From an uncultured Bacilli bacterium (lineage in GTDB: Bacteria > Bacillota_I > Bacilli_A > RF39 > UBA660), in NCBI GenBank assembly GCA_944371315.1, contig CALVXN010000002.1, positions 1,046-65,045 of the forward strand: a stretch of 64,000 nt of DNA. Direction: 5' to 3'. Every line of letters starts with the position of its first letter. Position 1 is the first letter of the stretch. A program made the translations under genes and the position numbers. Shown piece by piece: positions 1 to 64,000 of the stretch. The notes below the pieces were generated by a model. That model had not been told where the DNA came from and made no database searches. It worked only from the letters and a program-made list of their open reading frames with translations.

Positions 1-1610
1 ATTTCTACTTGTTCTTTGACTTCATCAGCATAATTAAGTTCTATAAAATTTTCTAAGAAATTTAAGTTTATTTCCGGCCTTTTAAGTAAATCATAATAAG
101 TTAAATTGCTACTAGGTATTTGAATGTTATTTTCAATAAAAGTATGTTTTATATTTTCTGTTATTTTTAAATGTTTTTCTTTTAAAAATCCTATTAATTC
201 TTTTATTTTTTCTTTTTTTTCTTGCAATTTATCATATTGATTTTTGTTTATTGTTCCAATTTTGTAAGCATATTCTCTAAGACGTAAATCTGCATTATCA
301 TGTCTTAATATAAGTCGAAATTCTGCACGAGATGTAAGCATTCTATAAGGTTCAATTGTCCCTTTTGTCACTAAATCATCTATTAAAACACCAATATAAG
401 CATCACTTCTTTTTAAAATTAAAGGATCTTTATTATCTAATTTTAATGATGCATTTATACCAGCTATAATTCCTTGACCTGCTGCCTCTTCATAACCAGA
501 AGTTCCATTTATTTGACCAGCTGTAAATAAATTTTTTATTATTTTATTTTCTAATGTTGGTTTTATTTGTAATGGATCTATTGCATCATATTCAATTGCA
601 TATGCATATTTAGTTATTATTGCATTTTCTAATCCTTTTAAACTATGAACCATTTGTTCTTGAATATCTCTTGGCATACTTGTTGAAAAACCTTGTAAAT
701 ACCAATCATCATAATATAAACTTTCTGGCTCTAAAAATAGTTGATGACGCTCTTTATCTGCAAATCTCACTATTTTATCTTCTATTGAAGGACAATATCT
801 TGGTCCAACTCCAGTTGCATACCCACCATACATAGCTGATTTATTTAAATTATCTCTTATTATTTTATGTGTCATTTCATTAGTATATAAAAGATAACAT
901 GATTGTTGATTATTTATATCATAACTTGGTTTATAATCAAAACTAAAAGTCCAAGGTTTTTCATCTCCTTTTTCTTCTTGCATAACAGAAAAGTTTATAG
1001 AATCTTTTTTTATACGTTGTGGTGTTCCAGTTTTAAGTCTAATTATTTTTAATCCATACTCTTTTAATTTGTCAGATAAATGATTGCTTCTAGCTTCGCC
1101 ATGTGGACCTCCAGGAGTATTTTCACTTCCAATTAGTATATTTCCTTTTAGGTATGTTCCTGTAGTTAAAATTACCATTTTTCCATAAATTTTTTCATTG
1201 TTAGAAGTTATAACTCCTTTTACAGTATTATATTCTATAATTAAATCTTCAATCATTGCTTCTTTTATTTCTAAATTATCCATTTTTTTTAGGTATTCTT
1301 GCATATTTTTAGGATAAGTAATTTTATCTGCTTGTGCTCTTAAAGATCTTACTGCTGGACCTTTTGAATTATTCAACATTTTTATTTGAATTTGTGAAAT
1401 ATCTGCAATATGGCCCATCAGACCACCTAGGGCATCAACTTCACGAACTATTATCCCCTTTGCTGTTCCACCGATAGATGGATTACACGGCATATCGCCG
1501 ATGTTTTTTATATTTCCCGTTACTAAAATTGTTTTTTTACCCATTTTTGCAGCTATATGACATGCTTCAATACCAGCATGTCCTCCACCAACTACAATTA
1601 CATCATACAT
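1..1610 (-). CDS. mnmG: tRNA uridine 5-carboxymethylaminomethyl modification enzyme MnmG (GidA); C-terminal end cut by window edge
   Basis: Minus-strand translation from 1610 reads MYDVIVVGGGHAGIEAC (FAD-binding GxGxxG N-terminus). Further in it reads IGDMPCNPSIGGTAKGIIVRE, which is typical of GidA. The frame appears open to position 1. It lies directly downstream of mnmE. It is absent from the ORF track because there is no stop in the window. Confidence 0.85.
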   Translation of the reverse strand, partial: MYDVIVVGGGHAGIEACHIAAKMGKKTILVTGNIKNIGDMPCNPSIGGTAKGIIVREVDALGGLMGHIADISQIQIKMLNNSKGPAVRSLRAQADKITYPKNMQEYLKKMDNLEIKEAMIEDLIIEYNTVKGVITSNNEKIYGKMVILTTGTYLKGNILIGSENTPGGPHGEARSNHLSDKLKEYGLKIIRLKTGTPQRIKKDSINFSVMQEEKGDEKPWTFSFDYKPSYDINNQQSCYLLYTNEMTHKIIRDNLNKSAMYGGYATGVGPRYCPSIEDKIVRFADKERHQLFLEPESLYYDDWYLQGFSTSMPRDIQEQMVHSLKGLENAIITKYAYAIEYDAIDPLQIKPTLENKIIKNLFTAGQINGTSGYEEAAGQGIIAGINASLKLDNKDPLILKRSDAYIGVLIDDLVTKGTIEPYRMLTSRAEFRLILRHDNADLRLREYAYKIGTINKNQYDKLQEKKEKIKELIGFLKEKHLKITENIKHTFIENNIQIPSSNLTYYDLLKRPEINLNFLENFIELNYADEVKEQVE

Positions 1611-1618
1611 AAAATCAC

Positions 1619-2971
1619 CTACTTTCCTAAACAAAATTTGCTAAATATATTGTCAACAAGTTCTCCTTCGTAAGAATCACCTATTAATTCTCCTAAATAT
1701 TCCCAAGCTGATTTTAAATCTATTTCTATCATGTCAATTGGCATTTTATCTTGCATACTTTTATATGCATTTTCAAGAGATTTACTTGCTTTATTTATTA
1801 AATCTATTTGTCTTACATTTGATAAATAACTCATATCTTTATTAATTATTTCATCTAATTTTAATTTATTTTTTATTGCTTCTTTTAATTTTTCTAAACC
1901 ATTTTCTTCAATTGTATTACCCCAAATTATTTCCCGGGAAATATTTCCCGGAATTTCAATTTTGGTTTCTAAATCTGATTTATTTACAAAAATAATTAAT
2001 TTTTTTGAATTGTATTTTTCAATTAAATCCAGGTCTTCTTGGGCTAATTTTTCATTATTATTTGCAACAAATAATACAATATCAGCACAATCTGCTGAAC
2101 GTTTACTTCGATCAACACCTATCTTTTCTACTAAGTCATCAGTTTCTCTAATACCGGCAGTATCTATAAAATTGATTGCTACTCCATTTAGTGTTATTGA
2201 ACCTTCTACTATATCTCTTGTTGTTCCAGGAATATTTGTAACTATCGCCTTTTCTTCATCTATTAAACTATTTAATATACTACTTTTGCCAACATTTGGT
2301 CTTCCTATTATTGCAATATTTACTCCTTCTTTTATTAATCTTCCGTTCCTAGCACCATCAACTATTTTTTTTAATTCAGTGTTTATTTCTATTAAGTATT
2401 TATCAATTAATTCGTGCGTAACTTGAACTTCATCTTGATACTCTGGATAATCTATATTTACTTCAATATTTGCAAGAATTTGAACTATTTTTTCACGAAT
2501 TTTTTTTATTCTTTTTGTTAATATTCCATCAACATTATTTATAGCAAGCCTTCTAGCTGCATCGGTCTTTGCTATAATTAAATCATTTACTGATTCAGCT
2601 TGTAAAAGGTTAATTCTACCATTTAAATAAGCTCTTTTAGTAAATTCTCCTGGTTCTGCTAATCTACATCCATTAGCAAGTAATATTTCAATTACTTTTT
2701 TAGTTGTTGATTCTCCTCCATGACAGTTTATTTCCACTATATCTTCGGTTGTATAAGTTTTTGGTCCTTTCATAATAGTTACTAATACTTCATCTATTTT
2801 TTCTTCATTTTCAATGATGTGGCCATAATGGATTGTATGACTTTTTTTATTTAATAAATTTCCATCAAATATTTTATTAACTATATCAATTGCTTCACTG
2901 CCAGTTACTCTAACTATCGATATAGCTCCAATGCCTAAAGATGTAGAAATCGCACATATAGTATCATTCAT
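1619..2971 (-). CDS. mnmE: tRNA modification GTPase MnmE (TrmE)
   Basis: ORF 1619..3043. The conserved N-terminus MNDTICAISTS starts at the internal Met at 2971, preceded by GGAAG. G-domain motifs GRPNVGKSS and DTAGIR are present, as is the C-terminal CLGK tail. Confidence 0.9.
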   Translation of the reverse strand: MNDTICAISTSLGIGAISIVRVTGSEAIDIVNKIFDGNLLNKKSHTIHYGHIIENEEKIDEVLVTIMKGPKTYTTEDIVEINCHGGESTTKKVIEILLANGCRLAEPGEFTKRAYLNGRINLLQAESVNDLIIAKTDAARRLAINNVDGILTKRIKKIREKIVQILANIEVNIDYPEYQDEVQVTHELIDKYLIEINTELKKIVDGARNGRLIKEGVNIAIIGRPNVGKSSILNSLIDEEKAIVTNIPGTTRDIVEGSITLNGVAINFIDTAGIRETDDLVEKIGVDRSKRSADCADIVLFVANNNEKLAQEDLDLIEKYNSKKLIIFVNKSDLETKIEIPGNISREIIWGNTIEENGLEKLKEAIKNKLKLDEIINKDMSYLSNVRQIDLINKASKSLENAYKSMQDKMPIDMIEIDLKSAWEYLGELIGDSYEGELVDNIFSKFCLGK

Positions 2972-3085
2972 AAAAAAATACTTCCTTTCAACGGAAGTAT
3001 TATAGCATAAACTATGAAATTCTAAAAGGATTACTTTTTTCACATTTTTATAGTAATCAATATTAAAAATAAATTAAAATTTTCC

Positions 3086-3691
3086 CTATTCTGGTTTTAT
3101 TACTACATGACGATTTGGTTCTTCGCCTTCACTTTCAGTCTTAACACCCTTAAAGTTTGTTAATATATTATGAACTATTCTTCTTTCATAAGATGTCATA
3201 TTATCTAATGATATTGCTACTTTTGTCTTAACTACTTCTTTTGCACTTTGTTTAGCTAATCTTTCAATGTTTTTTTGAATTTTATCTTTATAATTTGATA
3301 CATCTAAATTAATTTTATAATAGATTCCTGTTTCATTTAATATTTTTTGTTTAGCTAAAGTTTCTAATGCTTTTAAAGTTCTTCCTTCTTTTCCTATAAT
3401 TATTGAATTGTTATTAGTATACATTTTTATTGTAGTTCTTTCATCTTTTGTAACTATTTCAAAAGATATTTCTAATCCCATATTTTCTACAATTTCTTTT
3501 ATAAAATTCTTAATTGTATTATTTATATCCTCTTTTTTATATGCTGTTATCTCAATTAAATTTCCTTTAAATAATTTTCCTTTTTTTTCTTTTGTAGTCC
3601 ATAATATTTCTTCTTTTATTAACTTATTTTCATTTAATAGTTCGTTTAATATTGTCTCAATATCTTTTCCTTCTTTAACTATTTTTTCCAT
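3086..3691 (-). CDS. jag: Jag/SpoIIIJ-associated RNA-binding protein (KH + R3H domains)
   Basis: GKEGRTLKALE (KH-like) and ERRIVHNIL (R3H) motifs. Conserved position between yidC and mnmE. Confidence 0.8.
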   Translation of the reverse strand: MEKIVKEGKDIETILNELLNENKLIKEEILWTTKEKKGKLFKGNLIEITAYKKEDINNTIKNFIKEIVENMGLEISFEIVTKDERTTIKMYTNNNSIIIGKEGRTLKALETLAKQKILNETGIYYKINLDVSNYKDKIQKNIERLAKQSAKEVVKTKVAISLDNMTSYERRIVHNILTNFKGVKTESEGEEPNRHVVIKPE

Positions 3692-4724
3692 ACTTCATAC
3701 CTTCTTTTTTTATTAATTTTTCTTTAATTTTTTCCTTTTTCTTTTCTTCTTTCTTTTTTCTGGGTTTATTAGTTAATGAACGATTATTAAACATATTAAT
3801 AACTATATTTTGTATTGCTATAAACGCATAAGTTACTATCCAATAAAATGCCAATGCCGTTGGTAAAGTTAAAGATGCATATACTATGATAACCAACATT
3901 ACATATAACATTGTTTTCATTTGTTTTCCTGCTTCTGGTGTTGTTTGTGGTGCTTGATTCATTGTTTGTTTAAATGAGAAATACGTTGATATACCTATTA
4001 AAATTAGTAGAATTAAATATAAATAGTTTCCATTTTGTATTCCTACTAAAGGTGTCATACCTAAATCAAAGCTAAATAATGTTTCTTCATATATTGCAGG
4101 TGTTCTGTATATTGCTTGCAAAAATGCAAAGAATAACGGAAGTTGAATAAATGCCATTAAACATCCAAGTAATGGATTTACTTTGTATTTTTTATATATA
4201 AGCATCGTTTCTTGACTCTTTGCCATTAATGATTCATTGTCTGTTCTATTTCTATATTTTCTTTCTATTTTTTCTATTTCGGGTTGAGCCTTACGCATAT
4301 TTGCTGTTTGACTAGAACTTTTTATTGTAAATGGTAATAATATTAATCTTATTGCTAAACCTATTAAAATTAAAGACACACCCAAATTACCAACTACGTT
4401 TCCTAATTTTAATATTAAGTATGCTAATGGCTTTACGAATGCCCATTCCCATAATCCAGAACTTTTAGTTGCTGATAAATTATAATCACTACAGCTTGGT
4501 AAATCTTCAAAGTCATATTTTAGTTGATCTTTATATTTTTCATAAGTTTTATATAATTCACTGTCTTTTTCTGGCAAACAAATAATATCTTTTTGTAACA
4601 CTTGCCCTGTTGCTTCAAACTTAACTATATTTTTATCTTCATCCTTAATATAATTAGATGTTCCACAACCACTAGTTAATAATATTACTATTAATAATGC
4701 AAAAATTTTAAACTTGGTTTTCAT
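3675..4724 (-). CDS. yidC: Membrane protein insertase YidC/SpoIIIJ-type lipoprotein
   Basis: ORF 3675..4745. The likely start is MKTKFKIF at 4724, after GAAAGGA. Lipobox LLTSGCG, multiple TM segments and a K-rich C-terminal tail. Located downstream of rnpA. Confidence 0.85.
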   Translation of the reverse strand: MKTKFKIFALLIVILLTSGCGTSNYIKDEDKNIVKFEATGQVLQKDIICLPEKDSELYKTYEKYKDQLKYDFEDLPSCSDYNLSATKSSGLWEWAFVKPLAYLILKLGNVVGNLGVSLILIGLAIRLILLPFTIKSSSQTANMRKAQPEIEKIERKYRNRTDNESLMAKSQETMLIYKKYKVNPLLGCLMAFIQLPLFFAFLQAIYRTPAIYEETLFSFDLGMTPLVGIQNGNYLYLILLILIGISTYFSFKQTMNQAPQTTPEAGKQMKTMLYVMLVIIVYASLTLPTALAFYWIVTYAFIAIQNIVINMFNNRSLTNKPRKKKEEKKKEKIKEKLIKKEGMKYGKNS

Positions 4725-4735
4725 TGTATTCCTTT

Positions 4736-5050
4736 CTATAAACACCCTTTTAGATCTTCTTCTATTTCATTAAAAGATGCAGTTTTTATCCCCCTTTTAA
4801 TCATTATAATATAATTAGTGAAATTTTGAAATAAAAATCGGTTTTTATCTATTATATTTCTAACTTGTCTTTTTATTTTATTTCTTTCAACAGCATTACC
4901 AACTTTTTTACCAACTGCTATTCCAAAGTTTGGTTTTTCAAATTTTTTACTTAAACTAAATATTATTATATATTTTCCACTTTTCTTTTTGCCATTATTA
5001 ATTATGTTGGTAAAATCTTCATGTTTTTTTATCATTTCATATCTTTTCAT
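4736..5050 (-). CDS. rnpA: Ribonuclease P protein component
   Basis: Small basic 104-aa protein with a VGNAVERNKIKRQVR motif. Located directly downstream of rpmH. Confidence 0.85.
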   Translation of the reverse strand: MKRYEMIKKHEDFTNIINNGKKKSGKYIIIFSLSKKFEKPNFGIAVGKKVGNAVERNKIKRQVRNIIDKNRFLFQNFTNYIIMIKRGIKTASFNEIEEDLKGCL

Positions 5051-5063
5051 TTTATCCTCTTAG

Positions 5064-5086
5064 TAAAAAAACCACATAAAGTGGTC
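5064..5086 (-). terminator. Hairpin plus U-run between rpmH and rnpA (attenuating intrinsic terminator)
   Basis: ACCAC-ATAAA-GTGGT hairpin at 5071..5085, with an A7 run on the plus strand (a U-run for minus-strand transcripts). Confidence 0.45.
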
Positions 5087-5089
5087 TTT

Positions 5090-5212
5090 TTATTTGCATA
5101 AAACTTTGCGTCCCTTTTTGCGACGATTGTTTAAAATTTTAGAATTTTTTCTTGCAAAAAAACCATGTTTCTTTGCTTGTTTTCTTTTATTTGGTTGATA
5201 AGTTCTTTTCAT
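5090..5212 (-). CDS. rpmH: 50S ribosomal protein L34
   Basis: Not in the ORF track (too short). My translation is [40 protein letters not shown], with the canonical MKRTxQP...HGF L34 signature. Confidence 0.9.
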
Positions 5213-5330
5213 ACTTTTTTCTCCTTCTCTTTGGCTTTCATTATTATAATATTATATTTGTATTTTAGTCAAGAAAAATATTACTATTTTCTTATTTTTT
5301 TATGTCGATTAAATGAATTTTAATTTATAG

Positions 5331-5468
5331 TTATCCACATATTTTGTGGATTGTTGATAATTTGTTAATAACTATGCTTTTTTATCCACATAATTAACAA
5401 CATTTTATTAACGTGTATGTTGATAATATGTTGATATGTTATTTTTGTTATTTTTATTTTGTTGATAT
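5331..5468. promoter_or_regulatory. oriC DnaA-box cluster upstream of dnaA
   Basis: Exact TTATCCACA at 5331..5339 and 5382..5390. TGTGGATTG at 5346. TGTTGATAA at 5352..5360 and 5418..5426. TGTTGATAT at 5429 and 5460. Located in the rpmH-dnaA intergenic region. Confidence 0.85.
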
Positions 5469-5614
5469 TGTTAATAATGTCATTTTTTGTCGATTTTTAG
5501 GCCTTTTTTTGTTTATAATTTTGGGGATAATTTTTTTTGATAATTTTTCTCTTTTATTTTTATTTAAAATGGTTTAAAATGTTCTTATGGAAATATTGTA
5601 AGTGGGGTGAGGTT

Positions 5615-6967
5615 TTGAAAACGGATGAAATTTTTTCTAAATTTTTAAATGATATTCAATCTCAAGTTAGTCAAAATGCATATACAATTTGGTTTTCAAA
5701 ACTAGAACTTTTATCAATAGTTAACAATGTGGTAACTATTAAAGTTCCAATGGAAATCCACAAACAAATGTTAAGTGAAACTTATAATGATATAATTGAT
5801 GCTTCTTTTTTTTCTCTAACTGGTATTAATTATACATTTAAATATATTACAGAAGATGAGGTAGAGACATTTACTCAACCAATAATTGAAGAAGAGAAAA
5901 TTACTCACGAAATAACATGGAATACTAATTTGAATCCAAAATTTACATTTGATAGCTTTATTGTTGGAAATTCAAATAGGTTAGCTTTTGTTGCTGCTAG
6001 AGCCGTCGCTGAAGCTCCTGGAACTATCCATAATCCTTTATTTATATATGGAAGAAGTGGACTTGGAAAAACACATTTAATGCAAGCTATAGGGAATTAT
6101 ATATGCGATCATAGTGATAAAAAAGTATTATATACAACAAGTAATGAATTTATGACTGAATTTACTGGAATTGCTACAATTGATAAAGGCAGTAGCAATT
6201 TAAATTATGCGAATGAGTTTAAAAATAAGTATAGAAATGTTGATGTGTTAATAATTGATGATATACAATTTCTTGTAGGAGCTGAAAGGACACAACAGGA
6301 GTTTTTTCACACATTTAATGCATTACATCAAGCTAATAAACAAATAATTATTAGTAGTGATAAAAGTCCAGACGATTTAAAAAAAATAGAAGAGCGTCTT
6401 AGGAGTCGATTTATGTGGGGATTACCTGTTGATATTTATCCACCAGATTTTAACTTAAGATGTGAAATAATTAGAGCAAAAGTAAAAAATACTAGTATTG
6501 AAAATAAACTAACTGATGATGCAATAGATTATATCGCCAATTCTTGTGTAAATGATGTTAGACACATTGAGGGAACTATCAATAGATTACTTGCTTATTC
6601 AGCAATGATGGTTCCTGATAAAATAACTTTAGATTTTGCAAATGAAGCTTTAAAAGACTATGTTACTACAAACATATTTATCAACAATTCAATTGCTTCA
6701 ATACAAAATGCTGTTGCTGAATATTTTAAAATCTCAGTTGATGATTTAAAAAGTAAAAGAAGAACTAATAGTGTAGTCAAACCAAGGCATATTGCAATGT
6801 ATTTATGTCGCGAAGAAACTGATGAAAATTTGGCTAAAATAGGCCTAGAATTTGGTGGTAGAGATCACTCAACAGTATCAACAGCAATTGATAAAGTTAA
6901 AGAAGAATTAGAAAAAAATGATAATTTGAATAATATGTTGAAAGAAATTAAAACAAAGTTACAATAA
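5615..6967 (+). CDS. dnaA: Chromosomal replication initiator DnaA
   Basis: ORF 5537..6967. The hydrophobic N-terminal extension looks spurious. The likely start is TTG at 5615 after GGGGTGAGG, giving MKTDEIFSKFLNDIQ. Walker A GRSGLGKTHL is present, with a C-terminal DnaA-box-binding region (HSTV). ATG at 5579 is an alternative start. Confidence 0.9.
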   Translation: MKTDEIFSKFLNDIQSQVSQNAYTIWFSKLELLSIVNNVVTIKVPMEIHKQMLSETYNDIIDASFFSLTGINYTFKYITEDEVETFTQPIIEEEKITHEITWNTNLNPKFTFDSFIVGNSNRLAFVAARAVAEAPGTIHNPLFIYGRSGLGKTHLMQAIGNYICDHSDKKVLYTTSNEFMTEFTGIATIDKGSSNLNYANEFKNKYRNVDVLIIDDIQFLVGAERTQQEFFHTFNALHQANKQIIISSDKSPDDLKKIEERLRSRFMWGLPVDIYPPDFNLRCEIIRAKVKNTSIENKLTDDAIDYIANSCVNDVRHIEGTINRLLAYSAMMVPDKITLDFANEALKDYVTTNIFINNSIASIQNAVAEYFKISVDDLKSKRRTNSVVKPRHIAMYLCREETDENLAKIGLEFGGRDHSTVSTAIDKVKEELEKNDNLNNMLKEIKTKLQ

Positions 6968-7080
6968 TGTTGATAATTAATTCTAAATATTATAAGAAAA
7001 ACCGATAAATTGTGTGTTATAATTTAGTTATCAACACTAATAACATTATTAATATAAAAAAAATTATTAATATAAAAGAA
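6968..7080. promoter_or_regulatory. Second oriC part (dnaA-dnaN spacer): DnaA-box-like sites plus AT-rich stretch
   Basis: TGTTGATAA at 6968..6976 and TTATCAACA at 7028..7036, followed by an almost pure A/T run at 7037..7078. Bipartite oriC is typical for Firmicutes. Confidence 0.6.
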
Positions 7081-7094
7081 GGAGAGAGAGAAAA

Positions 7095-8210
7095 ATGAAA
7101 TGGACTATTGAAAAAAATGTTATACTAGATGCTTTAAATAATGTTACTAAAGCGTTATCACAAAGAACTACAATCCCTGTTTTAAATGGTATTGTTTTCG
7201 ATATTAATGAAAAAGGAATTGAATTGTTAGCAAGTGATTCAGAATTAACAATAAAAGTTTTTATAGATGAAAAAGATATAAAACATATTGAAGGTAAAGG
7301 AAGAATTATTATTCAAAGTAAATATTTTGTTGATATGATAAGAAAAATGCCTTCAGATGTGATTGATTTTGAAATAGAAGACAACTTAAAAATTAAAATT
7401 TCCACACCAAATAATCAATATAGATTAAATTGTTATAATCCTAATGATTATCCTAATATTAATATTGATAAAAGTGAAGATGCAATTATTATTTCCGCAG
7501 AAAAGCTAAGAGAAATTATTGCTCAAACATCTTATGCATTATCAACACAAGAAGTTAGGCCACTTTTAACTGGGATAAATATTAAAATAAATGGTGATTT
7601 ATTAGAGTGTATCGCAACTGATTCATACAGATTATCAAAGAAAAATATAAAATTATCTTCACCAGTAAATAAAATGATAAATATTGTTATTCCTGGAAGA
7701 AGTATAACTGAATTAGAAAAGATTATAAATGATGATGATGTAGAAATTCATGTATTTAGTAACAAAATATTATTTATTTACAAAAATATTTATGTTCAAA
7801 GCAATTTATTAAGTGGAACTTATCCTGAAACATCTCATTTTATTCCAAATGATTTTGCTTATATGATTAATTTAAATTTAAAAGAATTTTATGATGCTGT
7901 TGATAGAGCTGCTTTGCTTGCACAAAATAAAGATAAAAATATAATAAAAATGCATATTGAAGATAAAGATATGATTATTACATCTACTTCAAACGAATTA
8001 GGTAATGCTGAAGAAAAACTAAAAATAGATTGTAATAATAAAGAAAAAATTGAAATATCTTTTAGTTCAAAATATATGATGGATGCTTTAAAAGTAATAA
8101 AAGAAGAAAATATATTTTTATTAATTAATACTGATGATAAGCCAATATTAGTTAAACCTGTTACTGATGAATCATTAACTGAATTAATATTACCTATAAA
8201 AACTTATTAG
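7095..8210 (+). CDS. dnaN: DNA polymerase III beta sliding clamp
   Basis: 371 aa, located directly after dnaA. The N-terminus (LNNVTKALSQRTTIPVLNGI) and three-domain length are typical of DnaN. Confidence 0.9.
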   Translation: MKWTIEKNVILDALNNVTKALSQRTTIPVLNGIVFDINEKGIELLASDSELTIKVFIDEKDIKHIEGKGRIIIQSKYFVDMIRKMPSDVIDFEIEDNLKIKISTPNNQYRLNCYNPNDYPNINIDKSEDAIIISAEKLREIIAQTSYALSTQEVRPLLTGINIKINGDLLECIATDSYRLSKKNIKLSSPVNKMINIVIPGRSITELEKIINDDDVEIHVFSNKILFIYKNIYVQSNLLSGTYPETSHFIPNDFAYMINLNLKEFYDAVDRAALLAQNKDKNIIKMHIEDKDMIITSTSNELGNAEEKLKIDCNNKEKIEISFSSKYMMDALKVIKEENIFLLINTDDKPILVKPVTDESLTELILPIKTY

Positions 8211-8298
8211 TAAGAATGATTTTTATGAATTGTTCTTTTTTTTCGACAAATTTTTATTATTATTTAAACTATAATATGCCTTTATCAGGGAGGATTGT

Positions 8299-8727
8299 AT
8301 GAATTATATAATAAAAAATGACACTTTATATTTAAGGGTAAATAATGAAAGTATTTATGTAAAGGAAATTAATAATGAAATGATTTTAAATGAAAATATA
8401 ATAAAAGTGTTAAATAATAGTTGTATTTATTATGGATCATCATTAAAGGGAAGAATTTTAGGTGCAAAATCTTTAATTAAAAGTAAATATAAATTACCAC
8501 TAATAATAAGTGAAAAAAATAATTTATTTTTTATTAATATTAAAGATAAAAATGGTTATGAGTATTGGCTTAATTTCCAGTATATAAAAGATTATATATA
8601 TGTTGATAACTTGTTGAAAATATTTTTTGAATATGATAAATCATTATTAATTAATTGCTCTTGGACTATATTTAATAATCAAATGTTAAAATGTAGTAGG
8701 TTGTATGTAGTTTATTCGATGAGATAG
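8299..8727 (+). CDS. Short ComK-family-like protein
   Basis: NSCIYYGSSLKGRILGAKSLIKSKYKLPLII aligns by eye with B. subtilis ComK RSCRFFGSSYAGRKAGTYEVTKISHKPPIM. At 142 aa it is shorter than ComK. Confidence 0.5.
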   Translation: MNYIIKNDTLYLRVNNESIYVKEINNEMILNENIIKVLNNSCIYYGSSLKGRILGAKSLIKSKYKLPLIISEKNNLFFINIKDKNGYEYWLNFQYIKDYIYVDNLLKIFFEYDKSLLINCSWTIFNNQMLKCSRLYVVYSMR

Positions 8728-8800
8728 CTTGATTATTGAACATGGTTAATTATTGACAATTATAATAATATAATTTATATTATTGTTAAGAGGTGCAATA

Positions 8801-9583
8801 ATGAGTGCAGAATATGAAAATTTACGATTAAATGCTGATTTAAAGGGGTTACATTATGGTAAAGAACTTGTTGAAACAATTATGGGATATATTTTAGATA
8901 AGGAATCTCTTTGTTATGAAGAGTATTGTAAAAAGAAAGGTATTTCTGAATCTACTTTTAGGCAATATATAGATGATTTAGATAATTTTCCTATATTATG
9001 GGGTATATTTAAAGAATGTGAAAAGCTTCATAGTAGTGAAATTTCAAGAAATTCATATGATGTAATTCCTGCTATTAAAGAAAAAGCTCATTCTTTACAA
9101 AGACAAATGGATATTCTTGATTTTAGAGAAGTGACCCAATTAGATATTATTGATGTATCACGTAGAATAAATGGTGATGACTGTTATGATAAAATCCTAA
9201 TGGATAGTGTGAGTAATATAATAAAGCAATCTATTCCATTTTCTTATAATAATAGTGAAGATGCTAGCGTGTTTTTAAATATTGATTATATATCTTTGGA
9301 TGAATTAAAAAAAATAGAAAATTTTTGTAAAATAAATAGATTGCCATTTAATATTTCTGTTATTAACATTTTATTTGATGCATTTAAAACTGGAAGATAT
9401 GCTCCTGATCAAGTAATAAATGCACAAGTTCCAATAAAGGTTGATGCTGAAAGAAGGGAAAAACTTGCTGCTATTTGTCAACAAACTACATATTTAGATG
9501 ATATTAATCTTAGTATTAATAATATGCAAGAGCGTCTTAAACAAATATCAGCTAGTGAAGATGTTTCATTTGGATCAAGATAA
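8801..9583 (+). CDS. Hypothetical protein (possible HTH near the N-terminus)
   Basis: ORF 8783..9583. ATG at 8801 follows AGAGGTG. No family recognised. The GISESTFRQYIDDL segment is HTH-like. Confidence 0.55.
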   Translation: MSAEYENLRLNADLKGLHYGKELVETIMGYILDKESLCYEEYCKKKGISESTFRQYIDDLDNFPILWGIFKECEKLHSSEISRNSYDVIPAIKEKAHSLQRQMDILDFREVTQLDIIDVSRRINGDDCYDKILMDSVSNIIKQSIPFSYNNSEDASVFLNIDYISLDELKKIENFCKINRLPFNISVINILFDAFKTGRYAPDQVINAQVPIKVDAERREKLAAICQQTTYLDDINLSINNMQERLKQISASEDVSFGSR

Positions 9584-9652
9584 ATAATAAACTTATTAAG
9601 CTATTTTAAAATTTGTAACAAATATATGATAATCTAAAGATGATGTTATATG

Positions 9653-9683
9653 AGCTATTTTTGCTTTAAAATAGCTTTTTTTT
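9653..9683 (+). terminator. Intrinsic terminator
   Basis: AGCTATTTT / AAAATAGCT stem followed by a T7 run. Confidence 0.7.
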
Positions 9684-9759
9684 ATGTTATAATTATTATG
9701 TGTATAGGTATACCATAATACCTTTAATTTTAAGTAGTGGCCATTAAAGGGGGTAAATT

Positions 9760-10860
9760 ATGAAAATTGATTCAATTAATTTGGTTAATTTTAGAAATTA
9801 TGAATCATTAAATATTAAATTTTCTAAATTTTTGAATATTATCTATGGAAAAAATGGCATGGGTAAAACAAATTTAATTGAAGCTATATATTTACTTTCT
9901 TTAACTAAATCTTTTAGAATTAGTAATGATAAATCATTAATTAAAAAAGGGTGTTTAAAAACCAAAGTTCGAGGTGAAATCATAAAAAATGATGATTTGT
10001 CAAGTTATGAAGTTATTATTAGTAATGATGGAAAAAATGTATTGGTTGATAATAATAAAGTGGATAAAATAAGTGATTACGTTTCTAAAATTAATATTAT
10101 TTTATTTAGTCCATTTGATACTCGGTTAATTGATGAATCTCCAAGTGAAAGAAGAAAAATGATTAATATTGAGATTAGTCAACTTTATAAAGAATATCTA
10201 ATAATTTTAGCTAATTATCAAAAAATATTAAAACAAAGAAATTTTTATTTAAGATCACTTTATTTAAATGCTAATAAAGATACACAATATTTAGATATTT
10301 TAACAAGGAAATTAATAGAATATGGATTATTAATTTATAAGTATCGAAGTAATTTTTGTGAAAATATAAATAAATATATTGGTGAAATTTATAATAAAAT
10401 TTTTAAAAATGGAAATTTAAAAGTTAAATACATATCTAATTATAAGAATAAAAATAGTGAACAATTGTTAAAAAGTTATCAAAATAATTATAAAAAAGAA
10501 ATGGAAATAGGTAAAACTTTATTAGGTGTTCATCATGACGATATAGCTTTTATTTTAGATGATAATAATTTAAAAGATTGGGGTAGTGAAGGTCAAAGAA
10601 AAAATGCTATAATTTCTTTTAAATTAGCTGAAATTAATCTTGTTTACGAAGTAAAAAATAATTATCCTATACTTATTTTAGATGATTTATTTAGTGAGTT
10701 AGACAAAGAAAAAATAACTAATATATTAAAGATTTTAGATAAAAATGTTCAAACATTTATAACTACTACGGAGATAAATAAAATAGATAAAAAAATAAAA
10801 GATAATGCCAAAATATTTAAGGTAGATAATGGTAATATTAAGGAGGATACAAATGAATAA
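9760..10860 (+). CDS. recF: DNA replication and repair protein RecF
   Basis: N-terminal Walker [17 protein letters not shown]-like signature GSEGQRKN. Walker [12 protein letters not shown]. Confidence 0.9.
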
Positions 10861-12769
10861 AGAAACACATTATACTGATTCTGATATTCAAGTTTTGGAA
10901 GGTTTGGAAGCAGTAAGAAAAAGACCTGGAATGTATATAGGAAGCACTGGTGAAAGAGGTTTGCATCATTTAGTTTGGGAAATTGTAGATAATGCAGTTG
11001 ATGAAGCTTTAGCTGGTTTTTGTGATGATATTGAAGTAATTATAGATAAAGGAGATATTATTGAAATTCGCGACGATGGTCGTGGTATTCCAACAGGTAT
11101 AAATAATAAAACTGGCTTATCAACAGTAGAAACAATATTTACTGTTTTACATGCTGGAGGTAAATTTGGTGGCGAAGGTTACAAAGTAAGTGGAGGTCTT
11201 CATGGTGTTGGTGCATCTGTAGTAAATGCTTTATCAACTTGGTTAGAAGTTAGAATTTATCGTGATGGTAAAGTTTATTATCAACGTTTTGAAAATGGAG
11301 GACATCCTTGTGAAGCATTAAAAGTAATTGATGAATGTGATGTTAATAGAACTGGTAGCACTGTTAGATTTAAACCTGATGAAGAAATATTTAAGGAAAC
11401 TACTACATTTAATTATGATATTTTATACAAAAGATTGCAAGAAATCGCATTTTTAAATAAAGGATTAAGAATTAATTTATATGATCATCGTTTAGAAGAA
11501 AAACATGATTCTTTTCTTTATAACGGAGGAATTATAGAATATGTTCAAATGCTTAATAAAAATAAAACAGTTTTACATGATGATATTATATATTTAAGTG
11601 GAACTGAAGATAATATATTTTTTGAAGTAGCTTTTCAATATAATGATGGATATAATTCAAATATTTATTCTTTTACTAATAATATAAATACATATGAAGG
11701 TGGAACACATGAAGATGGTGTAAAACTTGCATTAACGAGAGTAATTAATAATTATGGTAAAAATGCTAAAATATTTAAAGATAAAGATGAATCTTTATCT
11801 GGTGATGATGTTCGTGAAGGTTTAGCTATGATAATTTCTTGTAAACATCCAGATCCTCAATTTGAAGGCCAAACTAAAACAAAATTAGGAAATAGTGAAG
11901 TTAAAAAAATAGCTAGTGATATATTTAGTAGTGGTTTTGAACGTTATTTAATGGAAAATCCTAATGTAGCTAAAATTATTATTGAAAAAGCTATGAGTGC
12001 TTCAAGAGCTAGAATTGCTGCAAAAAAAGCAAGAGAATTAGTTCGTCGTAAAGGTGATTTGGAAATTACAGCTTTTTATGGAAAATTAACTGATTGTAAG
12101 AGTAAAAATCCGGAAGATTCAGAAATTTTCTTAGTCGAAGGGGATTCAGCTGGTGGATCTGCTAAAAAAGGAAGAGATTATATGACTCAAGCTATTCTTC
12201 CTTTGAGAGGTAAAATATTAAACGTAGAAAAAGCAAGATTAGATAGAGCTTTAAGTAATGAAGAAATTAAAACTATAATTACAGCTTTTGGAACTGGTAT
12301 TGGTGATGAATTTGATTTAAATAAGTTAAGATATCATAAAATCATTATTATGACCGATGCCGATGTAGATGGTTCTCATATTAGAGTATTACTTTTGACA
12401 TTATTTTATAGATTTTTTAGACCTATTGTTGAAGCAGGACATGTATATGCTGCTCAGCCACCACTTTTTAAAATTACTCATGGTAAAACAATAAAATATG
12501 TTTTGGATGAAAAAGAAAAAAATGAATATTTAGCAAGTTTACCAACTAATGTAAAGCCAGAGATTGCTCGTAATAAAGGGTTAGGTGAAATGAATCCTGA
12601 AGAATTAAGAGATACTACTATGGCAAAAGAAACAAGAATTTTAAAACAAATTACTGTTGATGATTTACAAGCTGCTGATGCTGCATTTGAAAAATTGATG
12701 GGTGAAGCTGTTGAACCGAGAAGAGAGTTCATTGAACAAAGAGCTGGTTTAGCAACATTAGATTTATAG
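10853..12769 (+). CDS. gyrB: DNA gyrase subunit B
   Basis: ORF 10829..12769. ATG at 10853 follows AAGGAGG, giving [30 protein letters not shown]. Toprim motifs EGDSAGG and DADVDGSHI. Confidence 0.95.
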
Positions 12770-12779
12770 GGAGGTTATA

Positions 12780-15227
12780 ATGGATAAAATTATTCAGAAT
12801 AATATAGTAGATGAAATAGAAAAATCATTTATAGACTATTCAATGAGTGTAATTGTTTCTCGTGCAATTCCTGATTTAAGAGATGGTTTAAAACCCGTTC
12901 ATAGAAGAATATTATATTCTATGTTTGAATCTGGTTATTTGCCTAGTGCTCAATATAAAAAATGTGCTAGAGTTGTTGGGGATGTTATGGGAAAATATCA
13001 TCCTCATGGGGATAGTTCAATTTATGAAGCTTTAGTAAGAATGGCTCAAGATTTTAGTTATAGATATATGTTAATTGATGGCCATGGAAACTTTGGTAAT
13101 ATGGACGGCGATGGTGCTGCTGCATATCGTTATACTGAATCAAGGTTAGCTAAAATTTCTTTAGAATTATTAAGAGATATTAATAAAAATACTGTAAATT
13201 TTGTTCCAAATTTTGATGAATCTTTAGAAGAACCAGAAGTATTACCTAGTAGATTTCCTAATATTTTAGTAAATGGAACTATGGGTATAGCAGTTGGTAT
13301 GGCAACTAATATTCCTCCTCATAATTTAGGAGAAGTAATTGATGGCTGTGTTGCTTATATAGATAATCCTGACATTGATACTGATGGTTTAATGCAATAC
13401 ATTAAAGGTCCCGATTTTCCAACTGGAGCTTTAATTTTAGGAAATTCTGGAATAAAAAAAGCTTATGAAACTGGAAAAGGTTCAATTACTATTAGATGTA
13501 AAGCAGAAATAGAAGAAGAAGGTAGCAAACATAGAATTGTTATTACGGAAATACCTTATGGGTTAAATACTTTAGAGTTAAAAAAACGTATTGGAGAACT
13601 AGTTAGAGATAAAATATTGGATGGAATTTCTGATTATCATGAAGAAACAAATTTAGAAAATGGAATTAAAATTGTAATTACGTTAAAAAAAGATGCCAAT
13701 GGCAGTGTTGTTTTAAATAATTTATATAAACATACTCAATTGCAAACTAGTTATGGTATTAATTTATTAATGATTGATAATGGTGTTCCAAAAACTCTAG
13801 GTTTAAAAAGCATTATTTCTAAGTATATTGATTTTCAAAGGGAAGTAATTGTAAGAAGAACACAATTTGAACTTGATAAAGCAGAAAAAAGAGTTCATAT
13901 CTTAGAAGGTTATAAAATAGCTTTGGATAACATTGATGAAGTAATTAAAATAATTAAGGAATCTAAAGCAGATGCTGATGCAAAAGCCAAATTAATGAGC
14001 AGATTTGGATTAAGCGAAGTTCAAACTGATAATATTTTAGAACTTAAATTACGTCGTTTAACAGGCTTAGAACGTGAAAAGATTGAAGAAGAGTTAAATG
14101 CCTTACATATAGAAATAGATCGCTTACGTGGCATTTTAGCTGATAATAACAAGGTATTAAATATAATTAAAGAAGAAATGTTAGAAATTAAGCAAAAATA
14201 TAGTGATGAACGTAGAACTAAAATTGATATGACTGCTATTGATTATATTGAGGATGAATCATTAATTCCTGAAGAAAATGTATTAATAGTATTAACACAT
14301 AATGGATACATTAAAAGGACAACCTCTGATACATTTAAAGCTCAAAATAGAGGCGGCGTTGGAATAAAAGGAATGTCAACAAATGATGAAGACTTCGTTG
14401 AACATATGATTAATTTATCAACACATGATTTTGTATTATTCTTTACAAATAAAGGTAAAGTTTATAGGTTAAAAGGTTATGAAATTCCTGAATATAGTAG
14501 GCAATCTAAAGGACTACCAATAATTAATTTGTTACAAATAGAAAAAGAAGAAAAAGTAAATGCCGTTGTTGCAATTAATAAAAATGAAAATTATAAATAT
14601 TTATTATTCGCTACTAAACAAGGTATAGTAAAAAGAACTTTAATATCCGAGTTTGAAAATATTAGAAATAGTGGTAAGTTATCTATTACTTTAAGAGAAA
14701 AGGATGAACTTATCGATGTAAAAAAGACATCTGGAGAAAACTTTGTTTTATTAGGTAGCAGTAGTGGAAGAATGGTTAAATTTAATGAGCAAGATATTAG
14801 AGTTATGGGTAGAACAGCATGTGGAGTCAGGGGTATAAATCTTGAAGATTCTAGCTGCATTTGTTGTGAAATTGTTGATGAAAATTCTGTTATAATATTA
14901 GTTACAGAAAAAGGTTTTGGCAAACAAACAAATGTTCGTGAATACAGAGAAACTAAAAGAGGTAGTAAAGGTGTTAAAGCACTAAATGTAACTGAAAAAA
15001 ATGGTAATTTAGTTTCAGTTAAAGTAGTTGAAGATGATAAAGAACTTGTTATAATGACTGATTCTGGTATGACTATGAGAATGCCCATTAATCAAATATC
15101 GGTTTTAGGAAGAGTTACACAAGGTGTAAGATTAATCAATCTAAAAGATCAACAAAAAGTATCAACGATTAGTTTAGTAGATAAAGAAGATAACAATTTA
15201 AAAGAAAATATTAATGAAGAATCATAG
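12780..15227 (+). CDS. gyrA: DNA gyrase subunit A
   Basis: [12 protein letters not shown], the QRDR region [11 protein letters not shown] and the active-site AAYRYTE are all present. 815 aa. Confidence 0.95.
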
Positions 15228-15244
15228 AAATATGATTCTTTTTT
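15218..15244 (+). terminator. gyrA intrinsic terminator
   Basis: AGAATCATA-GAAA-TATGATTCT stem-loop overlapping the stop codon, followed by a T-run that leads into the first parS. Confidence 0.7.
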
Positions 15245-15259
15245 GTTTCACGTGAAACA
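15244..15259. promoter_or_regulatory. parS site 1 (ParB/Spo0J centromere site)
   Basis: TGTTTCACGTGAAACA, a perfect 16-bp palindrome that matches the Firmicute parS consensus TGTTNCACGTGAAACA. Confidence 0.85.
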
Positions 15260-15346
15260 TTTATATTTATTTATTTACTTTTTTATATATATAATCTATT
15301 TATAAAATTTGTTAATGGATATCATTATTTAATAAAAAATTTGTTA

Positions 15347-15362
15347 CGTTTCACGTGAAACA
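15347..15362. promoter_or_regulatory. parS site 2, followed by a DnaA-box-like 9-mer
   Basis: CGTTTCACGTGAAACA (15/16 match to consensus). TGTTGATAA at 15366..15374 begins 4 nt after the site. Confidence 0.8.
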
Positions 15363-15517
15363 TCATGTTGATAACTTGTTTTTAATTTAAAAATTATATA
15401 TTTTGATAATTTAAAATCGAATATTTAAAATAAAAAATTTTGTTAATACTTTTATTATATTTTATCAAATATTTATATAATATTATTTAAACATTATTAT
15501 TATCATTTTATTTGTTA

Positions 15518-15533
15518 TGTTCCACGTGAAACA
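15518..15533. promoter_or_regulatory. parS site 3, followed by a DnaA-box-like 9-mer
   Basis: TGTTCCACGTGAAACA, identical to the B. subtilis parS consensus as I recall it. TGTTGATAA at 15537..15545 begins 4 nt after the site. Confidence 0.85.
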
Positions 15534-15656
15534 TTATGTTGATAATTTCTGTTTAATTTTTAAATTACATTCTTTTGTAAATATTTTTATTATATTTTTT
15601 ACAACAACAATATTAAAAGTAGTATCACTTTTATTTTAGTTATTTGTTTTATTTAA

Positions 15657-15672
15657 TGTTTCACGTGAAACA
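15657..15672. promoter_or_regulatory. parS site 4, followed by a DnaA-box-like 9-mer
   Basis: TGTTTCACGTGAAACA. TGTTGATAA at 15676..15684 begins 4 nt after the site. Confidence 0.85.
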
Positions 15673-15873
15673 TTGTGTTGATAAGATGTTTATAAATTTA
15701 TTATAATATAATTTTGATAAAATATTGTTTATAATATTTTAATAATTTAATTTGAATTCATAAATATGTTAATAAATTGTTTATTTATAAAGAAACTTTG
15801 TTCAAATTTGGTTATTTATTGCTAGTTATATATTATTACTTTTATTTTGTTAATAAAATGTTATTTATTATAA

Positions 15874-15889
15874 TGTTTCACGTGAAACA
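15874..15889. promoter_or_regulatory. parS site 5
   Basis: TGTTTCACGTGAAACA, a perfect palindrome with no adjacent DnaA-like box. Confidence 0.85.
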
Positions 15890-16007
15890 TTAAATAGAAA
15901 ACGAACAAATGTTTTAATTATTTTGAAATAATAAACAAATTTTACTTAATTTTAAAGATAAATTGCTTTTTTTCGTGCTAATTTATATATTTTTAATTAT
16001 TAGTAAA

Positions 16008-16025
16008 TTATTTCCCGGGAAATAA
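16008..16025. promoter_or_regulatory. 18-bp perfect palindrome TTATTTCCCGGGAAATAA just upstream of the SRP RNA promoter (unknown operator?)
   Basis: Perfect dyad ending 15 bp before the -35 element. The same 17-mer, TTATTTCCCGGGAAATA, recurs at 1927..1943 inside mnmE. Confidence 0.3.
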
Positions 16026-16039
16026 TTGTTGAATTTTTA

Positions 16040-16068
16040 TTGACAGTAAAATATTATTTTGATATTAT
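16040..16068 (+). promoter_or_regulatory. SigA-type promoter of the SRP RNA
   Basis: TTGACA (16040..16045), a 17-bp spacer, then TATTAT (16063..16068). Confidence 0.7.
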
Positions 16069-16074
16069 CAATTT

Positions 16075-16146
16075 GTGCAACAATTATGCTGTAACTTGGT
16101 CAGAATCGGAAGATAGCAGCCACATCAGTCTCTAATTGTGTGCACT
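16075..16146 (+). ncRNA. ffs: Small (4.5S-type) signal recognition particle RNA
   Basis: GGTCAGAATCGGAAGATAGCAGCC matches the conserved domain IV (GGUCAG..GGAA tetraloop..AGCAGCC). The 5' GTGCAACAATTA pairs with the 3' TAATTGTGTGCAC, followed by a T-run. It sits upstream of tadA and dnaX, as scr does in Bacillus. The ends are approximate. Confidence 0.8.
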
Positions 16147-16166
16147 TTTTATTTGGAGGAATTAAT

Positions 16167-16586
16167 ATGTTAGAATACTTTGAATATATTCTTAAATTGG
16201 CTAATAATTCTTTAGTTACAGATGATATTCCGGTAGGTGCTATTATTGTAAAAAATAATGAAATAATAGGAGAAGGTTGGAATACAAGAGAAAAAGATAA
16301 CTTTATTTTGGGACATGCAGAAATTAATGCTATTAAAATGGCATCTAATTATTTAAATAGCTGGAATTTATCCGATTGTGAGCTATATGTTACCTTAAAA
16401 CCTTGCTCAATGTGTTTAGAAGTTATAAAACAATCTAGAATAAAAAATGTTTATTATTTATTAGAAAAGCCTAGCAATAAAAGGGAATTTTCTAAAACTC
16501 TTGTTAATTGTATTAATATTGACCCTTTAAGAATTAATTATGAGAGAAAATTAAGTGATTTTTTTAAGAAATTAAGAGAAAAATAA
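16167..16586 (+). CDS. tadA: tRNA-specific adenosine deaminase TadA
   Basis: ORF 16140..16586. ATG at 16167 follows GGAGG. Deaminase zinc motifs HAEINAI and PCSMC are present. Confidence 0.85.
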   Translation: MLEYFEYILKLANNSLVTDDIPVGAIIVKNNEIIGEGWNTREKDNFILGHAEINAIKMASNYLNSWNLSDCELYVTLKPCSMCLEVIKQSRIKNVYYLLEKPSNKREFSKTLVNCINIDPLRINYERKLSDFFKKLREK

Positions 16587-16621
16587 TATGTTTTATGTTA
16601 TAATTTTAATGGAGGGTTACA

Positions 16622-18238
16622 ATGAGTTATAAAGTTTTATATCGTAAATATAGGCCAGATAATTTTGATGATGTAATCGGTCAAAAATATGTAGTAGAAA
16701 TATTGAAAAATTCTATAAAAGAAGGACATATAGCTCATGCTTATTTATTTTCAGGCCCAAGGGGAACTGGAAAAACTTCAATGGCTAGAATATTAGCTAA
16801 ATCTTTAAATTGTTTAGATAATAAAGAAGGAAAAGCCTGTGAAAAATGTAATAATTGTATTTCATTTTTATCTAATCCTGATATTATTGAAATTGATGCG
16901 GCATCAAATAATGGTGTTGAAGAAATAAGAGAATTAATAAATAATGTTAAAATAATGCCTTCTTCATTAAAATATAAAGTTTATATAATTGATGAAGTTC
17001 ATATGCTTAGTCAAAGTGCTTTTAATGCTTTATTATTAACATTAGAGGAACCTCCGGAACACGTAATATTTATTTTAGCTACGACTAATATTGAAAGTGT
17101 TCCAATTACTATATTATCAAGATGTCAAAAGTTTGATTTTCGTAGAATAGATGATGATGATATTGTTAATAGATTAAAATTTATTTGTGAAAAGGAAAAT
17201 ATTTCTTATGAAGAGGATGGACTTAGAGAAATTGCAATATTATCCGATGGTGGTCTAAGGGATGCTTTAAGTATTTTAGATCAAATTTCTAAAAACGGAG
17301 AAGTTATTACATTAGAATTAGTCTCTCAAGAAGTAGGAAGCATATCTAATAAAAAAATAGATGATTTAATAAAATCTATTGATAAAAAAGATTTAGAAAA
17401 TTTTAACAAAATTTTTGATGAGTTTTATAATAATAATTTAAATTATAAAGTAATTATAAAAAAATTAATTTACTCTTTAAGTGATATATCAATAAAAATT
17501 TTAAATGATGAATCAAATTGGAATTTATCATTCGATGATTGTAAAAATATGATTTTTGAGTTAAATGATTTAATAAATAAAATTAATATAAATATTAATG
17601 CATATTTATTAATAAAAATTTTGTTATTAAATTATTTTAAAAAGAAAAATGTCCCAATTGAAGCAAGTAATTACGGAAAAAATGTTGAATTAAAAAGTGA
17701 AAAAAAATTAGAAATTGATGGAAAAAAAGATATTGATTTTAATCGTAAAAATACGTTTGTAAATTTTAATAATAATTTAAAAAATATTAACGAGGATTTT
17801 ATTAATCGACGTATAAATAATTGTTTTGTAAATGCTTCAAAAAATAATTTATTAAGTATTCAAAAAATATGGAGTGAATTTATAAAAAAAATTGATGTAG
17901 CACAAATAAAAGGTTTAATTAGTGATACTCAAGTAGTTACTGCATCTGATTCATATGCAATTTTGATTACAACAATTAATCACCAAGAAATTGAGTTAAA
18001 TCAAAATATAGATAATATAGAAAAAAGTTTTAATAACTTTTTTAACAAAGAGTATAAATTAATATTTTTAAATGAAGAAAAATGGAATATAGAAAAGAAA
18101 AAATATATTAATAATTTACAAAAAAAATACAAATATGAATTTATATCTGAAGATATTGAAGAAAATAATGATTCAGAAGATGAAATGACTACAATAGCAA
18201 ATAATTTATTTGCAAAAGATAAAATTGAAATTGAATAA
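16622..18238 (+). CDS. dnaX: DNA polymerase III subunit tau/gamma
   Basis: YRPDNFDDVIGQ, the Walker A GPRGTGKTS, a Zn module CEKCNNC, and the DEVHML / SRCQKF boxes. Confidence 0.9.
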   Translation: MSYKVLYRKYRPDNFDDVIGQKYVVEILKNSIKEGHIAHAYLFSGPRGTGKTSMARILAKSLNCLDNKEGKACEKCNNCISFLSNPDIIEIDAASNNGVEEIRELINNVKIMPSSLKYKVYIIDEVHMLSQSAFNALLLTLEEPPEHVIFILATTNIESVPITILSRCQKFDFRRIDDDDIVNRLKFICEKENISYEEDGLREIAILSDGGLRDALSILDQISKNGEVITLELVSQEVGSISNKKIDDLIKSIDKKDLENFNKIFDEFYNNNLNYKVIIKKLIYSLSDISIKILNDESNWNLSFDDCKNMIFELNDLINKINININAYLLIKILLLNYFKKKNVPIEASNYGKNVELKSEKKLEIDGKKDIDFNRKNTFVNFNNNLKNINEDFINRRINNCFVNASKNNLLSIQKIWSEFIKKIDVAQIKGLISDTQVVTASDSYAILITTINHQEIELNQNIDNIEKSFNNFFNKEYKLIFLNEEKWNIEKKKYINNLQKKYKYEFISEDIEENNDSEDEMTTIANNLFAKDKIEIE

Positions 18239-18256
18239 GGAAGGAATGATTTATAT

Positions 18257-18553
18257 ATGAATATGCAACAATTAATGCAACAAGCACAAAGAATGCAAAG
18301 GGAAATTACTAAAAAAAAGGATGAAATTGATGCCAAAATTTTTGAAGGGAAATCAGAATGGGTAAATGTTTCATTTAATGGAAAAAAAGAATTAAAAAGT
18401 TTTAAAATTCTTAAAGATGGAGTTATTGATGAGTCTGATAAAGAAATGCTAGAAGATATGATTTTATTAGCAATTAAGGATGCATTTACTAAAATTGATA
18501 GAGAAATTGAAGATAAGTTAGGTCAATATGCATCAATGAGCGGATTGATGTAA
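18257..18553 (+). CDS. ybaB: Nucleoid-associated protein YbaB/EbfC
   Basis: 98 aa with MQQLMQQAQRMQ at the N-terminus. Conserved dnaX-ybaB-recR order. Confidence 0.85.
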   Translation: MNMQQLMQQAQRMQREITKKKDEIDAKIFEGKSEWVNVSFNGKKELKSFKILKDGVIDESDKEMLEDMILLAIKDAFTKIDREIEDKLGQYASMSGLM

Positions 18554-18554
18554 G

Positions 18555-19157
18555 ATGATTTATCCACCATCATTAGAAAAATTAATTAATTATTATAAAA
18601 AATTACCTGGTATTGGAGAAAAAAATGCAGAAAGGTTAGCATTAGCAACTCTTAATTTTAAAGATGAAGATGTTGATGGCTTTTCTGATACTTTAAAAGT
18701 TTTAAAAAAAAATATTAGAAAGTGTAGTATATGTGGCCATTTATCAGAAGGAGATATTTGTAGCATATGTTCTGATGAAAAACGTAATAAAAACTTAATA
18801 TGTGTGATTGAAGATTATAAAAGTGTTTTTTCTTTTGAAAAAGTTGGTAATTACAATGGTGTGTATCATGTTTTAAATGGGCTCATATCTCCAGTAGAAA
18901 ATATTGGACCTGAAAATATTAATTTGTCATCTTTGATAAAAAGGGTTGATAATCTAAAAGATCCAGAATTAATATTAGCATTAAAGTCAACTGTTGAAGG
19001 AGAAACAACTACTTTGTATATTAAAAAAATTTTTGAAAAGAAAAAAGTAATGATTTCAAGGCTTTCATATGGTATTCCAATGGGAGCTGAAATTGATTAC
19101 TTAGATATAATTACATTGGATAAAGCATTAGAGGATAGAAAGAAAATATCAGAATAA
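18555..19157 (+). CDS. recR: Recombination protein RecR
   Basis: LPGIGEKNAERLA helix-hairpin-helix, a C4 zinc finger CSICGHLSEGDICSIC and a Toprim region. Confidence 0.9.
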   Translation: MIYPPSLEKLINYYKKLPGIGEKNAERLALATLNFKDEDVDGFSDTLKVLKKNIRKCSICGHLSEGDICSICSDEKRNKNLICVIEDYKSVFSFEKVGNYNGVYHVLNGLISPVENIGPENINLSSLIKRVDNLKDPELILALKSTVEGETTTLYIKKIFEKKKVMISRLSYGIPMGAEIDYLDIITLDKALEDRKKISE

Positions 19158-19194
19158 AAATATTTTTAAATCATATTATTTTTTGAGGGATAAT

Positions 19195-19383
19195 ATGGTT
19201 AAATTTATTATAAAACTTTTAAAAAAAGTTGTAGTTGCTATATGTTTTATTTACGCTTTTAATTTAGTTGCTAGTGGTTTAAATATTTTTATTCCTATTA
19301 ATATCATTACTATTGGAGTTGTAACTCTTTTAGGTATGTGTGGATTACTTTCACTTATTGCTATATACTTTGTCCTTTTATAA
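19195..19383 (+). CDS. bofA: BofA-family membrane protein (pro-sigma-K processing inhibitor-like)
   Basis: ORF 19183..19383. IFIPINIITIGVVTLLGMCG resembles the BofA motif IPINxxT...LGxPG. It occupies the same post-recR position as in B. subtilis. Confidence 0.6.
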   Translation: MVKFIIKLLKKVVVAICFIYAFNLVASGLNIFIPINIITIGVVTLLGMCGLLSLIAIYFVLL

Positions 19384-19397
19384 AAGGAGGTATTATT

Positions 19398-20264
19398 TTG
19401 TTTAATAAATTAAATGATTTAGTAAATTATTATCATGAGAACAAGTTATCTCATGCTTATTTGATTGAAACAAATAATATTAATAATTGCTTTAGTGATT
19501 TAAGGGTAGTTGTCCAAAGAATTTTTTGTCCGAATACTTATAAAGAAAATTGTAATGAATGTAATATATGTAATTTAATTAATCAAAATTATTTACCTTC
19601 TTTAAAAATTATCGAGCCAGATGGTAGTTCAATTAAAAAAGAACAGATATTAGAATTAAAAAGAGCATTTAGTTCAGTTCCAATTTATACAAAAAATAAT
19701 ATTTATATTATAAAAAATGCTGAAAAAATGACTGAATCATCTGCTAATACTATGTTAAAATTTCTAGAAGAACCAGAGGATAATTTATTAGGTTTTTTTA
19801 TTACAAATAATATTAATAATGTAATTAACACTGTTAAAAGTAGATGTGAAATAATTAAATTATATTATGATGATAATGATTTAAATTTTAAAACATTAAA
19901 TAGTGAAAAATATATAAATTATTTTAATATTGTAAGTAATTATATTTATAAATTAGAGATAGAAAAAAAGAACTTAATAATGTATAATAAAAGTGAATTA
20001 TTAAATAATTTTTCTGAACGAGAAGATTATAAAATATTATTTAAAATAATGTTATTAATTTATGAAGAAGCATTAAATTATACTTTAGGTTTAAAAAATA
20101 ATATATCATCTTATGACCAATTTAATTATTTAACTAAATTTGATAGTAAAATGCTTATTAAAAGAATAAAATTAATTACACAACTTTTAGATGATATTAA
20201 TTATAATGTAAATTTAGAATTACTATTAGATAAATTTGTTATAGAATTGAGTGAAGTAATATGA
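19398..20264 (+). CDS. holB: DNA polymerase III delta-prime subunit
   Basis: ORF 19338..20264. TTG at 19398 follows AAGGAGG. LSHAYLIE, NTMLKFLEEPEDN and SRCE motifs are present. Confidence 0.8.
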   Translation: MFNKLNDLVNYYHENKLSHAYLIETNNINNCFSDLRVVVQRIFCPNTYKENCNECNICNLINQNYLPSLKIIEPDGSSIKKEQILELKRAFSSVPIYTKNNIYIIKNAEKMTESSANTMLKFLEEPEDNLLGFFITNNINNVINTVKSRCEIIKLYYDDNDLNFKTLNSEKYINYFNIVSNYIYKLEIEKKNLIMYNKSELLNNFSEREDYKILFKIMLLIYEEALNYTLGLKNNISSYDQFNYLTKFDSKMLIKRIKLITQLLDDINYNVNLELLLDKFVIELSEVI

Positions 20265-21043
20265 GCAAAGTATATGGAATAATATTTAAGGATAATTGTA
20301 AAATATATTTTTTTAAATCAGATGAGATTTATGAAAAAGATGATTATGTTATTGTTGAAACAGAAAATGGATTACAATATGCTAAAGTTGTGCTAGTTAA
20401 TAAAAATAGTGATAAAAAGGAAGATTATAAAAATATTGTTAGAAAAGCAACAGAAGACGATCAAAAAAAATATATAAATAATTTAAAAGATGCAAAAATT
20501 GCTTTAAATAAATGTAAAAAATTAGTTACAGATTTAAAATTAAATATGAATGTTATAAATGCTCAATGGACTTTTGAAAGAAACCAACTAATATTTACTT
20601 TTACATCTGATGAAAGGGTTGATTTTAGAGATTTAGCTAAAAAGTTAGCAAGTTTATATCATACTAGAATTGAATTAAGGCAAATTGGTGCTAGAGACAA
20701 AGCTAAGAGTGTTGGTGGAATAGGAATTTGTGGAAGAGTTTTGTGTTGTAAAGGCTTTTTAAATCAAATGGAAACAATTTCAATTAATATGGCAAAAAAT
20801 CAAAATTTAGCATTAAATCCTAGTAAAATTAATGGTGTTTGTGGTCGATTATTATGTTGTTTAGCTTATGAAAATGAAAATTATTTAAATAATCTAAAAG
20901 GTATGCCAGTAGTTGGTGATGTAATTATGACTGATAAAGGTGAAGGAAAAGTAATAAGTATTGATATTTTAAATCGAAAATGTCAACTTTTAATAGGAGA
21001 TACAAAAGAGGATTTTTATATTGATGAAAATAGTATTAAATGA
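20261..21043 (+). CDS. ricT: PSP1-domain protein RicT (YaaT)
   Basis: Cys-rich CGRVLCCKGFL ... CGRLLCCLAYE pattern. Located downstream of holB. Confidence 0.85.
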   Translation: MSKVYGIIFKDNCKIYFFKSDEIYEKDDYVIVETENGLQYAKVVLVNKNSDKKEDYKNIVRKATEDDQKKYINNLKDAKIALNKCKKLVTDLKLNMNVINAQWTFERNQLIFTFTSDERVDFRDLAKKLASLYHTRIELRQIGARDKAKSVGGIGICGRVLCCKGFLNQMETISINMAKNQNLALNPSKINGVCGRLLCCLAYENENYLNNLKGMPVVGDVIMTDKGEGKVISIDILNRKCQLLIGDTKEDFYIDENSIK

Positions 21044-21731
21044 TTTGTTTGATTATAAAAATAGATTTATTTATCAATTGGAAAATGGTTTTAAATTTTC
21101 ACTTGATTCAATATTACTTGCTGAGTTTGTTAAAGTAAAAGAAAATTTAAAAATACTTGATATGTGTTCTGGTAATTGCGCAATACCATTAATTCTATCT
21201 ACTAGAACTAATAGCAATATAGTAGCTTTTGAAATACAAAAATTAATAGCAAAATTAGCGACAGATTCTGTTTTATATAACAATTTACAAAATCAAATAG
21301 AAGTTATAAATGATGATATTAAAAATATTGGTAATTATTTTTCTATTGAAGAATTTGATTTAATTACATGCAATCCTCCTTATTTTAAAAATAATGGTAA
21401 TATGCATAATAAAAATGATTTTTTGACTATTGCTAGACATGAAGTTAATATAGATTTAGAAAAAATATTTAAAATTGCCTTTAAATATTTGAAAAATAAT
21501 GGTATTTTATATTTAGTTCATCGAGTTGAAAGATTAGATGAAATATTTTATTATTCAAAAGTTAATAAAATTAATGTTAAAGAATTGCAATTTATAGTAA
21601 CAAAAGATAACAATATTCCTAGTTTAGTATTAATAAAATGTGTTAAAAATAGTAAAAATGGAATTAAAGTAAAAAAAATTATTAATGTTAGTAATTGTAA
21701 TACTTATCAACATATTTTTGATAGTGAGTGA
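21021..21731 (+). CDS. SAM-dependent N6-adenine methyltransferase (YabB/TrmN6-like)
   Basis: NPPY catalytic motif (ITCNPPYF) and an LDMCSGNC SAM-binding loop. It sits at the synteny position of B. subtilis yabB. Confidence 0.7.
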   Translation: MMKIVLNDLFDYKNRFIYQLENGFKFSLDSILLAEFVKVKENLKILDMCSGNCAIPLILSTRTNSNIVAFEIQKLIAKLATDSVLYNNLQNQIEVINDDIKNIGNYFSIEEFDLITCNPPYFKNNGNMHNKNDFLTIARHEVNIDLEKIFKIAFKYLKNNGILYLVHRVERLDEIFYYSKVNKINVKELQFIVTKDNNIPSLVLIKCVKNSKNGIKVKKIINVSNCNTYQHIFDSE

Positions 21732-21736
21732 TATAG

Positions 21737-22288
21737 ATGAAATTAATAGTTGGAATTGGAAATCCTGGAGCGGAGTATGAAAATACTCGTCATAATATAG
21801 GTTTCATGGTAATTGATGCTTTTTTAGGAAATGAAAAATATCAAAATAAATTTGATGGATTATATTTTAAAAAAAATATTGGAAATGAAACAGTGTATTT
21901 TTTAAAGCCTTTAACATATGTTAATAATTCGGGAATTTCAGTGAGAAAAATAATGGATTATTTTAATATTTCTATTAATGATATTTTAGTTATTCAAGAT
22001 GATTTAGATGAAGATATAGGAAAGTATAAATTAAAAAATCATAGTAGTAGTGGTGGACATAATGGAATTAAATCTATAATAAGTTCCCTGGGTTCACAAG
22101 ATTTTTTGCGTTTAAAAATAGGTATCAGTAATGCAAAAAAAGATAATGTAATAGACTTTGTTTTGGGTAAATTTTCTAAAGAAGAACAAAGAACTTTAAA
22201 TGAATTAATGCCAATATTTAAAGATATTATTAATTCTTTTATAGAAAAAGGAACTAATAAAACAATGAATATTTATAATACTAAATAG
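21737..22288 (+). CDS. pth: Peptidyl-tRNA hydrolase
   Basis: MKLIVGIGNPGAEYENTRHNIGF is the canonical Pth N-terminus. Confidence 0.95.
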   Translation: MKLIVGIGNPGAEYENTRHNIGFMVIDAFLGNEKYQNKFDGLYFKKNIGNETVYFLKPLTYVNNSGISVRKIMDYFNISINDILVIQDDLDEDIGKYKLKNHSSSGGHNGIKSIISSLGSQDFLRLKIGISNAKKDNVIDFVLGKFSKEEQRTLNELMPIFKDIINSFIEKGTNKTMNIYNTK

Positions 22289-22297
22289 TGGTGAATT

Positions 22298-25200
22298 ATG
22301 AAATTTTTAGATAATTATTTTAAATATGAAATTGGAGTAGAAATATCTGGTTTAACCGAACAGTTAAACATTTTTTATTTGCTTAAATTGTATGAAAAAT
22401 ATGATAGAAATATTATTGTTTTAACTAGTTCTTTATATGAAGCTAATAAAATATATAATTTATTGAGTAATTATTTAGAAAATTCATTAATATTTCCGAT
22501 GGATGATTTTTTATCTTCAATGATTGTGGCTTCGTCTCCAGAATTAAAGTATAAAAGATTAGAAACATTAGACAAATTAAAATCAAAAAATAAATATATT
22601 ATTGTTACAAACTTAATGGGATATTTAAAGTTTTTACCGTCTAAAAATGTTGATAACTCTATAGTTATAAACAAAGGTGAAGAAATTAAAAGAGATAATT
22701 TAGTAAACTCTTTAGTAAATTTAGGTTATCATATTGATTCTTTGGTTACTGCAAGTGGTGAGATTTCTGTAAGAGGATTTATTGTAGATATATATCCTAT
22801 TGATGAAGCACACCCAATAAGAGTGGAATTTGATGGTAATATGATAGAATCCATTAGATATTTTGATGAAAATACTCAGTTATCATGTGGAAATAAGGAT
22901 AGTATTACTATAAAAGCTATTGATGAAATGGTATCAGAAAATAACGATTCTTTATTTAATTATGCTAATAATCCTATAGTTGTATATATTGATAAAAGTC
23001 AAATTGATGCCACTTATAAAAAGTTAGTTGAAGACATATTCGATTATAAAACTAATAATAATGTAGAATCTAAATTAATGTATGACATTGATGACATTGA
23101 TGATAAAGATAAAATATTTGTTAACTTATTTGAAACTAGTAAGTATAATATTGGTGCTAAGAGTATAGAAAATTATAATCAAAATTTTGAAAAGTTAGTA
23201 AATGATTATAATTCTTTTAAAAAATCTGGTAAAGAAATTTATTTTTATTTATCAAATGAAAAACAAGCTTGTAAGATAAAAGAATTAATAAGTGATGCAA
23301 ATATTGTTTTAAAATTTATTGGAAATGGTTTTATATTAGATAAATATGTTGTCATTGGGGAAAATGATATAGAAAAAGTAAATCATCAAGTCAATAATTA
23401 TAAAAATAATTTTCATATAGGTAAAAGAATTAAGGATTTTAATCAATTAGAAAAGGGAGATTATGTTGTTCATGTAGCTCATGGTATTGGAGTTTATAAT
23501 GGTATAACTACTTTAACCATTAAAGGTGCCAAAAAGGATTTTTTAACTATAAATTATGCTGGTTCTGATAAAATTTACGTTCCTGTTGAAAAAATAACTA
23601 CTATTTATAAATATACTGGTAAGGATGGAAGCATTCCAAAAATAAATAAATTGGGAAGTCCAAACTGGGAAAAAACTAAAAAATATGTAGCTAGTAAAGT
23701 TAAGGATATTTCTGCTGATTTAATAAAATTATATAAAGAGCGTATTAATTTACGAAAAATTCCATATAAAGATTTTGTTGAAGAAGAAGAGTTTGCATAT
23801 TCTTTTAAATATGATCTTACAAAAGATCAACAAAAAAGTATTAATGATATCAATAATGATTTAAAAAGTGATATTCCAATGGATCGATTGTTATGTGGTG
23901 ATGTTGGCTTTGGTAAAACTGAAGTAGCTTTAAGAGCTATGTTTAAAACAGTTTTAAATAATCATCAAGTAATGTATTTATGCCCAACTACAATATTGTC
24001 AAAACAACAATATACAGTAGCAAAAAATAGATTTAAAGATTATGCCATTGAAATAGCATTGTTAAATAGACATGTTACTACTGCGCATGCTAAAAAAATA
24101 ATAGAAGATTTTAAAAATGGAAAAATTGATATTTTATTTGGAACTCATAGAATTTTAAGTGATGATGTTAAAGCAAAAGATTTAGGTTTATTAGTTGTTG
24201 ACGAAGAGCAAAGATTTGGAGTTACTCATAAAGAAAAAATAAAAAGTTTAAAAAAAGATGTTAACGTGTTGACTTTAAGTGCAACTCCAATACCAAGAAC
24301 TTTAAAAATGGCGCTTTCAGGTTTAAGAGATTTATCAGTTATAGATACTCCTCCAGTTAATAGATATCCTGTTCAAACTTATGTCGTTGCAGAAGATGAT
24401 CTATTAATAAAAGATGCAATATATAAAGAAATGTCTAGGAATGGACAAATATTTATTTTGTATAATAAAGTAGATTCTATTAGTAAATATGCTAGTCATA
24501 TAAAAGACTTAGTTCCAGATGCTAAAATAACCTTTGCTCATGGAAAAATGGATAAAAATGAATTAGATAATATTATGACTTCTTTTATAAATTTTGAATA
24601 TGATATTTTGATATGCACAACTATAATTGAAAGTGGAATTGATATTCCTAATGTAAATACATTAATTATTCATAATGCAGAAAATTTTGGTTTAAGTCAA
24701 CTTTATCAAATCAGAGGAAGAGTTGGTAGAAGTGATAAAATCGCCTATGCATATTTAATGTATGAAAAAAACAAAGTATTAAATGAATTGTCTATTAAGA
24801 GATTAAATAGTATTAAAGAGTTTACTGAATTAGGTAGTGGTTATCGAATTGCAATGAGAGATTTAAGTTTAAGAGGTGCTGGAGACATTTTTGGTGCATC
24901 TCAAGCAGGATTTGTTGATTCTGTTGGTATTTCATTATATATGAAAATGATTGAAGATGAAATTAAACGTCAACAAGGAGAATGCGTTTATGAGGATGAA
25001 GATGATTCACAATCATTAATAAATGTTACTACTCATATAAGTGATTCTTATGTAAATGATGAAGATATAAAAATCGAAATTCATCAAAAAATTAATGAAA
25101 TTGATTCTTATGAAAAATTATTGTTAGTAAAGACTGAGTTAGAAGATAGATTTGGAAAAATTACTGATGAAATGTTAGTATATATGTATGAGGAATGGTT

Positions 25201-25447
25201 TGAAAAAATAGCAAATAAATTTGGAATTAAAAAAGTATTGCAAACTGATAGATATGTTGAAGTAACGTTACCGGAAGAAATTTCTAAAAATGTTAAAGGA
25301 GATAAATTGTTAATTGAAGCAATGTCTTTAACTAAGTATTTTAATATTAAATATTTTAACAAACAGATTATTATTACTTTATATATAAATAATTTAGAAA
25401 AACACTTTATATTTTATTTAGTTACTCTTCTTGAAAAAATTTTATAA
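22298..25447 (+). CDS. mfd: Transcription-repair coupling factor Mfd
   Basis: CarD-like GDYVVHVAHGIG, helicase motifs GDVGFGKTEVA / DEEQRFG / SATPIPRT, and a TRG region. Confidence 0.9.
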   Translation: MKFLDNYFKYEIGVEISGLTEQLNIFYLLKLYEKYDRNIIVLTSSLYEANKIYNLLSNYLENSLIFPMDDFLSSMIVASSPELKYKRLETLDKLKSKNKYIIVTNLMGYLKFLPSKNVDNSIVINKGEEIKRDNLVNSLVNLGYHIDSLVTASGEISVRGFIVDIYPIDEAHPIRVEFDGNMIESIRYFDENTQLSCGNKDSITIKAIDEMVSENNDSLFNYANNPIVVYIDKSQIDATYKKLVEDIFDYKTNNNVESKLMYDIDDIDDKDKIFVNLFETSKYNIGAKSIENYNQNFEKLVNDYNSFKKSGKEIYFYLSNEKQACKIKELISDANIVLKFIGNGFILDKYVVIGENDIEKVNHQVNNYKNNFHIGKRIKDFNQLEKGDYVVHVAHGIGVYNGITTLTIKGAKKDFLTINYAGSDKIYVPVEKITTIYKYTGKDGSIPKINKLGSPNWEKTKKYVASKVKDISADLIKLYKERINLRKIPYKDFVEEEEFAYSFKYDLTKDQQKSINDINNDLKSDIPMDRLLCGDVGFGKTEVALRAMFKTVLNNHQVMYLCPTTILSKQQYTVAKNRFKDYAIEIALLNRHVTTAHAKKIIEDFKNGKIDILFGTHRILSDDVKAKDLGLLVVDEEQRFGVTHKEKIKSLKKDVNVLTLSATPIPRTLKMALSGLRDLSVIDTPPVNRYPVQTYVVAEDDLLIKDAIYKEMSRNGQIFILYNKVDSISKYASHIKDLVPDAKITFAHGKMDKNELDNIMTSFINFEYDILICTTIIESGIDIPNVNTLIIHNAENFGLSQLYQIRGRVGRSDKIAYAYLMYEKNKVLNELSIKRLNSIKEFTELGSGYRIAMRDLSLRGAGDIFGASQAGFVDSVGISLYMKMIEDEIKRQQGECVYEDEDDSQSLINVTTHISDSYVNDEDIKIEIHQKINEIDSYEKLLLVKTELEDRFGKITDEMLVYMYEEWFEKIANKFGIKKVLQTDRYVEVTLPEEISKNVKGDKLLIEAMSLTKYFNIKYFNKQIIITLYINNLEKHFIFYLVTLLEKIL

Positions 25448-25501
25448 TGCATAATTATTATATAGTTATCCACAATAAAATTAGAAGTGGAGTGAATTTT
25501 T

Positions 25502-26008
25502 TTGAAAGCTACTGGGGTAACTAGAAAAATAGATGAGTTAGGAAGAGTTGTTATACCTAAAGAAATTAGAAGAAATTTAAGTATTAGAGATGGAGAAAGT
25601 TTAGAAATTTTTACAAATGAAGATAGTATTATTTTAAAAAAACATTCACAATTAGAACAGTACGATGATATTAGTAAAAAATTATGTGATTTAATTAGTT
25701 CAATATTTAAAGCAAATATCATCATTACAGATAGAGAAAAAGTTTTAGCTACTAGTTTAAGTAATAATATTTTTGGTAAATATTTAAATAAAGATTTAAT
25801 TAATTTGATTGATAATCGTGAAGAAAAGCGGAATATAGAAAAATTGGTTTTTGATGAATGTGTTATAAATGGTTCTTTTAGTGCAGTTCCTATTATTGCT
25901 TCGATAGATTCCTTAGGATTAATTATTATTGAATCATGTAATGAATATTCTATTAATTTAGCTCGATTAATTTCTAAAATAATATCTGAAAAAGTAAATA
26001 TATATTAA
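25502..26008 (+). CDS. spoVT: Stage V sporulation regulator SpoVT (AbrB-type SpoVT/AbrB N-domain + GAF-like C-domain)
   Basis: TTG start. MKATGVTRKIDELGRVVIPKEIRRNL is the AbrB/SpoVT swapped-hairpin signature. At 168 aa and located after mfd, as in B. subtilis. Confidence 0.85.
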   Translation: MKATGVTRKIDELGRVVIPKEIRRNLSIRDGESLEIFTNEDSIILKKHSQLEQYDDISKKLCDLISSIFKANIIITDREKVLATSLSNNIFGKYLNKDLINLIDNREEKRNIEKLVFDECVINGSFSAVPIIASIDSLGLIIIESCNEYSINLARLISKIISEKVNIY

Positions 26009-26156
26009 ATTGAAATAATAAAAATATAATATAAAAATGTAAAAATAGATATGAATTTATGAAAGTGATTATCTATTTTTTTTGAAATGCTAATTTATAA
26101 AATATGTATATAATTAAAATATTTTATGTGTTAAAATATTTATATATGGTGAAATT

Positions 26157-27323
26157 ATGAAAAGATTATTAAAAGTCAGTCTAGATTTATTTTTATTATC
26201 TTTTATTTCTATTTTTTCTTGGTTTTGCTTAAGTTTGTTGATAGATAAAAATTTGATAAATATTTTTACTTTAATATATCCAATACAGTTTATATGGTAT
26301 ATGTTAAAGTCTATTTTTTCTATTGGAGCGAACATTAATAAAGAAAAGGATAAAAATAATGATGCGGTAATGTCAGGTATAATATTAGGAATTATTTTTG
26401 CTTTTTTAATTTCTTTGTTTCTTTTATTAAATATTGATTCCTATATTAATTTTATGAATATGAGTGTAAGTTTATATAAAAATTTTGCAATTTATTCAAT
26501 TATTCAAGGATTTATTCAATTAATATTTCTTTTTATTATTGAAAAATTATATTATGAAGAAAAAAATATTTTAGCAAATAAGTATTCAATAATATTTAAT
26601 CTTATAAATTTTACAACGTTGATAGGCATGGCAATCTTTATTAAGAATCAGATATTGATAATAATATTGACTTTAACATCAATATCCCTTTTTACAATTT
26701 ATGTTTGTGTAAAGCATTTTGAAAAATTCCATTTTAATGTAAAATTAGGTAAATGGATAAAATATGATTCTGTTGAATTATTTAATAATTTTATATTTTT
26801 TTTAATTTTCTTATTTGGATTGTCTAATGTAATAGAATATGGAAGTGCTTATACTTTGGCATTAACTTTTGTATCGTTAATTACTGATTGTCAATGGGAT
26901 ACTTTTACAGCTATAGCTGAGGTTGCTAATATTGATATTTCAAAGAGAAGATTTGAATATAAAGAACATATTAAAAATGCATATAGATTGTTATTTTGGC
27001 TTGTAATTAGTATTTTTATAATGTTTGTTACTTTATATAATTTTTATGATTTAAATTTAAGATTAGTTTTAATATATTTTAGTTTTGAAATTTTAAATTT
27101 CATTTTATATCCATTATATACTATTAAAACGTGTTATTTAAAATTAGAATATTCTTCTATGAAAATTACGTTTAATAAAGTATTTGCAAATTTGTTAAGG
27201 TTTTCTTTTTCTATGTTATCAACCCCATTTTGCACTGGATTAGGTCAAATATTTTCTTCTTTATATCAGTTTATATCTACCAGTATAATATTTAGAGTAA
27301 AAAATAGACATAATAAATGCTAG
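26157..27323 (+). CDS. Polytopic membrane protein (possibly MOP/Wzx-like flippase, yabM position)
   Basis: About 10-12 hydrophobic segments. The family was not recognised. Only its position after spoVT suggests a yabM relationship. Confidence 0.4.
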   Translation: MKRLLKVSLDLFLLSFISIFSWFCLSLLIDKNLINIFTLIYPIQFIWYMLKSIFSIGANINKEKDKNNDAVMSGIILGIIFAFLISLFLLLNIDSYINFMNMSVSLYKNFAIYSIIQGFIQLIFLFIIEKLYYEEKNILANKYSIIFNLINFTTLIGMAIFIKNQILIIILTLTSISLFTIYVCVKHFEKFHFNVKLGKWIKYDSVELFNNFIFFLIFLFGLSNVIEYGSAYTLALTFVSLITDCQWDTFTAIAEVANIDISKRRFEYKEHIKNAYRLLFWLVISIFIMFVTLYNFYDLNLRLVLIYFSFEILNFILYPLYTIKTCYLKLEYSSMKITFNKVFANLLRFSFSMLSTPFCTGLGQIFSSLYQFISTSIIFRVKNRHNKC

Positions 27324-27356
27324 TTTAAATTTTTTATGTTATACTTTTAAGTATGG

Positions 27357-27959
27357 GTGTTAAATATGAATTATTTAGAAAGAGTAGATAAAAATTTATT
27401 AATTCTTTTTGTTATAACTACAGCAACTTTATTAATATTATATGTTATTTTTTCATCTATTTTAAGTAAAGCAAATAAAACAATTTATGAAGAAAAAAAT
27501 ATATTTGCTTGGATTCCAATTTTTAATCTTTATTTATTAGGAAAAATAGCTATAAATAAAATAATTGGAGTTATATTAGTTTTAATAGAATTTTTGATTG
27601 GTTTTTTGAGTAGTATTCCATATTTTCAAAATGTAATTCCTAGTTATATTGTAGATATTTTAAGTTTAGTTTTTATATTTGTAATTATAATATTATTTTT
27701 TATAGTATTAGCAAAATATTTTAAGGTTAAAAAAAGAAAAAGAACCGTTTATGTAAATTATGTATCTCCAAATGATGATAATGGTAATAATGTTGATAAT
27801 AATCAATTTATCAACAAAAATTTTGTAAATAATCAAAATGTCTCTAATGATCAAAAAATTGTAGGAGATTCTTTTGAATTACCAAAAGTAGATAATAGTT
27901 ATTTAAATTTAAATAAAAAAAATAATGATGATATTGAAAATTTAGATGATAATAGTTAA
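27357..27959 (+). CDS. Membrane protein with an Asn/Asp-rich C-terminal tail
   Basis: Three to four TM segments followed by a low-complexity N-rich tail. The start is either GTG at 27357 or ATG at 27366. Confidence 0.5.
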   Translation: MLNMNYLERVDKNLLILFVITTATLLILYVIFSSILSKANKTIYEEKNIFAWIPIFNLYLLGKIAINKIIGVILVLIEFLIGFLSSIPYFQNVIPSYIVDILSLVFIFVIIILFFIVLAKYFKVKKRKRTVYVNYVSPNDDNGNNVDNNQFINKNFVNNQNVSNDQKIVGDSFELPKVDNSYLNLNKKNNDDIENLDDNS

Positions 27960-27999
27960 ATTATTGCTAAATTAAATTTGTTATGATAAACTAATTTTG

Positions 28000-28195
28000 A
28001 ATTAGTGATGAAAGAAAGAGTAAATATAGGATTTTTATAGAGAGTTCTTTGTTGGTGGAAGAAGAATATTTGAATATATTGAACATGGTTCTGGAGCTAA
28101 ACCGGAGATAAACCGTTATAATATTTGAGTGCATGTAATCATGAATTAAGGTGGTACCGCGGGTTTTACTCGTCCTTAGTTTGTGATTTTTATTT
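28000..28195 (+). promoter_or_regulatory. T-box leader (candidate Met specifier)
   Basis: Stem I elements are present: TGATGA...AGAGTA GA-type motif, AGAGAG at 28039..28044 and the distal-loop GGTGGAA at 28054..28060. The T-box sequence AATTAAGGTGGTACCGCG is at 28144..28161, with TAAGG/CCTTA antiterminator arms. A candidate AUG specifier lies at 28085..28087. Confidence 0.8.
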
Positions 28196-28209
28196 TGGAG
28201 GAATTTATT

Positions 28210-28695
28210 ATGAGATGTTTTGAAAAGGTTAATTTTGATGAATTTTCTAAATATTATGGAAATAACAAAGAATTATATGAAGAATATTCTTTACCAAAAA
28301 GAATGACTTCTGCTAGTGCTGGATATGATTTTTTTGCTATTGAAGATTTTGTAATTAAACCTGGTGAAATTAAAAAAATTGCTACTGGCTATAAAGCAAA
28401 ATATGAAAATGACGAAGTATTATTTATTATTGTGAGAGGTAGTGTTGGTTTTAAATATAATGTTAGAATTACTAATCAAGTTGTAGTGATTGATGCAGAT
28501 TATTATAATAATACTACTAATAATGGTCAAATGTTTATTTCTTTGCAAAATGAAGGTGATAAAGATTTTGTGGTAAAAAAAGGGGAAGGTTATGTTCAAG
28601 GGATATTTATGAAATATTTGATTTGTGATAATGATTGTGCTGATGGAATAAGAAATGATGGGTTTGGTAGCACAAATAAAAGAAAGGATGATTAA
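28210..28695 (+). CDS. dUTPase-family protein (YncF-like)
   Basis: ORF 28183..28695. ATG at 28210 follows GGAGG. ASAGYDF, RGSVGFK and the C-terminal GFGSTN motifs are typical of trimeric dUTPases. Confidence 0.7.
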   Translation: MRCFEKVNFDEFSKYYGNNKELYEEYSLPKRMTSASAGYDFFAIEDFVIKPGEIKKIATGYKAKYENDEVLFIIVRGSVGFKYNVRITNQVVVIDADYYNNTTNNGQMFISLQNEGDKDFVVKKGEGYVQGIFMKYLICDNDCADGIRNDGFGSTNKRKDD

Positions 28696-28697
28696 TA

Positions 28698-30224
28698 ATG
28701 AATAAATATTATATATCTACTGCTATAGCTTATACTTCTGGTAAGCCTCATATAGGAAATACTTATGAAATTGTTTTGGCTGATGCGATTGCAAGATTTA
28801 AAAGAACGCTTGGTTATGATGTTTACTTTCAAACTGGAACCGATGAACATGGAGAAAAAATTGAAATAAAAGCTAAGGAATCTGGAATAACTCCCAAAGA
28901 ATTTGTAGATGAAAAGGCAGCCGAAATAAAGCGTATTTGGGATATAATGAATACAAGTTATGACAAATTTGTCAGAACTACTGATGAAAATCACGTAAAA
29001 GTTGTTCAAAATATTTTTAAAAAAATGTATGAAAAAGGAGATATTTATAAAGGTGAATACAAAGGGCTTTATTGCACTCCTTGTGAATCTTTTTGGACTG
29101 AATCTCAATTAATTGATGGTAAATGTCCTGATTGTGGAAGACCAGTTGAAGAAAAACGTGAAGAAGCTTACTTTTTTAAATTGTCAAAATACCAAGAAAG
29201 GTTAGAAAGCTATATTGAAAGTCATCCTGACTTTATTAAACCGGAATCTAGAAAAAATGAAATGATTAATAATTTTATTAAACCAGGATTACAAGATTTA
29301 TGTGTTTCTAGATCTTCATTTACATGGGGAATTCCAGTTGACTTTGATAATAAGCATATTGTATATGTTTGGCTTGATGCATTAACCAATTATATTACTA
29401 ACATAGGATATGATGTTGATTCTGAAAGTGATCAATTTAAAAATTTGTGGCCAGCAGATTTACATTTAATAGGAAAAGATATTATTCGCTTTCATACTAT
29501 ATATTGGCCTTGCTTTTTAATGAGTTTAGATTTACCAATGCCTAAACAAGTTTTTGGACATCCTTGGCTTATTATGGCTGATGGTAAAATGAGTAAATCA
29601 AAAGGCAATGTTGTTTATGCAGATGATTTGGTGGAAGAGTTTGGAGTAGATGCTGTTAGATATTACTTTTTACATGAAATTCCATATTCATCTGATGGCG
29701 TATTTTCTAGAGATTTATTAATAGAAAAAATAAATTCTGATTTAGTAAATATTCTAGGTAATTTAGTTAATAGAACAGTTAGTATGGCTTTTAAATATTT
29801 TGATGGTAAAGTAGTAAATACAAATGTTGTTGAAAAAATAGATGAAGAGTTGAAAGATAATTTAAAAAATTTGGATAAAAAAATTATAGAAAAAATGGAT
29901 AACCTTTTTGTTGGGGAAGCAATTGAAGAAATATTTAATGTATTAAGAAAATGTAATAAATATATTGATGATACTACTCCATGGGCTTTAGCAAAAGATG
30001 AAAGTAAAAAAGATCGTCTAGAAACTGTTTTGTATAATTTATTAGAATCTATTAGAATTTGTGCAATATATTTAAGTCCTTTTTTACCTGATACTTCTGA
30101 AAAAATATTTAAACAGTTAAATACTAATAATGGTTTATATAAATTAAAAGAGTTTGGTAACTTAGAAAGTCCAATATTATTAAATGAACCTCAACATTTA
30201 TTTTCAAGGATAGAGGTAAAATAA
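28698..30224 (+). CDS. metG: Methionyl-tRNA synthetase (short form)
   Basis: HIGN (HIGH) motif, zinc knuckle CTPCES...CPDCG and KMSKS are present. At 508 aa it lacks the C-terminal Trbp111-like domain. Confidence 0.95.
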   Translation: MNKYYISTAIAYTSGKPHIGNTYEIVLADAIARFKRTLGYDVYFQTGTDEHGEKIEIKAKESGITPKEFVDEKAAEIKRIWDIMNTSYDKFVRTTDENHVKVVQNIFKKMYEKGDIYKGEYKGLYCTPCESFWTESQLIDGKCPDCGRPVEEKREEAYFFKLSKYQERLESYIESHPDFIKPESRKNEMINNFIKPGLQDLCVSRSSFTWGIPVDFDNKHIVYVWLDALTNYITNIGYDVDSESDQFKNLWPADLHLIGKDIIRFHTIYWPCFLMSLDLPMPKQVFGHPWLIMADGKMSKSKGNVVYADDLVEEFGVDAVRYYFLHEIPYSSDGVFSRDLLIEKINSDLVNILGNLVNRTVSMAFKYFDGKVVNTNVVEKIDEELKDNLKNLDKKIIEKMDNLFVGEAIEEIFNVLRKCNKYIDDTTPWALAKDESKKDRLETVLYNLLESIRICAIYLSPFLPDTSEKIFKQLNTNNGLYKLKEFGNLESPILLNEPQHLFSRIEVK

Positions 30225-30985
30225 TGTTAATTGATACTCATTGCCATTTATATAGTGAATATTATAGTGATATAGATGATATTGTAAATTTAGCTAAAAA
30301 AAGTAATGTAAATATATTAATTAATAATGGTTGTGATAGTAAAAGTAATAAAGAGGTAATTGATTTATTAGATAAATACAAAAATATGTATGGTGCTATT
30401 GGAATACATCCTGAAGAAGTAGATAATTATTCTTTGGATGATATTAAGTTTATAGAAAAAAATTTAAATAATAAAAAGATTGTTGCTATTGGTGAAATTG
30501 GGTTAGATTATCATTACTCTAAAGAAAATAAAGAAAAACAAATAAAACTTTTTGAATTGCAGTTAGACATTGCAAATAAATATAAAGTTCCTGTTATTAT
30601 TCATAGTAGAGATGCTACTGAGGATACAATAAATATTTTAAGAAAATATAATATTAAAGGAGTAATTCATTCTTTTTCAGGTAGTTTAGAAACAGCTAAG
30701 ATTTATATAAAAATGGGTTTTTTGCTAGGTATAAATGGTGTTGTAACTTTTAAAAATTGTAATTTAAAAGATATTTTAGTTAATATTGGTTTAAATAATA
30801 TAATTTTAGAGACTGATTCCCCATATTTAACACCGGTTCCATATAGAGGGAAACAAAATAACCCTAGTCATATATTAGATATTGCTAAATATATTTCAGA
30901 AATTTTTAATGTTTCGTTAGAAGAAGTATCTAAAATTACTACAAAGAATGTTTTAGATTTATATAATAAAATAACTATTGATTAA
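30224..30985 (+). CDS. tatD: TatD-family metal-dependent DNase/hydrolase (YabD)
   Basis: MLIDTHCHL, IGEIGLDYHY, IHSRDA and ETDSPYL motifs. Confidence 0.9.
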   Translation: MLIDTHCHLYSEYYSDIDDIVNLAKKSNVNILINNGCDSKSNKEVIDLLDKYKNMYGAIGIHPEEVDNYSLDDIKFIEKNLNNKKIVAIGEIGLDYHYSKENKEKQIKLFELQLDIANKYKVPVIIHSRDATEDTINILRKYNIKGVIHSFSGSLETAKIYIKMGFLLGINGVVTFKNCNLKDILVNIGLNNIILETDSPYLTPVPYRGKQNNPSHILDIAKYISEIFNVSLEEVSKITTKNVLDLYNKITID

Positions 30986-31003
30986 ATTTTTCAATAGTTT
31001 TTA
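30973..31003 (+). terminator. Intrinsic terminator after tatD
   Basis: AACTATTGA / TCAATAGTT stem spanning the stop codon, followed by a T-run. Confidence 0.6.
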
Positions 31004-31059
31004 TTTATTTTATAATATTTTTAATTTATAATATAATTTACATTTTGGAGGGAAAAAAT

Positions 31060-31980
31060 ATGTATGATCAAAAAATAAAAGATGGAGTAATAAAAAGAGT
31101 AATGCTAGGGGAATTAATTAAAGATGTTAGTGAAGATACAGGAGTATCTATTGGAACTATTAGAAGATGGGTAAAAGAATACAAAGAAAAAATGGACAGT
31201 AATTCTAAAAGTATAACTGATAGTGAAAAAGGTTTTTTGCAATTGGTTTTAGATGAAGATAATTTGCTAGTTAATGTTGATAGGTTAGCAAGTGAAGGAC
31301 TATTAGATGATGTTTTAAAATTATTTGATAATGAAGAATTTAAATATAATGCTAATATGCAAATAATGAGAATTAACATTTTAATTAACTTAGATAGATT
31401 GGAAGAAGCTTTATGTTTATGTGAAAGTTTAGAATTTTTAAAGGATAAAGAAATTAGGTTGCTACAAAGAAGAATACTCAATATGATGCTTAATAAAAAA
31501 AGAATGCAACTTAAAATGGATTTAATAAGAGTTCTTAAATACAAATTAGATAGCCAACAAGATATTGAATCAAGTGAAATGCCGATAGAATCTGATAATA
31601 AAGTTAAAAAAGCAAATTCAACAAGTATATTATTTGAAATATATAATAATAAAATTTTAACTCAATGTGATTTAGCTTCAATAAATATTAATGATTTAGA
31701 ACGGGTAATACTAACTGTAGCTTTATACGATAAACAAAACTTACCTTTAAATATATTGTTCAAATATTTAAAAGAGAAGTTAGTTGAATACAGTGAAGAA
31801 GAGGAAATATTTAAATTAATTCAAAGTTTGTTTTTAAAAATGAAATCAAAAAGGAGAATATTTGATTTGGAGCATTATAAGAATTTGCTAGTAAGTGTGA
31901 GAAAATATAGGCATATAATTAGTGAAGCAAAAGATAGTTCTTTAGCAAGAAAAAAACCAAACGGTGATAATAATGTATAG
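31060..31980 (+). CDS. HTH (IS3 OrfA-like) protein with a few 32-residue helical repeats and a conserved C-terminal domain; paralogue of the next gene
   Basis: ORF 31045..31980. ATG at 31060 follows GGAGGG. The N-terminus MYDQKIKDGVIKRVMLGE..TGVSIGTIRRWVKEYKE and the C-terminus VALYDKQNLPLN...MKSKRRIFDLEHYKNLL both align with the product of 31973..33625. Confidence 0.7.
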   Translation: MYDQKIKDGVIKRVMLGELIKDVSEDTGVSIGTIRRWVKEYKEKMDSNSKSITDSEKGFLQLVLDEDNLLVNVDRLASEGLLDDVLKLFDNEEFKYNANMQIMRINILINLDRLEEALCLCESLEFLKDKEIRLLQRRILNMMLNKKRMQLKMDLIRVLKYKLDSQQDIESSEMPIESDNKVKKANSTSILFEIYNNKILTQCDLASININDLERVILTVALYDKQNLPLNILFKYLKEKLVEYSEEEEIFKLIQSLFLKMKSKRRIFDLEHYKNLLVSVRKYRHIISEAKDSSLARKKPNGDNNV

Positions 31981-33625
31981 TCAAGAAATTAAACAAATGG
32001 TTTTAAAAAGGATAAAAAATGGTGAAAAAGTTAAAAGTATAAATGCTAATACTGGTATTTCTATTGCAACTATTTACAGATGGGTTAAGGAAGAAAAATT
32101 AGAAAGTAATAATATAGCGACTCCTTTTGATGAGTTATCTGATGTTGAATTATTACAGAAATATTGTAATATTAATGATTTAGATAATGCCTTAAATATT
32201 TGTTTGGATCCTAAAAATAAAAACAATCCAATAATTCAATCGCAACATGTAAAAATTTTAATAATGAAAAGCGGTTTATACGATGCTTTAGCAATATGTG
32301 AGCAGCCGTTGTTTTTAACTGATAATGTAATTCAGTCACAACGCATAAGTATTTTAGTAATGCAAAATAGAATATGTGATGCCTTAGCAATATGTGAAAA
32401 TCCTATTTTTGAGAAAAATGATAGCATACAAACTCAACATATAAAAATTTTAATAAAAAAAGGTAAAATTGATGAAGCATTGAAAATGTGTGAACGTTTA
32501 GAGTTTGCAGATTATCCTTTAATCCAATCTATACGAATAAAAATTTTAATGCTTAAAGATCGTTTGATGGAAGCTTTAGCAATAAGTGAGCGACCATTGT
32601 TTTTAACTGATAGTGTAATTCAGTCACAACGCATAAGTATTTTAGTAATGAAAAATAGAATATGCGATGCCTTAGCAATATGTGAAAATCCTATTTTTGA
32701 GAAAAATGATAGCATACAAACTCAACATATAAAAATTTTAATAAAAAAAGGTAAAATTGATGAAGCATTGAAAATGTGTGAACGTTTAGAGTTTGCAGAT
32801 TATCCTTTAATCCAATCTATACGAATAAAAATTTTAATGCTTAAAGATCGTTTGATGGAAGCTTTAGCAATAAGTGAGCGACCATTGTTTTTAACTGATG
32901 ATGTAATCCAATCCCAACGTATATGTATTTTAGATAAACAAAGTAGAATAGTAAAAGCTTTAGAACTATGTGAAAATCCTATTTTTGAAAAAAAATATAA
33001 TGTTCAATCTCAACATATAAAAATCTTAATAGAACTAGGTAGGATTGAAGATGCTTTAAAAATATGTGAACGTTCAGAGTTTGTAAATAATCCTCGCATT
33101 CAATCCCAACGAATAGAAATTTTAATTAATAAAGGTAATTATAAAATGGCTTTAATGATATGCGAAAATCCTCTTTTAAGTGAAGACATTGTTATTAAAA
33201 GGCAAAAAGGAAAAATAATAGCTTTAATGCAATCTCCTTTTTATATATCATCCGCAGAAAATTTAACTTTAAAACCTATGGATATAAAAATTTCTTTATC
33301 GTTGCTTGAAGCAATAAAAAAAGATGAAATTTTATCTCCATCTGAAATTGATAATTGTGAAATTCATGATATAGTAAAAATTATTTTAATAGTTGCTTTG
33401 TATGATAAACAAAACATGTCTTTGAATGTTGTATTAAGATTCTTAAAACAAAAGATGGAAAAATATAAGTCAATAAGTCAATATTTAAGAATTATTCAAC
33501 AATTACTTTTAAGAATGAAGTCTAAAAGAATAATATTTGATTCAGAGTATTATAAAACTTTATTAAATAGTCTTTTAAGGGGTAAAATAGATGAGAAATC
33601 ATTACGCCGTTGTAAGCCAAATTAG
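31973..33625 (+). CDS. HTH (IS3 OrfA-like) protein with about ten tandem 32-residue helical repeats
   Basis: ORF 31964..33625. The ATG at 31973 overlaps the upstream stop (ATGTATAG). The repeat unit is IQSQRIxILxxxxRxxxALxICExPxFxxxxx. The C-terminal domain is shared with the product of 31060..31980. Confidence 0.75.
   Translation: MYSQEIKQMVLKRIKNGEKVKSINANTGISIATIYRWVKEEKLESNNIATPFDELSDVELLQKYCNINDLDNALNICLDPKNKNNPIIQSQHVKILIMKSGLYDALAICEQPLFLTDNVIQSQRISILVMQNRICDALAICENPIFEKNDSIQTQHIKILIKKGKIDEALKMCERLEFADYPLIQSIRIKILMLKDRLMEALAISERPLFLTDSVIQSQRISILVMKNRICDALAICENPIFEKNDSIQTQHIKILIKKGKIDEALKMCERLEFADYPLIQSIRIKILMLKDRLMEALAISERPLFLTDDVIQSQRICILDKQSRIVKALELCENPIFEKKYNVQSQHIKILIELGRIEDALKICERSEFVNNPRIQSQRIEILINKGNYKMALMICENPLLSEDIVIKRQKGKIIALMQSPFYISSAENLTLKPMDIKISLSLLEAIKKDEILSPSEIDNCEIHDIVKIILIVALYDKQNMSLNVVLRFLKQKMEKYKSISQYLRIIQQLLLRMKSKRIIFDSEYYKTLLNSLLRGKIDEKSLRRCKPN
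32309..33172 (+). repeat. Three tandem 288-bp units (each equals three 32-codon repeats); units 1 and 2 are nearly identical
   Basis: I count 3 mismatches between 32309..32596 and 32597..32884. Unit 3 (32885..33172) is clearly diverged. Confidence 0.9.
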
Positions 33626-33653
33626 CCTTTTTTTGGTAAAATAAGCATGTATT

Positions 33654-33682
33654 TTGACAAATATATACGCTAATGCTATAAT
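33654..33682 (+). promoter_or_regulatory. Consensus SigA-type promoter
   Basis: TTGACA (33654..33659), a 17-bp spacer, then TATAAT (33677..33682). Confidence 0.75.
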
Positions 33683-33712
33683 TTATTTATCCAATTGAGG
33701 TGGATGTATTAT

Positions 33713-34240
33713 ATGAAAAATATAGGTTACTTTACTAAAATTTTATTAATAATGGTTGTTTTAATTATTGCTAAAAGTAGTAGTAATGTTAATGTTGCTA
33801 AGGTAGAAAATGAAAATGTAAATAAAACTATTAATCTATCTACTATGGCATTAAAAGTTGATGAAATTGAAGAAAATATAAAATGGAGTGCTATTGATAC
33901 ATATACTGGTGATTTAACTGGTTATGTGTATAATTGTCCTTTGTGTAATGGGACGCTTGCTTGTAAGTCAAGTTATGATATTACTGATGGTAAAAATACA
34001 TATTATGATTCAGAATATGGAGAAGTATATATTGTTGCATCTAGTAAAAATTTACCATGTGGTTCAATAGTTAGTTTTTATAGTAATAGAATTTCTAATG
34101 AAAAAGTTGTTGCAATAGTTTTAGATAGAGGAGTAACGGGAAATGCACTTGATTTTTTATCTCCAAGTCTTAGTTATGCATATGACCAAATAGGTAGAAG
34201 TTCTATTACATATGACGTTTTAAGGAGCGGGTGGGAATAA
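33713..34240 (+). CDS. Secreted or membrane-anchored 3D-domain (DPBB-fold, YabE/MltA-like) protein
   Basis: ORF 33695..34240. ATG at 33713 follows GAGGTGG. There is an N-terminal hydrophobic anchor. The C-terminal AIVLDRGVTGNALDFL resembles the 3D-domain DxGxxIxGxxxD pattern. It occupies the yabE position before rsmA. Confidence 0.6.
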   Translation: MKNIGYFTKILLIMVVLIIAKSSSNVNVAKVENENVNKTINLSTMALKVDEIEENIKWSAIDTYTGDLTGYVYNCPLCNGTLACKSSYDITDGKNTYYDSEYGEVYIVASSKNLPCGSIVSFYSNRISNEKVVAIVLDRGVTGNALDFLSPSLSYAYDQIGRSSITYDVLRSGWE

Positions 34241-34258
34241 ATCCTACCTGAATTTTTT

Positions 34259-35041
34259 ATGAAAGCAAAAAAGAGTTTAGGTCAAAATTTTTTAATTGAT
34301 GAAACTATAATTAATAATATTGTAGAACAGATTAATGCAAACGAGGATGATTTAATAATTGAAATTGGCCCTGGACGAGGAGCACTAACTAAAATGCTAA
34401 TTGGTAAAAAATCTCATTATATAGGTTATGAGATTGATAATGAGCTAATTCCTATTTTAAAAAAGTTTGTAGGCAATAAAATTGTTATAAAAAACCAAGA
34501 TTTTTTAGCTTCTGATTTAACTAATGATATTAAAAATATAACTTATAATAAATTATTTATTGTTGGCAACTTGCCATATTATATTACTACACCAATAATT
34601 GAACATATAATAAATTCTAAAATTAAATTTGAAAAATTAGTAATTATGGTTCAAAAGGAAGTGGCGAATAGATTTATGGCATCGTGTGGTGCAAAAGATT
34701 ATGGATACATGACCCTTTATTTAAAATACTATTTTGATATTTTTAAAGTTTGTGATGTTTCTAAATTTAGTTTTAATCCTGTTCCTAAGGTTGAAAGTTC
34801 TGTTCTTTCTTTTTCTATAAGAAAAAACAGACCTATTGTTGATGAAAATAAGTATTTTGAATTTTTAAAAGCTTGTTTTAAGCAAAAAAGAAAAACTTTA
34901 AAAAATAACATAGGCAATATAAAATTTGAAAAGATAAAAAAAATACTATTAAAAAATAATATAATGGAAAATGTTAGAGCAGAAGAAATAAATGAAGAAT
35001 TGTTTATTTTGTTATTTAATGAATTGAATAAAAATAATTAA
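34259..35041 (+). CDS. rsmA: 16S rRNA (adenine1518/1519-N6) dimethyltransferase
   Basis: KKSLGQNFLID, EIGPGRGALT and GNLPYYITTPI motifs. Confidence 0.95.
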   Translation: MKAKKSLGQNFLIDETIINNIVEQINANEDDLIIEIGPGRGALTKMLIGKKSHYIGYEIDNELIPILKKFVGNKIVIKNQDFLASDLTNDIKNITYNKLFIVGNLPYYITTPIIEHIINSKIKFEKLVIMVQKEVANRFMASCGAKDYGYMTLYLKYYFDIFKVCDVSKFSFNPVPKVESSVLSFSIRKNRPIVDENKYFEFLKACFKQKRKTLKNNIGNIKFEKIKKILLKNNIMENVRAEEINEELFILLFNELNKNN

Positions 35042-35074
35042 GAATTTTATTCAATTTTTTTTCATATATTTTTA

Positions 35075-35863
35075 ATGGTGATATATGTGCAGATTAAAAA
35101 AGGAGATCTAGTATCTAGAAATAGTTATAATAATGATACTGTTTTTAAGGTTATAAATATAGTTGATGGGGTTTGTTATTTAAAAGGAGTTGAGGTTCGA
35201 CTTTATGCTGATGCCCAAATGGACGATTTAAAATTGGAGACTGATGTAGTTGAAGCAGATGAAGTTGATAATATTGATATAAAAGATGAGTTATTAACAA
35301 GGGGAGATTATTTTTATTTGCCAGCTAAAGTATTACACATAGATGGTGATGAAGATTATTTAAATAGGTGTTTAAAATTTTATAAAAAAAATGGTATTTT
35401 TGCTATTGGGAAAAAAATAAACGAAAAAAATATTTGTGAGCAAATACAACTGCTTTTAAGAGAATACAAACCAGATATAGTTATAATTACTGGACATGAT
35501 GCTTATTTGAAAAAAAGAGGAGATATTAATGACTTAAATAATTATAAAAACTCTGGTTATTTTGTTAAAGCAGTAAAGGCAGCTAGAAATTATGAAAAAA
35601 GTCATGAAAAATTAGTAATTATTGCAGGTGCCTGTCAAAGTAATTATGAAGAATTAATTAAGGCTGGTGCTAATTTTGCTTCTAGTCCAAAAAGGATTAA
35701 TATTCATGCATTAGATCCAGCAATTATAGCAAGCACTATTTCATTAACTGAAAGAAATAAAGAAATTGATTTAGTTAAACTACTTGAAAAAACAAAATAT
35801 AAAGAAGATGGTATGGGGGGAATTATGTGTAATGGGCTTATGTATGTTGGGTATCCAAGGTAA
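35075..35863 (+). CDS. yabG: Sporulation-specific protease YabG (peptidase U57)
   Basis: IKKGDLVSRNSYNNDTVFKVINI aligns with B. subtilis YabG FQIGDMVARKSYQMDVLFRIIGI. ITGHDA and GACQS motifs are present. GTG at 35087 is a possible alternative start. Confidence 0.8.
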   Translation: MVIYVQIKKGDLVSRNSYNNDTVFKVINIVDGVCYLKGVEVRLYADAQMDDLKLETDVVEADEVDNIDIKDELLTRGDYFYLPAKVLHIDGDEDYLNRCLKFYKKNGIFAIGKKINEKNICEQIQLLLREYKPDIVIITGHDAYLKKRGDINDLNNYKNSGYFVKAVKAARNYEKSHEKLVIIAGACQSNYEELIKAGANFASSPKRINIHALDPAIIASTISLTERNKEIDLVKLLEKTKYKEDGMGGIMCNGLMYVGYPR

Positions 35864-35871
35864 GGTGTTTA

Positions 35872-36084
35872 ATGAATATTAATTTGGTAAAAGAAGAAAT
35901 AAGCAAAAAAATGAATTCTAAAGTAATTGTATCTGTTTTTGGGCTTAGAAATAGAGTTACTAGATATGAAGGAATTATATATAAAATATATCCTAATTTA
36001 TTTACTGTTTTAATAAATGGTGAAGAAAAAAGTTTTACTTATGGAGATTTAATAACAGGGGATGTAAAATTAAAATATTTGTAG
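35872..36084 (+). CDS. veg: Veg protein (DUF1021)
   Basis: 70 aa. The RYEGIIYKIYPNLFTV pattern and the yabG-veg synteny support the call. Confidence 0.8.
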   Translation: MNINLVKEEISKKMNSKVIVSVFGLRNRVTRYEGIIYKIYPNLFTVLINGEEKSFTYGDLITGDVKLKYL

Positions 36085-36142
36085 ATTTTTGTTGCAAATT
36101 TAATTTTTTTAAATTAAAATAATATATATAAGGAGATTGTAT

Positions 36143-36418
36143 ATGGAAATCACAAGGTTAGACATTTATTTAAGAGAAAAAGAAGGATCAAAACTTAAAG
36201 CTTTTGTAGACTTTACTTTGGATGATTGTTTAGCTATTAAAGGTGCTAAAATTATTGAAGGTAATAGTAGATTGTTTGTTTCTATGCCTGGTAAAATGAA
36301 TAAACATGGTAAAGAAGAAAATGTAGTTTTTCCTACTAATAAAGAAACAAGAGATAAATTTGAAAAAGTTATATTAGATGCTTATAATAAAAAAATTGAA
36401 GAAAATAAAGTCAATTAA
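36143..36418 (+). CDS. spoVG: Regulator SpoVG
   Basis: MEITRLDIYLREKEGSKLKAFVDFTLDDCLAIKGAKIIEG is the typical SpoVG N-terminus. ATG at 36143 follows AAGGAG. Confidence 0.9.
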   Translation: MEITRLDIYLREKEGSKLKAFVDFTLDDCLAIKGAKIIEGNSRLFVSMPGKMNKHGKEENVVFPTNKETRDKFEKVILDAYNKKIEENKVN

Positions 36419-36456
36419 TATTGATTTTTATTTTTTTTTGTAAATAAATTTTTTGC

Positions 36457-36485
36457 TTGACATATAATTATACATATGGTAGAAT
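36457..36485 (+). promoter_or_regulatory. Near-consensus SigA promoter with an extended -10
   Basis: TTGACA (36457..36462), a 17-bp spacer ending in TGG, then TAGAAT (36480..36485). Confidence 0.7.
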
Positions 36486-36516
36486 TTTTTTTGCTGCTTA
36501 AAAAGGAGAGATTATA

Positions 36517-36984
36517 ATGTTAATAAGCAAAATAAAATACGTATATGAAAATGGTAAATTAATTGGTGTTAAAATTCTTACTTTTAATGGTGAAGGTTTT
36601 TCAATTAAAGAAGTATATGTTGGAATACAACTTGATATAAATGATGTTTTATCTAATCCTGAAGTTGCTGAAAAAATGGGTATTGGTGATATTAACACTT
36701 TTTGCCGTAGATATAATGCTTGTTTAGCTCAAGGTATAGTTTATTTTCCACAATCTGGAACTTATTCATTTATGGATGGTAGAGATGAAATATTGCCTTG
36801 GAATGAAGAAATTAATGTTGAAGAACAATTAGCTAATGTTATTTTACCATATAAAGAAACACAAGTTAACGATGAAACATTTATGCGTGAAGTAGATAAT
36901 GCTTTTGATCCAGAAGATCCATTAATTGAAATGCTAGGAATTGAAAATTCATCATTAACATTAAGTAGAGTTTCTGAACGATAA
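36517..36984 (+). CDS. Hypothetical acidic 155-aa protein (orphan)
   Basis: Strong RBS AAAGGAGAG plus its own promoter and terminator. No recognisable motif. Confidence 0.6.
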   Translation: MLISKIKYVYENGKLIGVKILTFNGEGFSIKEVYVGIQLDINDVLSNPEVAEKMGIGDINTFCRRYNACLAQGIVYFPQSGTYSFMDGRDEILPWNEEINVEEQLANVILPYKETQVNDETFMREVDNAFDPEDPLIEMLGIENSSLTLSRVSER

Positions 36985-37010
36985 CTATTTTCATAGTTAT
37001 TTTTTTTTCG
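36984..37010 (+). terminator. Intrinsic terminator
   Basis: AACTAT-TTTC-ATAGTT hairpin followed by a T9 run. Confidence 0.65.
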
Positions 37011-37036
37011 CATATAATTTTATTGAAGGAGAATAT

Positions 37037-37315
37037 ATGGAAGGATTAAATTTTGGAAGTCAAGAAGTAAAAATGATTGATAGAAGTAATATATCCTTAA
37101 GTGGAGTTAATAAAATTGTAAGTTTTGATGATGAAGAATTTTTAATGGAAACAACTGTTGGTAATCTCCAATTATTAGGTGAAGGATTAGAATTGTTAAA
37201 ATTAGATACAAATGATGGAAATGTAAAGATAAAAGGTAAAATAAACTCTTTTTCATACATAGATGGTAAAATTAAAGAAAAACAAGAAAGTGTATTTAAT
37301 AAATTGTTTAAATAA
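37037..37315 (+). CDS. yabP: Sporulation protein YabP
   Basis: ISLSGVNKIVSFDDEEFLMETTVGNLQLLGEGLELLKLD is the typical YabP pattern. Confidence 0.8.
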   Translation: MEGLNFGSQEVKMIDRSNISLSGVNKIVSFDDEEFLMETTVGNLQLLGEGLELLKLDTNDGNVKIKGKINSFSYIDGKIKEKQESVFNKLFK

Positions 37316-37623
37316 TGAATAGTTATATTCAAGTTTTATCTTTTACTTTTTCTTTTTCCTATGGTATATTTTTTTATTTAGCGTCATTGTTAAATAAAAC
37401 TATTTTAAATAAAAAATCGAATATAACCCAAATATTTATTACTTTAATTTTTATAATTGATATTGTTATTTTATATATTTACTTGATGTATAAAATAAAT
37501 AATGGAAAATTTCATATTTATTTTATAATTTCAATGATATTAGGCTATATGTTTATGATGTTTAATAAAGATAAGCTATATCATTTTTGTAAAAAAAATG
37601 TAAACAAGTTAAAAAAACATTAG
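37315..37623 (+). CDS. yabQ: Spore cortex biosynthesis protein YabQ-like membrane protein
   Basis: Small 3-4 TM protein, translationally coupled to yabP (TAATG overlap). The call rests mainly on synteny. Confidence 0.6.
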   Translation: MNSYIQVLSFTFSFSYGIFFYLASLLNKTILNKKSNITQIFITLIFIIDIVILYIYLMYKINNGKFHIYFIISMILGYMFMMFNKDKLYHFCKKNVNKLKKH

Positions 37624-37683
37624 ATTTATTAAAAATCAATGTTTTTTTTGTTATAATTTATGTGATAAATTAGGGGCGATATT

Positions 37684-37974
37684 TTGAAAAAGACAAAAAA
37701 AGAAAAAAAACGTTTATTTTTAATCTCTATTCTTTTGTGTGCTATGTTAGGAATTTTAATTAATTCAGTAGCAAGGGATTGGGTAGAAATTCTAGATAAT
37801 AATTCTCAAATAAAATCTTTAGAAGATGAATATTCAAATTTATTAACCGAAGAAGAAAAGCTAAAAAGTGATGTAACTAAATTGCAAGATTCTGATTATA
37901 TAGCTAGATATGCAAAAGAAAAGTTTTTGTATTCTCAAGAAGGGGATTTAATTATTAGAATGGATGAAAATTAA
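37684..37974 (+). CDS. divIC: Septum formation initiator DivIC/FtsB family
   Basis: TTG start, an N-terminal basic region plus a single TM segment, then a coiled coil ([24 protein letters not shown]) and [11 protein letters not shown]. Confidence 0.75.
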
Positions 37975-38549
37975 ATTTCATTTTTATCTATAATTTTATC
38001 TATAATGCCATAATCTAATGCTTCTTTAGCACTTAAAAAATTATCTCGTTCTGTATCTTTAGTTATTTTTTCGTATGTTTGTTTTGTATTACTTGCTAAT
38101 ATTTTGTTTAATTTTTCTTTAAGTTTTATTATTCTTTCAGCTGCTATTTTTATGTCAGTTGCTTGTCCTTGTGCTCCTCCAAGTGGTTGATGTATCATTA
38201 TTTCTGTATTAGGTAGAGCATATCTTTTATGTCCACTTGATAAAATAAATGCCGCCATACTTGCACACATTCCTAAGCCTATAGTTATTACATTACTTTT
38301 AATAAAGTTCATAGTATCATAAATACTCATTCCTGACGTTATTGAACCTCCAGGGCTATTAATATAAATATATATATCTTCATTATTAATATTATCTAAA
38401 TATAATAATTCACTTATTACGATATTTGCTAGAGAATCATTTATTTCTCCACTTAAAAAAATAATTCTATCTTTTAACATTCGTGAGTATAAATCATATG
38501 CATATTCTTTATTACTTGTTTTTTCTATTATAGTTGGAATTATGTTCAA
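37971..38549 (-). CDS. clpP: ATP-dependent Clp protease proteolytic subunit
   Basis: [22 protein letters not shown], catalytic [13 protein letters not shown] and TERD motifs. Its stop codon overlaps the divIC stop (TTAA). Confidence 0.95.
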
Positions 38550-38655
38550 ATTTAATCACCTAAATAAATAATAGTGTTTTTTAAAAAAATTATTCATATT
38601 TTGTTTTATTTTTTAGGCTTTTATATGTTATAATTTAAAATAGGAGGGATAAAAC

Positions 38656-39444
38656 ATGGGCGTAAAAATAGATATTCTTGAAATTTTAAGACAAAAAGAC
38701 AGATTAGATGATGTTAATGCAGAAGTTGCATCAACACTTTCAAAGGTGGATACCGAACTAAATAATTGCTGCACTAATTTAACTGGTGGTGGAACAGCAT
38801 TGGAAGTTTCTGTAGCTAGTTTAATTTCTGTGAATTCTTCTGTTACTGAGAAGTTGAAAAAAGCTATCCCAAAATTGATTACTTTTATGGATACTCAAAT
38901 GGAATCATATAATGTATCTTTGACTGAAGCTAATAACGAACTTAATCAATTAGTTAGTATATTAAAAGCAACTTTTGAAAGCGATGGGGATATAACTAGA
39001 ACTTATAAAGAAGCTAATAGATATATTAATTTACCTAGTGGTAATGAAATAGTAGATAATGCTATGCAATATGTTGGTGGAAGTTATGTTTATGGTGGTA
39101 ATACTTTAACTGAGGATGGTGGCGTAGATTGTTCGGCTTTTACTAAGGAAATATATGAAAAATACGGTTATGATTTAGATCGAACTGCTGGAGAACAAGT
39201 TTCACAAGGAGATATTGTTGATATTTCTGGTGGAAATTATGAAAATTTACAACCTGGAGATTTAATCTTTTATGGTTCAATTAATAATCCGGGCCATGTT
39301 GCTATTTATGCAGGAAATGGACAAATTGTTCATGCTGCAACATCTACAAGAGGAATATGTACTAATGACATGTTATGGGAGGGAACTCCATGTGCAGCAA
39401 GACGTATAATAGGTAGTGAAAATGTTACAGTTATAGAAGAATAG
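38656..39444 (+). CDS. Signal-peptide-less NlpC/P60 peptidoglycan endopeptidase with a ~105-aa helical N-terminal (LXG/WXG-like) module
   Basis: By my manual alignment, about three quarters of the residues in the N-module MGVKIDILEILRQKDRL..NCCTNLTGGGTALEV.. are identical to 43574..44470. The C-terminus has NlpC/P60 motifs: GGVDCSAFT (Cys) and PGHVAIYAGNGQIVHA (His). Confidence 0.75.
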   Translation: MGVKIDILEILRQKDRLDDVNAEVASTLSKVDTELNNCCTNLTGGGTALEVSVASLISVNSSVTEKLKKAIPKLITFMDTQMESYNVSLTEANNELNQLVSILKATFESDGDITRTYKEANRYINLPSGNEIVDNAMQYVGGSYVYGGNTLTEDGGVDCSAFTKEIYEKYGYDLDRTAGEQVSQGDIVDISGGNYENLQPGDLIFYGSINNPGHVAIYAGNGQIVHAATSTRGICTNDMLWEGTPCAARRIIGSENVTVIEE

Positions 39445-39455
39445 AAGGGATAAAA

Positions 39456-41102
39456 ATGGAAAAAGTAAAAGTTACTTTTCAAGATAACACTATACATGAA
39501 TACGAAAAAGAAGTATCTTTTTATGAAATAAGTAAAGATATTGATATGAATAATATTATGGGTTTTAAAATTGGAAATGAAGTTTTTTCGTTGGATTGTA
39601 AAGCAACAAATGATTGTAAAATCGAGTTTATTAATACTAATGATATTATAGGAAATAAAATTTATAAAGCAGGTTTAAAATTTTTATTTGAAGTAGCATT
39701 ATTAGAAACTTTTCCTGAATTAGAAATTTCTTATGAACACAGTGTCCCTCGAGGAATGTTAGGAGTAGTTTCTGGAAATAAAATATTAACACAAGACGAT
39801 TTAAATAAAATTAAGTCTAAAATGGCAGATTTAGTTGAAGAAGATGAAAAAATTGAAAAGATTAATGTTTCTCCTAAAGAAGCAATTAAATATTATCAAG
39901 TTACTAATGAATTAGAAAAGGCAAGTAATATTCAAAGTATAAGTGATAAGATGGTTACTTTGTATAAATTACATAATAGATTAAATTACTTTTATTCAAT
40001 TATGCCGTATTCTATTGGAAGTATTAATAAATATGAGCTTATTTATTTAGGAAATAATCGAATTGTATTTTTATTCCCGTCTGTGAATAGTAATGGTAAT
40101 GTTCCTGAATATGTTCATTATGATAAAATAATTGATTCATTTTTAGAGGGGAAAAAATGGTTAGATAATTTAAATATGCCATATATTAGTGATTTAAATA
40201 AAACAATAGGTAATGGAAAAATAAAAGATTTTATAAGGTCTAATGAACTTATATTTAGTTTAAATATTGCCAAAGCAGTTGATAATATTATTAGTAATAG
40301 AGATATAAAGTTTATATTAATTTCAGGACCCTCATCTTCTGGTAAAACAACTACAACGTCTCGCATATCTTCATATTTAGAAGCTTTAGGTTATAATACT
40401 ATAAAAATAAGTTTAGATGATTACTTTGTTGATAGAGATAAAAATCCAGTTGATGAAAATGGCAAATATGATTTTGAGTGTTTAGAAGCAATTGATGTTG
40501 AAGCCTTTAATAATGATTTAAATAGGTTATTAAATGGTGAAGAAATAACTCTTCCAACTTATAATTTTATAACTGGTAAAAGAGAATATTCTAAAGATAA
40601 AGTAATGATGAAAGAAAATACTATATTTTTGATTGAAGGGTTACATGCATTAAATGATGATTTAACAATAAATGTTGAGGACAAATATAAGTATAAAATA
40701 TATTTAAGTCCATTTATTCCACTTAATATTGATGAACATAATTATGTTTCAACAATAGATTTAAGATTACTTAGGAGAATAGTTCGAGATAACCGAACTA
40801 GGGGATACGATATTTTTAAAACGATAGATAATTGGCAAAAAGTGCGATATGGAGAAGAAAAATATATATTTCCATATATTCATCAAGCAAATGTAATAAT
40901 TAATACTGCTCTTGCTTATGAAATAGGGGTTTTAAAAGTATTTGTTGAACCGTTGTTATTATCTGTAGGAGTAGATTCAAATTACTATGAAGAAGCAAGA
41001 AGATTAATAGATTTTTTAAAACAATTTTTTCCTATTCCAGGAGAATATGTAAATGATGAATCAATTTTAAGAGAATTTATAGGAGGAAAATATAATGATT
41101 AA
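39456..41102 (+). CDS. Uridine-kinase-family P-loop NTPase with an N-terminal TGS/ThrRS-like domain
   Basis: Walker A ISGPSSSGKTTT and an IEGLHALND Walker-B-like motif are present, with a long N-terminal extension. Its 3' end overlaps the gap start (ATGATTAA). Confidence 0.65.
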   Translation: MEKVKVTFQDNTIHEYEKEVSFYEISKDIDMNNIMGFKIGNEVFSLDCKATNDCKIEFINTNDIIGNKIYKAGLKFLFEVALLETFPELEISYEHSVPRGMLGVVSGNKILTQDDLNKIKSKMADLVEEDEKIEKINVSPKEAIKYYQVTNELEKASNIQSISDKMVTLYKLHNRLNYFYSIMPYSIGSINKYELIYLGNNRIVFLFPSVNSNGNVPEYVHYDKIIDSFLEGKKWLDNLNMPYISDLNKTIGNGKIKDFIRSNELIFSLNIAKAVDNIISNRDIKFILISGPSSSGKTTTTSRISSYLEALGYNTIKISLDDYFVDRDKNPVDENGKYDFECLEAIDVEAFNNDLNRLLNGEEITLPTYNFITGKREYSKDKVMMKENTIFLIEGLHALNDDLTINVEDKYKYKIYLSPFIPLNIDEHNYVSTIDLRLLRRIVRDNRTRGYDIFKTIDNWQKVRYGEEKYIFPYIHQANVIINTALAYEIGVLKVFVEPLLLSVGVDSNYYEEARRLIDFLKQFFPIPGEYVNDESILREFIGGKYND

Positions 41103-42096
41103 AGTTGCAATTAATGGTTTTGGTAGAATTGGGAGATTAGCTTTTAGACAAATAGTAACACAAACAGATTTTGATATTGTTGCTATTAATGATTTAACTA
41201 GTGCTGAAGATTTAGCATACTTGGTTAAATACGATACAGTTCATGGATCTTTTCATGAAGATGAAATATCTTATGATGGTAACGATTTAATAGTAGCAGG
41301 AAGACATATTAAAGTTTATGCTGAAAAAGATCCTTTAAATCTTCCTTGGAAAGATTTAGATGTTGATCTAGTTTTAGAATGCACTGGTAAATTTACTGCT
41401 TATGAAGACGCTAAAAAGCATATAACTGCTGGAGCTAAAAAGGTTTTAATTTCTGCTCCAGGAAAAGATGATATGAAAACTATTGTATATAATGTTAATG
41501 ATAATACTTTAACTAATGAAGATGTTGTTGTTTCAGCGGCAAGTTGCACTACTAATTGCTTAGCGCCGGTGCTAAAAATTATTAATGATAATTTAGGTAT
41601 AAAAAAAGGTTTCATGACAACAGTTCATGCTTATACAAATGATCAAGCTACCCTTGATATAGCTCATAAAAAGGGAATAAAAGCAAGACGTGGTAGAGCT
41701 TGTGCTCAAAATATTGTTCCTGCTTCTACTGGTGCTGCTAAAGCAATTGGATTGGTAATTCCAGATTTATTAAATAAAATGGATGGAAATGCATTTAGAG
41801 TTCCGGTAGCTGATGGTTCTGTAGTTGATGTTACTCTTGAACTTAATAAAAATACAACAATAGAAGAAATAACTAAATTATTTCAAGATAATCAAAATGA
41901 AACTATAAAAATCACTATGGATCCTATAGTATCAAGTGATATATTAGGTAAAAAGTATGGAGCTATTGTTGATGGACTTTCTACTAGTATTGTTGAATCA
42001 AATGGAACTCAACTTGTTAAAATAATAGCTTGGTATGATAATGAGTATGGTTATACTGCTCAAATGCTTAGGACTGCTAAGAAAATGTTTAATTAA
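41095..42096 (+). CDS. gap: Glyceraldehyde-3-phosphate dehydrogenase
   Basis: MIKVAINGFGRIGR and the active-site SCTTNCLAP, plus WYDNEYGY. Confidence 0.95.
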   Translation: MIKVAINGFGRIGRLAFRQIVTQTDFDIVAINDLTSAEDLAYLVKYDTVHGSFHEDEISYDGNDLIVAGRHIKVYAEKDPLNLPWKDLDVDLVLECTGKFTAYEDAKKHITAGAKKVLISAPGKDDMKTIVYNVNDNTLTNEDVVVSAASCTTNCLAPVLKIINDNLGIKKGFMTTVHAYTNDQATLDIAHKKGIKARRGRACAQNIVPASTGAAKAIGLVIPDLLNKMDGNAFRVPVADGSVVDVTLELNKNTTIEEITKLFQDNQNETIKITMDPIVSSDILGKKYGAIVDGLSTSIVESNGTQLVKIIAWYDNEYGYTAQMLRTAKKMFN

Positions 42097-42103
42097 TACA
42101 AAA

Positions 42104-42159
42104 AAGATTGCGTTAGTTATGTAACCTAAAATTAGGAGATAACATAAGTTTGCAATCTT
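42104..42159. terminator. Long hairpin between convergent gap and the transglutaminase-like gene (bidirectional terminator)
   Basis: AAGATTGC (42104..42111) pairs with GCAATCTT (42152..42159). There is internal TTATGT/ACATAA pairing. The hairpin is flanked by an A-run and a T-run. Confidence 0.6.
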
Positions 42160-42160
42160 T

Positions 42161-43444
42161 TTATTTTAAATGTCTAGTTCTAAATAACTCATATAGTAGT
42201 TTACTTTCTTTAGGTAAAAGTTGATAATGATAACTTGTTTTTATCATTTTATTTAATTCATCATCAGAAGGCTTTGATACTTCCCATATTATATTCTCTA
42301 AAATTGTTGGTGATATCAATTTATTTGCAAGCATTATTATTTTCTTAATTTCTTTATCTATATCGCTTTGTTCTGTTATTTTAAAATTAATACTTAAAAG
42401 GTCATAAAGTTTATTTATTTTTTTAATTAACCTTTTTAATTCTTCATTGATAATAAATGATGGGGCATTTAATTCAATAAATTTTTTATATCTTTCATAA
42501 GCCTTAATTATTGAATAATATGTGTTATCGTCTGGAAATATTAAATTTTGTGTTGCTTTTTCTGTTTCATTGACTGATAGTGGTATTAAAAAATGCCTAA
42601 TATTATGTTTATATCTTACATCATTTTCATCTCTTTTAGAATCCCAAGTTGTATCTATTGCATAAATACCCGTTACTTCATATTTAGAATCATTTATAAA
42701 AACAATATTTTCAGCATGTCCGGGTTTATCTTTGTCTTTAGATGCCCAAGTTAATTTAAAAACTGATAAATTTAAAAATCTTGCTACTGCAAAAAAGTAA
42801 TTACTATAACCTTCGCAAACTATTTTATTTGTTTTTCTAATTTGGTTTATGCTTCTACTAGTTGATATGTCTTCATTTTCACTTTCTTTGTTATACATTT
42901 TTGCTTTTAAATTATAATAAATATAATATATTGTTTCTAAAGGAGAATAATTTCTTTTTTTAATTTTATCGCCGATATTTAATATGTGCTGATACATATC
43001 AATCGTTTCTTGTGATGTTAATAATTCATTTGATGCTATTTCGCATTTATATAAAATATTCGGATTATTATTTTCTGGATGGGTTAAAAAGCTTAATATT
43101 TCATCTAATTCTAAATTATTAAAATCTATTATTAATGGTTTATTTGTTTTAAATATATTTTCTATTTTACCTTTATATGTTTTTAAATAGATTATTGGTA
43201 TAGCATTTATAATTTCGCTTTTTAAATCGCTTTCAAAAACATTTAAGTGTTTAATTACTTTTTTTAGTGTAATTTTTTTTCCTAATTCAGTAAAAAATGT
43301 AGCATCATATGTAAAAGTATTTATAAATTGTTCATAGTTTTCTATATTACTAAAGAATATTGTAATGTGATTATTTTCGTTATATGCATCTATAAACAAA
43401 CTTTGATTAAGTGCCGATGAATCTATTATTATTTCTAATTTCAT
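42161..43444 (-). CDS. Cytoplasmic transglutaminase-like cysteine protease superfamily protein
   Basis: A Cys-His-Asp triad pattern in the expected order and spacing: CEGYSNYF ... PGHAENIVF ... AIDTTWD. No signal peptide. The N- and C-terminal regions are unrecognised. Confidence 0.6.
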   Translation of the reverse strand: MKLEIIIDSSALNQSLFIDAYNENNHITIFFSNIENYEQFINTFTYDATFFTELGKKITLKKVIKHLNVFESDLKSEIINAIPIIYLKTYKGKIENIFKTNKPLIIDFNNLELDEILSFLTHPENNNPNILYKCEIASNELLTSQETIDMYQHILNIGDKIKKRNYSPLETIYYIYYNLKAKMYNKESENEDISTSRSINQIRKTNKIVCEGYSNYFFAVARFLNLSVFKLTWASKDKDKPGHAENIVFINDSKYEVTGIYAIDTTWDSKRDENDVRYKHNIRHFLIPLSVNETEKATQNLIFPDDNTYYSIIKAYERYKKFIELNAPSFIINEELKRLIKKINKLYDLLSINFKITEQSDIDKEIKKIIMLANKLISPTILENIIWEVSKPSDDELNKMIKTSYHYQLLPKESKLLYELFRTRHLK

Positions 43445-43573
43445 GTTTACTTCCTTTTTTGTTGGTTATAGTATCACGTAATAATGGTTTTGTCTATTAA
43501 AAAGTGTAAAGATACGTAAATATATCTTTTTAGGTTTAAATTTGTGTGATATACTTATAATAGGAGGTGCAAA

Positions 43574-44470
43574 ATGGGCGTAAAGATTGATTTGTTAGAA
43601 GTTTTAAGACAAAAAGATCGATTAAGTGATGTTAATACTGAAATGGTTTCTACATTAGCAAAAGTAGATTCAGAGATGAATAATTGTTGCACTAATTTAA
43701 CAGGTGGAGGAACTGCATTAGAAGTTTCTGTTGCTAGTTTAAATAACACTATTTCATCTGTGGCGGAAAAGTTAAAGAAAGCTGTTCCAGTGCTTGTTGA
43801 ATTTATGGATACCCAAATGCAATCTTATAAAGTATCCTTAGAAGAAGCTAATGCTGAACTGCAAGATCTTATTAGTGTTTTAAAAGGTAATTATGCTGAA
43901 GATGGAACAATAACAAATTCTGGAAGATTAATTACTTCAGATATGAGGGCAGATGCAACAATAAATGATTCTGGTTCTTATAGTTCAGGAAAAAATAATT
44001 ATACTACTTTGGAAAATAAGATCGGTTCTGAGACTGAATGGAATAATTTAAATGAATGTTTTTATTATTTTAAAGAAAAAGGCTTATCTGATGAACAAAT
44101 CGCTGGAATTTTGGGCAATGCATGTCAAGAATCTGGGTTTGTTTTAGATATTAAAAATCCTACATCTACTTCAAAAGGTTTATTTCAATGGCTTGATAGC
44201 AGATATCCAAGTGATTGGTCATTAGAAACTCAACTTGATCACGCATGGAACGAAATGCAAGGAACTCCTTGCGGTGGTAATATATCTTCAGTAGTCGATT
44301 CGTTAAGCTCGAAGACTACTGTTGCAGATGCAACAAATACATTCGCTGTATTTTTTGAAGGTGCGAGTAAGCGCAATAATGAAACAGGGGCAATGTATGT
44401 TCCAGATCTTAGTTTTAGAACTAATTTTGCAAATACTATTTATGCTTATATTAAGGATAATTTGACTTAA
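43574..44470 (+). CDS. Signal-peptide-less lysozyme-like hydrolase (phage-tail-lysozyme-type domain) with the same helical N-terminal module
   Basis: The N-module is paralogous to 38656..39444. The C-terminus has AGILGNACQESGF, GLFQW, QLDHAWNEM and TFAVFFEG, which I recognise as the phage tail lysozyme-like pattern. Confidence 0.7.
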   Translation: MGVKIDLLEVLRQKDRLSDVNTEMVSTLAKVDSEMNNCCTNLTGGGTALEVSVASLNNTISSVAEKLKKAVPVLVEFMDTQMQSYKVSLEEANAELQDLISVLKGNYAEDGTITNSGRLITSDMRADATINDSGSYSSGKNNYTTLENKIGSETEWNNLNECFYYFKEKGLSDEQIAGILGNACQESGFVLDIKNPTSTSKGLFQWLDSRYPSDWSLETQLDHAWNEMQGTPCGGNISSVVDSLSSKTTVADATNTFAVFFEGASKRNNETGAMYVPDLSFRTNFANTIYAYIKDNLT

Positions 44471-44500
44471 TTTTATTAAAGTAAGGAAGGAGAGATAATA

Positions 44501-44818
44501 ATGGCAAGTAATGAAGGTCAATATCATATTACTAATGTGGATCATTTAATTGAAAGTGCAGGTAATTTAGCTACTTACAAATCTAATTTGTTAAATAATG
44601 TAAATAGTTTAGAATTTATAAAAAATTCAGTAACTACTAATTGGCAAAATGATGCTGCTTATAGTGATGTTAAGAGCTATGTTGAAGAGTTACAAGCTTG
44701 TATTGATAAATTAAATAATACAATAATACCAACTATTCAAAAGTTTTCTAGCACTATGTATAATTTAGCTATTGCAAATAAAGAAATTGAATCTAATACA
44801 GTTAATGGTAGCAAATAA
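44501..44818 (+). CDS. WXG100-like small helical protein (degenerate WxN motif)
   Basis: 105 aa. TNWQNDAAYSDVKSYVEEL aligns with S. aureus EsxA ANWEGQAFSRFEEQF. Strong RBS GGAAGGAG. Confidence 0.5.
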   Translation: MASNEGQYHITNVDHLIESAGNLATYKSNLLNNVNSLEFIKNSVTTNWQNDAAYSDVKSYVEELQACIDKLNNTIIPTIQKFSSTMYNLAIANKEIESNTVNGSK

Positions 44819-44831
44819 AGGAGTGATATAA

Positions 44832-45164
44832 ATGGTTGATATTAAAACTCAGGAAATATTAAGGTTATATGCTAGAAGTGAAGATGTTAATAAAGCTGTT
44901 ACAAACGATTTAAACAATTCAAATATAGAGTTTAAAAATATTTGTGATAATGTTAATTGTTCAGAATTAACTTCAGCTACAGAAGGTCTTAAAATTGCTG
45001 TTTCAAACATTGCTACTACTATTGATAAAACTTTACCAGTTGTAGCAACATTTATGTTGAAACAGGCAAATTTATATAGTGAAACTGAAACTACAACTGA
45101 TGAAGAAATTAATACATTAGTAAATACAATTTATAACAATATAGGTTTAGAAAGTACTGAATAA
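44832..45164 (+). CDS. Stand-alone paralogue of the effector N-terminal helical module
   Basis: MVDIKTQEILRLY..DVN..N.C.N...A.EGL...LPVVATFMLKQANLYSE aligns column for column with the first ~100 residues of the products of 38656 and 43574. Confidence 0.6.
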   Translation: MVDIKTQEILRLYARSEDVNKAVTNDLNNSNIEFKNICDNVNCSELTSATEGLKIAVSNIATTIDKTLPVVATFMLKQANLYSETETTTDEEINTLVNTIYNNIGLESTE

Positions 45165-45167
45165 TAT

Positions 45168-45195
45168 GAGAACTGCTTTATAGTAGTTCTTTTTA
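45168..45195 (+). terminator. Intrinsic terminator
   Basis: AGAACT ... AGTTCT stem followed by a T-run. Confidence 0.6.
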
Positions 45196-45292
45196 TGTGT
45201 CTAATTTTTAGTTAACAATAAAATAAAAGTTATAAATATATTGAATAAATTTATTTGACATGTTAAAATTGAAATAGTAAGGATAGATTATA

Positions 45293-46900
45293 ATGTTAGA
45301 AAAGAAGAATATAGAAAAAATACTTATTATTTCTGTAATAGCTATATTTGTTGTTGTTAGTGCAACATTTGCTTTTTTTCAATCTCAATTACAAGGTAGT
45401 GAAGAAGGTAATATTAATATTATTAGTGAAACTACTGACCGTTTAAATTTTGATATAAGTGATGAAATCAATTTAAATATAAATCAATTTAATTTTGGTG
45501 TAGGTGCAGGTAATTTGAATAGATCTGCTACTGGAACTGCAACTTTACTTGCAAATAGTAAAACTAATACTGCAAGTTATACTTATTATGTTTATTTTAA
45601 AATTAATTCTAATGATTTTGTTTATACAACTAGTGATTCTAAACCTGAAATTATTTTAACAATTACTAATCCTAGTGGACAAGAAGTTACTTCAATAGAA
45701 GGTTTAAATTATGTTACTGCTACTGGTGCTGATGGAATTCAAGTTAAAGGCTTTGATATAACTATTGCTGATGGCTTATTTGCTGTTGCAGAAAATTATG
45801 CTATATCATCGAATAGTAGCACAACACCAACTACACAAGAGTGGGGCTTTAAAGCTACATTCATAAATCTTGATAGTGATCAACAAAATAACACTGGTAA
45901 AAATATGGATGCTAAAATAATAATGCAAAGGGAAGAATATGATAATTCTTTTGCCAGTTACATTATTAATGATGTTTATACTGCCGATGGAGAAAATGGA
46001 TTATATTTTCATGATGGGGTAGGAAGTTATACAAATGCAGATCAAGAAGCAGGAGATAATTCATATAGATATAGTGGAGCAAATCCAAATAATTATGTAT
46101 GTTTTGGAAGTGATGCAGATACTTGCCCAGATGAATACTTATACCGTATAATTGGAGTTTTTGATGAAGATAGCGATGGAAAATACAATGTTAAATTAAT
46201 AAAAGCCGATTATACAACAAGTGCTATGCTTGGAACAAATGGAAGAGATTATGTTGGAAATTATAGTAGTAGTACATCACAATATAAAGGAAGTATGGAT
46301 ACTAGCACAATAGCAGCATATAGATGGAATTATGATACAAGTGTAAGTTCATATGGATCAAATAATTGGACAACAAGTGAATTAAATAAAATAAATTTAA
46401 ATATAAATTATATAACTTATTTAAGTAATTTATGGAGTGATATGATAGAAGATTCAACATGGCATTTGGGGGGGATGACATCTTCTAGTAATACAGCAAA
46501 AAGTTTTTATAATGGCGAAAGGAATAATGCAGGATATGGAAGTAATCCAACAACATATGGGCCAGAAAATGCAAATGGTAGTTCTACAAAAATAGGATTA
46601 ATGTATCCAAGTGATTATGGGTATGCAGCTTATCCTGATGCATGGGCAACAAATTTAAATTCGTATAGTTCGTCAACAATAACGCCAAATAATTGGTTAT
46701 ATATGGGCTTATCTGAATGGATTATAACACCGTATTCGTCCAGCTCCTACCATGTGTTTTATCTGCGTAGTAACGGCTACTTAGGCAGCCATCGTGCGTC
46801 TAGCGGCTGCTCTGTTAGGCCTGTCTTTTATCTGAAGTCTAATATCTCGTATGTAAGTGGAGACGGGACTAAAGCTTCACCATTTAGAATTGCGGTGTGA
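45293..46900 (+). CDS. Secreted protein with a SipW-dependent (TasA/camelysin-type) signal peptide
   Basis: The N-terminus KILIISVIAIFVVVSATFAFFQSQ resembles the GGGTFAYFSD class of signal peptide. The mature part is S/T/N-rich. The C-terminal block is IGLMYPSDYGYAA ... EWIITP ... CSVRPVFYLKS ... GDGTKASPFRI. Confidence 0.65.
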   Translation: MLEKKNIEKILIISVIAIFVVVSATFAFFQSQLQGSEEGNINIISETTDRLNFDISDEINLNINQFNFGVGAGNLNRSATGTATLLANSKTNTASYTYYVYFKINSNDFVYTTSDSKPEIILTITNPSGQEVTSIEGLNYVTATGADGIQVKGFDITIADGLFAVAENYAISSNSSTTPTTQEWGFKATFINLDSDQQNNTGKNMDAKIIMQREEYDNSFASYIINDVYTADGENGLYFHDGVGSYTNADQEAGDNSYRYSGANPNNYVCFGSDADTCPDEYLYRIIGVFDEDSDGKYNVKLIKADYTTSAMLGTNGRDYVGNYSSSTSQYKGSMDTSTIAAYRWNYDTSVSSYGSNNWTTSELNKINLNINYITYLSNLWSDMIEDSTWHLGGMTSSSNTAKSFYNGERNNAGYGSNPTTYGPENANGSSTKIGLMYPSDYGYAAYPDAWATNLNSYSSSTITPNNWLYMGLSEWIITPYSSSSYHVFYLRSNGYLGSHRASSGCSVRPVFYLKSNISYVSGDGTKASPFRIAV

Positions 46901-46950
46901 GGAACTTTAAAAAAGGCCACGTCGGCATCTTAAACCGACGTGGTCCGACT
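46731..46950. other. Compositionally foreign patch (about 48% GC by hand count) covering the last ~170 nt of the CDS plus a GC-rich hairpin
   Basis: Codons CTG, CGT, AGC, GGC, GCG and GTG appear abruptly here. Hairpin GGCCACGTCGG (46915..46925) / CCGACGTGGTCC (46935..46946) is preceded by an A6 run and has no T-run after it. Confidence 0.8.
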
Positions 46951-46982
46951 TATCAACAAAAAATATTAATAGAAAGGAATAT

Positions 46983-48107
46983 ATGAATACTTTAAAAGAT
47001 ATTGATATTAAGAATAAAAATGTAATAATTAGATGTGATTTTAATGTTCCAATGGAAGATAATGTAATAAAAGATAATTCTAAGATTGTTAAAAGTATTA
47101 AAACATTAAAGTATTTAGTAGATAATAATTGTAGAGTTGTTATACTTAGTCATTTTGGAAGGATTAAAAGTGAAGAAGATAAAGAAAAAAATACTTTAAG
47201 ATATGTTGGGCAAGAACTTAGTAATTTATTACAAAGGGAGGTTAAGTTTGTAAATAAATGTATGGGGGAAAAGGTTAAAGAGTTTGTGTATTCATGTAAC
47301 AAGGGGGATGTTATTTTACTTGAAAATACTAGATTTATGGATTATCCTGAAAAATTAGAAAGTAGTAATAATTTAGAACTTGCTAGATTTTGGGCAAGTC
47401 TTGGGGAAATATTTATAAATGATGCATTTGGATCTATGCATAGAGCTCATGCATCTACTGCTGGTATTTGTAAATTTTTACCTAGTGCTATTGGTTTTTT
47501 AGTTGAAGATGAATTAAATCATTTAAATATACTTGTTAAAGATACACCACATCCATTTTGTGTTTTTATGGGTGGTGCTAAGGTTGATGATAAATTACCT
47601 ATAATTAAATCCTTACTTGATAGGTGTGATTATCTTTTACTTGGTGGTGGTATTGCTAATTCATTTTTAAAAGCAAAGGGTGCTAATGTTGGATTAAGTG
47701 TTGCTACAAATGATGAAGCTATATTAAGTGAATTAAATGAATTAATGAATAAATATAAGGGTAAAATAATATTGCCAATAGATTTTACTATTGATGATGG
47801 AATAATATATGATATAGGTAGTAAAAGTATTGAAATGTATAAAAAATATATTATGGATAGTGAAATAATATTTGTTAATGGAACTTGTGGTAAATTTGAA
47901 GATGATAGATTTACTGAAGGAACAAAAGGTTTATTTGAAGCTTTAAAGATGAGTAATAAAAAGGTTATTGTTGGTGGTGGAGATACAGTTTCTGCTGTTA
48001 GTAAGTTTGGTTATGAAAATAGTTTTTACTATTTATCTAGTGGAGGTGGAGCTACACTAGAATACATTGCTGATGGCACTTTAAAAGCATTAGAATGGAT
48101 GAAGTAA
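46983..48107 (+). CDS. pgk: Phosphoglycerate kinase
   Basis: IIRCDFNVP, ILSHFGR, the FMGGAKVDDK hinge and GGGDT motifs. At 374 aa it is somewhat short. Confidence 0.9.
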   Translation: MNTLKDIDIKNKNVIIRCDFNVPMEDNVIKDNSKIVKSIKTLKYLVDNNCRVVILSHFGRIKSEEDKEKNTLRYVGQELSNLLQREVKFVNKCMGEKVKEFVYSCNKGDVILLENTRFMDYPEKLESSNNLELARFWASLGEIFINDAFGSMHRAHASTAGICKFLPSAIGFLVEDELNHLNILVKDTPHPFCVFMGGAKVDDKLPIIKSLLDRCDYLLLGGGIANSFLKAKGANVGLSVATNDEAILSELNELMNKYKGKIILPIDFTIDDGIIYDIGSKSIEMYKKYIMDSEIIFVNGTCGKFEDDRFTEGTKGLFEALKMSNKKVIVGGGDTVSAVSKFGYENSFYYLSSGGGATLEYIADGTLKALEWMK

Positions 48108-48111
48108 TATT

Positions 48112-48825
48112 ATGAAGTATTTGGTATGTAATTTTAAAAATAAATTAAATAAAGAAGATATAATTAAATATAATAATAGAATTAGTGAATTAGTGAGCAA
48201 AAAGGTTAAGTTGGTTATTGTGCCATCTTTACCTTTTTTATGCTGTTTTAATAATTCTAATTATAGTATTGGTAGTCAAGATATATCATCCTTTATGGAT
48301 AAAACTATTACTGGTGAAGTTACTGGTGAACAACTTAAAAGTATTGGGGTAGAATATGTAATAGTAGGTCATAGTGAAAGAAGAATGTATAAACAAGAAA
48401 TTAATATAGATTTTATTAATAAAATAAATAATGCATTGGAAAATGATATAAAAGTAATATATTGTATTGGAGAAACATTAAAAGATAAAGAAGAAGGAAA
48501 TACTTATATTGTTTTAGAAAAACAAATAAGTGAAGTATTAAATAATGTTGATTTAAAAAATATAATGATTGCTTATGAACCTGTTTGGGCGATTGGGACT
48601 GGAATTACTCCTAAGACAAAAGATATTTGTGAAACTGTAGAATTTATAAAAGATATAATTGATGAAAAATATGATATTAATATAGGTGTATTATATGGTG
48701 GAAGTGTTAATCCTGAAAATATTGAGGAATTAAGCTCTATTAAAAATGTGTCTGGTTTCTTAGTTGGGGGAGCTAGCTTAAAAGTAACAAATGTTATTGA
48801 TATGTTGGATATACTAGATAAGTAA
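48112..48825 (+). CDS. tpiA: Triosephosphate isomerase
   Basis: VGHSERR, the YEPVWAIGTG catalytic loop and YGGSV motifs. Confidence 0.9.
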   Translation: MKYLVCNFKNKLNKEDIIKYNNRISELVSKKVKLVIVPSLPFLCCFNNSNYSIGSQDISSFMDKTITGEVTGEQLKSIGVEYVIVGHSERRMYKQEINIDFINKINNALENDIKVIYCIGETLKDKEEGNTYIVLEKQISEVLNNVDLKNIMIAYEPVWAIGTGITPKTKDICETVEFIKDIIDEKYDINIGVLYGGSVNPENIEELSSIKNVSGFLVGGASLKVTNVIDMLDILDK

Positions 48826-48876
48826 ATTTATATGTGTTCGTTTTTTTGTGACAAGTCTTTACACCGATTTACATTA

Positions 48877-48883
48877 TTCGACA
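48877..48883 (-). promoter_or_regulatory. Candidate Spo0A box (TGTCGAA) upstream of spo0A
   Basis: TTCGACA on the plus strand is a perfect match to the 0A-box core, 84 bp before the spo0A start. A 7-mer alone is weak evidence. Confidence 0.35.
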
Positions 48884-48966
48884 AATGTTTTTGTAGCATT
48901 TTGTCCGTTTATAAATTATAATTGGTTTATGTGCAGTGAAAATACATTCAAAGAAAGAGGACACTT

Positions 48967-49731
48967 ATGAACAAAGAAATTAAAGTAGTTGTAGTAGATG
49001 ACAACGAAGCAGTATTAAGTAGTGTTAAGAAGTATTTCAACAACAGCGAACTTATTAATATTGTAGGAACATTTAATAATGGAAAGGTAGCACTTGATTA
49101 TTTAATAAATAATAGTAGTGAATATGATTTGGCAATTTTAGATATATTGTTACCACAAATTGATGGAATAAAGATATTGCAAGAAATGAAAAATAATAAT
49201 ATCAATAAAAAGACAATGATTTTATCTAGTTTTAAAGATGATTATACTATTAGAAGATTACAAAGTTATGGAGTAAGTTATTATATGCTTAAACCTATAG
49301 ATTTAGATATTTTAAATGGAAGAATATTGGATTTATTTGATGAAGCTGAAAAAGTTAAATATTCTAATGATTCAACTATTGAGATTGAAGTTAGTTCAAT
49401 GCTTCATAATTTAGGTATTCCTTCACATGTAAAAGGATATAAATATATAAGAGAAGGAATTATGCTACTTTATTCGAGTGAAGATAGTATGCATTTAATA
49501 ACTAAGGAAATATATCCTGAAATTGCTCTTAAATTTAATACTACTTCTTCAAGAGTAGAAAGAGCAATAAGACATGCAATAGAAATTAGTTGGATTAGAG
49601 GAGATTTAAAATTAATGGAAAATATATTTGGTAATAGTATTGATTTTGAAAGAAGTAGACCAACTAATTCTGAATTTTTAACTACTATTGCTGATAGATT
49701 AAAACTTAAAAATCGACAATTTGTTTGGTAA
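48967..49731 (+). CDS. spo0A: Sporulation master response regulator Spo0A
   Basis: Receiver domain (VVVDDN, phospho-Asp context LAILDILLPQIDG, YMLKP). The Spo0A-specific C-terminus has HVKGYKYIREGI and SRVERAIRHAIEISW. Confidence 0.9.
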   Translation: MNKEIKVVVVDDNEAVLSSVKKYFNNSELINIVGTFNNGKVALDYLINNSSEYDLAILDILLPQIDGIKILQEMKNNNINKKTMILSSFKDDYTIRRLQSYGVSYYMLKPIDLDILNGRILDLFDEAEKVKYSNDSTIEIEVSSMLHNLGIPSHVKGYKYIREGIMLLYSSEDSMHLITKEIYPEIALKFNTTSSRVERAIRHAIEISWIRGDLKLMENIFGNSIDFERSRPTNSEFLTTIADRLKLKNRQFVW

Positions 49732-49760
49732 CATATACTGGTGTATATGTTGTTTTTTTA
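49730..49760 (+). terminator. Intrinsic terminator after spo0A
   Basis: ACATATAC-TGGT-GTATATGT hairpin followed by TGTTTTTTT. Confidence 0.7.
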
Positions 49761-49799
49761 TTTTGATTGTGCTATTCTATACTTGAAAGTGGTGATACC

Positions 49800-51305
49800 G
49801 TGAAGAAAATATTAACTATAATTTTAGATGGATTTGGTATTAGAGATGAAGAATTAGGAAATGCTGTTAAAGCTGCTAATATGACTAATTTTAATAATTT
49901 GTGGAAAAATTATCCCCATACTCTTTTAGAAGCATCTGGTTCTTATGTTGGGCTTATGGATGGGCAACCAGGTAATAGTGAAGTTGGTCATATGACTATT
50001 GGAGCAGGTAGAATTTTAAAGCAACCAGAAATATTAGTTAAAGATTTTTTGGATAATCCTAATATGGAAGATAAAAATATGATTAAATTATTATCTATGA
50101 AAGATAAAGATATTCATATTATGGGGTTATGTAGTGATGGTAATATTCATGCTAGTATTGATCATTTTATTTCTATGTATAAAATATTAGTTAATAATGG
50201 ATTTACTAAAATACATTTTCATGTAATAACAGATGGAAGAGATACTAAGGTAAATGTGTCATATAAATATATAGATATGTTAAAGAAAGTTATTTTAGAA
50301 AATAATGGTATTGGGGATATTGCCACGGTTTGTGGTAGATATTATGCGATGGACCGTGATGAAAATTGGGATAGAACTAAACTTTATTATGATTTAGTTG
50401 TGCATGGAAAAGGAATTAGTTCAATTGATGTTGAAAAAAGTATAAATTCTAGTTATCAAAACAATATTACAGATGAATTTATAAGACCAATAAAGTGTTC
50501 TGGAAATTTAATTAAAAATGGAGATGTATTATTATGGATGAATTTTAGGACAGACCGTGCTAAACAAATTTTAAGTGCTTTTGTAAATTGGGAATCTTTT
50601 AATGGCTTTGATGTTGATAATATGAGTGATTTAACTGTTTTTAGTATGTTGCCTGTTGATAAAAAAATTAAAACATATAATTTAGTTGAACCAGTTGAAA
50701 TTAAAAATTCTTTGGGACTATATTTAAGTGAACTTGGATTTACTCAAGCTAGAATTGCTGAATCAGAAAAGTTTCCTCATGTAACATACTTTTTTGATGG
50801 CGGATATAATGGAAAAATTGAAAAGTGTGATAAATTTCATATTCCCTCACCAGAAGTTGCTACTTATGATTTAAAACCTGAAATGAGTTGTGTTGAAGTT
50901 ACTAAAAAAGTTTTAAGTGCAATGAATGCTGATTACGATTTTATATTAGTTAATTTTGCTAATCCTGATATGGTTGGTCATACTGGTAATATGGATGCTG
51001 CAACAAAAGCTTGTATGGCAATAGATATATGTTTAGGTAAAATACTTGAACTTGCTGAAGATAATTTTTATAAAGTTATTTTACTTGCCGATCATGGAAA
51101 TGCTGAAATAATGGTTAATGATGATGGAAGTATGTGCACAACTCATACTACTAGTAAGGTTCCTTTTATTGTCTGCGATAGTAAAGTTAAGTTAAAGGAA
51201 AGTGGTTCTTTAATTAATGTAGCTCCGACAATACTTGATTATATGGATATAGCTGCTCCTATTGAAATGGAAGGAACTGAGTCTTTGCTTGTTGATAATA
51301 ATTAA
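49800..51305 (+). CDS. gpmI: 2,3-bisphosphoglycerate-independent phosphoglycerate mutase
   Basis: ORF 49767..51305. The likely start is GTG at 49800, giving KKILTIILDGFGIR. GNSEVGHMTIGAGR, DGRDT and ADHGNAE motifs are present. Confidence 0.9.
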   Translation: MKKILTIILDGFGIRDEELGNAVKAANMTNFNNLWKNYPHTLLEASGSYVGLMDGQPGNSEVGHMTIGAGRILKQPEILVKDFLDNPNMEDKNMIKLLSMKDKDIHIMGLCSDGNIHASIDHFISMYKILVNNGFTKIHFHVITDGRDTKVNVSYKYIDMLKKVILENNGIGDIATVCGRYYAMDRDENWDRTKLYYDLVVHGKGISSIDVEKSINSSYQNNITDEFIRPIKCSGNLIKNGDVLLWMNFRTDRAKQILSAFVNWESFNGFDVDNMSDLTVFSMLPVDKKIKTYNLVEPVEIKNSLGLYLSELGFTQARIAESEKFPHVTYFFDGGYNGKIEKCDKFHIPSPEVATYDLKPEMSCVEVTKKVLSAMNADYDFILVNFANPDMVGHTGNMDAATKACMAIDICLGKILELAEDNFYKVILLADHGNAEIMVNDDGSMCTTHTTSKVPFIVCDSKVKLKESGSLINVAPTILDYMDIAAPIEMEGTESLLVDNN

Positions 51306-51308
51306 AAT

Positions 51309-51335
51309 ACATGTAACTTTTGCATGTTTTTTTTA
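51309..51335 (+). terminator. Weak hairpin plus T-run after gpmI
   Basis: ACATG ... CATGT 5-bp stem followed by a T8 run. Confidence 0.35.
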
Positions 51336-51511
51336 ATTTTTTGTAAATTTTTGCTTGATTTTAATATTATTTAATGATAACATTATAGACGTATGACTGC
51401 GTTGATGTGCAAGGTTACTGATACACTAGGATGAGTTGGTAATAATAGTTGCATTAGAGAACTTGTGCGGAGTATGTCTATACTAGATATAGGCGAAAGG
51501 AGGACATGTAA

Positions 51512-51820
51512 ATGTCAAATACAAAAGTTAGAATCAATTTGAGAGCTTATGATCATCGTTTACTTGATATAGCAGCTGGTAAAATTGTTGAAACTGTAAA
51601 AAGAACTGGCGGAGAAATTTCTGGGCCTGTTCCACTACCAACTGAAATTGAAAAAGTTACAGTTTTAAGAGCCGTTCATAAATATAAAGATGCTCGTGAA
51701 CAATTTGAAAGAAGAACTCATAAGAGATTAATTGATATTAAAAATCCTAGTAAGGAAACAATTGATGCTTTAACTCATTTGGATTTACCAAGTGGCGTTG
51801 ATGTAAATGTAAAATTATAA
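51512..51820 (+). CDS. rpsJ: 30S ribosomal protein S10
   Basis: [14 protein letters not shown] signature. First gene of the S10 operon. Confidence 0.95.
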
Positions 51821-51845
51821 TTAAATTAAAGGAAGGAAAATTATT

Positions 51846-52619
51846 ATGAAAGGAATCTTAGGACGCAAAGTTGGAATGACCCAAGTATTTACTAAAGATG
51901 GTAAACTTATTCCTGTTACAGTTGTAGAAGTTGAACCAAATGTAGTAATGCAAGTTAAAACTGTTGATAAAGATGGTTATAATGCTATCCAACTTGGCGT
52001 ATTTGAAAAGAAAGAAAAATTAGCAAATAAACCAGAAATGGGAAATGCTAAAAAAGCAAATACTACTCCTAAGCGCTTCTTAAAAGAAATAAGAAATGTT
52101 GAATCAGCTTATAATATTGGTGATACAATCGGCGCTACAGTATTTGAAGTTGGAGAAATTGTTGATGTAACAGGAACTAGTAAAGGTAAAGGATTTACAG
52201 GTGTTATTAAAAGACACAATCAATCTCGTGGACCTATGACTCATGGCTCACATTATCATAGAGGACCTGGATCACTAGGAACAATGTTACCAAAAAGAGT
52301 TTTGAAAGGTAAAAAGTTGGCTGGACACATGGGTGTTGAAACTGTTACTATTCAAAATCTTGAAATTATTGAAGTAAATGAATCAGAAAATTATATTTTA
52401 ATTAGCGGAAATGTTCCAGGAGCAAAAAATTCTTTAGTGTTAATAAAATCTGCAGTAAAAAATAGTCGTAAGGCAGATCCTAAAGAAATACTTGAATATG
52501 AAGTAGAAACAGTTGTAGATGAAGTTGTAGAATCAAACGTAGAAAATACAACTAATGAAGATGTTAACACTGCGGAAGAAACTTCAGAAATCAAGGAAGA
52601 AATAGAAGAAAGCAAATAA
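51846..52619 (+). CDS. rplC: 50S ribosomal protein L3 (with an acidic C-terminal extension)
   Basis: [14 protein letters not shown] and [12 protein letters not shown] motifs. There are roughly 45 extra acidic residues after the conserved core. Confidence 0.95.
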
Positions 52620-52645
52620 TTTGCTAACTTTGGAAAGGATTTAAA

Positions 52646-53269
52646 ATGACAAAGATAAGTGTTAAAAACCTAAATGGTGAAAAAGTTAAAGATTTAACAT
52701 TAAAAGATACTGTTTGGAATATTGAAGTTAATAATGATTGCTTAAAAAAGATGATTCGTTTACAACTTGATGCTACTCGTCAAGGAACAAGAAAAACTAA
52801 AAACAGAAGTGAAGTTTCTGGCGGTGGAAGAAAGCCATGGAGACAAAAAGGAACTGGACGTGCTCGTCAAGGAAGCATTAGAGCTACACAATGGAGAGGT
52901 GGCGGAATTCCTTTTGGAGTTCAACCAAGAGATTATTCATTTAAAATAAACAAGAAAGAAAGAGTTATTGCTTTAAAGAGCGCTTTAACATTAAAAAATG
53001 TTGGTAAAGAATTAGTTGTTGTTGATAACTTTAATTTAGCAACAAATAAAACAAAAGATGCAATTAATATGTTAAATGCATTAAAACTAGATAATAAAAT
53101 TTTATTCGTTACTAGTGATGATGCAGAAAATTTATATTTAGCTACTAGAAATTTACCAAATGCATTAGTAATTTATGCTGATGAAATTAACTGCTATGAT
53201 CTTGTTAATGCTGATGTATTAGTTTGTGATGAAGCAGCAGTTAAACAAATTGAGGAGGTGCTTAAATAA
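52646..53269 (+). CDS. rplD: 50S ribosomal protein L4
   Basis: GGGRKPWRQKGTGRARQGS motif. Confidence 0.95.
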   Translation: MTKISVKNLNGEKVKDLTLKDTVWNIEVNNDCLKKMIRLQLDATRQGTRKTKNRSEVSGGGRKPWRQKGTGRARQGSIRATQWRGGGIPFGVQPRDYSFKINKKERVIALKSALTLKNVGKELVVVDNFNLATNKTKDAINMLNALKLDNKILFVTSDDAENLYLATRNLPNALVIYADEINCYDLVNADVLVCDEAAVKQIEEVLK

Positions 53270-53544
53270 TGAAACATTATTCAGATATCATTATTGCACC
53301 AGTTATTACTGAAAAGTCAATGGCTAATAAAGCTAATGGTGTTTATACTTTTAAAGTAGTAAAAAATGCTACAAAAGAAGACATTAAACAAGCTGTAGAA
53401 GCAGCATTTAACGTAAGTGTTAAAAGTGTAAATACACTTAATACAAAATCAAAGAAAAGAAGAGTTGGAAAATACTCTGGAAGAACTAAGACTTATAAAA
53501 AAGCTATCGTAACATTAGAAGCTGGTTCTTCTATAGATATTTAG
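53269..53544 (+). CDS. rplW: 50S ribosomal protein L23
   Basis: [11 protein letters not shown] motif and operon position. Confidence 0.95.
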
Positions 53545-53557
53545 TGAGGAGGATATT

Positions 53558-54388
53558 ATGGCAATTAAACATTATAAACCAACGACTAATGGACGTCGTG
53601 GAATGAGTAGTCTTATAAATGATGAAATAACAACTGATACTCCTACTAAATCTTTACTTAAAAGTAAAAGTAAAACTGGTGGAAGAAATAATCAAGGAAA
53701 AATGACTGTTCGTCATATTGGTGGCGGAGCAAAAAGAAAATATCGTGTAATTGATTATAAACGTAATAAAATAGGAGTTACAGGTAGAGTTGCTTCAATT
53801 GAATATGATCCAAATAGAACAGCAAATATTGCATTAATTAATTATAAAGATGGAGAAAAAAGATATATTATTGCTCCAAATGGTTTAAAAGTTGGGGCTA
53901 TTATTGAAAATGGTGAAGGTGCTGATATTAAAGTTGGTAACGCTTTACCTCTTAAAAATATTCCTGTAGGAACTACTGTTCATTGTATTGAACTTCAACC
54001 TGGAAAAGGCGCTGAAATTTGCCGTAGTGCTGGAGCTAGCGCTCAAATATTAGGCCGTGAAGGTAAATATGTAATGGTTCGTTTACAATCTGGTGAAACT
54101 AGATTAATATTAGGTAATTGTATTGCAACAATTGGCGTTGTAGGTAATGAAGATTATAAATTAGTTAATTTAGGAAAAGCTGGACGTAAACGTCATATGG
54201 GTATCAGACCTACTAACCGTGGTTCTGTAATGAATCCAAATGATCACCCTCATGGTGGTGGAGAAGGTCGTGCGCCAATTGGACGTAAGAGTCCGATGAC
54301 ACCTTGGGGTAAACCTGCTTTAGGTGTTAAAACTCGTAAGAGCAAAAAGAAAAGTGAAAAGCTAATTGTAAGTAGAAAGGTTAAATAG
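53558..54388 (+). CDS. rplB: 50S ribosomal protein L2
   Basis: [27 protein letters not shown] motif. Confidence 0.95.
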
Positions 54389-54396
54389 GTGGGATT

Positions 54397-54660
54397 ATGG
54401 CAAGAAGTTTAAAAAAAGGACCTTATGTTTGTGAATCTTTGATGAAAAAAGTTCAAGAAATGAATAAGGGAAGTAAAAAAACAGTTATTAAAACTTGGTC
54501 TAGAAGATCTACTATTTTTCCTGATTTTGTAGGACATACAATAGCTGTTCATAATGGTAAAGATTTTATACCAGTGTATATTACTGAAGACATGGTAGGA
54601 CATAAGCTTGGAGAATTTTCTCAAACTCGTAAGTTTACTGGCCATGCAGGAAATAAATAG
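54397..54660 (+). CDS. rpsS: 30S ribosomal protein S19
   Basis: [10 protein letters not shown] and [13 protein letters not shown] motifs. Confidence 0.95.
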
Positions 54661-54668
54661 GAGGTATC

Positions 54669-55016
54669 ATGGAAGCATATGCAATTCATAAAAATGCTTT
54701 AATTAAACCTAGACTTGCAAGAATGACTATGGATTTAATTAGAGGAAAAGATGTAGAAACGGCTAGAGGGATATTAGAAAATACTAATACAAAAGCAAGT
54801 AGACTTATTTTAAAAGTTTTGAATTCTGCTGTTGCCAATGCTGTTAATAATTTTGGTGCAAATGAATCAAGTTTAAGAATTAGTGAATGTTATATAAATC
54901 CAGGACCTGTTTATAAACGTATAAAATTTGCTAGTCGTGGAAATGTAGACCGTCACGATAAGAGAAGTAGTCACATTACTGTTTGTGTAAGTGACGCTGC
55001 GAAAGGAGTTAAATAG
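54669..55016 (+). CDS. rplV: 50S ribosomal protein L22
   Basis: Operon position. [11 protein letters not shown] and RSSHITV motifs. Confidence 0.9.
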
Positions 55017-55017
55017 T

Positions 55018-55695
55018 ATGGGACAAAAAGTTAATCCTATAGGTTATCGTCTTGGTGTTAATAAAGATTGGCAATCTAAGTGGTATTCTAAGGATAAATA
55101 TCCTGAATATTTAATAAATGATATTAAAATAAGAGAATATTTAGAAAAGAATATGAAAGATGCTGCAATCGCAAGCGTTATCATCGAAAGAAAAAATAAC
55201 CGAGTAGATGTTACTATTTATACTGCAAAACCTGGTGTAATTATTGGCCGTGGCGGAGAAGATATAGAAAAATTAAGAAAGAAAATTGCTAAACTTGTTG
55301 GTGAAGAAATTTATATTAATATAGTTGAAGAAAAAAATCCTGATTTAAATGCACAATTAGTAGCAAATAATATTGCTAGTCAAATAGCTGCAAGAGCACC
55401 ATTTAGATCAGCTCAAAAAAGAGCTATTAGAAACGTAATGAAAGCTGGCGCTAAAGGATGTAAGACTAGTGTATCAGGTCGTTTAGGTGGAGCTGAAATG
55501 GCAAGAACTGAAGGTTATACTGAAGGAACCGTTCCACTTCATACAATCCGTGCAGATGTTGATTATGCTATTTCTGAAGCTGATACAACTTATGGAAAAA
55601 TTGGTGTAAAAGTTTGGATTTATAAAAATGAAATTCTTCCTGCAAAAAAAACAGTGAAGGGAGCTGATAAAAATGTTGATGCCAAAAAGGACTAA
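55018..55695 (+). CDS. rpsC: 30S ribosomal protein S3
   Basis: ORF 54991..55695. The true start is [13 protein letters not shown] at 55018. Confidence 0.95.
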
Positions 55696-56110
55696 ATATC
55701 GTAAAAGTCATAGAATAAGTTATGATGGAAAAGCCAAAGGAAATATTGAATTAAATTTTGGTGATTATGGTTTAGTTGCTGTTGAAGGTGGATGGATATC
55801 TGCTCGTCAAATAGAAGCTGCTCGTATTGCAATGACACGTTATATGAAACGTGGAGGAAAAGTTTTTATTAACATATTCCCTCATATGCCAAGAACTAAA
55901 AAACCACTTGAAACTCGTCAAGGTAAAGGTAAAGGAAATGTTGATGAATGGGTAGCAGTAGTAAAAAAAGGTAAAATCATGTTTGAAATAACTGGCGTTA
56001 CCGAAGATGTTGCTCGTGAAGCATTGAGACTTGCTTCTCACAAATTATCTGTAAAATCAAAATTTATTAAAAAAGATAATGTAAAGGATGGTGATTCTCT
56101 TGGAAATTAA
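55673..56110 (+). CDS. rplP: 50S ribosomal protein L16
   Basis: [12 protein letters not shown]-terminus. It overlaps the end of rpsC. Confidence 0.95.
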
Positions 56111-56300
56111 TGAACTAAGAAAATTATCAAATGAAGATTTAAAGAAAAAAATCATTGAAACAAAAGAAGAATTGTTTACTAAAAGAATGCAACAAGCTAA
56201 TGGAACTTTAGATAAACCAGTTGAATTAAGAACTTTACGTAGGGATGTTGCTAGAATGAAAACAATATTAAAAGAAAGAGAAATTGGAGGTAACGAATAA
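56088..56300 (+). CDS. rpmC: 50S ribosomal protein L29
   Basis: [27 protein letters not shown] pattern. The start is ambiguous (ATG at 56088 or TTG at 56100). Confidence 0.9.
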
Positions 56301-56557
56301 TGGCTTTAAATAAACCAGAATTAATTGGAAAAGTTGTTAGTGCATCTAATAATAAAACAATTACTGTTAACGTAGAAACTTCAAAAAAACATCCTTTATA
56401 TAATAAACGTGTAAAATATTCAAAAAAATATGCTGCACATGATGAATTTAATAAAGCAAAAGTAGGAGATACAGTTAAAATTAGAATGACTAGACCATTA
56501 TCTAAAACTAAAAGATATGAACTAGTTGAAGTTCTTGTTGAAGCTGTTATCCTTTAG
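56300..56557 (+). CDS. rpsQ: 30S ribosomal protein S17
   Basis: [17 protein letters not shown] and YAAHDE motifs. Confidence 0.95.
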
Positions 56558-56568
56558 GAGGTATTATT

Positions 56569-56937
56569 ATGGTAATGCAAGAAACTAGACTTAAAGTTGC
56601 TGACAACAGTGGTGCTCGTGAACTTTTAGTTATTAAAGTTATGGGTGGATCTAAAGTTAAATATGGTAATATTGGTGATGTTGTTGTTGGAACTGTAAAA
56701 AAAGCAATTCCTAATAGTCCTGTTAAAAAAGGTAAAGTTGTTAAAGCAGTTATTGTGAGAACTGTTGAAGGTGTTAGAAGAAAAGATGGTTCTTATATTA
56801 AATTTGATGATAATGCATGTGTATTAATTAAAGATGATAAGTCTCCAATTGGAACACGTGTGTTAGGACCAGTTGCTAGAGAGTTAAGAGAAAAAGATTA
56901 TATGAAAATCGTATCTCTTGCTCCAGAAGTTTTATAG
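56569..56937 (+). CDS. rplN: 50S ribosomal protein L14
   Basis: [10 protein letters not shown] motif. The start is at 56569 or ATG at 56575. Confidence 0.95.
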
Positions 56938-56945
56938 GAGGACTT

Positions 56946-57290
56946 ATGAAAATAAAAGTTGGAGATACAGTTAAAATTATTGCTGGAAAAGATAAAGGAA
57001 AAGAAGGCAAGGTTTTAAGAACTTTAAAGAAAGAATCAAAAGTAGTAGTAGAAGGTTTAAATATTGTTAAAAAGCATAGTAAACCAACTAATACTAATGA
57101 TAAGGGAGGTATATTTGATATTGAGGCTCCTATTCATGTATCAAATGTAAAAGTTATTACTCCTGAAGAAGCAAAAAAAGCTAAAAAAGATGCTAAAACA
57201 TCAATAAAAAAAGAAAAAGTAGAAGAAAAGAAAGTAGTAGTTGAAGAAAATAAAACTGCAAAGAAAACTTCTAAGAAAGTGAGTAAGTAG
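56946..57290 (+). CDS. rplX: 50S ribosomal protein L24 (Lys-rich C-terminal tail)
   Basis: [25 protein letters not shown] motif. Confidence 0.95.
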
Positions 57291-57292
57291 TT

Positions 57293-57832
57293 ATGAGTAA
57301 TTTTAAAGAAAAATATAATAATGAAATTGTTCCTAATTTAATGAAGGAATTTAATTATACTACTATTATGCAAGTTCCAAAACTTGAAAAAATTATAATT
57401 AATATTGGTGTTGGTGATGGTAGTAAAGATGAAAAATTTATTACTGCTGCTGTAAAGGATCTTGAAAAAATAAGTGGTCAAAAACCAATTGTTACGAAAG
57501 CTCGTAAATCAATTGCTGGATTTAAAATACGTGAAGGACAACCTGTTGGAGTAAAAGTTACTTTAAGAGGAGAAAATATGTATTATTTCTTTGAAAAATT
57601 AGTTAAAATTGGTTTACCTAGAGTTAGAGATTTTCGTGGAGTTTCTGCTCATTCATTTGATGGTAAAGGAAATTACACTTTAGGTATAAAAGAACAATTA
57701 ATATTTCCAGAAATTGAATATGATGATGTCGTAAAAGTTCGTGGAATGGATGTTGTATTTGTTACAACAGCAAAGAGCAATGAAGAAGCTAAAAGTTTAT
57801 TAAAGGGCTTTGGAATGCCTTTCAAGAATTAA
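57293..57832 (+). CDS. rplE: 50S ribosomal protein L5
   Basis: Operon position. [13 protein letters not shown] and FRGVS motifs. Confidence 0.95.
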
Positions 57833-57842
57833 GGAGGACATT

Positions 57843-58028
57843 ATGGCAAAAAAAAGTATGATTGTAAAAAATAAAAGAACACCTAAATTCTCAACAAGAG
57901 CTTATACAAGATGTAATCGTTGTGGAAGACCTCATGGTGTGTTGAGAAAATATGGTATTTGTAGAATTTGCTTTAGAGAATTAGCAAATGAAGGTAAATT
58001 ACCAGGTGTTAAAAAATCTAGTTGGTAA
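57843..58028 (+). CDS. rpsN: 30S ribosomal protein S14 type Z (zinc-binding)
   Basis: ORF 57810..58028. The start is MAKKSMIVK at 57843. [10 protein letters not shown]...CRICFRE zinc ribbon is present. Confidence 0.95.
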
Positions 58029-58042
58029 GAAGGAGGAAAAAG

Positions 58043-58441
58043 ATGTTTGTTCAAGATAAAATAGCAGATATGTTAACTCGTATTCGTAATGCTAATCAAA
58101 TGAAATACAATACTGTTGAAGTTGTTGGAACTAAAATGACTTTGGGTATTGCTGAAATTTTAAAGAACGAAGGTTATATTGCTGATTATGTTTATGAAAA
58201 ACATAATAATGGTGATAAATTAACAATTACTTTAAAATATGGTGATAAAAAAGAAAGAGTTATTACTGGACTTAAAAGAATTAGTAAATCTGGTTTAAGA
58301 GTTTATGCTAAAGTGGATGAAATTCCTCGTGTTCTAAACGGACTAGGTATTGCTATAATTTCTACTTCTGAAGGGTTAATGACTGATAAAGAAGCTAGAG
58401 CTAAAGGGTTAGGAGGCGAAGTTCTTGCCTATATATGGTAA
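58043..58441 (+). CDS. rpsH: 30S ribosomal protein S8
   Basis: ORF 58022..58441. The start is at 58043, followed by [11 protein letters not shown]. Confidence 0.95.
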
Positions 58442-58447
58442 GGTGTT

Positions 58448-58984
58448 ATGAGTAGAATAGGTGAAAGAAAGCTAAATATCCCTGAAGGTGTTACTGTAAA
58501 TATAACTGATAATGTTATTACAGTTAAAGGCCCAAAAGGTGAATTAAGTTATAAATTTAGTAATTTAATTAATGTAGAAGTTCAAGATAATTTAGTATTA
58601 ACTAAACAAGTTAAGAAAACTAAAACCGCAAATGTTATGCAAGGAACTACTAATTCATTAATAAATAATATGTTAATTGGTGTTTCTGCTGGTTTTAGTA
58701 AATCACTTGAAGCAGTTGGTGTTGGATATCGTTTTAATGTAAGCGGTAATAAAATTACTATAAATGCTGGATATTCTCATCCTGTTATTATGGAAGCACC
58801 AAAAGATTTAAGTGTTACTAGTGAATCAAATACTGAAATCACAATTCATGGTATTGATAAACAAAAAGTTTCTGAATTTGCTGCGAATGTTCGTAAGGTA
58901 AGAGAACCTGAACCTTATAAAGGAAAAGGAATTCGTTATAAAGATGAACATGTTCGTCGTAAAGAAGGAAAGAAAGCGGCATAG
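58448..58984 (+). CDS. rplF: 50S ribosomal protein L6
   Basis: MSRIGERKLNIPEGV and EPYKGKGIRY motifs. Confidence 0.95.
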   Translation: MSRIGERKLNIPEGVTVNITDNVITVKGPKGELSYKFSNLINVEVQDNLVLTKQVKKTKTANVMQGTTNSLINNMLIGVSAGFSKSLEAVGVGYRFNVSGNKITINAGYSHPVIMEAPKDLSVTSESNTEITIHGIDKQKVSEFAANVRKVREPEPYKGKGIRYKDEHVRRKEGKKAA

Positions 58985-58998
58985 GGAGGAGTTAAATT

Positions 58999-59355
58999 AT
59001 GATTAAAAAAGAAGCGAATAATAAAGCTCGTGTTAGAAGACATGTAAGAGTTCGTAAAAATGTTAGTGGAACTAAAGAATGTCCTAGACTTAATGTTTTT
59101 AGATCAAATAAAAGTATTTATGCACAAGTTATTGATGATTTAACAGGAACAACCCTTGCTAGTTCTTCAAATTTAGAATTAAAAATTAAAAATGGTGGTA
59201 ATATTGAAGCAGCAAAAGCTGTAGGAAAAGATATTGCTGAAAAATGTTTAAAATTAAAAATTAAAACTGTAGTATTTGACCGTGGTGGATATCAATATCA
59301 TGGTAGAGTTTCAGCTCTTGCTGATGCAGCAAGAGAAGCTGGACTAGAATTTTAG
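58999..59355 (+). CDS. rplR: 50S ribosomal protein L18
   Basis: [18 protein letters not shown] and [12 protein letters not shown] motifs. Confidence 0.95.
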
Positions 59356-59363
59356 GAGGTAGC

Positions 59364-59867
59364 ATGAGAAATCAAAAGGTTGAACAAAAGAAAAATTTAT
59401 TAGAAGAAAAAGTTATCTCTATAACAAGGGTAACAAAAGTTACTCAAGGTGGAAGACATTTTCGTTTCTCTGCAACTGTTGCTGTTGGAAATAGAAAAGG
59501 GTTAGTTGGAATTGGTAGTGGAAAAGCTAATGAAGTTCCTGAAGCAATTAAAAAAGCTTTACAAGCTGCTAATAAAAATGTTTGTAAAGTAGCGTTAAAA
59601 GATGGAAGAACTATTCCACATGAAATGATTTCAAAAGTTGGTAGATCTGTAGTTTTAATTAAACCTGCTAAAGAAGGTCGTGGAATTATTGCTGGTGGAG
59701 CTGCTCGTGCAGTATTAGAACTTGCTGGTGTTAAAGATATAGTTGCTAAATCTTTGGGATCAAATACTCAAGTTAATGTTGCTAAAGCTACATTAGATGC
59801 ATTAAAGATGCAAAGAACACCAGAACATATTGCACAACTTCGTGGTAAGAAAGTTGAGGAATTGTAA
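59364..59867 (+). CDS. rpsE: 30S ribosomal protein S5
   Basis: RVTKVTQGGRHFRFSA and GRGIIAGGAARAVLE motifs. Confidence 0.95.
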   Translation: MRNQKVEQKKNLLEEKVISITRVTKVTQGGRHFRFSATVAVGNRKGLVGIGSGKANEVPEAIKKALQAANKNVCKVALKDGRTIPHEMISKVGRSVVLIKPAKEGRGIIAGGAARAVLELAGVKDIVAKSLGSNTQVNVAKATLDALKMQRTPEHIAQLRGKKVEEL

Positions 59868-59868
59868 T

Positions 59869-60312
59869 ATGAAATTAGAAAATTTACCTAAAAGTAAAGA
59901 AACTAAAGTTTCAAAAAGAGTTGGTCGTGGGCCTGGAAGTGGAATGGGAAAAACTTCTACTCGTGGAGAAAACGGTCAAAAATCTAGAAGTGGTGCATCA
60001 ATTCCTGCATGGTTTCAAGGTGGACAAACTCCGCTTCATAGAAGAATTCCTATTAGAGGATTTAATAATAAGAATTTTGCAACAAGATATGCTACAATTA
60101 ATTTGGCAGATTTAGAAAAGTTCTTTAATGATGGAGATACTGTTACTCCAGAAATTCTTAAAGAAAGAAGAATTATTAAAAAACAACTTTGTGGAGTTAA
60201 AATACTTGCTAATGGTGAATTAACAAAAAAATTAACTGTTAAAGCTAATAGATTTTCAAGCAAGGCTGTTACTAAAATTGAAAATATCGGTGGCAAAGCT
60301 GAGGTGATTTAG
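59869..60312 (+). CDS. rplO: 50S ribosomal protein L15
   Basis: ORF 59830..60312. The start is MKLENL at 59869, followed by RVGRGPGSGMGKTSTRG. It begins 2 nt after the rpsE stop, so no rpmD lies between them. Confidence 0.95.
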   Translation: MKLENLPKSKETKVSKRVGRGPGSGMGKTSTRGENGQKSRSGASIPAWFQGGQTPLHRRIPIRGFNNKNFATRYATINLADLEKFFNDGDTVTPEILKERRIIKKQLCGVKILANGELTKKLTVKANRFSSKAVTKIENIGGKAEVI

Positions 60313-61578
60313 ATGTTTCGGGGATTTTCCCAACTATTTAATAGTGCAAATAAAGACTTAAGAAAAAGAATCTATTTTACCTTGTTTTGTTTAGGTATTT
60401 TTTGCTTAGGTAGTGCTATAACTATTCCATGGGCATCTGTTGTGTATGAAGAATTAGGATTTTTAGAAATCTTTAATATTATGAGCGGAGGAGGGCTTAG
60501 AAATTTTGCGATTTTTGGTCTTGGAGTTTCTCCTTATATCACCGCATCAATTATTACACAACTTTTGCAAATGGATATCTTCCCTTATTTTAAAGATTTA
60601 AAAGAACAAGGGTATGTAGGAAGACAAAAAATTAATAAAATTACAAGATATCTTGGTATTATTATTGGTTTTCTTCAAGCTTATGTTCTTTGCATGTTTT
60701 ATATGAAGGGGCTTGATGCATTTACAATGTTAAAAACTTCATTAGTTATGACTGCTGGAACTGCTTTTTGCTTGTGGATGGGAGATCAAATAACTAATAA
60801 GGGGATTGGCAATGGACAATCGATGATTATAATGGCTGGTATAATTCTTAGTATGCCAAGTGTATTTACTGGTGCTTATGATGGATTTATAACTGCTGGA
60901 ACTTATAGTTTTGCTTTAGGAATAATATTCTTTATATTATTCGTAGTAACCTATTTATTAATTATAGTTGGTATAATTTGGGTTCAATTAGCAGAAAGAA
61001 GAATTCCTATTCAATATGCTAATAGATCTAGTAGTGCATATGGTCATCAACAAAGTTTTTTACCAATTAAAATAAACTCTGCTGGAGTTATACCAGTAAT
61101 ATTTGCATCTATATTAACTACTATTCCTGCTACTATTGTGAGTCTTATAGGAAATGAATCTGCAATTAATTTTGTAAATAAATATATTAATTATAATACA
61201 CCGACTGGTTTTGTATTATATGTTATATTAATTTTCTTTTTTGGTTATTTTTACACATTTATGGTTATGAATCCCGATGAAATGAGTAAAAATTTAAATG
61301 AAAGAGGAGGTTATATTCCTGGAACTAGACCTGGTGAAGACACTTCGAAATACATTGGAAATTCTATTGGAAAATTAACGTTCGTTGGAAGTATATTTTT
61401 AGTAATACTTGCAGGAATTCCAATATTGTTTTCAGCGTTATTTAAGTTACCATCATCTGTTAGTATTGGTGGGACTGGTATATTAATTGTTGTAGGTGTA
61501 GCGATTGAAACATATAAACAAATGGAAAGTAGTTTAATAAGTCGTAGTTATGCTGCTAAAAGAAAGAGATTAAGATAA
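60313..61578 (+). CDS. secY: Preprotein translocase subunit SecY
   Basis: 10-TM protein with FALGISPYITASII-like GVSPYITASIITQLL and GGYIPGTRPGE motifs. Confidence 0.95.
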   Translation: MFRGFSQLFNSANKDLRKRIYFTLFCLGIFCLGSAITIPWASVVYEELGFLEIFNIMSGGGLRNFAIFGLGVSPYITASIITQLLQMDIFPYFKDLKEQGYVGRQKINKITRYLGIIIGFLQAYVLCMFYMKGLDAFTMLKTSLVMTAGTAFCLWMGDQITNKGIGNGQSMIIMAGIILSMPSVFTGAYDGFITAGTYSFALGIIFFILFVVTYLLIIVGIIWVQLAERRIPIQYANRSSSAYGHQQSFLPIKINSAGVIPVIFASILTTIPATIVSLIGNESAINFVNKYINYNTPTGFVLYVILIFFFGYFYTFMVMNPDEMSKNLNERGGYIPGTRPGEDTSKYIGNSIGKLTFVGSIFLVILAGIPILFSALFKLPSSVSIGGTGILIVVGVAIETYKQMESSLISRSYAAKRKRLR

Positions 61579-61579
61579 A

Positions 61580-62221
61580 ATGAAGAATATAATATTTATT
61601 GCACCTCCTGCTGCTGGAAAAGGAACTCAAAGTAATTTATTAAAGGATAAATATGGTTATGTTCATATTTCTACTGGTGATATGTTACGAGAAATTGTTT
61701 CTTCCGATAGTGAATTGGGTAAGGTTGTTAAAAATATTATTGATAAAGGAAATTTAGTAAGTGACGATTTAATATTTAAATTATTAAAGAGCAAACTTAA
61801 TTCTATAAAAGGAAAACCATTTATTTTGGATGGTTTTCCTAGAACTCTTAATCAGGCTTTATTTTTAGATAATGATCTAAAAATAGATAATTATATTGTT
61901 ATTTATTTAGATTTAAGTAAAGAAGATGCAATTAAAAGAATAGATGGAAGATTGACATGTAGTTGTGGTAAATCTTATAATTTAAATGATATAAATTTAA
62001 AACCTAAGATTATTGATATATGCGATAATTGTGGTAATGTATTAGTTAAGCGAAATGATGATAATTTAGAGGCTTTTAAAATTAGATTCGATGTTTTTTT
62101 AAATAATAATAAGCCTTTAATTGATTATTATAAAAATAAAAATAAATTGAAAGTTGTTAATGTTAATAAAGGTGTAAATGAAATATTTAATGAAATATCG
62201 AAGGTAGTGGCTAATGATTAA
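61580..62221 (+). CDS. adk: Adenylate kinase (zinc-lid type)
   Basis: PPAAGKGTQ P-loop, LDGFPRT motif and a CSCG...CDNCG lid. Confidence 0.95.
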   Translation: MKNIIFIAPPAAGKGTQSNLLKDKYGYVHISTGDMLREIVSSDSELGKVVKNIIDKGNLVSDDLIFKLLKSKLNSIKGKPFILDGFPRTLNQALFLDNDLKIDNYIVIYLDLSKEDAIKRIDGRLTCSCGKSYNLNDINLKPKIIDICDNCGNVLVKRNDDNLEAFKIRFDVFLNNNKPLIDYYKNKNKLKVVNVNKGVNEIFNEISKVVAND

Positions 62222-62957
62222 TATTAAAAGTGATAGAGAAATTGAATTAATGAGAATAGCTGGCAAATATAATCAGTTAACATTTAAAGAACTTGAAAAA
62301 TATTTAAAACCAGGTATTAGCACTGGTAAATTAGATAAAATAGTTTATGATTTTATAATTAAGAATGGTTGTGTTCCATCTACTTTAGGATATCAAGGTT
62401 ATCCAGCGAGTGTTTGTATTTCAATAAATGATGAAGTGGTTCATGGAATACCTGGAAAAAGGGTAATAAAAGATGGGGATATTGTTTCTATTGATTTAGT
62501 CCTTTCATATAAGGGTTATCATGCTGATGCTACTAGAACATATATTATTGGTAATGTTCCCTTGGAAGTAAAAAAACTAGTAGATAATACTAAAAATGCA
62601 TTTTATGAGGGTGTAAAGCAAGTAAAAGAGGGAGCAAGGATTTGTGATATAAGTAGAGCTATTGAAAAATATGCGCATGAGCATGGTTTAAGTGTTGTTG
62701 AAGAATTAGTTGGTCATGGTATTGGTTCAGCTATGCATGAAAAGCCAGACATTCCTAATTTTAATACAAATGATTATACTAAATTAAAAGCTGGAATGAC
62801 TATTGCTATAGAGCCAATGTTAAATTTAGGTAGTAAGCATATTTACGTAGAAGATGATGATTGGACAGTAAAAACGTTTGATGGTAAGCCATCTGCTCAT
62901 TATGAGAATACCGTGTTAGTAACTAAAGATGGATATGAAATATTAACAGGAGATTAA
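62214..62957 (+). CDS. map: Type I methionine aminopeptidase
   Basis: VCISINDEVVHGIP, DATRTY, VGHGIG and IEPM metal-ligand motifs. Confidence 0.95.
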   Translation: MINIKSDREIELMRIAGKYNQLTFKELEKYLKPGISTGKLDKIVYDFIIKNGCVPSTLGYQGYPASVCISINDEVVHGIPGKRVIKDGDIVSIDLVLSYKGYHADATRTYIIGNVPLEVKKLVDNTKNAFYEGVKQVKEGARICDISRAIEKYAHEHGLSVVEELVGHGIGSAMHEKPDIPNFNTNDYTKLKAGMTIAIEPMLNLGSKHIYVEDDDWTVKTFDGKPSAHYENTVLVTKDGYEILTGD

Positions 62958-62960
62958 TTT

Positions 62961-63179
62961 ATGGGAAAAAAAGATAAAATTGAAGTGGAAGGAAAAGTAA
63001 TTGAAGTTCTTAAAGGTAGTGATTATCTAGTTGAACTTAATAATGGACATACTGTAAAAGCCTACGTCTCTGGTAAAATGCGCATGAATATGATACGTAT
63101 TTTACCAGGTGATAAAGTTACAGTTGAACTTTCGCCATATGATTTAGAACGTGGGATTATAAAATGGAATAATAGATAA
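62961..63179 (+). CDS. infA: Translation initiation factor IF-1
   Basis: 72-aa S1-like fold with [16 protein letters not shown]. Confidence 0.95.
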
Positions 63180-63190
63180 GGAGTGAAATT

Positions 63191-63304
63191 ATGAAAGTTA
63201 GACCATCTGTTAAAAAAATTTGTAAAAAATGTAAAATTATTAGAAGAAAAGGAAAAGTTAGGGTTATATGTGAAAACCCTAAACATAAACAAGTTCAAGG
63301 CTAA
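63191..63304 (+). CDS. rpmJ: 50S ribosomal protein L36
   Basis: Not in the ORF track. My translation is [37 protein letters not shown]. Confidence 0.95.
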
Positions 63305-63314
63305 GGAGGATTAA

Positions 63315-63689
63315 ATGGCAAGAATTAAGAATATTGAATTACCAGGTGAAAAACATACTTGTATAGGATTAACTGCTATATATGGTATTGGTAGAAATTT
63401 AGCATTAACTATTTGTGGTGATGCTAAAGTTGAACCTACAAAAAAAATCAAAGATTTATCAGAAGATGAAATTTCTAGATTACGTAAAGAAATTGATAAA
63501 TATGTAGTTGAAGGTGATCTTCGTCGTGATGTTCAAATGAGCATTAAAAATAAAATGGAAATTAATTGTTATGAAGGTATTAGACATAAAAAAGGTTTAC
63601 CTGTAAGAGGACAAAGAACTAGTAGAAATGCTAAAACTCGTAAAGGTAAAGGAAAAGTAGTAGCTAATAAGAAAAAGGTAGGTAAGTAA
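63315..63689 (+). CDS. rpsM: 30S ribosomal protein S13
   Basis: [13 protein letters not shown] and GLPVRGQRT motifs. Confidence 0.95.
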
Positions 63690-63690
63690 T

Positions 63691-64000
63691 ATGGCATATA
63701 ATAGAAGAAAAAGAAAAGTAAAGAAAAATATACCAGAAGCTGAAGCACATATTCATTCAACTTATAATAATACTATAGTTACTATTTGTGATAAAGATGG
63801 TAATGCAATAAGTTGGTCATCAGCTGGTAGAATTGGATATAAGGGTAGTAAAAAGAAAACTCCTTTTGCAGCAGGACTTACTAGTGAAGCTGCTGCTGCT
63901 GCTGCAGTAGAACAAGGTGTAAAAAAGGTAGATGTTTATGTTAAAGGGCTTGGACCTGGTAGAGAAAATGCAATTAGATCATTACAATCTGCTGGATTAG
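63691..64000 (+). CDS. rpsK: 30S ribosomal protein S11 (3' end beyond the window)
   Basis: My translation from ATG at 63691 is [46 protein letters not shown]. The frame is open to the window end. Confidence 0.9.

What the first reader, a model, noticed from the sequence alone, without database searches (positions are those of the whole stretch)
15347..15684. Composite unit: parS followed at a fixed 3-nt gap by a DnaA-box-like TGTTGATAA, repeated three times
At sites 2, 3 and 4 the 16-mer is followed by T plus two variable nucleotides, and then by TGTTGATAA (15366, 15537, 15676). This gives a 28-bp unit: GTTyCACGTGAAACA-TNN-TGTTGATAA. TGTTGATAA is the reverse complement of TTATCAACA, which is one mismatch from the DnaA-box consensus. 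It is also the variant that dominates this organism's own oriC (5352, 5418, 6968, 7028). The fixed phasing argues that the two motifs are read together. ParA/Soj is known to regulate DnaA in B. subtilis, and DnaA-box clusters outside oriC titrate DnaA. A hard-wired ParB-site/DnaA-site module would physically couple segregation and initiation control. I am not aware that this has been described.
Basis: partly seen in the sequence, partly recalled or inferred. Interest (0 to 1): 0.65.

Follow-up and report, generated by a model that had tools for sequence, protein, structure and literature searches.

The report
parS sites flanked by DnaA boxes
Just past the replication origin of an uncultured gut bacterium lies a row of five chromosome-segregation sites (parS), three of which carry a binding site for the replication initiator DnaA right beside them; relatives keep this pairing but not its exact spacing, so the two systems probably meet on the DNA without a rigid fixed-gap module.

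Summary
There are five perfect or near-perfect parS sites at 15244-15889, between gyrA and the SRP RNA gene. Sites 2-4 are each followed after 3 nt by TGTTGATAA.

The identical gap has a simple cause. Units 2-4 are diverged tandem copies (139-171 bp) of one ancestral module.

The pairing itself is not chance:
- TGTTGATAA is a DnaA-box variant used in the oriC flanks of this organism and its relatives.
- It is the most frequent 9-mer next to parS across 81 related genomes.
- It is swapped for the consensus TGTGGATAA in some relatives.
- It always points the same way, with the TGT end toward parS.
- It often has a second box 11 bp further out.
- Most of the more distant relatives have parS arrays without a strict box.

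The proposed ParA/Soj link is unsupported. No parA was seen, and the only ParB-family gene found is Noc-type.

DnaA binding at a parS centromere is already known in Caulobacter. I therefore rate this a new variant of a known kind, sitting in a lineage-wide hub of parS, DnaA-box and Noc sites.

The parts
15244..15259 (.). parS site 1 (TGTTTCACGTGAAACA), 17 nt after the gyrA stop; no adjacent DnaA box
15347..15362 (.). parS site 2 (CGTTTCACGTGAAACA; a strain variant has T at 15347)
15366..15374 (+). DnaA-box variant TGTTGATAA (reverse complement TTATCAACA), 3 nt after parS 2
15377..15385 (+). Degenerate second box TGTTTTTAA, 11 bp start-to-start from the first, same orientation
15518..15533 (.). 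parS site 3 (TGTTCCACGTGAAACA)
15537..15545 (+). DnaA-box variant TGTTGATAA, 3 nt after parS 3
15657..15672 (.). parS site 4 (TGTTTCACGTGAAACA)
15676..15684 (+). DnaA-box variant TGTTGATAA, 3 nt after parS 4
15687..15695 (+). Second box TGTTTATAA (1 mismatch to TGTTGATAA), 11 bp start-to-start from the first
15874..15889 (.). parS site 5 (TGTTTCACGTGAAACA); no adjacent DnaA box
15337..15739 (+). Three diverged tandem copies (start-to-start 171 and 139 bp) of one parS + box module
16009..16024 (.). Perfect Noc-binding-site palindrome TATTTCCCGGGAAATA in the same intergenic region
16066..16161 (+). Small SRP RNA gene that bounds the intergenic region; promoter-like TTGACA-17-TATTAT at 16040-16068
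12780..15227 (+). gyrA, last gene of the dnaA-dnaN-recF-gyrB-gyrA block; it bounds the array on the origin side
5331..5426 (.). oriC DnaA boxes upstream of dnaA: TTATCCACA at 5331 and 5382, TGTTGATAA at 5352 and 5418; both TGTTGATAA boxes are followed by a second box at +11
6968..7036 (.). oriC DnaA boxes between dnaA and dnaN (TGTTGATAA at 6968 on +, at 7028 on -)

Best explanation
The 650-bp spacer between gyrA and the SRP RNA gene is a centromere-like array of five parS sites, about 8-10 kb from dnaA. Its three internal units are diverged tandem copies of one module. Each module has a parS site, then a strong DnaA box (TGTTGATAA) a few bp beyond it on the side away from the origin, then in two of the three units a weaker box 2 bp further on. 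Shown by sequence: both motifs are kept while the spacer and flanks drift; the box always has its TGT end toward parS; and the same design recurs in relatives with a different gap. Inferred: DnaA occupies the box pair, and its oligomer grows away from parS. This is the anchor-then-weak-site layout with 2-bp spacing known from E. coli oriC (recalled from the literature, not checked here). Each internal ParB loading site would then have DnaA bound against one side. Because the gap varies between 1 and about 9 bp, a rigid protein-protein contact is unlikely. The more likely effect is steric, on one side only. Either DnaA occupancy gates or blocks ParB loading and sliding on that side, or ParB clamps displace DnaA. 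Either way, assembly of the segregation complex would be tied to initiator status, and DnaA would also be titrated on DNA that is replicated first. The identical 3-nt gap in this window comes from duplication and is not a design rule.
For: Identity of the 9-mer as a DnaA box:
- TTATCAACA and TTATCCACA together occur 229 times in the dnaA flanks of 65 related loci, and 6 times in this window's oriC flanks.
- Relatives have consensus TGTGGATAA at the same place next to parS.
- A second direct box (at least 7 of 9 matches) sits exactly 11 bp downstream in 25% of 77 de-duplicated composites, against 0-4% at every other offset.
- DnaA domain IV is conserved.

Adjacency is more than chance:
- 34 strict boxes lie in the outward orientation within offsets 0-15, against 4 inverted (p = 6e-7).
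- 30 outward boxes lie within 10 nt of a parS, against 4.8 +/- 2.1 expected when boxes are re-placed at random within the same arrays. By locus this is 19 against 4.6, and the maximum in 2000 simulations was 13.
- 20.8% of parS sites have a box with at most 1 mismatch at offsets 1-9, against 1.5% at distal control offsets and 4.9% in the inverted orientation.
- TGTTGATAA is the top 9-mer next to parS in an unbiased count, with TGTTAATAA and TGTGGATAA close behind.

Conservation: in the nearest clade (GyrA 87-88% identical) every internal parS has a box with 2 mismatches or fewer on the same side, at offsets 2-6.

Duplication.

Breadth: composites occur in low-GC metagenome contigs with the gap after the 16-mer concentrated at 1-4 bp (chi-square p = 3e-19). 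They also occur in origin-proximal spacers of mid- and high-GC contigs.
Against: - No binding data exist.
- Only about 9% of parS sites (strict box), and 19-22 of about 78 related genomes, carry the composite. Many regular arrays have none.
- The gap varies, so the rotational setting of the two proteins is not kept.
- The box lies on the gyrA-distal side in some clades and on the gyrA-proximal side in others, so there is no consistent direction relative to oriC.
- Fourteen of the 22 copies of the 9-mer in the window are in coding sequence, so part of its abundance may reflect codon usage.
- A canonical parS-binding ParB was not found in the roughly 85 kb of this species that I could read.
- The other flank of those same parS sites never carries a box (0 of 133).
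Confidence: 0.5

Rival explanations
1. DnaA-box cluster only. The boxes titrate DnaA or act as DnaA-dependent transcription sites, as the B. subtilis DnaA-box clusters do, and they share a spacer with parS simply because both kinds of site collect near oriC. On this view the close adjacency carries no function beyond the two motifs being duplicated together.
For: The spacer holds three strict boxes plus degenerate ones close to oriC. B. subtilis has origin-proximal DnaA-box clusters whose deletion causes early initiation and interacts with spo0J (PMC3245932). Units are copied as blocks. Noc sites also pile up in the same spacers.
Against: Random re-placement inside the same arrays gives 4.8 adjacent outward boxes, not 30. 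The strict orientation bias (34 against 4) is not expected from titration alone. Neither is retention of the box on the same flank of every internal site in four species while the spacer drifts.
Confidence: 0.22
2. Hitch-hiking with no function. One chance TGTTGATAA next to one parS was amplified by tandem duplication. The word is simply common in this AT-rich genome.
For: The three units are paralogous. The 9-mer is common in coding sequence. Treated as a single event, a copy within a few nt of one of five parS sites is only mildly unlikely (my rough estimate from the 9-mer's frequency in the window is about 0.02-0.05).
Against: The core is invariant in all three copies, while the two spacer bases and the flanks have diverged. 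The same pairing recurs at different gaps and with TGTGGATAA in at least 9 separate GyrA clusters. A second box sits at +11.
Confidence: 0.1
3. Promoter element. TTGATA inside the 9-mer is a -35 hexamer, and the units are promoters firing toward the SRP RNA, tadA and dnaX genes.
For: The promoter scan finds TTGATA-18-TATAAT at 15678-15707 (11 of 12 matches) and weaker matches at 15368 and 15539 (9 of 12 each).
Against: The scan found 20 promoter-like sites against 14.3 +/- 4.0 in shuffles, so there is no real excess. Units 2 and 3 lack a good -10. Relatives have TGTGGATAA (TGGATA is a poorer -35), and in many of them the box is on the opposite flank and strand. The SRP RNA has its own near-consensus promoter at 16040.
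Confidence: 0.05

Closest known systems
Caulobacter crescentus centromere, where DnaA binds DnaA boxes inside the parS region (Mera, Kalogeraki and Shapiro 2014, as described in PMC6399470 and PMC11151105)
   Same: The initiator's boxes lie within the ParB-binding centromere near the origin. [quoted passage not shown] The function proposed there is to link initiator activity to the onset of segregation.
   Different: The present case is a Bacillota lineage with the Firmicute-type 16-mer parS, arranged in tandem modules with a set orientation and a 1-9 bp gap. No parA is visible beside the ParB-family gene, whereas the Caulobacter effect works through ParA-driven translocation. Nothing here is experimentally tested. 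I could not read the primary paper, so I could not compare the exact box-to-parS geometry in Caulobacter.
Bacillus subtilis origin-proximal DnaA-box clusters (PMC3245932; PMC2533591)
   Same: These are clusters of DnaA boxes outside oriC, in origin-proximal intergenic regions. They restrain initiation and interact genetically with spo0J.
   Different: Those clusters are not described as abutting parS sites. Here each strong box sits 1-9 bp from a parS, in a fixed orientation.
Deinococcus radiodurans cisII and cisMP repeat arrays (PMC7671480)
   Same: Direct-repeat arrays that show sequence-specific interaction with both DnaA and the cognate ParB.
   Different: Those arrays lie on secondary replicons upstream of parAB and act as an origin as well as a centromere. 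The present array is on the main chromosome, 8-10 kb from oriC, and shows no sign of origin function.
Vibrio cholerae chromosome II rctA/parS2 locus (PMC3688505)
   Same: A centromere site embedded among initiator-binding regulatory sites. ParB spreading modulates initiator binding and so couples segregation to replication.
   Different: The initiator there is RctB, not DnaA. The architecture and proteins are unrelated.
Tandem-repeat plasmid centromeres such as F sopC (recalled from the literature, not checked here)
   Same: Head-to-tail repeat units that each carry one inverted-repeat ParB-type binding site. Relatives show very regular arrays, for example 11 copies at 53 bp, 7 at 37 bp and 17 at 141-154 bp.
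   Different: The present arrays are chromosomal, use the canonical chromosomal parS, and have units that can also carry DnaA or Noc sites.

Membership tests
Chromosomal parS (ParB/Spo0J centromere site) | 16-bp palindrome matching TGTTNCACGTGAAACA | tested here: met
   Five sites; four match all 16 positions and one differs at the first base.
Chromosomal parS (ParB/Spo0J centromere site) | Origin-proximal location | tested here: met
   The sites lie 8.3-8.9 kb downstream of the dnaA stop, in the first long spacer after dnaA-dnaN-recF-gyrB-gyrA. The GC-skew switch is at about 5 kb.
Chromosomal parS (ParB/Spo0J centromere site) | A cognate ParB with the parS-specific residues (R173 and G201 in Caulobacter numbering, PMC7383237) encoded in the genome | tested here: inconclusive
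   The only ParB-family gene found (L081 14687-15799, after rsmG) has Q-K-T-R, which is the Noc type. No other homolog is in the window or the low-GC loci. The rest of the genome was not available.
Chromosomal parS (ParB/Spo0J centromere site) | ParB binding and CTP-dependent loading at the site | not testable with these tools
   Needs biochemistry or ChIP.
DnaA box | 9-mer within one mismatch of TTATCCACA | tested here: met
   TTATCAACA differs only at position 6.
DnaA box | The same variant is used in the organism's oriC | tested here: met
   The dnaA flanks hold 4 TTATCAACA and 2 TTATCCACA boxes. Lineage-wide there are 87 T-type and 142 G-type boxes in the dnaA flanks of 65 loci.
DnaA box | Interchangeable with the consensus box at the homologous position in relatives | tested here: met
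   TGTGGATAA lies next to parS in L001, L013, L017, L023, L032, L036, L042 and others. The match between the box type and the genome's own oriC preference is only a trend (odds ratio 2.4, p = 0.09).
DnaA box | Arrayed with 2-bp spacing in direct orientation, as in the weak-site arrays of oriC | tested here: met
   A second box at +11 is present in 25% of de-duplicated composites and only at that offset. Window units 2 and 4 have it, with 2 and 1 mismatches; unit 3 does not.
DnaA box | DnaA with an intact box-binding domain IV | tested here: met
   Domain IV aligns to B. subtilis, E. coli and M. tuberculosis DnaA (E = 6e-29 to 5e-16). The motif reads GGRDHSTVSTA where E. coli has GGRDHTTVLHA.
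DnaA box | DnaA binding | not testable with these tools
   Needs EMSA, footprinting or ChIP.
Fixed-geometry composite operator (two proteins read at one set spacing) | The same gap between the two motifs in independent lineages | tested here: not met
   The offset from the 14-nt core is 4 in the window; 6, 6, 2 in L001; 5, 5 in L002; 6, 4, 5 in L003; and 2, 3, 7, 8, 10 or 11 elsewhere.
Soj/ParA-mediated control of DnaA (B. subtilis type) | A ParA (Soj) ATPase encoded with the ParB system | tested here: not met
   The gene order rsmG, ParB-family gene, then a penicillin-binding protein on the other strand leaves no parA in L081, and L007 likewise has none. No deviant Walker-A match was found in the window or in the 80 relatives' loci. 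A parA elsewhere in the genome is not excluded.
DnaA-box cluster / datA-like titration locus | Three or more boxes in one short origin-proximal intergenic region | tested here: met
   Boxes at 15366-15676 form one of only three clusters of boxes with at most 1 mismatch in the window. The others are oriC and a coding-region cluster at about 49.9-50.0 kb.
DnaA-box cluster / datA-like titration locus | Deletion alters initiation timing | not testable with these tools
   The organism is uncultured; this needs a heterologous test.

The most novel reading that the evidence does not exclude
In this lineage of small-genome gut Bacilli, the spacer after gyrA is a single integrated chromosome-organising hub. 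It is built from modular tandem units that combine sites for ParB (parS), DnaA (an oriented box pair) and Noc (NBS). DnaA acts as an orientation-specific partner or gate of ParB loading in cells that lack ParA, which would make this a ParA-independent way to couple initiation, segregation and nucleoid occlusion. The same parS-DnaA juxtaposition in origin-proximal spacers of unrelated phyla would then be a widespread, overlooked design.
Probability: 0.2. Interest if true: 0.8.

Novelty: new variant of a known kind. Interest (0 to 1): 0.6.

Why it matters
How bacteria tie the start of replication to the start of segregation is well worked out in only a few model species, and usually through ParA. 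The single well-known case of DnaA acting at a centromere (Caulobacter) has no clear sequence rule. This window offers such a rule, conserved at the sequence level: a strong DnaA box, TGT end inward, 1-9 bp from parS, often with a weaker box 2 bp beyond. It occurs in a lineage where no parA is seen, and similar pairs occur in other phyla. The unit is short enough to test directly. Purified DnaA and ParB could be tried on a 40-bp oligonucleotide, or the unit could be inserted in B. subtilis or S. aureus. If DnaA gates ParB loading, that would be a simple, general coupling mechanism. If it does not, the array remains a clear example of a chromosomal tandem-repeat centromere.

Tried and rejected
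- **Apparent strain deletion.** A contig of the same species (L087) seemed to lack units 3 and 4. Alignment showed a scaffold gap of Ns, so it is not evidence. L090 does lack exactly one unit, with a junction from parS 3 to parS 4. It is a low-coverage short-read contig, so assembly collapse cannot be excluded.
- **Wrong start codon.** Looking up MnmE with the mechanical GTG start found nothing. Jag worked instead.
- **Symmetric arrangement.** I tested for box-parS-box. The other flank carried a box in 0 of 133 cases, so this was rejected.
- **Box type against oriC preference.** I tested whether the box type (G or T at position 4) follows each genome's own oriC preference. There is only a trend (p = 0.09).
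- **Pair at 27791/27808.** I considered whether this inverted pair of 9-mers is another DnaA-box cluster. It lies in the N/D-rich tail of a small membrane-protein ORF and reads as codon usage.
- **Promoter reading.** There is no excess of promoter-like sites.
- **Primary paper.** Mera et al. 2014 (PMC4234595) is not held, so I could not compare the Caulobacter box geometry.
- **ParA and ParB searches.** Motif and tblastn searches in the window were negative.

Full report
**Setting**

The window is the origin region of a 25%-GC bacterium that uses the standard genetic code. The gene order is mnmE-jag-yidC-rnpA-rpmH on the minus strand, then dnaA (5537-6967), dnaN, a ComK-like gene, an unknown ORF, recF, gyrB and gyrA (12780-15227). 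A 900-bp spacer follows, then the small SRP RNA (16066-16161) and tadA-dnaX-ybaB-recR-holB-ricT-trmN-pth-mfd. GC skew changes sign at about 5 kb. The best GyrA matches among species-representative genomes are 88% identical. All close matches are gut MAGs labelled 'uncultured Bacilli', 'Tenericutes', Candidatus Caccenecus, Candidatus Scybalousia or Clostridium sp. CAG:710.

**The observation**

It is correct as written. Five parS cores lie at 15245, 15348, 15519, 15658 and 15875, against 0.11 expected. TGTTGATAA follows sites 2, 3 and 4 at the same distance, 3 nt after the 16-mer.

The 9-mer occurs 22 times in the window. Dinucleotide shuffles predict 2.3 and an order-3 Markov model predicts 3.6. 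It is the commonest 9-mer with two or more G/C. Fourteen copies are inside ORFs of at least 100 aa. Of the eight outside such ORFs, four flank dnaA and three are in the parS array.

**Why the gap is identical**

Units 2-4 are paralogous. A 93-nt stretch repeats three times at 71% identity, with start-to-start spacing of 171 and 139 bp. The full units align over about 140-170 nt at 72% column identity. The phasing is therefore inherited from one ancestral unit.

What the copies do show is selection. The parS and the 9-mer are invariant in all three, while the two bases between them (CA, TA, TG) and the flanks have diverged.

**Is the 9-mer a DnaA box?**

Four lines of evidence say yes.
- The dnaA flanks of this window hold four TTATCAACA and two TTATCCACA boxes. 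Both TGTTGATAA copies upstream of dnaA are followed by a second box 11 bp on. In 65 related loci the dnaA flanks hold 142 consensus and 87 T-type boxes.
- Relatives carry consensus TGTGGATAA in the same place next to parS.
- Among 77 de-duplicated low-GC composites, a second direct box (at least 7 of 9 matches) sits exactly 11 bp downstream in 25%, and in 0-4% at any other offset. Window units 2 and 4 have such a box, TGTTTTTAA and TGTTTATAA.
- DnaA domain IV is conserved.

A strong box followed by weaker boxes at 2-bp spacing in the same direction matches the anchor-and-array layout of E. coli oriC. That comparison rests on my recollection of the literature and was not checked here.

**Relatives**

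I fetched 80 species-level loci anchored on GyrA, which was an unbiased choice with respect to the motifs. Almost all have 2-18 parS sites directly after gyrA. Many are regular tandem arrays, with periods of 28, 36, 37, 41, 53, 74, 84, 126 and 141-154 bp.

- **Flank counts.** Across 726 parS flanks, strict boxes (TGTKGATAA) with the TGT end toward parS number 34 within offsets 0-15 of the 14-nt core. The inverted orientation numbers 4. The background is 0.13 per offset.
- **Randomisation.** Re-placing the observed boxes at random inside their own arrays gives 4.8 +/- 2.1 adjacent outward boxes against 30 observed. By locus it gives 4.6 against 19.
- **One mismatch allowed.** 20.8% of parS sites have an adjacent outward box, against 1.5% at distal control offsets and 4.9% for the inverted orientation.
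- **Unbiased 9-mer count.** In the ten positions beside parS, TGTTGATAA ranks first (20 copies in 11 loci, against 3 in four times as many control positions). TGTTAATAA has 12 and TGTGGATAA has 11.
- **Nearest clade.** In the window and L001-L003, every internal parS has a box with 2 mismatches or fewer on the same (gyrA-distal) flank, while the first and last sites have none. The offsets are 2, 4, 5 and 6.
- **Second clade.** Eight species keep one composite per array on the opposite flank, seven at offset 2 and one at offset 3.
- **Others.** Some have offsets of 7-11, and most have none.

So the pairing and its orientation are conserved. The gap is not, and the composite is optional.

**Beyond the lineage**

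In low-GC contigs, which mostly lie after gyrA, the gap after the 16-mer is concentrated at 1-4 bp: counts are 24, 8, 9 and 5 of 51, which is non-uniform at p = 3e-19. Several of these contigs share the window's 3-bp gap. Contigs of 39-71% GC carry full parS sites with consensus boxes 0-10 bp away. These lie directly after mnmE or near rsmG/parB. The scan was selected by the pattern, so it shows occurrence and context, not enrichment. The other flank of these parS sites never carries a box.

**The ParB side**

In contigs of the same species, the gene after rsmG is a 370-aa ParB-family protein followed by a penicillin-binding protein on the other strand. There is no parA. L007 shows the same arrangement.

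This protein scores best to the Noc model, at 272 bits against a cut-off of 315. It has Q-K-T-R at the four specificity positions. Jalal et al. report R173 and G201 as invariant in ParB orthologs and Q-K-K-R as the Noc state (PMC7383237). No other ParB-family gene is in the window or the low-GC loci.

Fittingly, a perfect Noc-binding site lies at 16009-16024 in the same spacer. In relatives, perfect Noc sites are 13 times denser in the array zone than elsewhere, and 28 of 70 loci have one there. Some arrays repeat parS + NBS units, and the CAG:710-like group repeats parS-DnaA box-NBS.

A canonical ParB presumably lies elsewhere in the genome, as I recall is the case in S. aureus. I could not test that.

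**Mechanism**

- **Shown:** the anatomy, the conservation, the orientation rule and the second box.
- **Inferred:** DnaA binds the box pair and ParB loads at parS.

Because the gap varies by several bp, a fixed contact between the two proteins is unlikely. A one-sided steric effect fits better. Either DnaA acts as a gate or roadblock for ParB loading and sliding, or ParB clamps evict DnaA. DnaA titration on early-replicated DNA would be an added or alternative role. I give about 0.5 to a selected functional juxtaposition of this kind, 0.22 to a DnaA-box cluster with incidental adjacency, 0.1 to pure hitch-hiking and 0.05 to a promoter element.

**Comparison with what is known**

DnaA boxes within the Caulobacter parS centromere, with DnaA-ATP needed to start segregation, are published. 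Deinococcus cisII and cisMP bind DnaA and ParB. V. cholerae ParB2 and RctB interplay at rctA/parS2 is a functional analogue. B. subtilis DnaA-box clusters interact genetically with spo0J. S. aureus Noc restrains DnaA-dependent initiation.

The new elements here are the sequence rule (orientation, 1-9 bp gap, box pair), the tandem modular arrays, the co-location with Noc sites, and the apparent absence of parA. I therefore rate the finding a new variant of a known kind, with interest 0.6.

Noticed in passing
window 15244-15889; L001-L080, directly after gyrA: A parS array in the first spacer after gyrA is a lineage-wide feature. About 77 of 80 related species have 1-18 sites there, and many arrays are strikingly regular tandem repeats: 11 copies at 53 bp in L006, 7 at 37 bp in L043, 6 at 36 bp in L051, 4 at 28 bp in L063 and 17 at 141-154 bp in L004. 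They resemble plasmid centromeres.
   Followed up: partly
window 16009-16024 and 1929-1942; arrays of L042, L056, L061, L072, L092, L099, L116, L126, L204: Perfect Noc-binding-site palindromes (ATTTCCCGGGAAAT) are present. One lies in the same spacer as the parS array. In relatives they are 13 times denser in the array zone than elsewhere. Some tandem units are parS + NBS, and the CAG:710-like group repeats parS-A-T-TGTGGATAA-(4-5 nt)-NBS.
   Followed up: partly
L081 14687-15799 (same species, left of the window); L007 1194-2666: The only ParB-family gene found sits after rsmG. It scores best to the Noc model (below the cut-off) and has Noc-type specificity residues Q-K-T-R (Q-K-N-R in L007). 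No parA is next to it, and no canonical R...G ParB occurs in about 85 kb around oriC, even though the parS arrays are perfect.
   Followed up: partly
L001-L080 parS sites, for example L001 8136, L002 12496, L029 13364: 22% of parS sites sit in perfect palindromes that extend at least 6 bp beyond the 14-nt core, with arms that differ from site to site. Swapped flanks give 2%. This suggests either selection for hairpin or cruciform potential, or palindrome-correcting mutation. The window's own sites extend only 0-4 bp.
   Followed up: partly
L001 8127-8170, L003 12498-12545, L002 12487-12530; window about 15218-15245: In the nearest relatives the first parS, with its extended arms and a following T-run, looks like the intrinsic terminator of gyrA. 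In the window a separate AT-rich hairpin plus T-run precedes parS site 1.
   Followed up: no
window 8299-8727 and 8783-9583: A ComK-family ORF (Pfam E = 2e-20) lies between dnaN and recF. The 266-aa ORF after it has no family match and is missing from three of four same-species contigs (L081, L082, L084), so it is strain-variable.
   Followed up: no
window 50612, 50654, 51290, 51962, 53020 and other coding copies: TGTTGATAA is also over-represented inside genes (14 of 22 copies, five within 2.5 kb at 50.6-53.0 kb, all on the + strand). I did not separate codon usage (V-D-N/K, L-I) from scattered DnaA boxes.
   Followed up: no
L094, L097, L110, L123, L141, L172, L183, L203 (metagenome contigs, GC 0.44-0.54): In unrelated mid-GC contigs, most of them within about 20 bp of the end of mnmE, a full parS is followed by ATCCACA-NN(N)-TGTGGATAA. 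This is an inverted pair of DnaA boxes, the first overlapping the end of parS. The taxon was not identified.
   Followed up: no
window 6551-6964 (DnaA domain IV): The DNA-reading motif is GGRDHSTVSTA where E. coli and B. subtilis have GGRDHTTV(L/I)HA. By my recollection of E. coli numbering these are T435S and H439T, both base-contacting positions. This could relate to tolerance of A at box position 6. Untested.
   Followed up: no
window 27999-28180; 16140-16586: A T-box leader lies at 27999-28180 (106 bits). The mechanical ORF from GTG 16140 overlaps the SRP RNA. Same-species gene calls start tadA 27 nt later, giving a 139-aa product.
   Followed up: no
L090 1-600 compared with window 15458-16147: One same-species contig joins the left flank of parS 3 to the right flank of parS 4, which removes exactly one 139-bp unit. 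This could be unit loss by recombination between repeats, or collapse in a low-coverage assembly.
   Followed up: partly

What the first reader, a model, noticed from the sequence alone, without database searches (positions are those of the whole stretch)
31060..33625. Overlapping paralogue pair: transposase-type HTH fused to an array of 32-residue helical repeats and a shared C-terminal domain
Both proteins start MYxQxIKxxVxKR...TG(V/I)SIxTIxRWVKE, which looks like an IS3 OrfA-type HTH. Both end with a shared domain (VALYDKQN..LN....LK.K...Y.......IQ.L.L.MKSKR.IFD.E.YK.LL). Between these ends, the second protein carries about ten tandem repeats of exactly 32 residues, with consensus IQSQRIxILxxxxRxxxALxICExPxFxxxxx; the first has only about two. 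A 32-residue period with this consensus does not match TPR (34), PPR (35), Sel1, ankyrin or TALE repeats as I know them. The genes overlap by 8 nt (ATGTATAG). They are inserted between tatD (yabD) and the yabE-like gene, which are adjacent in B. subtilis. An HTH plus a solenoid is reminiscent of RRNPP quorum-sensing regulators or of programmable nucleic-acid-binding repeat proteins. I see no cognate peptide ORF and no transposase.
Basis: partly seen in the sequence, partly recalled or inferred. Interest (0 to 1): 0.75.

Follow-up and report, generated by a model that had tools for sequence, protein, structure and literature searches.

The report
HTH proteins with 32-residue helical repeats
Two overlapping genes in an uncultured gut bacterium encode members of an undescribed protein family that joins a DNA-binding head, a strain-variable array of 32-residue TPR/PPR-like helical repeats, and a C-terminal domain with no known relative; its function is still unknown.

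Summary
Two translationally coupled paralogues, p1 (31060-31980, 306 aa) and p2 (31973-33625, 550 aa), overlap by ATGTATAG. They share an IS3-OrfA/terminase-type HTH and a ~100-aa C-terminal domain. p2 carries ten exact 32-residue repeats; p1 has one clear and two degenerate ones.

- They are alpha-hairpins of the TPR clan.
- Their profile hits designer PPR proteins (E 7e-17), aligned as PPR minus three residues. Pfam TPR models also hit weakly.
- No known subfamily has the 32-residue period or the IQSQ signature.

The C-terminal domain has no match in Pfam, PDB sequences, PDB folds or viral folds. It defines about 246 protein clusters (50% identity), all unnamed and all from low-GC gut metagenome bacteria.

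There is no transposase, adjacent peptide gene, phage, plasmid or defence-system link, and no conserved neighbour.

Between strains the HTH is invariant, while repeat number (6, 7 or 10) and the C-terminal half diverge far more than the flanking genes do.

Best guess (0.4): a chromosome-bound regulator or adaptor whose solenoid binds a diversifying partner. PPR-like nucleic-acid binding remains possible.

Verdict: a new variant of a known kind, of moderate interest.

The parts
30986..31059 (+). Intergenic region between tatD and p1. It is AT-rich and holds a 21-nt tandem repeat, two sigma-70-like matches (30988-31016 and 31009-31037) and the RBS GGAGGG (31048-31053).
   Evidence: the promoter matches are consensus matches only
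31060..31980 (+). p1: short paralogue, 306 aa (HTH + about 3 hairpins + C-terminal domain).
   Evidence: orthologues of 306 aa are P0007, P0010-13 and P0026
31060..31194 (+). p1 HTH (residues 1-45), HTH_Tnp_1 / HTH_23 type.
   Evidence: 25.8 bits, cut-off 24.1; 98-100% identical in six strain variants
31261..31548 (+). p1 helical hairpins (residues about 68-163): one clear 32-residue unit at 100-131 and two degenerate ones.
31621..31911 (+). p1 C-terminal family domain (residues 188-284).
31973..31980 (+). 8-nt overlap ATGTATAG (p2 start inside the p1 stop); conserved in L001 and L085.
31973..33625 (+). p2: long paralogue, 550 aa.
31973..32107 (+). p2 HTH (residues 1-45), three helices.
   Evidence: 100% identical in alleles P0001 and P0002
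32141..32233 (+). p2 N-terminal capping hairpin (residues 57-87), a degenerate unit.
32234..33193 (+). p2 array of ten exact 32-residue units (residues 88-407). Each unit is helix A (13 aa), helix B (8 aa) and one 3-10 turn.
32330..32905 (+). Recent tandem duplication of a 288-nt, three-unit block: units 2-4 (32330-32617) and units 5-7 (32618-32905), 98-100% identical. It is absent from allele P0001 (454 aa).
33194..33286 (+). p2 C-terminal capping helix and low-confidence linker (residues 408-438).
33287..33583 (+). p2 C-terminal family domain (residues 439-537). It is a six-helix domain with no match in Pfam, PDB sequences, PDB folds or viral folds.
33654..33682 (+). Perfect TTGACA-17-TATAAT promoter match with TG, ahead of the downstream DPBB/yabE-like gene. 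It marks the 3' boundary of the p1-p2 unit.

Best explanation
p1 and p2 are two translationally coupled members of an undescribed, lineage-restricted family of cytoplasmic proteins found in uncultured low-GC gut Bacillota.

Each protein has three parts:
- an N-terminal three-helix HTH of the IS3-OrfA/terminase-small-subunit type, which binds a fixed DNA site;
- an alpha-solenoid of 32-residue TPR/PPR-like hairpins;
- a novel basic six-helix C-terminal domain.

I propose that they are DNA-anchored regulators or adaptors. The concave face of helix A carries a conserved polar ladder (S3, Q4, with K/R5, K/T7 and K11). This face would bind an extended partner, most likely a protein or peptide. The C-terminal domain would give the constant output, such as oligomerisation, possibly between p1 and p2.

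Array length changes by unequal recombination of whole units or three-unit blocks. The solenoid and C-terminal half diversify between strains while the HTH stays fixed.

Shown: the architecture, the repeat class, the polymorphism and the family distribution.

Inferred: DNA binding, the ligand class, and any pairing of p1 with p2.
For: Architecture and HTH:
- HTH assignment comes (P0016 hits the terminase small subunit HTH at E 1e-9).
- The model is confident (pLDDT 87) and shows a regular two-helix-plus-turn unit.

Repeat class:
- Fold matches are to TPR and PPR solenoids.
- The three-unit profile matches designer PPRs, GmaR and SRP72.
- Pfam TPR-clan models hit weakly.
- The unit consensus is IQSQKITILIKLGRLEEALEICNRPEFKNNxx, with Q2, S3 and Q4 at 68-78%.

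Between-strain pattern:
- The HTH is 98-100% identical between strains.
- The p1 solenoid is 88-94% identical.
- The C-terminal half of p2 is 45-70% identical.
- Flanking genes are mostly 96-100% identical.
- Repeat number is 10, 7 or 6 in alleles.

Pairing and context:
- The 8-nt overlap is conserved in other strains.
- An independent tandem pair occurs in L116.
- A single gene occupies the same tatD-adjacent site in a related species.
- The family sits in chromosomal housekeeping contexts, with no link to phages, plasmids or defence systems.

Prior from general knowledge: bacterial HTH-plus-TPR proteins are mostly transcription regulators.
Against: - No operator, target or partner has been identified.
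- No gene neighbour is conserved across the family.
- Only about a third of the family representatives have a detectable HTH (56 of 167). DNA anchoring is therefore not universal.
- Some members instead have an N-terminal amphipathic helix.
- The p2 C-terminal domain differs by 37% between strains whose p1 differs by only 4%. This argues against tight p1-p2 co-evolution.
- The nearest sequence matches in the PDB are RNA-binding designer PPRs, not peptide-binding TPRs.
- The placement of S3 and Q4 on the concave face rests on helical-wheel reasoning and on alignment to TPR/PPR numbering. I could not inspect model coordinates.
Confidence: 0.4

Rival explanations
1. PPR-like nucleic-acid binder. 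The array would bind single-stranded RNA or DNA at one nucleotide per unit, as PPR proteins do, and the HTH would add a double-stranded DNA anchor. Because the position-5 equivalent is nearly always Ser, the target would be a low-complexity tract, for example a purine-rich one, rather than a programmable sequence.
For: - The three-unit profile hits designer PPRs at E 7e-17 to 6e-11 and a synthetic PPR at 4e-6. No consensus TPR hits at E < 1.
- The best TM-scores are to designed PPRs bound to RNA or ssDNA: 5orq 0.60 at rmsd 6.1 A, and 5i9g 0.56 at 5.8 A, with 21-24% identity.
- In the HMMER alignment, S3 falls on PPR position 5, unit position 30 (N/D/Y) on position 35, position 32 (V/I/P/Y) on position 2, and K11 on K13. 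The roles of those PPR positions are from my own knowledge.
- Within-array diversity is highest at positions 32, 30 and 11.
- P0004 scores 48.5 bits on Pfam PPR.
- p2 is basic overall, with pI 9.0.
Against: - Position 3 is nearly invariant, so no four-letter code exists.
- Position 30 is also the N-cap of helix A, and positions 29-32 form a loop, which is variable in any solenoid.
- On single three-unit pieces, Pfam TPR families hit more often than PPR: SRP_TPR_like 11, TPR_1 10, TPR_19 9 and PPR 4, of 25 pieces.
- Designer PPRs are idealised consensus sequences that attract homogenised repeats.
- The period is 32, not 35, with a shortened helix B.
- PPR proteins are not typical of prokaryotes (PMC4029402).
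Confidence: 0.25
2. Polymorphic sensor in a conflict or self/non-self system. The fast-evolving solenoid would recognise a phage or competitor protein, and the HTH would switch on a response.
For: - p2 is the most divergent gene of the locus within the species: 78.5% identity and a different length, against 96-100% for most flanking genes.
- Allele P0002 is a mosaic.
- Repeat copy number varies between alleles.
- Some genomes carry several paralogues.
- p2 hits Pfam EAD11 at 36.9 bits, above the cut-off of 26.
Against: - There is no effector domain and no NTPase partner.
- No PADLOC family matches beyond HTH-level noise.
- The EAD11 hit is confined to p2 and was not seen at E <= 0.01 in ten other full-length members.
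- Neighbours are housekeeping genes.
- The family is absent from phage, plasmid and viral collections.
Confidence: 0.15
3. RRNPP-type quorum-sensing receptor: HTH plus TPR, binding a secreted and re-imported peptide.
For: The HTH-plus-TPR-like architecture fits. The diversifying sensor region resembles pherotype variation.
Against: - The HTH is of the HTH_Tnp_1/HTH_23 type, not XRE.
- No ORF of 20 aa or more lies in either flanking intergenic region.
- No small conserved neighbour is found in other loci.
- The units are regular 32-residue repeats, not the degenerate TPRs of RRNPP proteins.
- Most relatives carry an extra C-terminal domain and extension.
Confidence: 0.05
4. Remnant or domesticated piece of an insertion sequence (IS3 OrfA-like).
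For: HTH_Tnp_1 scores above its cut-off in p1, and there are weak IS3 and IS630 NCBIfam hits on the HTH only.
Against: - There is no DDE transposase ORF.
- No convincing terminal inverted repeats are present.
- The position is conserved across strains and in a related species.
- The HTH is attached to about 250-500 residues of non-transposase protein that are conserved across 246 clusters.
Confidence: 0.03

Closest known systems
Pentatricopeptide repeat (PPR) proteins, especially consensus or designer PPRs (PDB 6een, 5i9d, 5i9g, 5orq, 4ozs)
   Same: - Two-helix hairpin solenoid.
- Profile-to-sequence E 7e-17.
- Best TM-scores of 0.56-0.60.
- The G-[KR]-[LI]-[ED]-E-A-L-x-[IL]-[CF] core is shared.
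- Residues at the PPR RNA-contact positions are chemically compatible.
   Different: - The period is 32, not 35, through a three-residue deletion at the end of helix B.
- An IQSQ signature replaces xTYN/T.
- The position-5 equivalent is invariant.
- The array is fused to an HTH and a novel C-terminal domain.
- The family is bacterial and restricted to gut Bacillota.
- RNA binding is untested.
Tetratricopeptide repeats (TPR clan CL0020; OGT TPR domain 1w3b, SRP72, APC/C subunits)
   Same: - Best Foldseek E-value of 4e-7 to the OGT TPR domain.
- Weak Pfam hits to SRP_TPR_like, TPR_1, TPR_19 and TPR_2.
- A conserved Ala in helix B.
- Q4 falls where OGT TPRs carry their Asn ladder (from memory; a lead only).
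   Different: - The period is 32, not 34.
- The W4/G8/Y11/P32 signature is absent.
- No single TPR stretch passes its own threshold.
- Consensus TPR proteins in the PDB are not hit at E < 1.
RRNPP and AimR-type HTH-TPR peptide receptors
   Same: An N-terminal HTH followed by a helical-repeat sensor, in Bacillota.
   Different: - The HTH is of a different class.
- There is no adjacent peptide gene.
- The repeats are regular and expandable.
- There is an additional conserved C-terminal domain.
IS3 OrfA / terminase small subunit N-terminal HTH (Pfam HTH_Tnp_1, HTH_23, HTH_28)
   Same: The first ~45 residues match these models.
   Different: There is no transposase or terminase context. The HTH serves here as the head of a solenoid protein.

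Membership tests
TPR clan (Pfam CL0020, which includes TPR and PPR) | Tandem antiparallel two-helix hairpins forming a superhelix | tested here: met
   The AlphaFold2 model (pLDDT 87) has helix A of 13 aa and helix B of 8 aa in each unit. Foldseek gives 159 PDB matches at E <= 0.001, and all 50 listed are TPR or PPR solenoids.
Canonical TPR | 34-residue period with the W4-L7-G8-Y11-A20-F24-A27-P32 signature, and a Pfam TPR model passing its threshold | tested here: not met
   The period is 32 in 134 of 193 spacings and 30 in 25. Only the Ala of helix B is kept. The Pfam TPR_19 whole-protein score just passes (28.4 against 25), but no single stretch passes. Consensus TPRs in the PDB are not hit.
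PPR | 35-residue period | tested here: not met
   The period is 32. The HMMER alignment needs a three-residue gap per unit.
PPR | Sequence similarity to the PPR motif | tested here: inconclusive
   Similarity is strong to designer PPRs (E 7e-17), and P0004 scores 48.5 bits on Pfam PPR. However, only 4 of 25 three-unit pieces hit Pfam PPR, against 9-11 for TPR models. TIGR00756 gives E 0.002, below its cut-off.
PPR | Variable specificity residues at positions 5 and 35 (the RNA code) | tested here: not met
   The position-5 equivalent is Ser in 68% of 185 units, with within-array diversity of 0.25. The position-35 equivalent is variable (0.62), but it lies in a loop and is an N-cap.
PPR | Binds single-stranded RNA | not testable with these tools
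   This needs EMSA or CLIP.
RRNPP quorum-sensing receptors | XRE-type HTH | tested here: not met
   The best HTH models are HTH_Tnp_1, HTH_23 and HTH_28. HTH_3 appears only weakly, in one relative.
RRNPP quorum-sensing receptors | Adjacent gene for a secreted signalling peptide | tested here: not met
   No ORF of 20 aa or more lies in the 74-nt upstream or ~70-nt downstream intergenic region. No recurrent small neighbour is found in 30 other loci.
IS3-family insertion sequence | OrfA HTH followed by a DDE transposase OrfB, and terminal inverted repeats | tested here: not met
   Only the HTH matches. No transposase ORF is present. No convincing flanking inverted repeats are present. Synteny is stable across strains.
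EAD11-coupled conflict systems | An EAD domain present on a core NTPase component and again on an effector encoded nearby | tested here: not met
   The Pfam EAD11 hit is in p2 only (36.9 bits), spanning 2.5 repeat units. It is absent at E <= 0.01 from ten other full-length members and falls below the cut-off on a three-unit piece (20.3 bits). No NTPase or effector is among the neighbours.
Known anti-phage defence systems (PADLOC) | Match to a defence-system protein model | tested here: not met
   Only HTH-level or sub-threshold hits are seen for p1 and p2, and none for four relatives.
The new family itself (repeats + C-terminal domain) | A ~97-residue C-terminal helical domain with the motif ILLxAxYEK...SKKxxIFDxxFYxxLL | tested here: met
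   p1 and p2 score 95-96 bits against the domain profile. There are 246 clusters at E <= 0.001. The domain is not related to the repeat unit (hhalign probability 0.1%).

The most novel reading that the evidence does not exclude
The family may be a native bacterial relative of PPR proteins: a compact 32-residue nucleic-acid-binding repeat whose specificity is set by the variable positions 30, 32 and 11. It would be coupled to a sequence-specific HTH, so that one protein bridges a double-stranded DNA site and a single-stranded RNA or DNA tract. That would be a new modular binder and a possible prokaryotic root for PPR-type recognition.
Probability: 0.12. Interest if true: 0.85.

Novelty: new variant of a known kind. 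Interest (0 to 1): 0.55.

Why it matters
- The family is undescribed and unnamed: about 246 clusters at 50% identity, every inspected member lacking a functional name (one carries a source label, 'hypothetical protein'). It is confined to uncultured low-GC gut bacteria of humans, mice and rabbits.
- It adds a 32-residue unit to the TPR/PPR repertoire. It also adds a C-terminal domain with no recognisable relative in the libraries I could search.
- The arrays change length between strains by clean three-unit steps. The DNA-binding head stays fixed while the rest diversifies.
- This makes it a natural system for studying how solenoid length and surface tune a DNA-anchored function.
- If the PPR-like reading holds, it would bear on the origin of PPR proteins and offer a shorter scaffold for engineered nucleic-acid binders.
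- If it does not hold, it is still a lineage-specific regulator family worth annotating.

Tried and rejected
- PDB sequence search with whole p2 found nothing.
- The C-terminal domain gave no significant hit against Pfam, PDB sequences, PDB folds or viral folds.
- hhalign of the C-terminal domain against the repeat unit showed no relation.
- Phage and plasmid tblastn found nothing. The viral-contig pattern scan found nothing.
- PADLOC and PHROGs gave only HTH-level hits.
- The EAD11 lead was read up in two Aravind-group papers, neither of which mentions EAD11 in its main text. The hit was not seen at E <= 0.01 in ten other full-length members. I rejected it as a family feature.
- The search for related loci with the domain alignment failed because no stretch was conserved enough.
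- One genome-collection scan was wasted on a pattern one base out of frame. It was corrected after a local test.
- The search for terminal inverted repeats found only AT-rich chance pairs.
- The search for recurrent neighbours across 33 loci found only the metG/tatD synteny of close relatives.
- Cluster look-up for source names found none beyond 'hypothetical protein'.
Full report
**1. What is there**

The window comes from a very AT-rich bacterium (GC about 0.22-0.28 over 26-39 kb). Its GyrB is closest to uncultured gut 'Bacilli' metagenome-assembled genomes (MAGs), at 72-80% identity. Next come Erysipelotrichaceae, at 63-65%. The same species is present as MAG CASFPB01 (L001).

The gene order is dut-metG-tatD-[p1-p2]-DPBB/yabE-like-ksgA-yabG-veg-spoVG-yabP, preceded by a T-box leader.

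- p1 is 31060-31980 (306 aa) and p2 is 31973-33625 (550 aa).
- They overlap by ATGTATAG. p1 has a GGAGGG ribosome-binding site.
- A perfect sigma-70 promoter match after p2 (33654-33682) bounds the unit.
- The same pair with the same overlap occurs in L001 and in L085-L088.

**2. The repeats**

p2 residues 88-407 are ten units of exactly 32 residues.

- At the DNA level there is a 288-nt super-period (TRF score 1290).
- Units 2-4 and units 5-7 are 98-100% identical. Units 1, 8 and 9 are 75-78% identical to the corresponding unit types.
- The array therefore grew by three-unit blocks, the last time very recently.
- Alleles with 7 units (P0001, 454 aa) and 6 units (P0002, 418 aa) exist.

Across the family, 134 of 193 spacings between units are 32 residues, and a sub-group uses 30.

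The consensus of 185 distinct units is IQSQKITILIKLGRLEEALEICNRPEFKNNxx. The best-kept positions are I1, Q2, S3, Q4, I6, I8, L9, A18, L19, I21, C22 and F27.

**3. Structure and class of the repeat**

The AlphaFold2 model of p2 has mean pLDDT 87.1. It shows:
- a three-helix HTH (residues 4-44);
- a flexible linker;
- a capping hairpin;
- ten units, each with helix A (13 residues), helix B (8 residues) and one 3-10 turn;
- a capping helix;
- a six-helix C-terminal domain.

Foldseek against the PDB finds only TPR and PPR solenoids among its 50 listed matches. The best E-value is to the OGT TPR domain (4e-7). The best TM-scores are to designed PPRs (5orq 0.60, 5i9g 0.56, with 21-24% identity).

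A profile of three-unit pieces (A4) searched against all PDB sequences hits these:
- designer PPRs first (6een 6.9e-17, 5i9d 1.5e-13);
- a synthetic PPR (4ozs, 3.7e-6);
- Listeria GmaR (7.6e-4);
- SRP72 (0.03).

No consensus TPR is hit at E < 1. The alignment shows the unit as a PPR motif lacking three residues at the end of helix B.

As a control, I ran Pfam on 25 single three-unit pieces. It gave SRP_TPR_like 11, TPR_1 10, TPR_19 9, TPR_2 6 and PPR 4.

I therefore file the unit in the TPR clan, between TPR and PPR. It is not a member of either, because the period, the signature and the PPR code positions do not fit (see the membership table).

**4. The HTH**

- p1 passes the Pfam threshold for HTH_Tnp_1 (25.8 against 24.1). 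p2 falls just below it (21.1). Relatives score 27-29 bits.
- PHROGs places the same stretch with terminase small-subunit HTHs (P0016, E 1e-9).
- Nothing else of a transposase is present. There is no DDE ORF and no terminal inverted repeats, and the position is stable.

**5. The C-terminal domain and the family**

The shared C-terminal ~97 residues have no hit in:
- Pfam;
- PDB sequences (best E 0.036);
- PDB folds, modelled alone at pLDDT 86.6 and pTM 0.79 (best E 1.4);
- viral folds.

The domain is also unrelated to the repeat unit.

An exhaustive HMMER search with its profile over 1.84 billion representatives found 246 clusters at E <= 0.001 and 141 at E <= 1e-10.

The word-indexed search with whole p2 found only 20 proteins among 5.8 billion. 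Apart from one 'hypothetical protein [Bacilli bacterium]', none of these 20 carries a name, nor do the eight further representatives whose clusters I looked up.

Of 167 sequences inspected:
- 56 have the N-terminal HTH;
- 113 have a further C-terminal extension of more than 80 residues, which p1 and p2 lack;
- 13 begin with the C-terminal domain; some of these are clearly permuted, for example P0008.

About seven members replace the HTH with a cationic amphipathic helix.

A DNA pattern for two in-register IQSQ units found about 23 gut MAGs among GTDB species representatives. The hosts are rabbit, Hadza human, mouse and others, and some MAGs have several loci. No viral contig was hit.

**6. Context**

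No neighbour is conserved across the family:
- pnp and mscS flank P0019;
- relBE and aspS flank P0004;
- cell-wall polysaccharide genes flank P0021.

Clustering all flanking ORFs of 33 loci recovers only the metG/tatD synteny of close relatives.

A related species (L106) has one 593-aa family gene directly after tatD. The locus is therefore old, and p1/p2 arose by tandem duplication, with p1 losing most units. An independent tandem pair exists in L116.

No ORF of 20 aa or more lies in the intergenic regions around p1-p2.

**7. Variation within the species**

I compared the window with strain L085.

| Gene | Identity to L085 |
|---|---|
| dut, metG, yabE-like, ksgA, yabG, veg, spoVG | 96.5-100% |
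| tatD | 91% |
| p1 | 96% |
| p2 | 78.5% over the alignable part, with a different length |

By segment:
- both HTHs are 98-100% identical in all alleles;
- the p1 solenoid is 88-94% identical;
- in P0002, residues 1-183 are 99-100% identical but everything after is 45-70%, which makes it a mosaic allele.

**8. Interpretation**

The data fit a protein with a fixed DNA-binding head and a diversifying, length-variable recognition body.

I favour a DNA-anchored regulator or adaptor whose solenoid binds a protein or peptide partner (0.4). The reasons are that this is what bacterial HTH-TPR proteins usually do, and that the conserved polar residues S3/Q4 (with K/R5, K/T7, K11) fall on the polar face of helix A. 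By alignment to TPR and PPR numbering, that face lines the groove. This last point is an inference; I had no coordinates.

The PPR-like nucleic-acid-binding reading (0.25) has specific support. Residues at PPR positions 2, 5, 13 and 35 are compatible, and within-array diversity peaks at unit positions 32, 30 and 11. It is weakened by the invariance of S3, by the loop and N-cap location of the variable positions, and by the Pfam control.

The near-neutral charge of the array (+2) does not discriminate. The designer PPR units shown contain roughly as many acidic as basic residues, yet those proteins bind RNA.

The remaining readings:
- A conflict-sensor reading (0.15) fits the polymorphism, but it lacks any effector or defence-system link.
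- The RRNPP and IS readings fail their defining features.

**9. Novelty and score**

The repeat is a new variant within a known class. The C-terminal domain and the family as a whole are undescribed.

No function is shown, no organism is cultured and there is no conserved partner, so the finding is solid as anatomy and open as biology. Interest is 0.55.

Noticed in passing
window 27999-28180 (+): A T-box leader (Rfam RF00230, 106 bits) lies directly upstream of the dUTPase ORF (28210-28695), which abuts metG (28698-30224). A tRNA-sensing riboswitch therefore seems to control a dut-metG(-tatD) operon.
   Followed up: no
window 16066-16161 (+): Small bacterial SRP RNA (RF00169, 56 bits).
   Followed up: no
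window 10829-15227 (+): gyrB was confirmed by homologues. The following 815-aa ORF is probably gyrA. Together with ORFs of dnaA and dnaN size at 5537-8210, this suggests the window lies next to the replication origin. Only gyrB was checked.
   Followed up: partly
window 33654-33682 (+): A perfect TTGACA-17-TATAAT match with an extended -10 TG lies ahead of the 175-aa secreted DPBB/yabE-like gene. That protein gave no Pfam hit at E <= 0.001.
   Followed up: partly
window 26157-27323, 27357-27959 and 36517-36984 (+): Three ORFs have no Pfam match: two hydrophobic or Asn-rich proteins upstream of the T-box, and a 155-aa protein between spoVG and yabP. The last is conserved in L085 and L105.
   Followed up: partly
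window 34259-35041 (ksgA) vs L001 10975-11757: ksgA is only 84% identical between the window and the same-species MAG L001, while neighbouring genes are 97-100% identical. This points to local mosaic recombination in the region, separate from p1/p2.
   Followed up: no
L106 1043-2451 (-): In the related species, three unrelated ORFs (67, 146 and 235 aa, one with a signal-like N-terminus) sit between the single family gene and the yabE-like gene. The tatD-yabE gap appears to be a recurrent site of gene gain.
   Followed up: no
L116 1902-4985 (+): An independent tandem pair of family genes (467 and 554 aa) lies between a sporulation-type sigma factor gene and yqeG/yqeH-like genes. Their C-terminal domains are nearly identical, which suggests recent duplication or gene conversion. 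The second gene has 11 or more almost identical units.
   Followed up: partly
family proteins P0015, P0018, P0021, P0022, P0031, P0075, P0142: These members lack the HTH. They start with a cationic amphipathic helix (for example MLKIIKKIKSLFKK) followed by an acidic linker. This may be an alternative membrane anchor in place of the DNA anchor.
   Followed up: partly
family proteins P0008, P0141, P0144, P0145: These have a circularly permuted architecture, with the family C-terminal domain at the N-terminus and the repeats after it.
   Followed up: no
family proteins, for example P0003, P0004, P0014, P0016, P0019: Most relatives (113 of 167) carry an extra Lys/Glu-rich linker and a second conserved helical C-terminal module (IYxxMxxxxxxQxKAxxxWDRxxxxIDK). 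It has no Pfam match, and p1 and p2 lack it.
   Followed up: no
window 30986-31037 (+): An AT-rich 21-nt direct repeat (about 2.1 copies, 82-83% matches) lies in the putative p1 promoter region. It could be an operator or just low-complexity DNA. In L106 the family gene follows tatD with almost no spacer, so this region is not conserved.
   Followed up: partly
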